Positions 1 through 64,000 of a stretch of DNA of 64,000 nt are shown one piece after another. Under the pieces are notes generated by a model. The model was not told where the DNA came from. It did no database searches and saw nothing but the letters and a program-made list of their open reading frames with translations. The stretch lies in assembly GCF_035084215.1 (NCBI RefSeq), contig NC_090339.1, forward strand, positions 47,988,001-48,052,000, read 5' to 3'. The stretch comes from Heptranchias perlo. Taxonomy: Eukaryota. The position numbers and the translations under genes are program-made. The first letter of the stretch is position 1, and each line of letters starts with the position of its first letter.

Positions 1-1910
1 CATTAAAGGGAATCCAATAGTCTTCTAAAGGCATGTAAATAGTAAACGGGTAGTAAGAGGAGGGGTGGGGCCAATTAGGAACCAAAAAGGAGATCTACGC
101 ACGGAGGCAGAGGGTATGGCTGAGATACTAAATGAGTTCTTTGCATCGGTCTTTACCAAAAATGAAGATGCTGCCAAAGCCACAGTAAAAGAGGAAGTAG
201 TTGAGATACTGGATGGGTTAAAAATTGATAAAGAGGAGGTACTAGAAAGGCTAGCTGTACTTAAAGTAGATAAGTCACCCAGTCCAGATGGGATGCAGCC
301 AAGGTTACTGAGGGAAGGATGGAAATTGTAGAGGTGCTGGCCATAATCTTCCAATTTTCCTTAGATATGGGGGTGGTGCCAGAGAACAGGAGAATTGTAA
401 ATGTTACACCCTTGTTCAAAAAAGGGTGCAAGGATAAACCCGGCAACTACAGGCCAGTCATTTTAATCTCGGTGGTAGAGAAGCTTTTAGAAACGATAAT
501 CTGGGACCAAAATTAATATAGTCACTTGGGCAAGTGTGGATTAATTAAGGAAAGCCAGCACAGATTTGTTAAAGGCAATTCGTGTTTAACTAACTTGATT
601 GAGTTTTTCGAAGAGCTAACAGAGAGGGTTAATGAGGGCAATGCGGTTGATGTGTATATGGACTTTCAAAAGTCTTTTGATAAAGAGTCGTATAATAGGC
701 CTGTCAGCAAAATTGAAGTCCATGGGATAAAAGGGGCAGTAGCAGCATGGATACAGAATTAGGACCATTGCTTTTTTTGATATATATTAATGACTTGGAC
801 TTGGGTGTACAGGGCACAATTTCAAAATTTGCAGATGACACAAAATTGGAAGTGTAGTGAACAGTGAAGAGGATAGTAATAGACTTCAAGAGGATATAGA
901 CAGGCTAGTGGAATGGGCAGACACATGGCAGATGAAATTTAACGCAGAGAAGTGCGAAGTGATACATTTTGGCAGGAAGAATGAGGAGAGGCAATATAAA
1001 CTAAATGGTACAATTCTAAAGGGGGTGCAGGAACAGAGAGACCAGGGGGTATATGTGCACAAATCTTTGACGCTGGCAGGACAGGTTGAGAAAGTGGTTT
1101 AAAAAAAATACCTGATCCTGGACTTTATAAACAAATGTAAGGAGTATGTAACTCTTCACTCACCTGACGAAGGAGCAAAGCTCCGAAAGCTTGTGATTTC
1201 AAATAAAGCTGTTGGACTATAACCTGGTGTTGTGCGACTCCTTACATTTGTCCACCCCAGTCCATCACCGGCATCTCCACATCATTAATAAACAAAGGCA
1301 TAGAGTACAAAAACAAGGAAGTTACAATGAACCTTTATAAAACACTGGTTCGGCCACAACTGGAGTATTGAGTCCAATTCTGGGCAGCAGGCTTTGGGAA
1401 GGATGTGAAGGCCTTAGAGAGGGTGCAGAAAAGATTTACTAGAATGGTTCCAGGGATGGGGGACTTCAGTTATGTAGATAGACTGGAAAAGCTGGGGTTG
1501 TTCTCCTTAGAGCAGAGAAGGTTAAGAGGAGATTTGATGGAAGTGTTCAAAATCATGAAGGGTTTAGATAAAGTAAATAAAGAGAAACTGTTCCCATTGG
1601 CGGAAGGGTCGAGAGCCAGAGGACACAAATTTAAGGTGACTGGCAAAAGAGCCAAAGGCGACATGAGGAAAAACTTTTTTTTAAATGCAGCGAGTAGTTA
1701 TGATCTGGAATGCACTGCCTGAAAGAGTGGTGGAAGCAGGTTTAACCATGGCTTTCAAAAAGGAATTGGATAAATACTTGAAGGGAAAAAATTTGCAGGG
1801 CTATGGAGAAAGAGAGGGGAATGGGACTAACTGGATTGCTCTTACAAACAGCTGGCACAGGCTTGATGGACCAAATGGCCTCCTTCTGTGCTGTAACCAT
1901 TCTATGATTC
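1..1910 (+). mobile_element. CR1 LINE ORF2 (RT) 3' part, degenerate; interrupted by a Penelope LTR fragment
   Basis: ORF fragments KSPSPDG, NYRPV, SCLTNLIEFFE, MDFQK, KFADDTK, MKFNAEKC, LEQRRLRGDL. Frameshifts and an internal deletion near 760. 3' tail ccattctatgattc. Confidence 0.95.
1136..1285 (+). mobile_element. Penelope-like pseudo-LTR fragment with hammerhead motif, inserted in CR1
   Basis: Contains tcac-CTGACGA-a-ggagc-aaa-gctcc-GAAA-gctt-gtga and the tail ...ccggcatctccacatcat. Short inverted piece acaaatgtaaggagt at the left. Flanking duplication ataaacaaa at 1127-1135 and 1288-1296. Confidence 0.85.
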
Positions 1911-2566
1911 CACAAGTCGGGACCTGGCGTGAACAGGTCCCTGCCTTGGTTCCGGCTGATTCCTGTCAAGGTTATGGTGGGAGTTCGCCAGAATGGCTGC
2001 AGATTTTCTGTCCCCTTGTGTCTTTATAAATGTGTGTATAAATATGCTTATGTCCTACAGTCTATTCCTATGATACGCTTCAACTATATTTTCTATCTCG
2101 AGACGTTATCGACAACAGCACTGATGCCTCTCGGGTCTGAGCGGTGCAGTCATCATTTGGACATGTATCCAGAGACTGGCCTTATTGTTTTGTAACATTT
2201 CTGCATTGGTGACATGAATGAATGCTAAGAACACCAGGCAGGCATTTAATGTTAAATGTGTCGAGTTTCTCTGGTTGTTCCCCTCATCTCTCCCCATCCA
2301 GGTCTTTATGCAATAAAGCGTAGTTAGAATTACTATACATGGCTTCCACCTTTGTAACTCACTTTTAAAAGATCATTCCAGCCCAACTCGGCAACAAATC
2401 TAGAGGTCAAGTAATCTACTAAAAAGTAGGATTCATACATAGTTTGTCATTCCTGCAAGTGAAACATGTCTTTCTTTGTTCCATTTTCTTGGATCTTCAT
2501 TCGGACTGGAGAGATTCAGAAAAGCAACTTTGTTCCTCATACCATTTGCTTCGGCAACTTTTCCTA

Positions 2567-2616
2567 CCAGCAGGTATTGAACCCTGCCTTGACTGGCAGG
2601 GTTCAATACCTGCTGG
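2567..2616. repeat. Perfect 22-bp inverted repeat with a 6-nt loop
   Basis: ccagcaggtattgaaccctgcc-ttgact-ggcagggttcaatacctgctgg. Confidence 0.95.
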
Positions 2617-3735
2617 AGAAAGTTACTAACTGGTAACATTTTCTACCAGTTTATAGAGATATTAATTTTTTTTTAGGTGGCTCACATTTGTCCCAGGATG
2701 ATTGGTGGCGGTGGTGGGAAAATTGATTCCACTCAGGAGCTTTAGTGATCATTACTTCATATAGTTCTCTTTGGAGCCATCTCTGAAGACAAGCAAACTG
2801 CCAGATCAATACAGGCTTTTTTTGTGGTAGAAGTAACAGATACTGACAAATCACACAGAGTGTGGTTTACACCAGTAAACTAAATGCTGAAAATGAATTT
2901 GCAGAGGCTGCATGATAAGGCTAAGGAACAGGAAAAGGACTATTGCAACTTTAATTTTTATATCTACCAAGTGTTAGATAAGGGATGTATGGTGGTCTTT
3001 TTTTAAAAAATGCATGTATTCATTGGTTATCAGTTGTTGCTTGTGTGGTAGCAAAACATTTTTTGACTAATGCAAATTTTGTAATCTTGCCAATAAAGCA
3101 ACCATTTATTCCACGCCACTCAATAGGAGCAAAAAGGTGAGGAAACAGCAAAGTCTCGAGTAATCTACACTCCTGCACATAGTACCACAAGTCCTCCACT
3201 TAACAACATTCTTCTTTCCCCTCCATCTTCCCAGAGAACTATTTTCTGCAACCTCCTTAAGTCCACACAATGTTTCCTTGTCTGTTCCCAAAACTGGTGT
3301 CAATCTGAACTGGCTGAGAGGAGACGCAGGATGGCAGCATGGGAATAGTTAGCCTCCAATTTTCCCACCTGTTGTAAAAGGATAAGCACCTCATCTTCCC
3401 TTGCCAACTGCCCCAGACACGGTGGCTGACATAAGGAGCTCAGCATGTGGGGATATGAGCTACACTGTCTAGTGCACTGGCACATGGTGTTACCTGCAAT
3501 TATCTGAGGAAGCCAGGATTTAAGCAATTAATAAATAATTCCTCAGTGGATTTTAAAGGTGGCTCAGTCTTTCAAACACATGAATTTACACTGTGACTAG
3601 CACCAGGGTATAAGTTCTTCCTTTTTTGATGATGTGCGTGCGGGGAACGGCAATCTTGTCGCACAGGCGCATTGTAGGTCAGCAACTGCCTTCGTTACCG
3701 TTCACTAAAAGCGCGGACTGGAGGCACCCGTGCCG

Positions 3736-3960
3736 GAAGGAAGGAAGGAAGGAAGGAAGGAAGGAAGGAAGGAAGGAAGGAAGGAAGGAAGGACGGACGG
3801 ACGGACGGACGGACGAAAAGGAAGGAGGGGAAGGGGAAAAAAGAAGGAAGGAGGGGAAGGGGAAAAAAGAAGGAAGGAGGGGAAGGGGAAAAAAGAAGGA
3901 AGGAGGGGAAGGGGAAAAAAGAGGAAGGAGAGGTAGGGGAAGGGGGGGGGGGGGGGAGCA
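3736..3960. repeat. Compound purine-rich simple repeat: (GGAA)n, (GGAC)n, degenerate GA-rich units and a poly-G run
   Basis: Directly visible; it explains the spurious low-complexity ORFs at 3626-4141. Confidence 0.97.
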
Positions 3961-4202
3961 GAAGATAGGGAGAGCAGAAGCAGGAGCCCGGAGGGTGCAT
4001 AGCACGGGTGGGGGAGGGGGAAGAGAATGTGATCCAGTTCTCAGGGGGGAGGAAAGAGAATGAGAACGTAGTCCAGAATTGGAGATGGATCACGTTCTCG
4101 TCTCCCTCCCTCCCTCCCCCCACATCCCTCCCCCACCCCAACAGCCCCCACTAGACCTGGATCATGCTCGAGCATGAACAGCAGCGAGTTGATTTCTCAC
4201 TC

Positions 4203-4364
4203 ACTCACTGCAGCTCTCTCCCAGAGTGCTTAGTTTGACGGAGCGATCGGCGACAATATGGGTACTTCCGGTTTTCCATCGAAGCGTGACCTCCTCTTGT
4301 GCCTGCACTGGGCCTTCTGATGACGTCACTCTCAGCGCATGCTAAAAAGTTTCCAATGACGTTA
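4203..4364 (-). promoter_or_regulatory. Candidate intronic promoter and non-coding first exon
   Basis: Clustered motifs: ETS CCGGAAGT (minus, 4264-4271), CRE TGACGTCA (4321-4328), NRF1-like GCGCATGC (4335-4342), CCAAT and TGACGTTA (4353-4364). Locally CpG-rich. Minus-strand donor GTGAGT at 4203-4208. Confidence 0.5.
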
Positions 4365-4939
4365 CCCTCACCCATTCTCGTTTAATGGAAAGCACCTCAC
4401 GAAACCAACCTTGCAGCTCAAATTATGCAAAATAGTCAATGCTGTAATTTTGCCAAATTCAGCCTCAGAGAAACGGCTACAGCACCCCACATGATCACGG
4501 GGCCCTATATTTGTAGGAGCCCACAAGTCAATTGCTGGGTTGGTTTGGCGTGGAGTGTTTTCAGAGTCAAATAGAGATGGGAGGCTGTTCAACCTGGAGG
4601 CCTCACTCCTCCAGCGGACAGGGGAGCTTCGTGGGAGGTTTTACAGATCATGCTGATAGTGTGCCATGCGTGATGTTAGGTTCACAACGACTGGCATAAA
4701 TTGGTACCGTACAGCCCTCCATAAAGTGGGACCTGGCTTGCCAGTGGAAATAATCTTTCATTGTTTACCCACAGTAAGGTCCCCAGGTTTCACTCACTGT
4801 TTTACAAGCTGTTCCCCTCTTAGCATCACTCCCATTCACCATGTTCTTGCTGCTGCTCCCGACTTGGCCCGACTTATCCCACTCCGTTCCTCTCTCTTCA
4901 CCCCCAGTCTCCTTCTTATCAGGTTGCATCTAAGTCTAC

Positions 4940-5360
4940 GCTGCTCTCAAGTAAATAGACCCAGCTCTTTATGCCTATCTGAGTAACTAAGGTTCTTTAA
5001 GCTATGAATTATTCTCATAGCTCTCCTTTGAACCTTTTCCAAGGCCATATCACCCACCATGTGAGAGGACCAAAACTGGGTGCAGTACTCCAGATGCAGT
5101 CCAGCCGTCGACCTGTACAATGACAGAAGGGGGTCCTTTGATTTGTACTGAATAGTTCTATTAATACAACCCAATACCGTTAGCTTTAACTACAACTTCT
5201 CTACATTGGTCATGAACCTTCAGTGATCTGTGCACAACACCACTTAGATCTTTTTCTCTCTCAACCTCTTTCAGTATTATTCCCTGTAAATGATAGCCTA
5301 TTCCGTGTAGGTCCTACCAACATGCATGACACTATATTTATCTGTTATTTGCCATTTTGG
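4940..5360 (-). mobile_element. Old CR1 LINE fragment
   Basis: ORF 4947..5174 reads LHLEYCTQFWS...LEKVQRRAMR. Confidence 0.85.
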
Positions 5361-5539
5361 TGTTTAGCGTGCATGGGAGCTTCACTCGGATCGTAGGCCA
5401 TTCAAAAGGTTCACCTGCTGCTCCCAAGATTCCCTTCTACACCAGGCATTGCAGCAGGCCTAGTCCCCAGGCACGATGGTGATCGATGACTATGGGCCAT
5501 GAGATTGAGGACGAGGGGGGATAATACACCACAGCAACA

Positions 5540-5705
5540 GTGAGTTCCTCGCAACTTGTTGGAGGTGAGGGGTAGGTAGAGGCGAGTTTATAGAAATGAT
5601 TGATGGTGCAGTAAAGAAGTGGAGGGTCATCGTTGCTCTCCAGGATGACCCTGGAGTAGTAGGCGGAGGAGGGTGAGGCCTGAAAGCGCTTGATGTTAAC
5701 CATCT
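5540..5705 (-). mobile_element. Degenerate L2-type LINE ORF2 linker fragment
   Basis: AYYSRVILESNDDPPLLYCTIN...SCEEL resembles the L2 region between endonuclease and RT. Confidence 0.5.
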
Positions 5706-6019
5706 GTCACCATATCAGGAAGGACAAGTGTGTTGTGCACCAGATAGGCCCAAGCCTGTGCCCCTTGGGCTTGCAGGAGAGAAGATGGGGGCTACACCAG
5801 GAGAAGGAAGGAAGGAAAGAAATAAAGAACCAAAACACGCAGCCAATTTGCACGTAGCAAGGTCCCACAAACAGCAATGAGATGGTGTTGGTGAAGTGGC
5901 AGGATGGGACTTATGCCTGCCCACACAATCCCCCCAGCAGCTACTCACAATGTGGCAGGCCTCACTCCCCCAGCAGACGAGAGTTGCGTTGGGAGTTTTT
6001 AAAAACAGATCATGCTGAT

Positions 6020-7180
6020 AGCTTTCGACAAGGTTCCACATAAAAGACTGTTAACAAAAATGAGAGTGCATGGAATTGGAGGCAAATTATTGGCTTGGAT
6101 AGGGAATTGGTTAGGAAGTAGGAGACAGGGAGTAGGGATAATGGGTATGTACTCAAATTGGCAGGATGTGACTAGTGGTGACCCCTATGAATCTGTACTG
6201 GGGCCACAGCTTTTCACTATATTTATGAATGACTTGGATGAAGGAATAGAAAGCCATATATCGATGTTTGCTAATGACAACAAGTTAGGTGGCACAGTAA
6301 ATAGTGTAGACGGGAGCAGAAGGTTGCAAAGGGACATTAATAGATTAAGTGAGTGGGCAAAACTGTGGCAGATGGAGTTTAATGTGGAAAAGTACATGGT
6401 CATACACTTTGGACCTAAGAAAGATGGATCAGAGTATTTTCTAAATGGTGAGAAGCTAGAAACTGTGCATGAGCAGAGAGATTTAGGGGTCCAAGTATAG
6501 AAATCACTAAAAGCTAGTAGACAGGTACAAAAAATAATTTAAAAGCCTAATGGAATGTTGTCCTTTATCTCAAAAGGGGCTGGAATACAAAGGGGTGGAA
6601 GTTATGTTACAGTTGTACCGAGCTCTGGTTAGACCCCATCTGGAGGACTGCACTCAGTTCTGGGCACTACACTACAGGAAGGATATATTGGCCTTGGAGG
6701 GGGTGTAGCGCAGATTCACCAGAATGATACCAGGGCTGAAAGGGTTAATAAGGACAGGTTGCATATTCTTGGCTTGTATTCCCTTGCGTATAGAAGATTA
6801 AGGAGTGATCTAATTGGGGTGCTTAAGGTGATTAAAGGATTTGATAGGGTACATAGAGAGAAACTATTTCCTCTGGTGGGAGAGTCCAGAACAAAAGGGC
6901 ATAACCTTAAAATCAGAACTAGGCCATTCAGGGGTGATGTCAGAAAGCACTTCTTCACACAAAGAGTAGTGAAAATCGGGAAACTCTCCCCCAAAAAGCT
7001 GAGAATAGATTAATTGAAAATTTCAAGACTGAGATTCATAGATTTTTGTTAGACAAGGGTATTAAGGGATATGGAACCAAGGCTGGTTGATCGAGTTAAG
7101 ATACAGATAAGCCATGATCTAACTGAATGGCGGAACAGGCTCAAATTGCTCAGTGGCCTACTCCTATTCCTATGTTCCTG
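6020..7180 (+). mobile_element. 5'-truncated CR1 LINE
   Basis: AFDKVPHKRL, SVLGPQLFTIF, FANDNKL, RRLRSDL; 3' tail cctattcctatgttcc. Confidence 0.95.
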
Positions 7181-8049
7181 TGGCAGTCCAGGAGATCAAT
7201 GTAGCCGCTAGGCAAACATTAGGAGGAGGGTATAAGAGCTGTTGTCATTCTGTAGTGGCAACAGTTTATGCCCGTGTGTTAGAATTTAGCAATTCCACCC
7301 CACTGTTCATTTGATTCCAGTGGGTGCGCTGCTCGCAGAGTGATCAGGGCCACAGAGGGGTTATGGGAGAGAAATCATGGCAGAAAAATCATGGCAGAAA
7401 TCGAAGTGGCCAGTTCTGGTACAGAGTTTTGGCTGAGGTGCCCTGCCCCACTTCATTTGCCAGACCACCACCCAGAAGTGGGTGGTTTTCATAAGTAAAG
7501 TCTAGGCCTTTACGTCAGAGGAAGTTGTGAACATCCTGCTGCTCAGCCCACACTTGACTCCCTTGTGCAGTGCTGGTCACTGAGAGACAAGGGAGCTATT
7601 GATGTGCTGTGGCCAGTGCAGAGAAAAGCCACAAGGGTGGATTTCTAGAATACAAGAAATCAACATTGATTCAAATGAAGGAATGATATCAAGAAATCAT
7701 TCTTCACACAAAGAGGGATCAACCCTTGATTCAAGGTGAGCCAAATGGCCTTGTTCATCCATAGTTATCCTGCGATCTTTTTTTTTGAATGAGGAGTGGA
7801 AGGAGGATGAGCAACATTCATAGATACACATAACCCAATTGGCAGAGCAGCTGTAGGAGTGAAGAGGAGGCATTGTGCAGTTTGTGTTGCCCACAATTCC
7901 TGACAGCTATCGCCTGTATTTCAAAAGACGCTGTGCATTATCTGCAGTTGTGGAGTAGAAGGCAATGCTACTGTCCATTGGCCCTATATCTATCTGCCAT
8001 CTTTCCCGCAACCCCATGTTTGAACCTCTCCGATCAGGTTTTAGCCCTA

Positions 8050-8945
8050 ATTAAAGTCAATAGTGACGTCCTCTGTGACTGTGGCTGTGATGCACTATCC
8101 TGCTTCATCTTTATTTCAGTAGTTTTTAAAACACGGTCAACCACACCATCCTTCTCTAACGCCTCTCCTCTGTTGTCCAACTGAACGGGAATGGCCTTGC
8201 TTTGTTCCACTAATACCTATTCATTCGTAGCCAGAGAATCTCCTGCAACAGTTTCTCTTCCTGCCCCCGCACTGTTACCTCTGGAGTCCTCCATGGATCT
8301 ATCCTTGGCCCCATCTTATTATTTACATGCTGCCCCTTGGTGACATCATCCGAAGGCACGACGTCAGGTTCCACATGTATAAGGACGACACCCAGCTCTA
8401 CCTCACCAACACTACCTCTCTCGATGTCCAGTCTTGGTGAACTGCAAATTCCTCCAATTAAACATTGGGAACGCCAAAGACACTGTCTTCGGTCCACGCC
8501 ACAAACTCTGTCCCTTGCTACTGATTCCAACCCCCTCCCTTGCCACCGTCTCAGACCGAAACAGACTGTTTGCAACCTCAGTATCCTAAATGACTGAGCT
8601 GAGCTTCCGACCCTATATCCTCTCCATCACAAAGACCACCTAGTTCCATCTATACAACATTGCCCATCTCAGCCCCCGCCCCAGCCCATCTGTTGCTGAA
8701 AGCCTCATCAGTGCCTTTGTTGTTACCTCTAGACTCAACTATTCCAATACTCTGGCTGGCCGGTCTCCCATCTTCCACCCGCCATAACTTGAGCTCATCC
8801 AAAACTCTGCTGCACGTATCCTAACTCTCAGCAAGTCTCGTTCACCCCTCTGCTCGTCGACCTACATTGGCGCCTGGTCCACCAACTACTTGATTTTAAA
8901 ACATTCCTAGTGTAGAAATCCCTCCATAGCCTCACCCCTTCCTCC
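8050..8945 (+). mobile_element. L2-clade LINE RT fragment
   Basis: Degenerate PHGSILGP...YMLPLGDII...YKDDTQLY, followed by SRLNYSN and LELIQNSAAR motifs. Confidence 0.8.
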
Positions 8946-9232
8946 CGGGACGCAGTAGCGTCGGCGCTGTGCCTTCTCTGAAAATAACACTTTGCAGAGA
9001 ACTTGAATCACACTGCAGCAAACTGGATCAAATTACACATTCCAGACAAAGGGTTGGGTGAGTATTGTCCTCCCACATCCTGCCAGCGACAATAGCAATT
9101 ATCTTAGTTCCACCACAGTGGTGGCAATAGACGCAACCATAAATTTAAATTCATTATAAAAGAGCATTAGGTGCTTACCTGAAGCAGCCAATGAACACTC
9201 CATATTCTCCATCAACAGTGATTAAAATAATC

Positions 9233-9436
9233 ATGATGTGGAGATGCCGGTGATGGACTGGGGTGGACAAATGTACGGAGTCGTACAACACCAGGTTATA
9301 GTCCAACCGCTTTATTTGAAATCACAAGCTTTCGGAGCTTTGCTCCTTCGTCACCTGACGAAGGAGCAAAGCTCCGAAAGCTTGTGATTTCAAATAAAGC
9401 TGTTGGACTATAACCTGGTGTTGTACGACTCCGTAC
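9233..9436. mobile_element. Fold-back Penelope pseudo-LTR element (copy A1)
   Basis: Arms of about 85 bp around the centre cc (9354-9355). Unpaired 37-nt tail at 9233-9269. 12-bp duplication attaaaataatc at 9221-9232 and 9437-9448. Confidence 0.9.
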
Positions 9437-9747
9437 ATTAAAATAATCCATTTACCATTTGTGGAGATGCCGGTGATGGACTGGGGTTGACAATTGTAAA
9501 CAATTTTACAACACCAAGTTATAGTCCAACAATTTTATTTGAAAATCACAAGCTTTCGGAGGCTTCCTCCTTCCTCAGGTGAATGTCAAGAAATCCTCGC
9601 ACCTTTCGCATTTATAAATCACAGAGCAATACCTGGTGATTACAGATAATCTTTCCAACTGCCCGTTGCCAAGGCAATCAAAGTGTTCAGACAGAGAGGT
9701 GTTACCTACAGGACCACCGAATATACAAACAACCAAAAAAAAAACAG

Positions 9748-11961
9748 GGAGGTCTATCGTCAATTTGTCCGACCACACCCTTCAACCAGACGGAATCGAA
9801 GTTCTCAGCCAAGGGCTCAATTTCTGCCCCACTACCAAAATGGACCCCATTAGTCTCGCAGCGGACACAGAGGAATTCATCAGGAGAATGAGGCTCCGGG
9901 AATTCTTCCACAAACCCCAAGATTTCAGCAGCGAACACAATGAGACAATCAACGATCCGGAACAGCAGACAGAGGGATCCGCGGTACAGCAACCGAAGAG
10001 GAAAGAGTCAAACTGGACTCCTCCGGAGGGTCGCTGCCCTCAGCTTGACATGTATGCTCAAGCTGTCAGGAAATGCGTCAATGCCAGATTCATCAGCCGC
10101 ACTCAGAAGACAGTCCAGAATGTCACCCGAGCACAACGCAACGCCATCAACGCTCTCAAGACCAACCGCAACATCGTCATCAAACCAGCGGACAAAGGAG
10201 GAGCCAGTCATACAGAACAGAACGGACTATTGCAAAGAAGCATACCGAAAACTGGGCAACCAGGAACACTACAGACGGTTACCCGCAGATCCGACCAAAG
10301 AACACACCCACCAGCTCAACAAACTGATCAAGACCTTCCATCCAGACCTTCAAAGCATCCTACGCGCTCTCATCCCACGTACTCCCCGCGTGGGAAACTT
10401 CTACTGCCTCCCAAAGATACACAAAGCCAACACACCCGGACGTCCTATCGTATCAGGCAACGGAACCCTGTGTGAGAACCTCTCTGGATACATCGAGGGC
10501 ATCCTGAAACCCATCGTACAGGGAACCCCCAGCTTCTGTCGCGACACTACAGACTTCCTACAAAAACTCAGTACCCACGGACCAGTTGAACCAGGAACAC
10601 TTCTCACCACGATGGATGTCTCGGCACTCTACACCAGTATCCCCCACGATGACGGCATCGCTGCGATAGCATCAATACTCAACACCAACAACAGCCAATC
10701 TCCAGACGCCATCCTACAACTCATCCGCTTCATCCTGGATCACAATGTCTTCACCTTCGATAACCAGTTCTTTACCCAAACACACGGAACAGCCATGGGG
10801 ACCAAATTAGCACCCCAATACGCCAACATTTTCATGCACAAGTTCGAGCACGACTTCTTCACTGCACAGGACCTCCAACCAACACTATATACCAGATACA
10901 TCGACGACATTTTCTTTCTATGGACCCACGGCGAAGAATCACTAAAGAGACTACACAATAACATCAACAAGTTCCATCCCACCATCAAGCTCACCATGGA
11001 CTACTCCTCAGAATCAGTTTCTTTCTTGGACACACGAATCTCCATCAAAGACGGGCACCTCAGCACCTCACTCTCCCGCAAGCCCACGGACAACCTCACG
11101 ATTCTCCACTTTTTCAGCTTCCACCCTAACCACGTCAAAGAGGCCATCCCCTATGGACAGGCCCTGCGAATACACAGGGTCTGCTCAGACGAGGAGGAAC
11201 GCGATGGACACCTACAGACGCTGAAAGACGCCCTAGTAAGAACGGGATATGATGCTCGACTCATCGATCGACAGTTCCAACAGGCCACAGCGAAAAATCG
11301 CATCGACCTCCTCAGAAGACTAACACGGGACGTAACCAACAGAGTACCCTTCGTCGTCCAGTACTTTCCCGGAGCGGAGAAACTACACCATGTTCTCCGC
11401 AGCCTTCAACATGTCATCAATGAGGACAAACACCTCACTATGGCCATCCCCACACCTCCACTACTCGCCTTTAAACAGCCACCCAACCTCAAACAGACAA
11501 TCGTTCGCAGCAAATTACCCAGCTTTCAGGAGAACAGCATCCACGACACCACACAACCCTGCCACGGTAACCTCTGCAAGACATGCCAGATCATCGACAC
11601 AGATACCACCACCCATCAGGTACATGGTTCATACTCCTGTGACTCGGCCAACGTTGTCTACCTCATACGTTGCAGGAAAGGATGCCCCGAAGCACGGTAC
11701 ATTGGCGAGACCATGCAGACACTGCGACAACGGATGAACGGACACCGCGCAACAATCGCCAGACAGGAGGGTTCCCTCCCAGTCGGGGAACACTTCAGCA
11801 GTCAAGGACATTCAGCCACCGACCTTCGGGTAAGCGTACTCCAAGGCGGCCTTCGAGACACATGACAACGCAAAATCGTCGAGCAGAAATTGATAGCCAA
11901 GTTCCGCACCCATGAGGACGGCCTCAACCGGGATCTTGGGTTCATGTCACGCTACACGTAA
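9748..11961 (+). pseudogene. Penelope-like RT / GIY-YIG endonuclease ORF with one frameshift and one premature stop
   Basis: Motifs IKPADKGGA, FYCLPKIHK, GRPIVS, MDVSALYT, GTAMG, RYIDD, FLD; Cys/His linker CHGNLCKTC..H; VVYLIRC...YIGET..LRQRMNGH. Frameshift near 10207. TGA at 11863-11865, after which QRKIVEQKLI...GLNRD continues. Confidence 0.93.
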
Positions 11962-12222
11962 CCCCACCAGCGAACAAAAGTTATCTGTTTTTAATATAAC
12001 GGGTCATTTGCTGTCTTTCTCTTCCTTCCGGATGTTTCTGCCTCTCTCTCTCGCTCTGTTTTTTTTGGTTGTTTGTATATTTGGTGGTCCTGTAGGTAAC
12101 ACGTCTCTGTCTGAACACTTTGATTGCCTTGGCAACGGGCAGTTGGAAAGATTATCTGTAATCACCAGGTATTGTTCTGTGATTTATAAATGCGAAGGGT
12201 TCGAGGATTTCATTTCCACAAC

Positions 12223-12263
12223 ATTCACCTGAGGAAGGAGGAAGCCTCCGAAAGCTTGTGAAT
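12223..12263 (+). ncRNA. Minimal type I hammerhead ribozyme motif in the Penelope pseudo-LTR
   Basis: attcac (stem I)-CTGAGGA-a-ggagg-aag-cctcc (stem II)-GAAA-gctt-gtgaat (stem I'). Palindromic AGCT in place of stem III. Stem II covaries among copies. Confidence 0.75.
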
Positions 12264-12318
12264 TTCAAATAAAATTGTTGGACTATAACTTGGTGTTGTA
12301 AAATTGTTTAAAATAGTC

Positions 12319-12523
12319 ATGATGTGGAGATGCCCGGTGATGGACTGGGGTGGACAAATGTACGGAGTCGTACAACACCAGGTTATAGTCCAACAGCTTT
12401 ATTTGAAATCACAAGCTTTCGGAGCTTTGCTCCTTTGTCGGGTGACGAAGGAGCAAAGCTCCGAAAGCTTGTGATTTCAAATAAAGCTGTTGGACTATAA
12501 CCTGGTGTTGTACGACTCCGTAC
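12319..12523. mobile_element. Fold-back Penelope pseudo-LTR element (copy A2, duplicate of A1)
   Basis: Near-identical to 9233-9436, including its flanks; the centre reads gg at 12441-12442. Confidence 0.9.
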
Positions 12524-13259
12524 ATTAAAATAATCCATTTACCATTTGGGCAGAGTTACCAATAAGAAAAAATGGTCATCACAGAATAAAAAGGACATTA
12601 AGTACATACGTAGATCGATATATAAAAAAAATTATTTCACTAGCACCAAATTTAGTTTTAAAACCTTTAATAATATGTGATCCATGTAGGTTAATACTGG
12701 GTATGGGGAGAAAACAAAAATATCGGCTTGTAGCACTCTGTGTTTAGAATGGTTTCATCTCTTGGTCCTCAAATAGCATTAATAAGATCTGCAGCATTAC
12801 AACAACAGAGGAACCCTTTTAATGAACATTCAAAAGCCACCATAGTGAGTTGTTTTGTGCTCATTCTACTAATCGTCAAGTGTCACAAGCTTTCATTGTG
12901 GACAAGATGAAATCATTCGCACTGAATGAGAAAACAATGACAGCAATCTGAAGTACAACTGGGGACTTCAGTCATCGCTGTGTTTAAATATTTCAGAGAA
13001 GACTCCATTCAGCTATAAATGGCCATTAATTGGAATGCTTGTAATTCAGAGAGAGACAGTACACTTATTGGGGTTGATTTTAACTTGCTGAAATCGGCAT
13101 TAACAGGATGTTAACCTCAAAAAGACTAAACACAAATAATTTAACCAATGAATAAACAGAACACCACAAACATCCTGCTGCAGTATTACATTTAAACAAG
13201 ATCCATCCAGCTACAACACACTTAAGGCCTTGTATTATAGGGTCTGACATTTAAAAGTT

Positions 13260-15310
13260 GTGTCAGCTCTGAATCAAAGTTGCAGGCTCAAGCCTCATAC
13301 CAAAAGATTTGAGCTCACAATCCAAGCAGACACATCAGTGCACTACTAGAGCTGCCTTCTCTTAGACAAGATATTAACCAAGGCCCCATCTACCTCTTCT
13401 GATGATTCAAGTGGACATTAAAGATGGTGGGCACCAAATTGGGCCATGTAACGCCCGTAATTTTGGCGCTACACGGCCTCTCCGACATCCAAGATGGCGT
13501 CTTGGATGCGCATGCACTTTTCCAGCGTGACGTGCGCCAGACGCCATCTTGGTATAGGAGTTAGCGCAGGCGCAGATAACGAACGCCGGAATCATGTGAA
13601 GTAGGGAGAAAATGGCTTCAATTAGTGTACAACACCGATTTAAAGCGATACACAAGATTTTGGGACTTAACGCTCAAGTCAAAATCTTCACCCCGAACAT
13701 CTGAAACGTGTCTTAGAGTGCCTGGAGGACCCCTTACTAGCGCTATTTAAAGGGACCATGCAGGATTTACAGGTTAGTGGCTGGATTATTACTTCTGGCT
13801 GCCCACACATTTACAACTGTTTTTGGAAGTCTCCTACACTTGAATATGAGGACACAGGGACATAGCCTAATATTTAGAGCCAGGACGTGCAGAAGTGAAG
13901 TTAGGAATTGCTTCTACATGAAAAGGTTGGCAGAAGTTTGGGAAGCTCTTCTGCAAACTGCAGTTGATGCTAGCTCAATAGTGAATTCTAAATCTGAGAT
14001 TGATAGATATTAAGGGATATGGGGCTATGGCGGAAATATGGAATTAGGTCACAGCTCCACCACGATCTCATTGAATAACGGAACATGCTCGAGGGGCTGA
14101 ATACCACTGCCACTTGCTGCCTACTGATATGCACTATCTTCTCCTGCAAGAAAGCGGGATGTGGGTCTAGGCAATGTGCCGGTCATTTATGACTAGCTGC
14201 CAGTGTGTGTGGCCTGTGAGTTGTGGTTCGGCGGCTTGCAACAGTGGTAATGTGTGAGGGTGAGAGGAAGCATCTGATTTGAACAGTTGAGTTCTGATGG
14301 AAAGAGTTCGTTGGTAGGTGGGTGTTGGCGGGGGGGTTTAGTACATGGAGGAGTGGATGTGGCTCATGGTGCAGTTTGTAGGTGATGCCACTTGACAGTT
14401 GACCTCACTCACCTTGACCACTCATGTCAAAGCACTGAACTTCTTCCTGTACTGCATTCATGTTCATGATGCTGTGCGCCTGGCATTGACTTCATCCCCT
14501 ACTGCCTCCCATTGCCTTTTGGATGTATGTCTTGAGGGCCTCTTGCTCCCACCCCCCGGATATAGGATGTCCCTCCTTCTGTCCACCTCTTGCACCACTC
14601 CTCTGGTGTATCAGCAGAGAACCTTGCTCTACGGACTCTCAGATCGGCAGATTGGTGAGGTCTGGCATGCAGATTGGTGAATGTGGGATTTTGTGGTGCA
14701 CAACCTTTATTCAATGTTTTAACCTATCTCATCAGTATGTAGGGATGGGACCTGCACCTGTGCTTTACGTGTGCAATGTCTGATCTCAGTTCAGACTCCG
14801 TGCAGACAGCAGGCTATAATATTCAGCAAATAACAGGTATCAGCTACCTTTAAGAGATTTCAAACAGACAGCCTGCCTTTAAGAGATTGGAGCTCCCCCT
14901 GCTGGTGGAAAGTGCAAATTGCACGGAATGCTCGTTCAACGCTGATTTCCAACGCAGATTGCAGGCGAGTCCTCAGGCCTGATGAAAATCTCGTCCTGCC
15001 TGCGCGGGGACCATTGCGCGCGGGGTAATAGCCGATCGTGCTGCTCCCGCCCAAAAATGGGCCCTAACCAATTTTCCCCCAATTATCTTTGGAAGAAGAG
15101 CAGGGAGTTCCCCAGTGTCTGGGCTAATATTCCCAATTCAATCAAAACCACCACTCAGTCAATTCATTAGAGTTTATTGGACATTACTGGTGGAGAATGG
15201 CTGCTGGTTTGCCTACATAACAATCCCTACACTACAACGGCCAATCATTGTTTGAAGTGATTTGAGACATTGTCACTCGATAAGGCACTACATAAAATGC
15301 AAGCATCATT
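13260..15310 (+). mobile_element. Deu-domain SINE split by the 13428-15080 insertion
   Basis: The left half ends gtggacattaaagat (13425). The right half resumes ...ggaagaagagcagggagttccccag at about 15084, collinear with the intact copy at 21865-22320. Confidence 0.7.
13428..15080 (-). mobile_element. Non-autonomous PIF/Harbinger-type element with a decayed Myb/SANT-like ORF
   Basis: Imperfect termini gggcaccaaattgg / ccaattttccccc. Minus strand 14412-14640 reads RARFSAD..VQEVDRRRDILY..QWEAVGDEVNA..*MQYRKKF followed by a GTGAGT donor. Contains a CR1 3' fragment at 13845-14100. Confidence 0.7.
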
Positions 15311-15751
15311 GCATGTATACCTGTGGAAAATGTCAATTATATAGCACACAGTAAAACAGGATTTTGCTCGCTTTAACAAAAGGAGCAGTAGCATGACTGC
15401 CAGGGTACCTGCTGCAAGGAACTACTCGAGATTTGGGACCCTTCACAAGAACCAGCAAGAGAGCTTTTTTAAATTGGCCTGACCAAAACAACAGGTAGAA
15501 GTCAAAGGTTCAAACATGCTGACAATTTTCACAAAGAGAAATGTCAAGTTATTTTTTAAAAAATGCAAACTTCATCTTGATGGTTTGAATTTATGCTTCA
15601 AGAAAAAAAAATTCCAAACACACAAAGCAGAAACCTGAAGGGAACTACAGAACTGTAATTTTACCAAAGTATATTTACACAGTGATGAGGAGTTGAGGAC
15701 CAAAAGATTCATCCAGTTGCAAGTACAACAGACATAAAATGGAATACTCAC

Positions 15752-15818
15752 CAGCCTGGTATTAACTACAGGAAATAGCAATGCCAGTAACGCTCCATTC
15801 AACATGTGCATCTGAAGC
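15752..15818 (-). CDS. TMEM164: TMEM164 internal coding exon (67 nt; [22 protein letters not shown])
   Basis: Minus strand reads tctttggcAG|GCTTCAGATG...ACCAGGCTG|GTGAGT. The peptide matches recalled TMEM164 [22 protein letters not shown] and is in frame with the 30494-30543 exon. Confidence 0.95.
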
Positions 15819-16872
15819 CTGCCAAAGACAGTTCAACAGAAAGGGATAGTTATTTTTTTTGCCAAGTAACAGAATTTAGTTACAGTAATTAATCAGATAA
15901 ATCAGAAAGGTGTGAATGTGTTTAGTACGCTACATGCTGAGTTTGCTGCATGCAAAGTTTGCGACTGTGATATTTTAATTGCCCTCAGTACTGTAGTTGT
16001 AGTTGAGTAAGCGTTAGTCTTGGCTTGATGCAACCCACCTCTTTCCTGTTAGAATTCTCTTCCTTGTAAAATGATCAGAGTTCACCAGCAAACAGAATGT
16101 TCGGACTTCAGTTGTTATTCTGATTTGGACAAAGCAGCATCAGAATTGGAGGAGTTTAAAGGGTCTTTGTCTTTATAAAAAGACTTTTGCAAACTTCTTT
16201 TTGGTTTTGGTTTTGTTTTTTTTTGGGGGGGGGGTGGGGGGGGGGGGGAAAGCCATATATAATTTCTGCCACAATCTTACTTATGTCAATATACAGAGGG
16301 GGAGAAATTGGACCTGGCCACGTCTGCTTTTTGGATGAGAAATGATCGATTGGGGGACAAATTTCAGGTCGAGCTCTCTCGTGCCCGATCTACCCTGAAG
16401 TGCATCGGGTGCAAAATTGGAAGCCAATTACTTCCAACTGTGCAGGGGGTCCACCTGAAACAGGCATTAGGTGCCTTTAATATGCAAATAGGGGTCCTTA
16501 TGCCCGATTTAAGACCCCCGATCAAAATTCATAAATTGGGTGAAGCTTGTTTCACTTGATCCGGGTCTTCAGTGATTCTTCACCACCCCCCCCGCCCCCA
16601 CCTCACCCCCTCCGTTATTCAATGGCTTCTGGCTTCAAAAGCTCTACTGTCACCTCATTAATTATACTATTATATTGTGCAGCTGCTTAAAGAAGTAGAT
16701 TCCCAATGTTGCCTCATGGCAGTTGTTTTAAGTCTTTCTCTCTGATCACTTTCTCCAATTGCTGATGAAGGTATGTACACGACAGTGAGCAAAGAAAAAG
16801 CACACAGCTGCCCATTGTGGAAGAGCTTAGCCAGAAAACATAGCTGCTTCTGACTCCACCTCCTCTATAGTC

Positions 16873-17088
16873 AACTGTAAACAATTTTACAACACCAAGT
16901 TATAGTCCAGCAATTTTATTTTAAATTCACAAGCTTTCGGAGGCTTCCCCCTTCGTCAGGTGAACGATTCACATCGTTCACCTGACGAAGGGGGAAGCCT
17001 CCGAAAGCTTGTGAATTTAAAATAAAATTGCTGGACTATAACTTGGTGTTGTAAAATTGTTTACAATTGTCAACCCCAGTCCATCACC
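16873..17088. mobile_element. Fold-back Penelope pseudo-LTR element with hammerhead cores on both strands
   Basis: Arms of about 95 bp around the loop tcac (16969-16972). Tail on the right. Duplication tcctctatagtc at 16861-16872 and 17090-17101. Confidence 0.92.
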
Positions 17089-17269
17089 ATCCTCTATAGT
17101 CCACTGAGAATCAAATCTTTTGGTGTGTCTCAGCCTCTGGAGTTGGCAATGCTGCTTCATAGTTTACCATCCTACTGACGTTGAAACTGTTGTTGATGAC
17201 AATGCTGATGCAGCATTAGGATTTAAATCTCAACAATACAAGTGACTTAAGATGCAAATGATACAACCC

Positions 17270-17490
17270 CTCATCTCCATAGGTGGCCATGCCTTCAGCC
17301 ACCAAGGCCCCACATTCGAGGCTTTCCTGCTTAAGCCCCTTCGCCTCTCCACCTCCCTTTCCTCCATTGAGGCCCTCCTTAAAACACACATATTTGATCA
17401 AGTTCTTGGTCATTCCTCCGAACATCTCCTTCTTTGGCTCAGTGTATATTTATTCTGATTATGTCTCTGCGAAGCACCTTGGGAATGGAG
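17270..17490 (+). mobile_element. L2-type LINE 3' end fragment
   Basis: ggtggccatgccttcagc...ctccttaaaacacacatatttgatcaag...gcgaagcaccttggga. Confidence 0.6.
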
Positions 17491-19002
17491 TTACTCTATG
17501 CTAAAAGCATTGTATCATGCAAGATTGTCAATTATGGGCTGTCTTGTGCTGTGAGCCAGCACTCACCGGGAACTGGGTCAAAACTATTCAAAATAAATTC
17601 TCTTGGACAATGTATGGGTGGCCAGTGAAGGAAAGACATCAATCAGGCTGGCTTTTAATCCCAGGACCCAGAGATGAAAAGATTGTGCACTAATCTATTA
17701 TGACCCCCAGTCCCCTCTCATTTATTAATGCCTAATATACTGCAACAGGAAGTCTCTCCTTTAGTAATATTTGCAGCGCTGTGCATGCTTTTCAAAGCAA
17801 GAGTCCTACTAACAAGTTTGTTCTGGTAGCAAACTGTTTTGTTGACCAAGAAAATTAAGTGTATTTCGAAGACTGCAATTAAACCTTAATCACACAACAC
17901 TCCGATTGACTGCAGATTATTAATTGCTTGTCCCAGGATTTAGCGCAAACACAAAAAAAAGAGAAAGGGAGGCCAAGCAAGAAAAAAAGTCAGCTAATTC
18001 TTTACATCATGTCAGAAATGTACTTCCACCCTCACACTGGTCTGTTTAAATAATTCAATCATTCAGCATAAAGGCACTTTGGGAGGTGGGGGGGGGGGAA
18101 AAAAAAGAAAAAAAAAATCAATAACTCTTTACACCAACTCCCAGACAATCTCTATTCACTTATCCTGTGGAAATAACTGCATTATAAAAGTGTGTCACTG
18201 TTAGAGGAAGGGCTCAAGTAAAACTTTGCTCAGCAACACCAGTGTACGGTAACTGCAAAATTATTCTAAGTTGTTCAATAGCCAGAGTTAATGTTGACGC
18301 TCTAGGTCAAACAGAGCAAGGAGCCCTTAAACTTTGAGAGAGTGCGCTCTCACTGGCCCGCTGACAATAACTATGATTTCTCCCCACTTGCAAAAGAGGG
18401 GAGTATAAAAATACTGTATTTTCCAGGCATATCAGACACCTCAACATTGGCTGCGTGATTTGCTTCTTAGTTGTGCGTGGCTTTTCTATTTAGGGTTGCT
18501 TTGTTTTCAATACACGGGCAAAGTGTTGCTGGTGGAAGGTCACAATGACTTAATATGCCTGCAACATTAAAAGTTAACCCCGCAGGCTCACTTTTACACA
18601 AGTCAGATCTACAAGAAAATGAACAGAGCTTCTAAATGACATCAGTGGAAAAGTAAACCGGGCAGAGTGTAAATCAGGCTGCCGATTCACTATTGTTTGT
18701 TTTATATTACCACCCAATTCAAATTTCACCCTTTATATACTTCATTTCCACATGAGATGGTTTTCCTTCAGATGCCTACTTTTGCAGAGAGATTTCAGTC
18801 TCTCTATTGTTAATGTAACAATCTAGACTCAGGATATTAAATGCAAAACACCTGTACTTTTTAAAAACACTGAGGAGAAATCAAGGTCAGTACCAAAACT
18901 ATTTTTTTTAAAAACTACTCGAGTACACAATATAAGGAGAAAAACACACACAAATATATATCCCTCCCTCATACTGTAACTTCTAATATTTCTAAAAGGT
19001 GG

Positions 19003-20293
19003 ATTCAGGGAGCCATGCTAGTCACTTCAGGGAGATCTGAGAGTCCAACAGAGCATTTTTCAGAGTATCCAACACCCAGAGAAGTCAAGCAAACCCAATG
19101 TATCGGACATGGGTTGTAAAACAATTCTGTAAAATACATCAGGTATCTCTAATCGTGGAGCTTTATGGACTTGGCAAAAAAGAAACTACTCCATGAAAAA
19201 TATACAGCCCTATCAGAGGACAGCTACCAATGGTGATGGGGTTGGAGAAAGCAAGGCCTCTCTCAAAAGGAATTCAATTCACAAACCTGAATTGAAATAG
19301 TTCTAACAGCAATCCCTGGTTAGAACTGCAGCAACACCTCTCCATGTGGCTTAGCAGGGCAAAGCACAGTATAGTGCAGAGCCATACATACGAGAGTAAG
19401 CCGATCTGAGCCAGGGCAGCAGTTATGGTGCGAAAATTGGTCTCACTACCACTGGGCTAGAGGAGGGGGGGGGGGAAATCAGTTCTTAGTCCTGATTGCT
19501 ATCCAGTGATTCCTGAGAAAAAAAGTGCAGGGTGTGTAGATGATAGGTGAGGAAAAGGAAAAGCAATTGAACAGGGAGAGACTGCCCTACAAGTCATTAG
19601 AATTTAGCTTGCCAATAATTGAGAGAAACATTTTAAGGGGTTATTCTTGTTCAACACCTTCTCCTCCCCCAAATCGTACTGTGTCTATATTTGGAGGTTT
19701 TGCTTTCTCCAACCTCATCACCACTGCCACAATCACAGGAATGCTTATGAGTGATGTTGCAAACCTTCGATTGTTGAAGAAACTATGTTGTAGAAGTAGT
19801 ATTTGACATCTATTCATGAACTGTATTTTTTAAGAGAGAACCAGAAGAGAGCCTGCAAGGAATGCTTTTGCACTATTTCATCTGAAGAAGAGGTCATTCA
19901 ATTAACAGTTAGTATAACAGCAGCCCATATGCTATGAAATTTAATTGATTAATTGAGATCTACAGAAACTCTCAGGCCATAGAACAATATAGAGTTCATG
20001 TTACATTATAGGTTATATGGTACTTGCGGATACACACCTTGCCTTGCTTTCTCCAACCCCATCATCATTGCTACTGTCCTCTGATAGAGCTGTATATTTT
20101 TCATGGAGTACTTTCTTTTTGCCAAGTCCATAAAGGTCCACGATTAGAGATACCTGATTTATTTTACAGAGATGTTTTACAACCCATGTCCGATACATTG
20201 GGTTTGCTTGACTTCTCTGGGTGTTGAATACTCTGAAAAATGCTCTGTTGGACTCTCAGATCTCCCTGAAGCTACTAGCATGACTCCCTGAAT
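19003..20293. repeat. ~250-bp inverted repeat (19003-19257 and 20041-20293) with a ~780-bp spacer
   Basis: The arms align as reverse complements along their length, e.g. agagaagtcaagcaaacccaatgtatcggacatgggttgtaaaac versus gttttacaacccatgtccgatacattgggtttgcttgacttctct. Confidence 0.95.
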
Positions 20294-20354
20294 TCTTAGG
20301 ATGGTATTATAAATGGTCAAAGCCAGGATCACTCCTCGATAGGAGTTTAATTTT

Positions 20355-20690
20355 TTTAAAATTCATTCTAGGGATGTAGATGTCACTGGCAAGGCTGGCA
20401 TTTATTATCCTTTCCTAGTTGCCCTAAATAGCAGTTTGACACAGAGTAGCTTGCTAGGTCACTTCAGAGAGCAGTTAATTGATCTGGAAGTGAAGTCACA
20501 TAAAGGACATGAATGAATCAGTTGACTTTTTAACGACAATCCAACTCATGAATACTTATACTCAATCCTGCTTTTTATTTCCAATTTAAAAAAAAAATGA
20601 ATTCAATTTCTCAAACTGCCACAGTGGGATTTAAACTCACATTCTCCAGAATACAAGACCAGTAACATAACCACTACACCACCGTTTATG
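20355..20690 (-). mobile_element. Interspersed repeat of the LINE-tail/SINE type; similar copies at 54060-54310 (+) and 60835-61225 (-)
   Basis: Shared motif agggcaactagggatgggcaataaatgctggcc and its reverse complement. Confidence 0.6.
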
Positions 20691-20692
20691 TA

Positions 20693-21110
20693 TCAGCTTG
20701 CCTCCGTTGCTAGCACTCCAACATCTGAATTTAGTGTTTGTAGATTCAAGCCATACTTCAGGTTTTGAATCCAATCTGGGCAGACACAGCAGTGCAGTAG
20801 TTGAAGATGCCAACCTTCTGGTGAGAAACTGATACTCCCATCTGCCTAGTGCATTGGTTCAGGTGGACATTATATATTCCACTGCACTATTTGAAAAAGA
20901 GTGAGGAGTTCTCCAGTGGCCTGCCCAAAACCGCCCTCAGCCAACATCACCAAAAACAGATGTGAGATCTTGCTGTGTGTAAAATGGCTAACCCATTTGC
21001 CTACAAAAATAACAGTTGCTGCATTACAAGTAATTTGTTGCATGCAAAGCACTTTGAGATGTTCAAGAGACATGATTGGTGCCACAACAATGAAAGTTTC
21101 CTTTCCTTTA
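20693..21110 (+). mobile_element. Degenerate Deu-domain SINE
   Basis: Collinear with 21865-22320 (caggtggacat...gcactatttgaa...ggagttctcc...acatcaccaaaaacaga). Confidence 0.7.
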
Positions 21111-21864
21111 CATTCAGTAGAGGCAGTGAATCAGGGAGCATGTTGGGCACTGGGTTTGGCAACGTACGTAAGAGTGTTGGGGGGTGGTGGGGAGTGGGGT
21201 GTTGGGAGTTGGGACCTGCCTGTGGATTAGACATCTGTCATTCTCCCCAGAACCTAATGCTCACTAATTTAGCAATAATAGACTTGGGTCTCTAATTCCT
21301 TCATTAAACAAATTAAAGGGAACAAATCATACAATGGTATTTACAGTCTAGCACATGCACTAAAGGGCGCCCATCAATGAATACATGCAGGAAGACAAAA
21401 GGCTGATTAGTCTATACTGTGGGGCAAGGCATTCATCTCTTACAGAACTCCCCAAAGTCAATCATCCTTTTCTCCTGAAGGCCTTTTTTCCCCCTATTTA
21501 TTTAGTGACCTTTATATACTGATGTAGTCATGCAGAAATTTGAATTGATTGGTCTTCAATCATTATACACGCACACACATTATAAAAATTGAACCAGCTA
21601 TCTGATTTATAGAAATAGCAAGACCATTAACGGCTTTTGCTATGTCGATCACAACTTAATGTCAGCTCCCATTAGCTCCTTTTATCTCATTTAAGAAATA
21701 TTTCAGCCCATGAGCCAACTCTTTGCACATGAAGTGTTTGGAGAAATACAGTAGCACAATATTAAAACAGGACACAGTTTTCACCACGTGAGTGAGTGAC
21801 TGTGGGTAGCTTTAACTACCTGATTCATCCTGGTACGCAAGTCTATTCTTGACTGTATTCAGAA

Positions 21865-22320
21865 GGTCAGCTGTGGCTCAGTGGGTAGCACGCCCGCCTC
21901 GGAGTCGGAAGGTCGTGGGTTCAACTTCCACTCGAGACTTGAGCGCAAATATCTGACACTTCAGTGCCATGCTAAGGGAGTGCTGCACTGTTGGAGGTGC
22001 CATGTTTCAGATGAATTGTTAAACAAAGGCCCCATCTGCCCTCTCAGGTGGACGTAAAAGATCCCATGGCACTATTTTGAAGAAAAGCAGGGAGTTCTCC
22101 CCAGTGTCCAGGCCAATATTGATCCCTCAACCCATCACTAAAAACAGATTACCTGGTGATTTATCGCATTGCTGTTTGTGGGATCTTGTGCACAAATTGG
22201 CTGCCGTGTTTCCCTACATTACAACAGTGACTGCATTTCATAAAGTACGTCATTGGCTGTAAAGTTTTATGGGTAAGGTCATGAAAGGCGCTATATAAAT
22301 GCAAATTCTGTCTTTCTTTC
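21865..22320 (+). mobile_element. Full-length tRNA-headed Deu-SINE (SacSINE1-like)
   Basis: A box tggctcagtggg, B box ggttcaacttcc, Deu core gtgctgcactgttggaggtgcc...aaagatcccatggcact, tail aaggcgctatataaatgcaa..tctttctttc. Confidence 0.85.
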
Positions 22321-22352
22321 ATTATTGTTACAGTCTTTTGCTCACATCTACA

Positions 22353-22820
22353 AACATAGGAACAAGAGTAAGTATTTCAGGCCCTCGAGCCTGTTCCGCC
22401 ATTTAATTAGATCATGGCTGATCTGTACCTCAACTCCATTTTCCTGGCTTTGCTCCATTTCCCTTGACACCCTTACCTAACAAAAATCTATTGATCGCCG
22501 TCTTAAACTGCAATTGACCCAGTATCCACAGCCTTTGGGGTGGGGGGGTAGAGAATTCCAGATTTTTACTACTTTGACTGAAAAAGTGCTTCCTGATTTC
22601 ACTCCTAAATGGCCTAGCTCTAATATTAAGAATATGTCCCCTTGTTCTGGATTCCCCACCAGAGAAAATAATTTCTCTGTATCTATCCTATTGAATCCTT
22701 TTAACATTTTAAATACCGCGATTAGATCACCTCTCAATCTTCTATACTCAAGGGAATACAAGCCAAGTTAATGCAGCCTGTCCTCATAATTTAACCCTCT
22801 AAGCCCCAGTATCATCTGCA
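22353..22820 (-). mobile_element. CR1 3' fragment
   Basis: YSLEYRRLRGDL; reverse-complement tail aacataggaac. Confidence 0.9.
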
Positions 22821-22964
22821 ATCAGATGTGGTAAATACACAAAAACAAAAAAGACCTGAAAACAGACTACAAATAGTCATGTCCTACTTAAACCACCTTT
22901 CAAACCAAGCCAAGAGCTTTGCTGTCATCATTCTTGATTTGTTACAAAATGTCACATTTAACTC

Positions 22965-36286: not shown

Positions 36287-39200
36287 TATAAGAATATTGG
36301 TAATAGAAACAATTTGACATCATTTTCTTAACGTTATTAACCATCATGCTAGATGAGTGAACAAGCTGACCACTTTGAGTTCTGTGAAAAACAACCGTGT
36401 AAATTTATACGGGTCTTGTGAATAACAACTCTGTATATGGTGAGAGGATCCAGACGGGGAGCCATAAAAACCCAATATCTCCTCAGCTCAGGGCAGAGGA
36501 TCCAGAGAAGTCCTCCCAGCTGTCAGAAGGACACCTAGCCATCAGAAGTTTACCCAGCTGTCAGAAAACTCGAAACCACCATGCCGCCAACTTAATTACG
36601 AACTCTACCCAGAGTTCAAACAGGGTAATATTGTTTTAATCTTTATTATTACAGTCTTCTAATATTGGGTACTTTTACATGATTTATTAATAGTCAAATC
36701 AATGAGACTTGGATTACCATTTGGCGTCACATCTGTTACAAATGTTGACCAAGGCAGGACGTGACCAATGTTCCATGTTGACATAAAATTAGACATCTAA
36801 AAGTAATATATGTTTGGAAATCGACAGACTTCATTTGATCACAAAAGACACGATTTGTTCAAATTCTGGAAGTGAGCTTTAGTATAATTGATCGTGGCAA
36901 GTGGCCACGAAATGTCAGAAAAGAAACTGAAAAAGAAACTAAAAGTGATCCGAGGAACCCTTAGAATTGATCTCCAACATTGTAGAGAAGGATGAGGCTT
37001 ATGAGACAGCCATAGAATGGGTCGAGGATCAAGTTCAAATTGAAAAGATGAAGGTGAGAATTGGTAAAAAAAAAGGACCATTATGTGTACGGCCAACTTG
37101 TGTGCACTTAAGAGCAATTAACAATTAATAGTAGAAAATAGGAAACAGTCAGATGGAAGAGAGAGATTGAAGGAACGTCTAACTGATGTCATTCCAATGT
37201 TGGAAAGTTCACAATTGGAGGCTAAAACTGTGACCATACAGGGACTACAGAGTCAGAAAATATTACAAGAGGGAGATAGACTCAAGGATAATTATGTAGA
37301 AGTATGCACGAGTTTAGTGCCATTTCTCACTTATAGTAGAGTGATGTTGGAGGTAACAGATAAAAAGATTATAAAGATAAGCAGCGGAAAGAGGTGTGTT
37401 TGTTAGCTGCTACAATAAGTTGTACTCAGTTGAGGGAGCGTAATGAGAAACTAGAAAGAGAGAAGTCAGAAGCACAGGCAAAGATAGCTGTTTTAGAAGT
37501 TGCCCTGAAAAAGGCATGAGATCAATGGGAAGAGCAAAAAAAAATATTCCAGTGTGGTAGGAGAATTCAGAGCCTGGAATGTGATGTAGAATATTACCAG
37601 TCAGAAGTAGTTGAGCAAAGAAGACGTAAAAGAGAAATTGAGAACATAAATCGGGAAACCCAGGTCAGGTGTTCTTGGTTAAAGCAACAGAATAATGATT
37701 TGCATGCCATTGTAAGTGTGCTGGATGTAATAATCCAAGAGGATAAAAAAGGAGACAGTGTCCCATGTTGAATGTCAGAAACAGATACAACAGCTCCAAC
37801 AACAGTTGAGAGTTAAGAGAGTATAATATTTATAATGACCCAAGGCGGTGGTGATGGAGACGAGGTAGACGGGGAAGAGCTGGCATAGAAGGCTGCGAAC
37901 TATCACTCCCCAGAAAATACAGTGACACAAGGAGCCAATGATGAGAATAAAGTAGATGGTGAAGGCTTAGATGAGGAAGTAGAAATGAAAGTCGCAGAAG
38001 TCAAAGGTGCACTTAAGCAACTCCAAAGTGTGTTATAGGATATGAAACCAGAAGGGAGTGCCAGTTTCAGAAGTTCTGGAAAGTTAACCAGGAAAGTCAC
38101 TGGAACTCTCAATCTGGGTCCCCATTACCCCCTTCTCATCCATACTCTACGTCACTATACCCCTTCCTTCCACTAATGGAAAAAATGTTTAAACAGGAGT
38201 GTCAATACAAGCCTGATAAATGATCTTTCCCACATGAGATTTTAAAATCAGTACAAAATTGAGTTAAGTAGGAAACATCAGAGATTTAAAATTCAGATGA
38301 GAGATAAAGGTTAGATTGATTTAAAACAGGGGGAAAAAGGTGAAAAGGGAAGATTCCGTCTCTGCTACAGTTACAAGCTACTGGATTTTTCTTTAGTTTT
38401 TAGTGTAGTGTCTGTTTAAGTGTGTTGCACTCTGCAGCATGCAGGCTTCTTTTTCACAAAACTGAAGCAGTGTTCACCCTTTGTAGTCCCAGTCATTTTT
38501 GTGTGTGTGTGTTAGTTATTCAGTCCTTCTGTTTATCAAATTATGAAACTGGTTTTCTGTGGATAGCCACAACAGTTAGTAATGCAAATTATGTGAATAA
38601 GTCCCTAGGAGTACAACTTGGGATTATCATGTAAAATTTGGAATTTTCAGGAGTTCATAATCCATTAATCAATATTTTTAAAGTGCATGAAAGCATGAAT
38701 ATGGTTGTTCAGTATGTCCATTTCATTTTAAGATTATGTCCCCAGAATATAGGAGATTTGAGGGGAATTTTTGTGCTTTATATTTTAAATTAAAGACGAA
38801 TGGTATGGATTTAAAAGCACTGTTTCTTTAATTTGGTTACTGCAAATCGGAGAACTGCTATTGTGCTGACTGACACACCCCCCATCATCCTCCCACTAAC
38901 ATTTTCACAAGCAAGATGTAATTAACATTAACCCATACTTCTGTCTGCCAAATTGCAGTGACATGCTGCGTTAGGTTTTTTAAGTGCAAAGAAACCTTTT
39001 TCGCAAACCCACATGGGAAGGATCGTGTTTGATTGTACAGAAAGCAAATTCTTTAGTTTATCTAGTGCGATTAGACAATGGTAAGTCAGGCACCGATATG
39101 GCAAAGACTGTGGGAGGTGGGTCGGAGATTGTGGGGGGGGGGGGGGGTGTTTGGCCAATCACGTGTGGGATTGCAGCAGGTGAGCTTGTTAGGCATGGAG

Positions 39201-40426
39201 GAAGCACTCCTGCTCCTCCGGGCCCATAAACAGTGCAATAAAGGCACGGACCTGCTGAGTCAGGTCTTCTCGCCTTCTCTTACGTGGCATGAAGCAGAAG
39301 GCCCGGGAATCCCTGCCCCAGGAGTCAAAAATAAAAAACCTGTCAAAATGGAGGTCCACAGCCTCCTTGAAAGGCTTTACTTTCCAACCCGTCTCCTGAG
39401 AGTGGGTTGGTCGCCCGCCCCTCGACCCGCCTCCGTTTAAACAGGAAGTGGGCGGGTTGGGTTCAGGTTTAACTTTTTACCTTCCCAACCGTCCCCAACC
39501 CCCACCCGTTCATGGTGTTAAAATTTACCCCAATATATCCAATTTGGCAGTTAACATTTCACTTTACACCAACCAGAATTACTAAATTGGGGCTAAGATA
39601 TTGGTGCATGTTTTGGCCCACAATGTTACAAAAATGCAAGTAAACGTTACCCTCCAGACAAAGCTTACAAGTGGTTGTAAACTTTAGCTGCCAAAGCATT
39701 ATGTGTACTTAAGCGTGCTATCAAGAACTTTAGATGGAGGCAGGGCCACTTAGCACTGACAGCCTTATTGAAGGATAGATGAGAGATCGAAACCCTTAGG
39801 GTTTTCTCAAATTCAAGGTGGGGAATCTATAAGAATATTTGGATTAGGGACAAATTGATATCATTTTCTTAACGCTATTAACCATCATGCTCTGCAGGCT
39901 GTGCTGCTTATTTTGCTGAATTGTAAAATACTGACCTTTGACGAATGACTGAACCTTGTCACCCTCTTTGTGAGGCAAGGCAGCTATGTGATCGAAAGAG
40001 AAACAATGATCCAAAGATAGTAATAAGAATGGGACAACGGCGAGGCAGCTAGATGAGTAAACATGCTGACCACCTTGAGTTCTGTGAAAAACAACCTTGT
40101 AAATCTATACGGGTCTTGTGAATAGCAAATCCGTATATGGTGTGAGGATCTGGCCTGGGGCCGTAAAAACCCAATGTCTCCTAAGCTCAGGGCAGAGGAT
40201 CAAGTGAAGGCCACCTAGCTGTCAGAAGGACACCTTGCCATCAGAAAACTCGAAACCACCATGCCACCAACTTAATTACGAACTCTGCCCAGAGATCTAA
40301 CAGGGTAATATTGTTTTAATCTCTATTATTACTGACTTCTAATATTGGGTACTTTTACATGTTTGATTTGACTATTAATAAATGAGACACTGATTACCAT
40401 TTGGAGTCACGTCTGAATCTGTTACA
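36287..40426 (+). mobile_element. Non-autonomous LTR retroelement / ERV-like relic with both LTRs (36287-36740 and 39828-40426)
   Basis: Direct repeats tataagaata...atctgttaca. Purine tract aaggtggggaa at 39815-39825. PBS-like tgttgaccaaggcaggac after the 5' LTR. gggg on both flanks. Decayed charged, coiled-coil-like ORF at 37167-38050 and no recognisable pol. Confidence 0.85.
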
Positions 40427-41119
40427 GGGGTCGGCCAATCGTGGGGGGGGTGGAGAGGTCAGCAGATTGCAGGGATGGAGAGATCATGGCAGAAGGTTTA
40501 CTTGAGGGACTGGGGGTGGGGGTGCGAGGAGAAAAGAGAGGGGCGAGCACTCCTGCTCCTCCTGATAAATGTAAATATGTGAAACTAATATGTTAAGATT
40601 GTAGAATCAATTCGCCAGTCACCTTGTGCAGGAGTTATCAAGTGCAATGCTGAGATTTAGGAAAAGATACAATTGTTATAATTTCTTGGAGTTAAAAACA
40701 AACTCAAACTTCAGGAGAGCAGCTCTGAGGCACCACTCACTAATTATTGAAGGAGTACTTCTGGTGCGTACAAACGTAACCGCTCTCCGGTGTATACTCA
40801 AGTGTGGCAGCCAAGGTACCAGATGTTGTAATTAGTGGAAACTGTCTTCAAACAAAAACATTTGATGCTTTTGTCAAAAGACAAGCTAATTAAATAGGCA
40901 TCTACCATTCCATTTGGGAATTCTAGTCTTACCTAGTTTCCTGGGATCTGACCATACATCCTTTTTAGTATTAGTCAGCTAAAAGTGGAGGCCTCACTAT
41001 CACACATGCAGGTTAGCAACTTTTTATCTTTTACCTGTCTATTGTACAGAAACTAAGATCAGGAGAATGCATTGGTGATGGATTGATTGGCATCTCCAAA
41101 ATAATGGAGTGCATAGCTT

Positions 41120-42365
41120 AACTTATGAACAGGAGTAGGCCATTCAGCCCCTCTAGCCTGTTCTGCCATTCATTTAGATAATGGCTGATCTGTACCTCAA
41201 GTCTATTTACCTGCATTGTTCCATATCCCTTGATACCCTTACCTAGCAAAGATCTATCTATCTTGGTCTTCCTCGATTTCCACTTCCTTTTGTGTGAAGA
41301 AGTGCTTCCTGATTTCACTCCTGAATGGCTTCGCTCTGATTTTAAGATTATGTCCCCTTGTTCTGGATTTCGTCACAAGAAATAGTTTCTACCTGATCCA
41401 ATCCTTTTACCATTTTAAACAAGTGGATTAGATCACCCCTCCATATTCTAAACAAGAGAATACAAGCCAAGTTTATGCAACCTGTACCCATATTTAACCC
41501 TTTAAGCCCTGATATCATTCTGGTGAATCCACAATGTACCCCCTCCAAGGCCAATATAAGTCTGGTCGGAAGGCAGATATATCTTTCCTGAGGTGTGCCG
41601 CCCATAATTGAATGTAGTACTCGAGATCAGACCTTACCAAGGCTCTGTACAACTGAAGCATAACTTCCTCCCTTTTGTATTCCAGCCTCCTTGAAATAAA
41701 GGCCAACTTCCATTAATTTTTCTGATTGCTTCTTGGACCTGTGTACTAGCTTTGATGATTTGTGTACATGGTCACCCAAATCTCTTTGCTCCTCCACAGT
41801 TCCTAGATTCTCACCATTTGGAAAATACTCTGACTTGTCATTCTCGGATCCAAAGTGGATGACCTCTCATTGAACTCCTATTTGTTATATATTGGATAGG
41901 CAGGTGGTGAAGGATAGAATACTAGAGCCTGGTCTCGAGTTGCTTCTAAGCCTTTATTCACAGAGCTCCACGTTACAGACACACACACACCACACCCTAG
42001 ATAAGCTCTCATATGGATCACAGACCCCCAATTGATACATACCACCTGAATACAATTAACACTAATTGATATAAATCACAGATACAATTAACACTATTTG
42101 CCACAGTTTTGCTCACTCACTTAATCAGTTTATGTCCCTTTTAACTTCCTGCACCTCCCAACTTAGTGTCATCTGCAAACTTCAATATACAACTCTCCAT
42201 TCCTTCATCGAAGTAATTGATAAACAAGGTTGCCTCCAATTCCGTGTGCTTTCATTTTTGCTAATGATCTCTTGTGCGGAATCTTATCAAATGCCTTCTG
42301 GAAATCCATACAGATAACATCCATAGACACTCCCTTATTAACCGTGTTAGTGACCTCCTCAAAAA
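41120..42365 (-). mobile_element. Degenerate CR1 interrupted by a solo LTR
   Basis: [29 protein letters not shown]. Confidence 0.88.
41883..42093 (-). mobile_element. Solo LTR (211 bp, Gypsy-like)
   Basis: TGTTA...TAACA termini, 5-bp TSD ctatt (41878-41882 and 42094-42098), AATAAA on the minus strand. Confidence 0.85.
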
Positions 42366-42742
42366 ACTGGGAAATATAGGACATTTTAAAATCAAGTCAC
42401 AGAGTCAGCTTTTTACCTAGGTATAGTATAGTATTACCATGGTGAAATTATAGCATTATGGTCTGGTTTCAGATCCTGACTATGGGCTCCAATTGAACAA
42501 GCAAGACAGTGAAATGCATCTTCAGGTCTCCACCGTGGCTTATACTGTTGCTTGGTTGAAAGGATGGACGATGTCCTGCTTCCAACCTTCTGCTAGCATG
42601 CTACTTTGTAATAAGCTGCTTACAGTTACATGACAAAAAGCATTGCCTTGCAAGTAGTTTTTTTCTGCCTCCCAACCAGACTAATTATAACTCAACCTGC
42701 AGTTATTCAGACATAAACTCATATCCTACGTTGTTCAATCCA

Positions 42743-45700
42743 ATAAGACCATAAGAGATAGGAGCAGGAGTAGGTTATTCAGTCTCTCAAGCCTGCTCCG
42801 CCATTTAGTGAGATCATGGCTGATCTGATTTTTACCTCAACTCCTCTTCCCACCCTTTCCCCATATCTTTTGACTCCCTTGCTGATGTCTAACTCAGCCT
42901 TGAATATATTCAATGACTCAGCCTCCACAGCTTTTTGGGGTAAAGAATTCCAAAGATTCACGACCCTCTGGGAGAAGAAATTCCTCCTCATTTCCGTCTT
43001 AAACGGGTGACCCCTTATTCTGAGACTATGCCCCCGAGTTTTAGATTCCCCCATGAGGGGGTAACATCCTCTCAGAATCTACCCTATCGAGTCCCCTCAG
43101 AATCTTGTATGTTTCCAGAAGATCTCCTCTCATTCTTCAAAACTCCAATGAGTACAGATTCAACCTGTTCAATCTTTCCTCATAAGACAATCCTTCCATA
43201 CCTGGAATCAACCTAGTGAACCTTCTCTGAACTGCCTCCAATGCAAGTATGTCCTTCCTTAAATAAGGGCACCAGAACTGTATGCAGTACTCCAGCTGTG
43301 GTCTCACCAGCACCCTGTACAGTTGCAGCATGACTTCCCTGCTTTTATACTCCATCCCCCTGGAAGTAAAAGGTCAATATTCCGTTTGCCTTCCGGATTA
43401 CCTGCTGCACCTGTATGTTGACTTTTTGTGTTTCATGAATGAGGACACCCAGATCCCTCTGTACCACAGCATTTTGTAGTATTTCTCCATTCAAATAATA
43501 TTTTGCTTTTTTATTTTTCCTCCCAAAGTGGATGACTTCACTTTTTCCCACATTATATTCCATCTGCCAAATTTTTGCCCATTCACTTAACCTGTCAATA
43601 TTCTTTTGCAGACACTTTGTGTCCTCATCGCAACTTGCTTTTCCACCTATCTTTGTATCATCAGCAAATTTGGCCACAAGACACACTGTTCCTTCATCCA
43701 AGTCATTGATATATATTGTAAATAGTTGAGGCCCCAACACTGAGCCCTGTGGCACCCCACTAGTTACAGATTGCCATTTTGAAAATGACCCTTTTATCCC
43801 GACTCTATGCTTTCTGTTAGTTAGCCAATCCTCTATCCATGCCAGTATATTACCCCCAACATCATGAGCTCTTATCTTGTGCAGTAATCTTATGTGGCAC
43901 CTTATCGAATGCCTTTTGGAAATCCAAATATACTGCATCCATTGGTTCCCCTTTATCCATCCTGCCCGTTAGTTCCTCAAAGAACTCTAATAAATTTGTC
44001 AGACATGATTTCCCCTTCATAAAACCATGTGGACTCTCCTTGATTGTATTGAGTCTCCAAATGTCCTGCTACTACTTCCTTAATGATGGATTCTAGCATT
44101 TTCCCAATGACAGGTGTTAGGCTAACTGGTCTATAGTTACCTGCTTTCTGTCTCACTCCCTTCTTGAATAGGGGTGTTACGTTTGCGGTTTTCCAATCTG
44201 CTGGGACCTTCCCAGAATCTAGTGAATTCTGGAAGATTACAACCAATGCATCCACTATCTCTGTAGCCACTTCCTTTAAGACCCTCGGATGCAAGCCATC
44301 AGGTCCAGGGGACTTGTCAGCCTTTAGACCCATTAGTTTACCTAGTACTTTTTCTCTAGTAATAGTGACTGCTTTTAGTTCCTCCCTCCCCTTTGCCCCT
44401 TGATTTTCTACTATTATTGGTACTATTAGTGTCTTCTACTGTGAAGACATACAAAATATCTGTCCAATTCCTCTGCCATTTCCTCGTTTTCCATTATTAT
44501 TTCCCCAGCCTCATCCTCTAAAGGGACCAATGTTTACTTTGGCTACCTTCCTTTTTATATACTTGTAGAAGCTTTTACTGTCAGTTTTTATATTTCTTGC
44601 TAGTTTACTCTCAATTTATTTTCTCCTTTATTATTCTTTTCGTCATCCTTTGCTGGTTTTTAAAGTTTTCCCAATCTTCAGGCTTACCAGTAATCTTTGC
44701 CATGTTGTATGCTTTTTCTTTTGACCTGATACCATCCTTGACTTCCTTAGTTAGCAATGGTTGGTTCACCCTTTTTGTGGAGTCTTTCCTCCTCAGAGAT
44801 ATTTTTTTTTTTGCGAGTCATAAAATATCTTTTTAAATGTTTGCCACTGCTTATCCACCATCATACCATCTAATCTGTTTACCCAGTCCACTTTAGCCAA
44901 TTCCACCCTCATTCCTTTATAATTTCCCTTATTTAAGTTTAATACAGTAGCTTCAGACCCAAGATCCTCGCTCTCAAACTGGATGCGAAATTCTATCATG
45001 TTATGATCACTGCTTCCCAAGGGATCCTTTACTTTGAGATCATTAATTAATCCTGTTTCATTACCCATTACCAGATCCAAAATGGCCTGTTCCCTGGTTG
45101 GTTCCCCGACGCATTGGTCTAAGAAACAGTCCCTAATACACTCTATGAACTCCTCCCTCAGGGCTATTTTTGCCAATTTGATTTGTCCAATCTATGTGAA
45201 AGTTAAAATCGCCCATGATTATTGCATTACCTTTTTTACAAGCCCCCCTTATTTCCTGATTAATATTTTGCCCTACAGTGTGGTTACTGTTAGGGGGCCT
45301 ATATACTACTCCCACCAGTGATTTCTTTCCCTTGCTATTTCTTACCTCTACCCAAATTGATTCGACATCTTGATCTTATGAGCCAAAATCATCTCACTAT
45401 TGTACCAATTTCATCCTTTATTAACAGAGCTACCCCATCACTTTTACCTTTTTTCCTATCCTTACGGAATGTTAAATAACCCTGAATATTTAGCTCCCAA
45501 CCTGGATCACATTGCAGCCATATCTCTGTAATGGCCACGAGATCATACCCATTTATTTCTATTTGTGCCATCAATTCTACTTTCTTATTACAAAAGCTGC
45601 GCGCACTCAGATAAAGAACCTTTAATTTTGTCTTTTTACCATTCTTTCCTACCCCGGCCTCATTTGCTAGTGCACTCTTATGTTTGTACTCAGTCCCTTC

Positions 45701-46090
45701 CTGACACACTCTGTTTATCATTACCCCCATCACTTTCCTGTACTACTTCCTTGTCTTTTCTCTATCAATTTAAACTTCGCCCTACCTGAGCCCTCCCCCC
45801 CGCCCCCCCGCTAACTGCTTAGATTAAAGCCTTCCCTACCGCCCTAGTTATTCGGTTTGCCAGAACACTGGTCCCAGCATGGTTCAGGTGAAGCCCGTCC
45901 CAACAAAACAGCTCCCTCTTTCCCCAGTACTGGTGCCAGTGCCCCGTGAATCGAAACTCACTTCTCCCACACCAATCTTTGAGCCACACATTCATCTCTC
46001 TGATCTGATTTACTCTGTGCCAATTTGCTTGTGGCTCAGGTAATAATCCGGAGATTATCACCTTTGTGGTTCTGCTTTTTAATTTAGTCC
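42743..46090 (-). mobile_element. Long CR1 LINE: 3' end of the esterase-type ORF1 plus APE-RT ORF2, frameshifted
   Basis: WHQYWG..FCWDGLHLN (ORF1); YDLVAITEIW, GVVYRPP, MGDFN, SDHN (APE); PQGSVLGP, KFADDTK (RT). Confidence 0.96.
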
Positions 46091-46255
46091 AACAGGAATA
46101 TCCACACAGTATTAGTTAAGTTATCTAACTCCGGTAGTTGAATTTCAAAAGAGAAAAAAGATTTGCTGTATAAAAAGATTGATTATCATTAGTTTAGCAC
46201 ACTCCCCACAATCAAATAGCCGTGCCAACACTCACTGTCTGGACTCACACAAGAA

Positions 46256-47612
46256 TGGTGGGTAAAATTTTGGAGTCTATTATTAAGGAGACAGTAGCGG
46301 AACATTTGGATAAACATAATTTAATAGGACAAAGTCAGTATGGCTTTATGAAGGGGAAGTCATGTCTGACAAATTTGCTCGAGTTCTTTGAGGACATAAC
46401 GTACAGGGTGGATAAAGGGGAACCAGTGGACGTAGTGTATTTAGACTTCCAGAAGGCATTCGACAAGGTTATTGCTCAAGATAAAGAATCACTGGATTGG
46501 GGGTAATATTCTGGCATGGGTGGAGGATTGGTTATCTAACAGGAAGCAGAGAGTTGGGATAAATGGTTCATTCTCGGACTGGCAACCAGTAGCCAGTGGT
46601 GTTCCGCAGGGGTCGGTGCTGGGTCCCCAACTCTTTACAATCTATGTTAACGATTTGGAGGAGGGGACCGAGTGTAACATATCAAAGTTTGCAGATGATA
46701 CAAAGATGGGAGGGAAAGTAGAGAGTGAGAAGGACATAAAAAACCTACAGGGGGATATAGACAGGCTGAGTGAGTGGGCGGAGATTTGGCAGATGCAATA
46801 CAATATTGGAAAATGTGAGGTTATGCACTTTGGCAGGAAAAATCAGAGAGCAAGTTATTATCTTAATGGCAAGAAACTGGAAAGTACTGCAGTACAAAGG
46901 GATCTGGGGGTCCTAGTGCAAGAAAATCAAAAAGTTAGTATGCAGGTGCAGCAGGTGATCAAGAAGGCCAACGGAATGTTGCCGTTTATTGCTAGGGGGA
47001 TAGAGTATAAAAACAGGGAGGTATTGCTGCAGTTATACAAGGTATTGGTGAGACCGCACCTGGAATACTGCATACAGTTTTCGTGTCCATACTTAAGAAA
47101 AGACATACTTGCTCTCAAGGCAGTACAAAGAAGGTTCACTCGGTTAATCCCGGGTATGGGGGGGTTGAGTGGATTTGGACTCTACTCATTGGAGTTCAGA
47201 AGAATGAGAGGCGATCTTATTGAAACATATAAGATTGTGAAGGGGCTTAATCGGGTGGATGCGGTAAGGATGTTCCCAAGGATGGGTGAAACTAGAACTA
47301 GGGGGCATAATCTTAGAATAAGGGGCTGCTCTTTCAAAACTGAGATGAGGAGAAACTTCTTCACTCAGAGGGTAGTAGGTCTGTGGAATTTGCTGCCCCA
47401 GGAAGCTACATCATTAAATAAATTTAAAACAGAAATAGACAGTTTCCTAGAAGTAAAGGGAATTATGGGTTACGGGGAGCGGGCAGGAAATTGGACATGA
47501 ATTTAGATTTGAGGTTAGGATCAGATCAGCCATGATCTTATTGAATGGCGGAGCAGGCTCAAGAGGCCGATTGGCCTACTCCTGCTCCTATTTCTTATGT
47601 TCTTATGTTCTT
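46256..47612 (+). mobile_element. Young 5'-truncated CR1 inserted in an old SINE
   Basis: 342-aa open RT segment; tail cttatgttcttatgttctt; aatg on both sides. Confidence 0.96.
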
Positions 47613-48454
47613 AATGACACTTGGATGAGGTACTAGGCCAACTACCCGTGAAACCATATAGCCCAGCGACAGTCATCACCTTTGGAAGAGAAGGAAGGAA
47701 ATTGGGGGAAGGGAAGAAGACATCACTCCTGTATCCCAAGTATTTTACCAGTTTTTTTTTGTATTATATTAGACGGACTGAAGTGAATTTTCCCCTGGTC
47801 AAAGCAACAAGACAACATTTATACTTCAGTGCAAAACTTAAATATTTTCCCCCCCTTTTCTCATCATGTTTATGAGAAGATGGGGGAGAAATATATAAGT
47901 TTTGCACTTGTGGGAAAATTTACCACCAGCATTAGGCAGGAGGGCATCTCATTCTGGAAAATGACAGGCGAGTGGGCAGTACAGATACACAAAGAAATCC
48001 ACCCTTCAACCACAGACATAAATATGATATTATTATATTGAAAATTAACATGGAAAACAAACCCGAACAGGATGGAGTTGGGAGTTATTTATTCAGTAAG
48101 ACACACAAAGAAGCAATTTTTTCCCTAATGCCATTGCAAAGAAGTAAGAACTGAGATCTGTAAATATGGGCGCACAGATAAAGAGACTCACTTAATCTGT
48201 ATTCAAACACAATAAACACACTTAACCTCTCTCACTTCAAGAGTTTAAAATCACATTTCTATAGCTTGATTTTTGCTTAGCATTTTTGAATTTTTGCATT
48301 AAAATAATATATTTTGGTTAATTCTAAAAACATTTTTAAACTTCATAATTGATGGATTTTAATCTAAAACCCAATATTGAGAAAATAGGTAATACCAGGC
48401 TTTATCAATATTCAACAGACCAGCCAAACTATTACTTTCCCAGAAACTCCTTCA

Positions 48455-49030
48455 ACAGTCGCTCTCCTCCCCTCACTGTGGTATTCGCCCCACTCAACTG
48501 CCTGCCTCCTGCAGATCAAAGATATATGTTCTCCAACTACTCCTTAGTTCACAGAGGCACTCTCCCCCTTCAACTCACCCACAGTTCAGAGACACTTGTT
48601 CCCTCTAACCCCCTCCCCCAAAGTTAACAAAGGCATTCTTCCTCCTCCAACTCTTCCCATTCCCAAAAACATTCTCCTCCTCCAACTTCTTCAGCTCAGA
48701 GACACTCTCCCCATTCAGCTGCTTCCAGTCCATTGAGATACTCTTTCCCATCCAATTCCACCCCCTTCCGCCAGCTCAGAGACATACTCACCCTCCAACT
48801 CTTTCCACAGTTCAGAGATAGCCCCCCCTCCAATTCTATCTCCCAAATCAAAGTAGCATTTTAACTGTCCAACAGCCCATCCAGTTCAGAGAGACAATCT
48901 CCCTCTCCCTTCCCAAACCCACCTTCCAGTACAGAGGCAATATCCCCTTTCAATTACCACTCTCACTTCATAGAGGCACTTTCCTTGTCCAGCACCCCCG
49001 CAATCTTCCCCTTCATCCTTCCCTCCAATT
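48455..49030. repeat. Degenerate C-rich minisatellite, period roughly 35-40 bp
   Basis: Recurrent agttcagagacactc / ccaactc motifs. Confidence 0.6.
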
Positions 49031-49964
49031 CACCGAAGCACTATACCTCCTTTAGTGCTCCTCACTATTGATGGTGACTGCAGCTCCTATGTGCGATTGA
49101 TGTTTTGTTCTAGGTTCAGCTTGTGCTGCAGGGAGATAGTCCTGATTCATCAGAAGACCAGGAATTCCCACTCTCAGTACAGTAACATCACAGAACAAAG
49201 CAGCAGTGACAGGTAAAAGCTACAACCAGACCATCAGGAAGAAGAACGTCAGGTAATGGAACATAGTAAATTTCAACTGCTGCAGCTCAAGCTGGTATTT
49301 CAACATTTGCCATTTCAACATTTGTTAAAACGCAAATGTTTGCAAAAACCTCTTACACTCGGCTCTGCCACTACTGCTCAGGAGTGGGGGCGGGGTGGGG
49401 GTGGAGTTGATAAATTCTAATTGACGTCAACATGTTCGGGCAATGCAACAGCTAGTACTGCACTGAAATACAACCCAGAGTTAAGCTCTGTGACAGACTG
49501 TGGTTCATCAAATTTCACTCTTATGAGCGACATATTCCAACGGTTATCTGTCTTAGTGACAGATTATATTTGTGAGTCATAATCCTGCGAGTCCTTGAAA
49601 GCCCCACTAAGAACAGGCCCATTTAGCTGATAAATGGATAAGAAGTGGATATCAGGCTGTTGAAATGTCAGAACCCAATAGCCCTGGGTGCATACCTCTC
49701 AACTCGATAATCAGAGACCAATTGGTATAAGACTTAGAGATGGTGTTAAGTTTCATCTTCCATATTAATTTTTTTGGCTTGCTGCACCAGAGATGATTAA
49801 AGAGAATGAATAATAAAAAAGGCTTGTGCTTTTAGGTACATTATGACTCTTTCCTTCATCTTATGTTATTTGTTCGATTTTCTTAATGGTTGGTATCAGA
49901 TAGATTGTAGCTAGCAAGAAGACATAACAGGAAGGCAAAGGAAGACACAAGCACTTTAACATGG

Positions 49965-50145
49965 AATAAAAACAGAAGATTTAAAAAAACACAGCAATTC
50001 CATCAGCATCCGAAAAAAATTGGCTGCTGTTTTGGGTAAGAGACCCTCAGTTTTGACAAAAGGGTCTTTGCCCGAAATGTTAACCTATCTTTTCTATCAG
50101 ACCTCCTGTTTATTTCCAGCATTCAGTATTTGCAGCTTTTTTATT
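49965..50145. mobile_element. Older fold-back Penelope-derived element of a different family with a decayed hammerhead; half-copy at 63300-63372
   Basis: ttttgggtaagagaccct versus agggtctttgcccgaaa; ttgacaaaaggg...cccgaaatgtt. Confidence 0.55.
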
Positions 50146-50191
50146 AATTAATGTCAAGTGGTTTGTTTCACAATTCCCACTCAGCGTGCAC

Positions 50192-52020
50192 ACATAGGAA
50201 CAGGAGTAGGCCATTCAGCCCCTCGAGCCTGTTCTGCCATTTAATGAGATCATGGCTGATCTGTATCCTAACTCTACCCACCCATCTTTGCTCCATATCC
50301 TTTAATACCCTTGGCTAGCAAAAATCTATCTATCTCAGATTTAAAATTACTAATTGAACTAGCATCTACTGCTTTTTGTGGGAGAGAGTTCCACACTTCT
50401 ACCACCCTTTGTGTGAAGAATTGTTTCCTAACTTCTCTCATGAGTGGCCTAGTTCTGATTTTACGTCTCCTTTCCTAAACTCCCCCACCAGCAGAAAAAG
50501 TTTCTCTCTATCTACCCTATCAATTCCTTTCAAAATCCTAAAAACCTCAATTGAAATCACCCCTTAACCTTCTGTATTCCAGGGAATACCAGCCTAATTT
50601 ATGTAATCTCTCAATTTAGCCCTTGGAGCCCTGGTAACATTCTGATGAATCTGCACTGCATTCCTTCCAAGGCCAATATATCCTTTCTAATGTGCAGTGC
50701 CCAGAACTAGAGTACTCCAGATGTGGTCTAACCAGGGCTTGTATAGCTGCAGCAAAACTTCCTCCCCTTTATATTCTAGCCCTCTAAATATAAAAGCTAA
50801 CATTCCATTAGCCTTTTTGATTATTTTTTGTACCTGACTACTAATTTTAGTGATCTGTGTACATGGACCCCTAAATCTCTTTGGATCTCTACTGTTCCGA
50901 GCTTTTTACCATTTAAAAAATATCCTTTTTTGGTCTAAAATGGATGACCTCACACTTACCAGCGTTGAAATCCATCTGCCACAGTTTTGCCCACTCAATT
51001 AATCTATCACTGTCTCTTGATAATTTTATGCCCCCATGTACACTATTTACTATGACACCAATCTTTGTGTCATCGGCAAACTTGGATATATGGCTCTCTA
51101 TTGTATTATCTAAGTCAATACTAAATATAGGCCCCAGCACAGATCCTTATGGGACACCACCAGTCACTTCCTTCCAATTTGAGTACATACCCATTATCCC
51201 TACACTCTGTCTTCTACCACCTAACCAATCCCCTAACCAGGTAAATAGTTTGCCTTCAATTCAATGAGCTTTAATTTTAGAGAGAGAGTGCAAAAGAGAT
51301 TTACTAGAATGATTCCAGGGATGAGGAACTTTAGTTATGTGGATAGACTGGAGAAGCTCTCCTTGGAACAGAGAAGGTTGAGAGGAGATTTGATAGAGGT
51401 ATTCAAAATCATGAAGGGTCTAGACAGAGTAGATAGAAAGAAACTGTTCCCATTGGCAGAAGGGTCAAGAACCAGAGGACATAGATTTAAGGTGATTAGC
51501 AAACGAACCCAAGGCGACAAGAAAAACTTTTTTTTTTAAAAACACAGCGAGTGGTTAGGATCTGGAATGCACTGCCTGAGGGGGTGGTGGAGGCAGATTC
51601 AATCATGGCCTTCAAAAGGGAGCTGGATAAGTACTTGAAAGGAAAAAAATTGCAGGGCTACAGGGATAGGGCAGGGGAATGGGACTAGCTGGATTGCTCT
51701 TGCATAGAGCCGCCACAGACTCGATGAGCCAAATGGCCTCCTTCCATGCTGCAACCTTTTCGAATGCCTTCTGGAAGTCCATATAAACTACATCCACAGA
51801 CATTCCCTTGTCTACTACTTTAGTTGCTTCCTCAAAAACTGAATTAGATTCGTTAGACATGACCTATCCGTTACAAATCCATGTTGGCTCTCTCAAATCA
51901 GCTCAAATTTCTCCAAGTGCTCAGTCATCCTGTCCTCAATTATAGATTCCAATAACTTCCCCACAACAGATGTTAAACTCACAGGTTTATAATTTCCTGG
52001 TTTCTCTCTCTCTCTCACTT
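50192..52020 (-). mobile_element. CR1 (minus) with a younger plus-strand CR1 3' fragment nested at about 51280-51757
   Basis: Outer copy reads KFADDTK and MDFQKAF; inner copy reads ERVQKRFTRM...RRLRGDL. Confidence 0.92.
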
Positions 52021-53419
52021 TTTTTTTTAAAAAAAGGTGCCAAACTCCTGACCTTCTCCCTGATGTGTGCACCCACCTGTCAAATCCCCTACCAAGTGTA
52101 CCCTCCTGTCAAAGCCACAACTCCCCTTCCCCTCATAGGGCACAACTGTTTGGCAATGACCCTCCACCCCCCCAACTCCCAAAGTGGTCACAGCCTCCTG
52201 CCAAACCCCCAAGCAGTAACACTCTGCTACTAAACCTAGAACCCCTTTCCCACTGGGCACACCTGACTGCCACCCGCTCCCCCTCACTGGATGCTGCATC
52301 CTGCCAAACCCCAAACCCTTCTTGACTGGATGCACCCTCCTGCCAACTCTTCCCGCAGTTTATGATCCTCTTTTGTAAATACCTTTCCTCCTGCCTTTGC
52401 GTCTCCCCACAATACATGCCATTCCTTCAAATTGAAAAGGATAAGCATGTGATATGTTGCAAACTCAAGGGCTTTCCCAATCCAATCTGTAACTGGCTAT
52501 TCTGAAGTGCCCTAGAGCAAGCCAATCCTGTGATTTTTCCCTCCCTCTATTTTTTTTTAAACAGAAACCAAGGAGGAATTTTAGCCACCACCCCCACCCA
52601 CCATGACCTGCAACCTGCCAGGAACGCACCTACTTCTGTTTTAACTGCGGCAGGTTTGGGGGCAGCTGAGTAACCCGCTCTGGAGAGGCTGGTCAGTCAT
52701 TATAATTTGTTAATGAGGCTCAGTTCCTGAGATTTTGGCAGCCATTTGAATTTAACGCTGGCCAGCCAGGTTTCCCAGGGCTCGGGAAACCCAGCAGCTA
52801 AAGGGAAGCGGGATCAGCCGGATCCAGCAGGTAAGTGCTGTTCAGAATACTGCCAGGAGAAGCAGGAGTGCTTTTCCCCCCCGACACCTCAAGCAAACTT
52901 TCTGCCGCGATCAACCAACACCACCCCCCCACCCACCCCCCAACTGCCCTTCAAGCCCGCGATCCTGAGCCTGATCCCCCTCCCTCCCGAATGTTGGTCT
53001 AATTCCCCCCCCCCCCCCCGCAATCTCTCCCAGACCCCAGACCCCCTTCCTCCAGACTGCAGCTCCAACACCCCCCCACCCAGACAAGGTGCGATCTCTC
53101 CCGGTCCCACCTCCCTCCCGGTTGCCAGGGATCGTCCCCAACAGTCCCCGGCTGCTGCCTTCTACCGCTGGATTTCCCACCAAACGGAGTAAAAATATGA
53201 CAATGAGGTCCTACCGTTAAACTCGGCATGACGCCCGCCTTCCCAAGTCTCCCCCTCGCAAACACGCGCCCCCGCTCCCTCCCCGCCTCCCTGTAAATAT
53301 CGGGGCCAATATCTCTGCTTATAGTCACTCCCCATTCGTACAGCAACAATAACTCAGTGGTGCAAAATTATCTCTATCTAATCTTTGTTCTGAAACATTT
53401 CACAGGTATTCAAATAGTC

Positions 53420-54050
53420 AAACCCTCTGTGTAATGAGGCTGTCAAAAAAGTATATGGAATCTTTGGCTTGAAAATAGAGGTATAGAGTATGCTAAACCT
53501 TTATAAATCACTGGTTAGATCTCAGCTGGAGTCTTGTGTCCAAATCTTGGCACCACACTTTAGGAAGGATGTCAAGGCCTTGAAGAGGTTGCAGAGGAGT
53601 TTTACTGGCATGGTACCAGGGATGAGGGACTTCAGTTATGCGGAGAGACTAAAGAAACTAGAATTGTTCTGCTTGGAGCAGAGAAGGTTAAGGGGAGATT
53701 TAATAAAAGGTGTTCAAAATTATGTGGGGTTTTGATAGTGGAAACCATTTCTTCCTGTCCAGGAGAGTCAGTAACCAGAGGACACAGATTTAAGGTAATT
53801 GGCAAAGAACCAGAGGGGGAAATTAGAAAAATTTATTTTCACGCAGTGAGTTATGATGGTCTGGAAAGCACTGCCTGAAAAAGGGTGGTGGAAACAGATT
53901 CAATAGTAACTTTTAAAAGGGAATTGGATTTTTACTTGAAAAGGAAAAATTTGCAGGGCTATGGGGAAAGAGCAGGGGAGTTGGACTAATTGGATAGCTC
54001 TTTCAAACGATGGGCCAAATGACATCCTTCTGCACTGTATGATTCTATGA
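53420..54050 (+). mobile_element. CR1 3' fragment
   Basis: MLNLYKSLVRSQLE; tail gattctatga. Confidence 0.92.
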
Positions 54051-54419
54051 TATATGTACACATATGCAGTGTGTACTATCTACAGAATGCGCAGCGGCAA
54101 TTAGTCAAGGCTTGTTCGACAGCGCCTCCCGAACTAGTGACCTCCACTACCTAGAAGGACAAGTGCTGCAGGTCAAAATCCTGGAACTCCCTACCTATCA
54201 GCACCAGTGGCAGTACCTTCACCACACGGACTACAGCGGGTCAAGGCGGCCGCTCACCACCACCTTCTCAAGGGCAACTAGGGATGGGCAATAAATGCTG
54301 GCCTTATTCAAGTGCACTGCTCTGTCCTGGATAGTGTTGAGATTTGAGAGTTTGTTGTGGCTATACCCATCCAGGCAAGTGGTGAACATTCCATCACATT
54401 CCTGACTTGAGCCTTGGAA

Positions 54420-54640
54420 GGGAGACCATGGAAGAGAGACAGTGGAATGGCCAACCACAATAAAGGCTGTAAAGAGGTCAAGCAGGAATAATGCACCACG
54501 GTCACAGTCATAGAGGATTTCATTGCTAACTTTGGCCAGAATGGTTTCAGTACTGTGCTCGGGCTGGAAATGAGACTGGAGAGATTCAAACAGAGTGGTG
54601 GGCACAGAGTTGGTTAGCAACGATGCATTGGAGGACCTTA
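54420..54640 (-). mobile_element. L2 RT fragment
   Basis: FESLQSHFQPEHSTETILAKVSNEIL...LLDLFTAF. Confidence 0.8.
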
Positions 54641-55756
54641 TAAAAGGAAGGGCAGATTCTTCAGGAGTAGGGGTTGATGACAGCATTGTTCTCCTGCCAC
54701 TTGCAGATAGTTTTGTTTTTCTTGCACAGAAACAGTAGAACACATGACAAGAAAATCATCACCTATGACAGTATAATTGACTAGGGAACATTTTGTTTGC
54801 AGAGGATTTCTGGCACCAGCCCAAAATAAAACATCAAGTGTTTTCAAAAACAAAAAAAAAAATGGCTGTGTAAAATCATAGAGCTTTAGATTTGGGCAAA
54901 TACTGTGCATCAACCATTGAATTACAATTTTACTGATATTCAAGATCTATTAAATGATGCAAAAGTAATTTGTGACAAATTCCAATTTATTTTTTGAACA
55001 GTTTATCATTTGACAATGGAGTTTAAATCCAATTAATATTTTTAAACCACAAAATCAAAATCCTTTTATTATAGTTTATGTACACACAGTCTACTTTTAA
55101 TTTAAAAATTGCCTAATTCATATTATCTGATAATTCAATTTTTTAATTCCAATTTACACAATTCAAATTATCAGATAATTCAAATTTTTTAGCACAAGAA
55201 TGACTACATTATCAGTAGACTGTAATAATAAGAGGATCACCGAAATATTTATACAATATTCTTATTTCTACTATTGCTTGATCCTGCTCAAGATTCTAAC
55301 CCGCAGAGCGCTGTACATAGAGCTCTTGGCCTGACCCTATAGACCCAAACATAGATCTGCAGCAACATCCCACTTCAGATTATACTCTGAGTAACTGATG
55401 AACCCTGACCACTGCAGCTGTTACAAGAAGGCTAGATCACCAATCAGCAGTGCAAGTCATTGTCTATATCAATCCCTCAGCCTCCTGATTTTGTATTCAT
55501 TGAAATAAATAGGATCTGAATACAGTTGTTCGGTTTTCAATTGTTTTTATTTTACCAAAAAACTGTGACATCGGGCTGAATTCTTTTCTGCGATCCGACC
55601 AATTTTGTGTGGGATCGCAGCGGAGAATGATGGAAACCTCGGGTGGCAACGCCTGCCCACAACCCCTGTTGGGACCACCACTGGCAAATTGCAGTGGGAG
55701 GGTTGGTATGGCATTGATTCCCGGTAGATTTCCCACCCATCCGCCAAGGACAACTA

Positions 55757-56698
55757 TGCTGAAGGTGTAGAGTAATGTATCCAAGTTTGCTGACGATACA
55801 AAGCTAGGTGCGAAAGTAAGCTGTGAGGAGGACGCAAAGAGTCTGCAAACGGATATAGACAGGTTAAGGTGAGTGGGCAAGAAGATGGCAGACGGAGTAT
55901 AATGTGGGGAAATGTGAAATTATCTACTTTGGTAGGAAGAATCGAAAAGCAGAATATTTTTTAAAAGGTGAAAGACTAAGAAATGTTTGTAGTCAGAGAG
56001 ATTTGGGTGTCCTTGCACACAAATCATAGAAGGTTAACAGGGAGGTACAGCAAGCAATTCGGAAGGCAAATAGTATGTTAGCCTTTATTGCAAGGGGATT
56101 GGAGTAGAAGAGTAAGGAGAGCTCTGGTGAGGCCACACCTGGAGTACTGTGTACAGTTTTGGTCTCCTTACCTAAGGAAGGATATACTTGCCTTAGATGG
56201 GGTGTAACAAAAGTTCACTAGATTGATTCCTGGGATGAGAGGGTTGTCCTATGAGGAGAGATTGAGTCGAATGGGCCTATATTCTCTGAAGTTTAGAAGA
56301 ATGAGAGGTGATCTCATTGAAACGTATAAAATTCTTAGAGGGCTTGACAGTGCAGATGCGGAGAAGCTGTTTCCCCTGGCTGGAAAGTCTAGAACTAGGG
56401 GTCATAGTCTCAGGATAAGTGGTCAGCCATTTAGGACCAAGATGAGGAAAAATAAAAATGTCCTCACTCAGAGGGTTGTGAATCTTTAGAATTCTCTACC
56501 CCAGAGGACTGTGGATGCTCAGTCATTGAGTATATTCACTGAGATCGATAGATTTTTGGACACCAAGGGAATCAAGGGATATGGGGATAGGGCAGGAAAG
56601 TGGAATTGAGGTAGAAGATTAGCCACGATCTATTGAACAGTGGAGCAGACTCAAGGGGCAGTAAGGCCTACTCCTGCTCCTATTTCTTATGTTCTTAG
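55757..56698 (+). mobile_element. 5'-truncated CR1
   Basis: KFADDTKL, RRMRGDL; tail cctatttcttatgttctt. Confidence 0.93.
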
Positions 56699-59664
56699 GT
56701 GGTGAGAAGACTTAGGAAGCGGCAGTAATGTATCAGAGGTTAATGTACCCAAGCGGAGAAAGAGGGCCTTGCAGTAGCCTCTTCCTCCTCTATCCTGGCC
56801 CCTAAAGACTTACCTACATAGGTCTTTGGACTTTGCCAAGGTCTTACCTTGCTCTTTGCCAAGGCCTACAAGGCTGCAGCACCTGCTGTCTTCAGGGACC
56901 TCTGTCCCTTTAACTCCATTTCCCACTGCAGCACTTCCAGCATTTCTCTTAGGACCAATAGCAGGCTCCGTCTCAGTGGCAGAAATGCTGCCGGTAGCCA
57001 ACCATGTTGCCAAGGAAATGGGTCAGTGTTGGGGCGCAGCTGGGGCAGGTAGAAGCCCCGCCCCACCACTACTCTGCTCCTTAAAAAGGAAAATCCAACC
57101 CTAAGTATAGTAGTGATCAATTTATAAAACATACATAACGTCATACCATCACCTGAAACACTGAGTAAACTCCCATAAAAGCAATTAAGCTCAGACTGTT
57201 TACAAAAAAGTGTTTAATGCCACTGAACCAGAGAAGACATCTCTGGCAGACCCAAATTTGCAACACCAAGCAAAGAATAAACACAACATGAATGAATTGC
57301 ATTGTAATCACCTCAACACAACAGTTCTAGTGCTAGCTGACCAACAGAGCAATTCTACTTTTTTTTTTAAAAAGATTGACTTGTATCATAAAAGGAGGTA
57401 TCTCAATAATTACACTGTTAGTTGTATCATGTTATAGGCTAGAAAAAGTACCAGCCAGAGGTATCATCTGTTTGTTAGCTAGCATAAAGAGAATTGTTTT
57501 GAAGTTAATCTATCACAAATTGATATACTCTCAGTCAAATACCAAGTTCCATTTTATCGGAAAACACCAGGATCTGAAAGTGCGTCAATAAAACACACTT
57601 TTTTCGGATTATTCAGGATATGCCTCTGGTACTCTCGTTTTAGCCAAGCTCAGCTCCCCATGCCTAGTACTTTCAACTTCCAATGAATACATTATCTAAT
57701 GCTGCAAATGACAACAACATTAGTCAGAAGCCTGGCTTGTGGTATAAGAGGAAGTTGCTTCAGATGTGTCGGTTTCAGGAGAAATCTTACTACTTTTTTT
57801 TAATAATCGTGATTCTCCTATAACTCTGCTGGTGTGTAATCTGGGGCCGAATAGCTTGATTGTTTTGCTGCTAACTTGGCCTGTACCTTAAGGCTACTGT
57901 CCTAAATAAACAAATTCAAAGAACTGTAGAGGATTGTTTAAACAGGGCAAGTGCAAATGCTTGTAAACTTCAAGTTGCAGGTCAATGATGGGCTTTCTCT
58001 GTTATTTAAAAAAACGCAAAATATAGCTTTGCATCACTAACAAAGTGTAACACTTTGAAGTGTGCTGGATGCAATACTATACAAGGACTTGTGCTGGGGG
58101 CAGTGGGGAGAGGGCAGCAGCCAGAAAGCCCTAAATATTGTGTAGGGTGGGGCAGGGGGTACATGGGAATAAAAGAACCTAATTGACTGCGTCCAAAACT
58201 ATTTGAGGTCTCCTACTGGCGCACTGAGAGAAAATTGGAGCAGGAGGGCTAGAAATGACCCCTCCCAGCTCATCTGTATCCCACTGCTGTATCTGTGAAA
58301 TTTTACCACAGGTTCTAAAGTTCATGTTCCAACTTCTTTTGAAATTATTTGGAAAAACAAACTCATACATAACCTTATAGAAGGAAAAACATGCTTCCAG
58401 TTTTTGCTGATGAGAGCAGCAGAGATCTTTGATTAAAAATATTAATGAATATACCAAAGTTACAAAAGACAATTTTATAGATAAAGTCTATCATGTTATT
58501 ATGAAATCTGTCATTTATATTTTTATTATGCGATGCCTGAAAATGTAAAAAGACCATCTTCATCAAAAAAAACTTGTTTTCTGAAGGAAGAAACAGAAAA
58601 GGTAATTTTCATCACACCCAGAATGGTGCACTGGTGTATTTGACCTGATTTGCATTATCACATCAAATGCTTGCAAACAAGTGGGAAAAGGTTTGGCAAA
58701 CATTCTGTCATGAAGAGCTTTCATGAATTTTGAAACCATGCTTCACTGGTGTTCATATTGCCTCCATTTCCACATATCATGAGATCTTCAACAGTCGACT
58801 CTTAGTCATTTCAACCTCATTTTCTTGAAGGAAGATTGCTCCATAGTCCTGGCAAATCCTCATTTGGGATCTGAACCTGACATTACATAAATAAGCATAT
58901 CCACTAACTAAACCAGCTATGCGTCGCGGAAGACAATTTCGCATTGCTGTATTTTAGGTTCATTTAGCTTGTACAATTATATTAAAAAAAAGCTTTAATC
59001 TCATACATCCCTGCTCCTTAGTAAGACCAAATTAGAAGCAACAATATAGTTTAAGGTGTTAGAAAGTGCACTTTAATGGGTAGTTTATGCATTTGTATCA
59101 ACTAAGATTAGAGGCCACTTCTCTCATACTAACAGTAGACACACACGCACAACCAATATTTGTATCTCTAAGCAGTCTTCCTGAACCCACATTGCCTCAG
59201 TAACCTTAATCATTATTGCTGCTGGTTGGCTCCATGGGCCTGTCACTCACTATTTGCTGTCTTCAAAATTTCTCTCAAATTATGTGTAAGGAGAAGACTT
59301 GGTTTGATAGGGACAGTTTTATTGCTCGCTCATTAACCCTCATTTCCAGAACTCTCTCCAACAAGCACAAAGGCTCCCCTCCTCCTGTTCAAAAGGGAAC
59401 ACAGCTTCTCTGATCAATAGAGAGCAAACAGTAGCTGAGAGGAATTATGTAGTGGCATTACATGGAGGAAAGATCAAAACTCCTCATGGCTTGCACTTAA
59501 CGGGTGGATACAGAAAATGAACCAGAATTACACTGATGAAGAATCTGTTTTCTCTCAAAATAAGGTAAGGAATTGAATATTAATTTACATATCTGAATGC
59601 CCAAAATCATGTTAACATCCAGTGTACTAAAATTAATTTCAAACCCATTTATGATTTTAGAGAA

Positions 59665-60310
59665 TTATATAGAATGTACAGCACAGAAACAGGCCATTCG
59701 GCCCAACAGGTCTATGCCGGTATTTATGCACCACACCCTTTTTCCCTCATGTGCTTAACTAGTTTCCCCTTAAATTCATCTATGCTAGTCGCCTCAACTA
59801 CACCTTGCAGTAGCGAGTTCCACATTCTAACCTCTCCCTGGGTAAAGAAGTTTCTCCTAAATTCCCTATTGGATTTATTAGTGACTGTCTTATATTTATG
59901 ACCCCTAGTTCTGGTCTCCCCCTGCAAGTGGAAACATCATCTCTACGTCTAGCCTATCAAACCCTTTCATAATCTTAAAGACCTCTATCAAGTCACCCCT
60001 CAGTCTTCTCTTTTCTAGAGAAAAGAGCCCCAGCCAGCTCAATCTTTCCTGATGGGTATAACCTCTCAGTTCTGGTAGGATTCTAGTAAATCTTTTTTGC
60101 ACTGTCTCCAGTGCTTCAATATCCTTTTTATAATATGGAGACCAGAACTGCTCACAGTACTCCAAGTGTGGTCTAACCAAGGTTCTATACAAGTTTAACA
60201 TAACTTCTCTGCTTTCAATCCTATCCCTCTAGAAATGAATCCCAGTGCTTGGTTTGCTTTTTTTATGGCCTTATTAACCTGCATCGCTACTTTTAGTGAT
60301 TTGTGTATAG
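59665..60310 (-). mobile_element. CR1 3' fragment
   Basis: [33 protein letters not shown]. Confidence 0.92.
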
Positions 60311-61235
60311 AGGCTGGCCCATAGGATAAACATGACAAACAGTGATTTGGGGAGGGGGGGGGAAATGGATGAATTTTTTGATCTTGGTGCTAAAGCAGCA
60401 AGACCATAGACAGCTTAGGCTAAACAGATGAGGCAGGTCCAGGTTTAACCGCTGATCTCTACTAAATTAGCTGATCTCAGCCAGGGTAGCTATGGACAGT
60501 GTCATGATCAGCTTCAGCACCCATATTGGGTAGAAGAAATATCAAAAACATTTTCCACTTCTGTTCACAATGACCCCTTCTAGAACTGTGCATATGTAGT
60601 TGTTGGACAAGGACCTGATTAGGTTTGGCTGGTTTAACTCACACAGTAAAACAGCCTGCCAACGCCCCATTCAGCTTCCAATAAGCAGAACAGACACTTG
60701 AAAAAGGTACCAGAAGGCTGCCTGCAATCATGTCTAACCTTTAGAAGAGGACATATATATATAAAAAAAATCAGAGCAACATTGGAGATGAAAAATACAT
60801 ATGGGGATGATGGAGGTTGCTTTTTTAAAAAAAAAAAATATTCCTGGGATGTGAGCATTGTTGGCTGGCATTTATTGCTCATCCTTAGTTGACCTGAGAA
60901 GGTGGTTATGGGTTTTCATCTTGAACCACTGCAGTCTGTGTTTTTAGTGGTTCTAATATAACTATGAGGTTTCGTAGGCAACTTCAGAGGGCAGTTATGA
61001 GTCAACCACATTGATATGGGACTGAAGTTACATATAGGCCAGATCTGGTAAGGGCATCAGGTTTCCCTCCCTAAAGGACATTAGTGAACCAGTTAGGCTT
61101 TCACAACAATCCAACAGTTTCATGGTCACTTTTATTTCCAGATTTTTTTTAAAAAACTGAATTCAAAGTCTCACGTTGGAGTCTTAGTCCAGGCCTCTGG
61201 GTTACTCGTCCAGTAACATAACTATTAAACGGTAT

Positions 61236-61904
61236 CCATGATGTGGAGATGCCGGTGATGGACTGGGGTTGACAATTGTAAACAATTCTACAACACCAAG
61301 TTATAGTCCAGCAATTTTATTTTAAATTCACAAGCTTTCGGAGGCTTCCTCCTTCCTCAGGTGAACGAAATGAAATCCTCGAAATGAAATCGCATTTATA
61401 ATTCACAGAACAATGCTTGGTGATTACAGACAGTTTTTTCAACTGCCCGTTGCCAAGGCAATCAGTGTGCAGACAGACAGGTGTTACAGAAATTGATAGC
61501 CAAGTTCTGCACCCATGAGGACGGCCTCAACCGGGATCTTGGGTTCATGTCACGCTACACGTTACACGTTACCCCACCAGCGAACAAATGTTATCTGTTT
61601 TTAATATAACGGGTCAGTTGCTGTCTTTTCTATGTTTCTACCTCTCTATCTGTTTTTTTTTGTTTGTTGTTTTTTTTTGGTGATTTGTATATTCTGAGAC
61701 CTTGCAGGTAACACCTTTCTGTCTGCACACTGATTGCCTTGGCAATGGGCAGTTGAAAAAACTGTCTGTAATCACCAAGCATTGTTCTGTGAATTATAAA
61801 TGCGATTTCATTTCGTTCACTTGAGGAAGGAGGAAGCCTCCGAAAGCTTGTGAATTTAAAATAAAATTGCTGGACTATAACTTGGTGTTGTAAAATTGTT
61901 TACA
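61236..61904 (+). mobile_element. Severely 5'-truncated Penelope-like element with inverted pseudo-LTRs and hammerheads on both strands
   Basis: Inverted arms of about 200 bp flank the last codons of the ORF (KLIAKFCTHEDGLNRDLGF) and the 3' UTR. Duplication attaaacggtat at 61224-61235 and 61905-61916. Confidence 0.93.
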
Positions 61905-63374
61905 ATTAAACGGTATAGTAGCATAGTGGTTATGAGAAAGGAAAACTCACTTTAATAATTAAAAGGCATTGGAAATGAAAAAAAACAGCAGACACCATAA
62001 ATAAATCATATTTAATAATGTATGTTCTAAGTTATGTCAATTACAATGAAATATGTGGACAAATACCAGAGCAGGGAGAACAAACACTCAGATTCCCCAT
62101 TGGCTAGATTGTTCATAACTGCATGCCTATTGTTTTTGTTTAAAATGGGGGAGAAATGAATGAGCATAACACTACACTGATGTTTCGTTCATATCTGGTA
62201 CTATATGGTAAGTGTACGTCTTCTCTACGTGTGTGTTGTAAACTGGATATGCCCAGATATTTTAACAGCTCTCCTGATATCTGGTTTCCCCTTCATCCTA
62301 CACACCACTCACACTGTGCATCATTAACTGCAATTGAGTTCCCAGTTTTACCTGGCCACATGACCATATTAACTGTAGTTTGGGGACCTTGGCTCAATTT
62401 TTTGACATCAGAGATTCAAGACCAAACTAAGCGTTTTTTGTGAAGAGATGGATATTTAATTTCTTCAAATGAAAAAGCTTCAAAATATCACATTTTGTGT
62501 TGGCTTCTTTATTTAGGATTTGAAGTAAAATATTACCAACACTTTTAAATCTACCGAAGTTCCATACTGTTCCTTTTAGTGAGGGCCATTGCCTCTCCAT
62601 AGGCAGTGGGAGAGAAAACTAAGTAAAATAAATCTCCTGGGACTTTGCCATGATTATATTATAATGACATTTATGCCACATTACAAAAAAATATTTTTTG
62701 GGGGAAGGGGGCGAGGCAAGGGAGGTCAGTCTCTAGTTAATTTCTTTGTATTGACCCTGATGAACATAAGTGCAAATAGAACTATTCTCATTCATATGGA
62801 CCAACACCATTACTTTTTCAAACTCTGCCTCTAGGCAGTCATCCACAGAAAGACTGGCACAGTGCACACTTTGCAAACCCAATACACATCCATAACTACA
62901 CTGTGTGGTGTGATGCTGAGGCATACAGACCAGGAAGATATGAGCTATGAACCCTAGTCAGTGCTGAATTAGCTTACCTGAGCTGGCACACTAATGTAGG
63001 CCCTGCAGTTGGCCTCAGTGTCAACGAACTAGAAAGAAAAAAGGGGCAAAAATGGCTTGGGTTTCCATTCCTAATTGCTATGGAGGTGCTCTGCGGTAAA
63101 ATGTGCATGTGCGTGTAAGGTTAGGGTTCAGTTTGGCTATGATGAATAGTCCAACACTCGCTCGAGGTATCCAGGCAGAATACCAGTGGGTTACCAATGT
63201 TCATTTAACTTACCCCAGTAGGAGTCACTGCCTACAGAAAAGTAGGAGATGGGGAAGAAGATCAAAGATAAAATTAGATTGAGGGAAAAATTATACATTT
63301 ACCTTGCGTTTCTCTCTCTACAGATGCCACCTGACCTGCTAAGTGTTTCCAGCATTTTCTGTTTTATTTCAATT

Positions 63375-63905
63375 ATTCCAATTCTCTACTTACCAATCTC
63401 TGAATTCCACCCATCAGAAATTGCAACTCATCCAAATCTCCGCCACCTGCATTTTATCCCGTACTAAATCTCACTCCCCTGTCGCCCGTCTCCTAACTGA
63501 CCTTCCACAATGCATTGATTTCAAAATCCTTATCTTCATCTAGAAGTCCCTCCATGAACTCAACCCCTCCCCCTTCCCCTTCCCTACCACTGCACCTGTT
63601 CGGAATGCTGTCCTTCCAAATCTAATCTCCTTTGCATCTTTCCCTTCCCCCAACTACACCTTTGGTGGCACAACCTTCAGTTGTCTTAGCCCCACACTCT
63701 GGAATGCTCTCCCTAAACCCCTCCACCTTGCTCTCTCTCGCTTTCTTCAAAAGACTCCTTAAAAACCCACCACATTGATTTGTCCTTTATCACCATCCCT
63801 AACTCTTTCTCCCCCATCAGTGCTTGGTGTTGGGTTATTTTTTCATTTCTATGAAGCACTTAGGAACTTTTCACTATATCAGAGGCATTGATGAAAGTGC
63901 AAATA
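63375..63905 (+). mobile_element. Old L2 3' fragment
   Basis: ttgcaactcatccaaa, attgatttcaaaatcct, ctctggaatgctctccctaaacc. Confidence 0.7.
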
Positions 63906-64000
63906 GCTGTTGCTATGCTCATTCTTTTTCCTTCATTAAAAGCAACAGGTATGCAGCTGTGAACAATCAGGCCAGTGGGATATTTTTGCTGGCCAGTGAC

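Follow-up and report, generated by a model that had tools for sequence, protein, structure and literature searches.

The pseudo-LTRs of a Penelope-like element (PLE) family in this shark DNA very probably carry a standard type I minimal hammerhead ribozyme, on a Neptune-type element whose source RNA would probably be cut only weakly and whose copies here are broken or fragmentary and predicted to be masked by antisense sequence. That the motif itself is the minimal hammerhead of metazoan PLEs we regard as close to certain. The finding is real but ordinary, in that it adds a shark family to a class of ribozymes described in 2014. By itself it changes nothing, and its useful residue is mechanistic: the genomic copies show for the Neptune clade the pattern seen with a lizard element in vitro, with two internal starts of reverse transcription, priming on both strands and an uncleaved template.

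Hammerhead motifs and their conservation

A descriptor scan of the window (the whole 64-kb stretch of DNA analyzed) finds seven intact type I minimal hammerhead motifs, with C3 at 1164+, 9355+, 9578-, 12229+, 16959-, 16982+ and 61360-. The descriptor comprises CUGANGA, a stem II of at least four pairs, GAAA, UH and a stem I of at least four pairs; in 200 dinucleotide shuffles it was matched 0.005 times on average and once at most. A looser pattern matches the window 14 times against 4.8 expected, and seven of these matches were dropped for failing the stem test. The loose match at 43640 falls within the FADDTK codons of a LINE reverse transcriptase, and that at 55790 reads alike. All seven intact motifs share one layout: stem I (4-6 bp, with UCAC/GUGA as its core), CUGANGA plus one additional A, stem II (5 bp, capped by a 3-nt loop), GAA, and then A15.1-G-C-U16.1-U17. 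Each has the complete core (C3 U4 G5 A6 N7 G8 A9, G12 A13 A14, A15.1, U16.1 and H17) and the A-G-C-U palindrome, and there is no stem III beyond the palindromic 15.2/16.2 positions. Across the aligned arms that cover these positions, the extra nucleotide between 9 and 10.1 is A in ten of ten, as the 10.1-11.1 pair is G-C in ten of ten.

In the sense arm of the insertion that we call B, the motif occupies 12223..12263 (+), with a 6-bp stem I, C3 at 12229, the extra A at 12236, stem II GGAGG/CCUCC, the AGCU palindrome at 12253-12256 and a predicted cut at 12257/12258, between U17 and G1.1. Its C3 lies 268 nt past the stop of the element's open reading frame (ORF), which places it in a pseudo-LTR downstream of a PLE ORF. 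The inverted arm of the same insertion has an intact hammerhead at 9546..9582 (-), with C3 at 9578 and U17 at 9550. The arm alignment contains four further arms with a damaged or overwritten core: one at 9353- without C3, two at 12434-12449 with an overwritten centre, and one at 61821+ in which C3 has become U. The earlier note on this DNA, in proposing a minimal hammerhead in a Penelope-like pseudo-LTR, had the essentials: core, stems and location fit the published consensus, as do the extra A after A9 and the AGCU palindrome, the three stem II forms (GGAGC/GCUCC, GGAGG/CCUCC and GGGGG/CCUCC) are exactly as claimed, and its numbering of the cut after CUU is right. It pointed to the right copies, although C3 lies at 1164 rather than 1163 and at 9578 rather than near 9590 on the minus strand, and its list overlooked the motif at 16959-.

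The layout agrees with the minimal hammerheads of metazoan PLEs as described by Cervera and De la Peña (2014, PMC4209133), which are of type I, with CUGANGA plus one extra nucleotide, G10.1-C11.1, GAAA-N-N'-U-H with palindromic 15.2/16.2, and a 4-6-bp stem I; the turtle and rotifer rows of their Fig. S3 have the same G-C-U-U ending as here. The present motifs differ from that set in their shark host and in a 5-bp stem II and 3-nt loop at the short end of the range given. Table S1, Fig. S3 and a word search of the supplement to that study yield no sharks, and within literature outside subscription journals and Repbase we found no shark-specific report of PLE hammerheads. Li et al. (2026, preprint 10.64898/2026.07.22.740005) report related retrozymes from a single chondrichthyan genome. 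Like the copies here, animal non-LTR retrozymes (Cervera 2020, PMC7229834) have type I hammerheads, and they are described as derived from Penelope-like pseudo-LTRs, but they are direct tandem repeats in which every unit of 150-450 bp carries a hammerhead, whereas the short copies here are inverted pairs.

Could the motif be a chance resemblance within a repeat? This would be in keeping with the small number of independent changes and with the outcome of the Infernal search that the earlier note had suggested: Rfam hammerhead models give no match up to E 1 in the window or even up to E 10 in 12180-12310, which leaves the motif outside the Rfam families. We nevertheless consider coincidence scarcely credible, given the shuffle controls and the coincidence of pseudo-LTR position, full core, both stems, extra nucleotide and palindrome with what has been published. 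Folding is less distinctive, with modest z-scores for single motifs (-1.4 to -2.6) and a whole 3' module that folds no better than shuffles in two of three copies. A covariance model built from 12 arms retrieves 13 arms and nothing else of note, the training arms matching by construction. Rfam miRNA-family matches in the window coincide with the fold-back palindromes and all fall below the gathering score. In metagenome contigs, an anchor pattern taken from outside the ribozyme matches once, in a contig (L001) without a hammerhead that scores 17 bits on the covariance model and that we take to be a chance match; viral contigs give no anchor-pattern match, and the protein scan was likewise empty.

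Covariation within the window is thin. Our alignment holds 12 arms, which stem from only six insertions and are thus not independent. One pair of stem II shows a two-sided change, being C-G in subfamily A and G-C in subfamily B, and a second variant pair has a one-sided change from A-U to G-U; stem I has no two-sided change in the 12 arms. In all, the window shows one two-sided and two one-sided changes. The compensatory change claimed for stem II by the earlier note is therefore genuine for the C-G/G-C swap but not for the G·U variant, and with a single event the covariation had been overstated. Pairing itself is well kept, with 95% of cells paired in stem I and 100% in stem II, against 25-56% when the stems are slid. 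Moreover, of 37 positions four distinguish the subfamilies, namely N7, the two members of the 10.5/11.5 pair and one loop base, leaving the invariant core unchanged, and of 400,000 random sets of four changes, drawn under a crude uniform model, 0.37% leave the motif intact. The next 52 nt, a range that includes a few flank bases, hold 11 differences between the subfamilies. Selection on the motif is thus supported despite the thin covariation. A search of public runs listed no RNA data set, and the comparison used contigs from 4 of 22 runs; among 40 of the 64 difference rows, N7 is variable, and a change of C to U at 12226 would leave stem I with a G-U pair. Two of these runs, X19 and X8, come from other organisms; their contigs give hardly any cover between 11980 and 12219, and cover returns at stem I, on its 5' strand.

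The carrier element and its insertions

Insertion B contains a decayed, 5'-truncated PLE ORF of Neptune type at 9745..11961 (+), with DKG, a reverse transcriptase core, a CX4CX2C linker and a GIY-YIG domain. The remnant is spread over frames 9618-10475 and 9892-11865, and its motifs include DKG, YIDD and two cysteines between GIY and YIG of the C-terminal GIY-YIG. Profile matches are to RVT_1 (E 7e-11) and GIY-YIG (E 4e-4, just short of the cut-off), and of 1616 homologues the top ones are proteins with 91% identity that are named from Heptranchias perlo, followed by those of other sharks, turtles and invertebrates. The ORF has a frameshift near 10206, a short in-frame deletion in the linker, and a premature stop at 11863-11865, ahead of the last endonuclease residues and of the normal stop at 11959-11961; its 5' end is about 150 codons short relative to P0004. 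This copy is dead. The CX2-5CxxC linker, present here and in 48 of 49 stored proteins with the GIY-YIG pattern (122 examined), marks Neptune or Nematis according to Craig et al. (2021, PMC8557442); in vertebrates, reports are of Neptune and Poseidon. The carrier is thus likely a Neptune-type PLE, a clade call made from the linker motif, which Nematis also carries. With the Neptune clade as portrayed in that study, the element shares the C-terminal GIY-YIG with two internal cysteines, the linker, an inverted 5'-truncated arm and a 30-40-bp tail at one end, and the portions of the study consulted reveal no difference.

The window holds six insertions of the family (A, X, B, C, D and E), all of which consist of two head-to-head arms with unequal 3' ends: one arm ends at the tail and the other about 20-40 nt earlier. 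Insertion A (1136..1285) has a long arm with an intact hammerhead (C3 1164+) and the tail, an inverted arm of about 15 nt, and a 12-bp target site duplication (TSD) with one mismatch. Insertion C (16872..17088) is a fold-back in which both hammerheads (16959- and 16982+) are intact and belong to the G·U variant; its TSD is about 12 bp. Insertion D (32431..32590), a fold-back without a core, has arms that end 2 and 5 nt short of the cut, on its upstream side, and a TSD of about 11 bp. Insertion E (61236..61907) has two arms, one with the intact motif at 61360- and one with the C3-to-U change at 61821+, and a TSD of about 12 bp. Short TSDs of about 11-12 bp accompany five of the six insertions, and the copies are young, their arms differing by 0-3%. 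An inverted arm with an optional 30-40-bp tail is the PLE architecture described by Craig et al. (2021, PMC8557442), and most minimal hammerhead copies are reported to be solitary or in opposite-strand pairs 100-700 bp apart (PMC4209133); in the window the short copies are inverted pairs, and none is a direct tandem repeat. The Adineta vaga Penelope elements (Arkhipova et al. 2013, PMC3846280) are similar in their head-to-head inverted pseudo-LTRs with a tail on one, in short TSDs (there 8-10-bp) and in TATA and Inr-like motifs within the pseudo-LTR.

Insertion B departs from this pattern in its flanks. The earlier note treated 9233-12523 as one element with two pseudo-LTRs, a reading that we drop: the region is a composite in which insertion B lies between the two copies of a 238-bp direct duplication that carries an older fold-back. 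The element extends over about 9460-12310 and consists of the inverted 5' arm (9460..9751, -), with a tail of about 37 nt (9460-9496) that is missing from the right arm, the ORF remnant, and the sense arm of 3' UTR and pseudo-LTR (12045..12310, +), which ends at the short, inner 3' end. It is flanked by the left (9224..9461, +) and right (12310..12548, +) copies of the duplication, which differ by six substitutions and one indel. The left copy contains X1 (9233..9439), an older fold-back insertion of subfamily A with a 170-bp palindrome (9270-9439), a 12-bp TSD, an intact hammerhead (C3 9355+) and a left arm that begins at U4; its duplicate X2 (12319..12526) has both hammerhead cores damaged at the centre. 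No short TSD fits insertion B, and the simplest reading of this single case is that the 238-bp duplication is a long target duplication. Given the substitutions and the indel we reject an assembly artefact, and a cruciform does not account for the length, as 68 nt still separate the ends once the 170-bp palindrome is subtracted. The description of the Adineta vaga elements (PMC3846280), in the portions consulted, includes no TSD of hundreds of bases. Insertion B also lacks an upstream direct pseudo-LTR of its own subfamily, so that there is no tandem pseudo-LTR-ORF-pseudo-LTR structure; such an absence is published as common for truncated copies. Between the two arms of B, 3 substitutions and 2 indels fall in a spacer of about 21-27 nt, against 5 in the other 227 nt, and a loose end in the contigs of public run X1 (among 22 of 188 loose ends) fits the left-arm spacer in 11 of 13 letters, a weak hint that the arms derive from two source RNAs.

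Templates, proposed cleavage and a model of insertion

The scissile bond is retained in 11 of the 12 arms, in one of them by only 2 nt, and the twelfth is too short to reach it, whereas none of the 12 starts at G1.1. Templates were thus uncleaved or re-ligated, and cleaved RNA can be set aside as the template of the short copies. Uncleaved RNA has been seen to serve as template in vitro for PAc, a Poseidon element of Anolis carolinensis (Frangieh et al. 2024, PMC11167929), which as described there is also like the present family in having a hammerhead upstream of two internal reverse transcription starts that define the tail, AT-rich targets and extension of both strands. PAc differs in belonging to the Penelope/Poseidon clade without the linker and in an ORF that starts within stem II; the present element has the linker, and its start codon would likely be at the tail end, about 95 nt past the cut site, as suggested by CATCATGG at 61236-61243-. 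At the short 3' end lies a 6-bp hairpin (9495..9510, -; alignment columns 77-92; 1231-1246 in copy A) in which two pairs have two-sided changes, exceeding the ribozyme stems, and by analogy this hairpin is likely the counterpart of the stem-loop where the Anolis enzyme starts reverse transcription.

At their 5' ends, 7 of the 12 arms stop between -47 and -2 relative to the cut site. A putative promoter at 12185..12218 (+), with a TATA-like box at 12185 and an Inr-like element (A at 12212) 27 nt apart, belongs to a set of such pairs, 27-29 nt apart, that predict transcription starts at -46 or -40 in two arms. Most short arms stop just inside the predicted start, so the short fold-backs may be run-offs of the transcript's 5' leader. 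Against this, the Inr is missing in the left arm of B and its consensus is easily met by chance, short arms would be expected anyway, and the Drosophila promoter is TATA-less.

A monomer folds stems I and II, but because A15.1-U16.1 would close a 2-nt loop it cannot close a canonical stem III. By nearest-neighbour calculation without tertiary contacts, a double hammerhead paired through AGCU has an energy of -20.7 to -23.5 kcal/mol. Two folded monomers reach -23.2 to -26.0, and an inactive symmetric dimer reaches -27.9 to -32.3, so that the double hammerhead falls 2.5 kcal/mol short of the monomer pair and about 7-9 short of the symmetric dimer. These energies do not favour the dimer action that the earlier note proposed and that we, too, infer from the literature. 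The weak predicted dimer fold fits the low activity, even as a dimer, reported for the Schistosoma minimal motif (PMC4209133) and the protein dependence of the Anolis element, the only vertebrate one tested in vitro, which was cleaved only with protein added (PMC11167929). We think it probable, by analogy, that tandem transcripts of the source element undergo a weak, assisted cleavage, in which the cut after CUU would be made either by two copies folding together or with the element's protein assisting.

Two alternatives bear on this step. In the first, which we judge improbable, a hammerhead-like sequence that does not cleave is kept as a structural or protein-binding element, or within a promoter or leader, and cleavage is irrelevant in this family. 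The bond is intact in all arms long enough to include the site, the energies do not favour the dimer fold, and metazoan minimal motifs cleave poorly, their authors leaving room for other functions (PMC4209133); in addition, insertion of the Anolis element in vitro did not require its ribozyme, and RNA-seq reads ending at the ribozyme site are reported to be lacking (PMC11167929). Against this reading, the catalytic core and H17 are kept across subfamilies, matching a consensus kept across phyla, and the Anolis motif does cleave, in a manner dependent on C3-G8 (PMC11167929). The second, unlikely but somewhat more plausible, holds that the ribozyme acts as a monomer, with the element's protein as its chaperone and no second copy required. 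Stem I closes in cis in the monomer fold, the window contains no tandem direct pair of pseudo-LTRs of one subfamily, and Anolis RNA was cleaved only with protein, nuclease-dead protein included (PMC11167929). The 2-nt loop again counts against a monomer, and the 15.2-16.2 palindrome, kept across phyla, suits two-copy pairing; the protein, predicted as a dimer (PMC11167929), could simply bring two RNAs together. We retain weak, assisted cleavage of tandem transcripts as the preferred reading.

Drawing on published work, we propose a model for insertion in which a tandem source locus is transcribed and the element protein nicks AT-rich DNA on both strands. Reverse transcription would start internally, at two sites about 37 nt apart (the tail), 55-100 nt downstream of the ribozyme, on an RNA template that is uncleaved or re-ligated, and two cDNAs would meet head-to-head. 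The likely role of the ribozyme would be to trim tandem transcripts, or to separate them from one another, at a point upstream of the next ORF start; the insertion step would not depend on it. A more far-reaching proposal, which taken jointly we consider more probably wrong than right, is that the window is a fossil record of Neptune insertion. Under it, a protein dimer would prime one cDNA per nicked strand, at the tail end and at the covarying hairpin; the short fold-backs would have arisen by run-off copying of the 5' leader of the transcript itself; insertion B may combine arms from two different RNAs; second-strand priming could land 238 bp away across a pre-existing palindrome; and an obligatory antisense arm would silence ribozymes in host introns, allowing very high copy numbers. 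With a young, high-copy family of this kind one could ask, across the genome, whether the ends of short copies coincide with the transcription start and whether the start site is fixed for each arm.

Host gene and antisense arms

On the minus strand, a 67-nt exon bounded by AG and GT (15752..15818) resembles TMEM164 (Pfam TMEM164, E 2e-4, below the whole-protein cut-off), and a 50-nt candidate for the preceding exon (30494..30543, -) is in frame with it and may belong to TMEM164 as well. The scan for host genes covered 150 of 181 open frames of at least 75 codons, omitting 13 element frames and 18 frames at 3.6-4.2, 23.5-24.3 and 52.7-53.4 kb. The 67-nt exon implies that nearby insertions are likely intronic, and insertion B likely lies in a TMEM164 intron, where host transcription runs antisense to the element's own ORF.

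Transcription through a head-to-head pair always reaches the antisense arm first and the sense arm second, and in minus-strand folds the motif is wholly paired with the antisense arm, the duplex of insertion B reaching -439 kcal/mol. With the antisense arm first and pairing complete, the host pre-mRNA would form a long duplex and should not be cut; the ribozyme is thus predicted to be masked in host transcripts by its own antisense copy. Co-option of a copy to regulate TMEM164 pre-mRNA would have three intact motifs to draw on (9578, 16959 and 61360), all sense to the minus-strand host gene. We nonetheless regard it as very improbable: in the transcript each of the three comes after its own antisense arm, the copies are young, and several cores have already decayed.

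Arm divergence and 5' ends

Most of the differences between the two arms of insertion B, a decayed Neptune-type Penelope-like element, lie in the spacer that precedes stem I of the hammerhead ribozyme (9586-9606, minus strand, versus 12195-12221, plus strand), and the two arms possibly derive from two source RNAs. Immediately 5' of the ribozyme, TATA-like and Inr-like motifs occur at 12185-12218 (plus) and 61371-61400 (minus), in both cases separated by the canonical spacing, and 7 of the 12 arms end no more than 47 nt upstream of the predicted cut site.

Inner 3' end

The inner 3' end, the shorter end of each arm pair, carries a 6-bp hairpin (1231-1246, plus; 9495-9510, minus; and equivalents in other copies) with two compensatory pairs, accompanied by an invariant GGACU/AGUCC stem that extends into the tail.

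The duplication around insertion B

Insertion B is flanked by a direct duplication of 238 bp (9224-9461 and 12310-12548), about 20 times the length of the other five TSDs in the window, that contains a whole older fold-back insertion. Differences between the two copies of this palindrome are concentrated at its centre, with four of six substitutions at 12436-12441, and these central substitutions destroy both ribozyme cores of the right-hand copy.

Host gene and other repeats

A TMEM164-like exon lies at 15752-15818 on the minus strand, and we take a candidate exon at 30494-30543 (minus) to be TMEM164-like as well; the window appears to be located within long introns of TMEM164. Neither a 178-nt inverted repeat (19003-19180/20116-20293, 96% identity) enclosing a 935-nt insert nor a near-palindrome of about 80 nt (47828-47908) matches the Penelope family. 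Two oppositely oriented LINE RT fragments at 43345-47500 form a 523-nt inverted repeat of 75% identity, and a minisatellite at 23579-24253, with more than 20 near-identical 27-bp units, is open in several reading frames.

Follow-up and report, generated by a model that had tools for sequence, protein, structure and literature searches.

A hairpin at the short insertion end of a putative Neptune-type Penelope-like element from a shark

A 16-nt hairpin is a real feature of the pseudo-LTR of a Penelope-like element in the 64-kb stretch of shark DNA analysed here (hereafter the window), and it marks the short end of all six independent insertions of this element that the window holds. We label the element Neptune-type from a linker motif and from its vertebrate relatives. 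The preliminary description had centred on covariation in the stem, which proved weaker than claimed; the asymmetry of the insertion ends, with microhomology at the short end and a fixed position at the long end, is the more interesting result. The reading that we prefer, and to which we give about an even chance, is that the hairpin helps to position and expose a priming patch without a strict lock-and-key role, and that the short end arises by positioned annealing.

The element and its insertions

The window consists of repeat-rich animal DNA. Many decayed RT-like fragments of another repeat family lie at 5957-7176, 41120-47608 and 50189-56700, which we take by eye to be CR1-type LINEs. A near-perfect tandem array with a 27-bp unit, as judged from a 9-residue repeat in translation, occupies 23633-24197 with several frames open, and a 255-bp inverted repeat pair (19003-19257 and 20041-20293, 94.5% identity) possibly represents the ends of a non-autonomous DNA transposon.

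The Penelope-like ORF (9752..11961, + strand) is 5'-truncated and broken by one frameshift and one internal stop. It encodes a reverse transcriptase (RT), a C-x4-C-x2-C linker and a GIY-YIG-type endonuclease, so that RT and, at the C-terminus, a GIY-YIG stand in one ORF, as in endonuclease-bearing (EN+) Penelope-like elements. The RT domain matches RVT_1 in Pfam (E=7e-11). Pfam made no GIY-YIG call on the window protein, as searched up to the internal stop; the C-terminus read from the sequence (VYLI..C..C..YIGET) has a GIY-YIG-type core with two internal cysteines, and the GIY-YIG domain PF01541 is present in relatives of the protein. CRKGC lies between the two core endonuclease motifs and is followed by NGHR and GEHF, again as in EN+ elements. 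The nearest relatives are shark proteins (identity up to 91%), followed by those of turtle, amphibian and invertebrate. The linker reads CHGNLCKTC and fits the CX2-5CxxC motif of the RT-EN linker, which, in the available text of Craig 2021 (PMC8557442), marks Neptune/Nematis and is absent from Penelope/Poseidon. On these definitions, the element is assigned by sequence to the EN+ Penelope-like elements of Neptune/Nematis type and not to Penelope/Poseidon.

Self-comparison and motif search of the window located 14 pseudo-LTR arms, which belong to six independent insertions (I1-I6) and a second copy of I2. Every insertion has two arms placed head to head between target duplications of 9, 12, ~240, 17, 11 and 12 bp (I1 to I6), two of which begin with ATT and one with TTA. 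The EN+ Penelope-like combination of inverted pseudo-LTRs, a tail at one end and a target duplication is thus found in 6/6 insertions. In RNA sense, an arm is ordered as a minimal hammerhead, AATAAA, a near-invariant 17-mer and the 16-nt hairpin; a tail of at most 41 nt follows in the long arms only. End positions are counted below from the last base of the hairpin as 0.

Insertion I1 (1131..1285, haplotype D, 9-bp target duplication) lies within a copy of another repeat and consists of a long arm at 1157-1285 (+), with a mismatched hairpin at 1231-1246, and a short arm of ~16 nt at 1131-1146 (-). I2 (9233..9439, 12-bp duplication) is a head-to-head palindrome of subfamily B, with the long arm at 9233-9353 (-), the short arm at 9351-9439 (+) and hairpins at 9272-9287 and 9422-9437. 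I3 carries the ORF between an inverted pseudo-LTR at 9460..9751 (-), whose long end has a tail to +35 and whose hairpin, of type A, is at 9495-9510, and a downstream pseudo-LTR at 12040..12310 (+), which ends short (-5..-2); there the subfamily A hairpin (12297..12310, +; nominally 12297-12312) has 2 nt cut off by the junction. I4 (16872..17088, subfamily A, 17-bp duplication core) has a short arm (-) and a long arm (+) reaching +23, with hairpins at 16876-16891 and 17050-17065. I5 (32431..32589, subfamily C, 11-bp duplication) has a long arm (-) to +34, a short arm (+) ending at +4..+6 and hairpins at 32465-32480 and 32568-32583. I6 (61237..61907, subfamily A, 12-bp duplication) has a long arm (-) to +41 and a short arm (+) that ends at 0..+3 and includes the last codons of the ORF, with hairpins at 61277-61292 and 61889-61904.

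A direct duplication of ~240 bp (9222-9461 and 12308-12548) flanks the ORF-bearing I3 and encloses the whole palindromic I2, and the second copy of I2 (12319..12526), which lies within it, was not counted as independent. The duplication looks like an unusually long target duplication, which the older palindrome I2 perhaps promoted. The palindromes are centred at 32521-32524 in I5, at the centre of the hammerhead AAGCTT; at 9351-9356 in I2, at stem I; and at 16967-16968 in I4, ~10 nt upstream of the hammerhead. The three positions lie within the hammerhead or a short way 5' of it, so that cDNA synthesis may be terminated by the folded ribozyme or by its cleavage. The idea that one arm was made by snap-back copying from its partner was rejected for I3 and I6, whose two arms each contain sequence missing from the other.

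The hammerhead is a minimal type-I-like motif at 12223..12263 (+), with stem I, core, stem II and a palindromic core without helix III, and cleavage is predicted after 12257. A minimal hammerhead is expected in a Penelope-like pseudo-LTR; here it is a predicted ribozyme, called because core and stems match the description in the text available from PMC4209133 and because stem II has one double change. Rfam gave nothing at gathering score in the whole window and nothing at E<=5 in 12150-12320. The AATAAA hexamer (12268..12273, +), between hammerhead and hairpin, is followed by a GU-rich run, is invariant in 6/6 long arms and is a possible polyadenylation signal. In two protein records of bamboo-shark type, P0044 and P0124 (see below), an F-to-I change fits an ATTAAA variant, depending on codon choice, and this compatibility hints at a working signal. 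The UCACC of hammerhead stem I recurs in the tail, and RNAalifold pairs the tail copy with the 3' strand of the ribozyme (alignment A1, columns 40-47 with 117-124), a possible off-switch of the ribozyme that would be in line with the protein-assisted cleavage in Poseidon-Ac.

The hairpin and its variants

The four 16-mers quoted in the preliminary description are exact at 9422-9437, 17050-17065, 61889-61904 and 32568-32583, and its spacing of about 40 nt downstream of the hammerhead agrees with a hairpin that starts 39 nt after the predicted cleavage site. The hairpin that it placed at 12286-12310 is not complete there, because the junction falls inside it and target DNA replaces the last two bases. 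The three haplotypes that it distinguished, A, B and C, are borne out, but a fourth, D (1231-1246), was present in the same window and went unlisted. The full 16-mer occurs in 12 of the 14 arms; ten copies pair throughout, a private G·U occurs in another (61277-61292), and the last, that of D, combines a G·U with a C·U mismatch. The 3' arm of the D hairpin is identical in both I1 arms, its 5' arm being seen once, and that side was therefore probably inherited from the parent element.

Predicted stability differs widely between the haplotypes, at -5.6 kcal/mol for B, -4.0 for C, -1.6 for A, which is the ORF-bearing subfamily, and +0.3 for D. The hairpin is dominant in its context only in B (pair probability 0.97-1.0). 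In subfamily A a shifted register competes with it: two arms give a pair probability of 0.15-0.49, and the one carrying the private G gives 0. In A and C the hairpin is more strongly favoured by DNA than by RNA parameters (0.5 and 0.9).

The covariation had been called triple, which overstates it. Two of the six pairs (5-12 and 6-11) do change on both sides, once each along the haplotypes A-C-B; three is the number of haplotypes and not of covarying pairs. When as many substitutions as observed were simulated, without counting a base private to a B arm, at least two double changes in a kept hairpin of at least 6 bp arose in 0.02% of 20,000 runs when substitutions were placed at random, in 0.05% with shuffling within the hairpin, and in 19% when positions were fixed and only the letters drawn. 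The pattern of double changes is beyond chance for independent substitutions (P 2-5e-4), yet it comes from two events. These two compensatory events could also stem from template-switch mutation, which, according to the part of PMC8794818 that was available, can create or fix paired stem changes in one step. The hairpin holds 6/16 variable columns, against 5/68 outside it (Fisher P=0.005), and is thus the most variable part of a region whose tail and 5' flank are nearly invariant. The RNAalifold consensus picks the 6-bp hairpin.

Outside the window, four public protein records are translations of the antisense pseudo-LTR. They come from antisense-frame protein searches that gave two, four and one matches, two of the four being unrelated and dropped. 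In this frame the first two codon positions fix pairs 2-15, 3-14, 5-12 and 6-11, provided that the stretch from the conserved TTPGY block to the hairpin is free of indels; beyond it in the 3' direction, P0044 and P0122 are shorter by one base. All 256 back-translations of P0044, a Chiloscyllium gene model, and of P0124, which has the same residues, place U·U at 5-12 and G·U at 6-11, with a best-case energy of -1.8 kcal/mol in this register. P0122 has two loop bases changed and is still compatible with the C stem, and P0121 (Heptranchias) resembles C apart from one G·U. Pairing at 2-15 and 3-14 is possible in 4/4 records, and 6-11 is formed or compatible, G·U included, in all four. In the wider alignment, pairing is kept in A, B and C and compatible in two of the four outside records, but pair 5-12 is broken in D and in the other two. 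A loss of covariation in a larger alignment, which the preliminary description had named as speaking against its claim, is thus partly what we see, in the form of U·U and G·U at the covarying pairs in the bamboo-shark family (two records). Judged from these sequences, the hairpin appears to be a stem-loop that tolerates pyrimidine mismatches at 5-12 and not a strictly covarying helix.

Two of these records deserve separate mention. Residues 14-40 of P0121 place an antisense C-type pseudo-LTR fragment in a Heptranchias LZIC gene model, a possible exonisation or model error; the similarity breaks off ~2-5 nt beyond the hairpin, which would fit another short end. P0124 is a 61-residue protein labelled Proteus mirabilis, from a 297-bp contig, and translates a shark repeat, which is probably contamination.

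Contigs from 4 of 22 listed sequencing runs (24,476 contigs in the main run) were aligned to one arm; this reference has a private base in the hairpin, 11 nt from its end, B- and C-type contigs are clipped at the hairpin, and no phased variants were obtained. Within this comparison, no letter change of at least 2% was seen in the outer four pairs, and C-type letters occurred in 46 contigs clipped at the hairpin. Two other organisms each gave a single hairpin-covering contig, identical to type A, and a third gave no hairpin coverage. In five single contigs 37-88 nt of the pseudo-LTR are missing (window 61256-61347), and four of these contigs lack most or all of the hairpin but keep part of the tail; the five may be rare deletions or alignment artefacts. 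An exact-pattern scan for the hairpin gave one match in metagenome contigs and none in viral contigs; two matches in genome contigs had unrelated flanks and were set aside as chance. Protein-based locus scans of sequence collections for the element found nothing.

The tail (61237..61276, - strand, ~40 nt) is nearly invariant between subfamilies, ends in ATG and is the predicted 3' strand of a longer stem-loop. Folding of five long arms gives, in every one, an expected 9-13 pairs between -40..-16 and +7..+27 and leaves the final 10 nt of the tail (+30 onward) largely unpaired. Folding thus predicts that the hairpin is the tolerant tip of a larger rod, from about -40 to +27, with the long end just past the rod base. 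The rod remains a prediction because its registers differ between subfamilies, the outer helix chosen by RNAalifold never varies and thus shows no double changes, and z-scores are only -0.5 to -2.2. The predicted unpaired bases agree with the microhomology bases of the short ends for I2 and I3; for I1 and I5 the agreement is partial, and I6 shows none. A pseudoknot between the tail and the UGGUG strand was poorly supported, in a weak test, as the folding model excludes pseudoknots. A candidate outer helix of UGYUGG with CCGGCA (alignment A1, columns 62-67 with 120-125) is altered on one side in two cases without loss of pairing: a U·G becomes C-G in I4/I6, and a U·G becomes U-A in P0044, as implied by a tryptophan codon (residues 82-90). 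The ATG at the tail end (61237-61240, -; +38..+41) has A at -3 and G at +4, a strong start context, coincides with the long-end peak at +39 described below and may be the start of the ORF; the sequence that would follow it lies outside the window.

Insertion ends and models of priming

The closeness of the short end to the 3' base of the hairpin, as reported in the preliminary description, is confirmed in 6/6 independent insertions. The short ends of I1 to I6 fall at 0..+5, -1..+2, -5..-2, -2..0, +4..+6 and 0..+3, all within -5..+6 (uniform expectation 4e-6), and the long ends at +39, +40, +35, +23, +34 and +41. A short end is thus combined with a long one in every insertion (P=0.016 for ends independent at 50:50), in agreement with the available text of PMC8557442, where the tail is described as often confined to one end. 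Among the 12 of 156 loose contig ends listed, the best-supported long end is +39 (61238), with 95 contigs and diverse flanks (flank agreement 0.36). The short end is not among the six main-run loose ends listed (12 of 156 overall), where the reference has its private base within the hairpin.

The short ends share 5, 3, 3, 2, 2 and 3 nt with their targets in I1 to I6, where ~0.7-1.1 nt per junction is expected (P(sum>=18) between 3e-5 and 3e-3 when match rates of 0.25-0.35 are assumed), and the long ends share 0-1 nt in the scripted register; by eye, and allowing a 1-nt indel in both cases, I3 has 2 nt and I4 has 4 nt at its atypical +23 end. This asymmetry is known from six insertions. Since every short end carries 2-5 nt of microhomology, annealing helps to set the junction. 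Microhomology alone does not place the short end, because a choice among equally matching sites in the 96-nt element would put all six within -5..+6 with P=0.0035. Because the matching bases run as far as +6, which is tail sequence, the template included the tail, and it was on this template that the short end was selected. No poly(A) was found at any short end of the six insertions, the A-runs there belonging to the target duplications. The microhomology could reflect end-joining instead of priming.

We propose the following series of steps for positioned annealing. By analogy with Poseidon-Ac, the element protein would bind the tail-closed stem-loop on uncleaved RNA and would nick both strands of an AT-rich target. 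One nicked 3' end would anneal by 2-5 nt at the 3' side of the hairpin and start the reverse transcription that yields the short end, a step in which the microhomology is observed and the priming presumed. The other nick would prime close to +39, beyond the foot of the stem-loop and with scant homology, and would give the tailed end; here it is the position that is observed. The two cDNAs would then be joined head to head. Internal initiation in a stem-loop is plausible here because it has been shown in vitro for Poseidon. The sequence itself shows the head-to-head arms, the target duplications, the pairing of one short with one long end, the short-end microhomology, the two compensatory changes and the tolerated pyrimidine mismatches at 5-12. 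In favour of positioned annealing count the place and microhomology of the short ends, the loose-end peak at +39, the combination of one short with one long end, the pairs expected in the five folded arms, the two double changes, the pairs that can form in the outside records and the behaviour of Poseidon-Ac. Against it stand the larger stem-loop, which lacks double-change support, the unpaired bases that miss the microhomology of I6, and the Poseidon-Ac start, reported as non-homologous to the cut DNA in the available text of PMC11167929, unlike the short ends here. A more specific version, to which we give less than an even chance, is that Penelope-like elements integrate by two different primings on one folded RNA, one homology-independent past the rod base (at the putative ATG) and the other annealing-dependent at the apical hairpin. 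If true, such a module would make the one-tailed head-to-head insertion an obligate product and would explain the long-unexplained single tail across Penelope-like clades.

The preliminary description had gone further and proposed that the 6-bp hairpin is itself recognised by the RT/endonuclease and fixes the internal start. That it marks the short end in 6/6 insertions stands; its role as a recognised determinant is weakened, and we consider it unlikely. The coincidence of short ends and hairpin, the two compensatory pairs (P as above), the choice of this hairpin by RNAalifold and the initiation of Poseidon-Ac in a small stem loop (PMC11167929, text as available) all speak for recognition. 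Haplotype D, however, integrated with a normal short end (0..+5) despite its C·U mismatch and positive folding energy, and in the bamboo-shark family every back-translation puts U·U and G·U at the covarying pairs. The hairpin is moreover the most variable segment beside a nearly invariant tail, is weak and in competition in subfamily A, and the junctions spread over 12 nt and follow the microhomology that every short end carries. A similarly low probability attaches to the proposal that the protein reads the invariant tail and flank and starts at a set distance, the hairpin being incidental and its pairing maintained by template switching in a quasi-palindrome, with the scatter of junctions arising from microhomology with an A/U-rich patch. 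The contrast between invariant tail and 5' flank and variable hairpin favours this, as does D, which differs from B by two bases, lacks the 5-12 pair and would be a substrate for such a correction; template switching fixes stems in one step (PMC8794818), and in the accessible text of PMC11167929 the D. virilis endonuclease depended on the tail, and Poseidon-Ac requires RNA as far as +172, past the start region. Yet the loops are not inverted between haplotypes, each branch also having a loop change, and the outer pairs can form in all outside records, with 6-11 always pairable, which suggests some constraint at the RNA level.

We give still less weight to a role apart from priming, in which the hairpin would mask the polyadenylation site in tailed upstream pseudo-LTRs, allowing read-through into the ORF, or would serve as a DNA hairpin for resolution by the GIY-YIG endonuclease. 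The AATAAA and its downstream GU-rich run do lie on the 5' strand of the predicted stem-loop, and the residue change in the two bamboo-shark-type records is, depending on the codon, compatible with ATTAAA; the preference of DNA over RNA parameters in A and C would suit a DNA hairpin. According to the texts available, bacterial GIY-YIG Ssn nucleases cut single-stranded DNA beside hairpins (PMC11893778) and Craig 2021 ascribes the tail to endonuclease resolution (PMC8557442). Set against this, the short ends carry no poly(A), the tolerated G·U and U·U are easier to reconcile with RNA than with DNA, and Poseidon-Ac tails map to RT start sites (PMC11167929, available text). Positioned annealing at a tolerant stem-loop remains the reading that we prefer.

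Comparison with known systems

The closest experimental parallel is Poseidon-Ac of Anolis carolinensis (Frangieh et al. 2024, PMC11167929), which, in the portions of the paper available, initiates RT internally in vitro at an AC-rich stem loop. Two initiation sites, one of them at +111-118, bound a 30-40 nt tail, AT-rich DNA is cut on both strands, and hammerhead cleavage is not needed. Like the shark element, it has a hammerhead upstream, two ends that lie a 30-40 nt tail apart, a start in a stem-loop and AT-rich targets, and the shark hairpin occupies the corresponding position, coinciding with a tail-bounding end in 6/6 insertions. The two differ in that the Poseidon-Ac start is reportedly not homologous to the cut DNA, whereas the shark short ends, situated at the foot of the hairpin or on its 3' arm, have 2-5 nt of microhomology in 6/6 insertions. 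The shark long ends are largely homology-free. Poseidon-Ac also belongs to a different clade, the shark ORF having the linker cysteine motif that is absent from Penelope/Poseidon, and the available text of that paper contains no covariation analysis. Internal priming in a stem-loop is thus already published for Poseidon (PMC11167929, as available), and the shark hairpin alone is a modest addition.

Canonical EN+ insertions, as described in the available texts of PMC8557442 and PMC3846280, have inverted pseudo-LTRs and a tail that is often at one end only, and they share with the shark element the head-to-head arms, the palindromic junction, the one-end tail of 30-40 nt and the short target duplications, compared with which the ~240-bp duplication around I3 is unusually long. 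Within those texts the descriptions include no short-end hairpin or microhomology. The minimal hammerheads of metazoan Penelope-like elements (Cervera and de la Pena 2014, PMC4209133, available text) resemble that of the shark in the type-I core without helix III, the palindromic centre, the extra base before stem II and a stem II that covaries between families; that work covers the ribozyme only, and the downstream hairpin of the shark is a separate element. Our search found no publication that describes a hairpin with covariation, or microhomology at the short end, for pseudo-LTRs of Neptune type, and PMC2377424 has no passage on tail, hairpin or polyadenylation; the subscription papers (Pyatkov 2004, Arkhipova 2006), Repbase/Dfam or figures and supplements may hold one.

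On how inverted, one-tailed Penelope-like insertions are made, the literature that we found offers one reconstituted element, a Poseidon. The shark family offers natural stem variants that bear on this, namely A, B, C, the mismatched D and the U·U bamboo-shark type. A further parallel is L1 twin priming together with microhomology-assisted target-primed reverse transcription, where two nicks, two primings and short base-pairing between target and RNA give rise to an inverted segment. The shark element differs from it in that no poly(A) priming is involved and both arms copy the same pseudo-LTR region.
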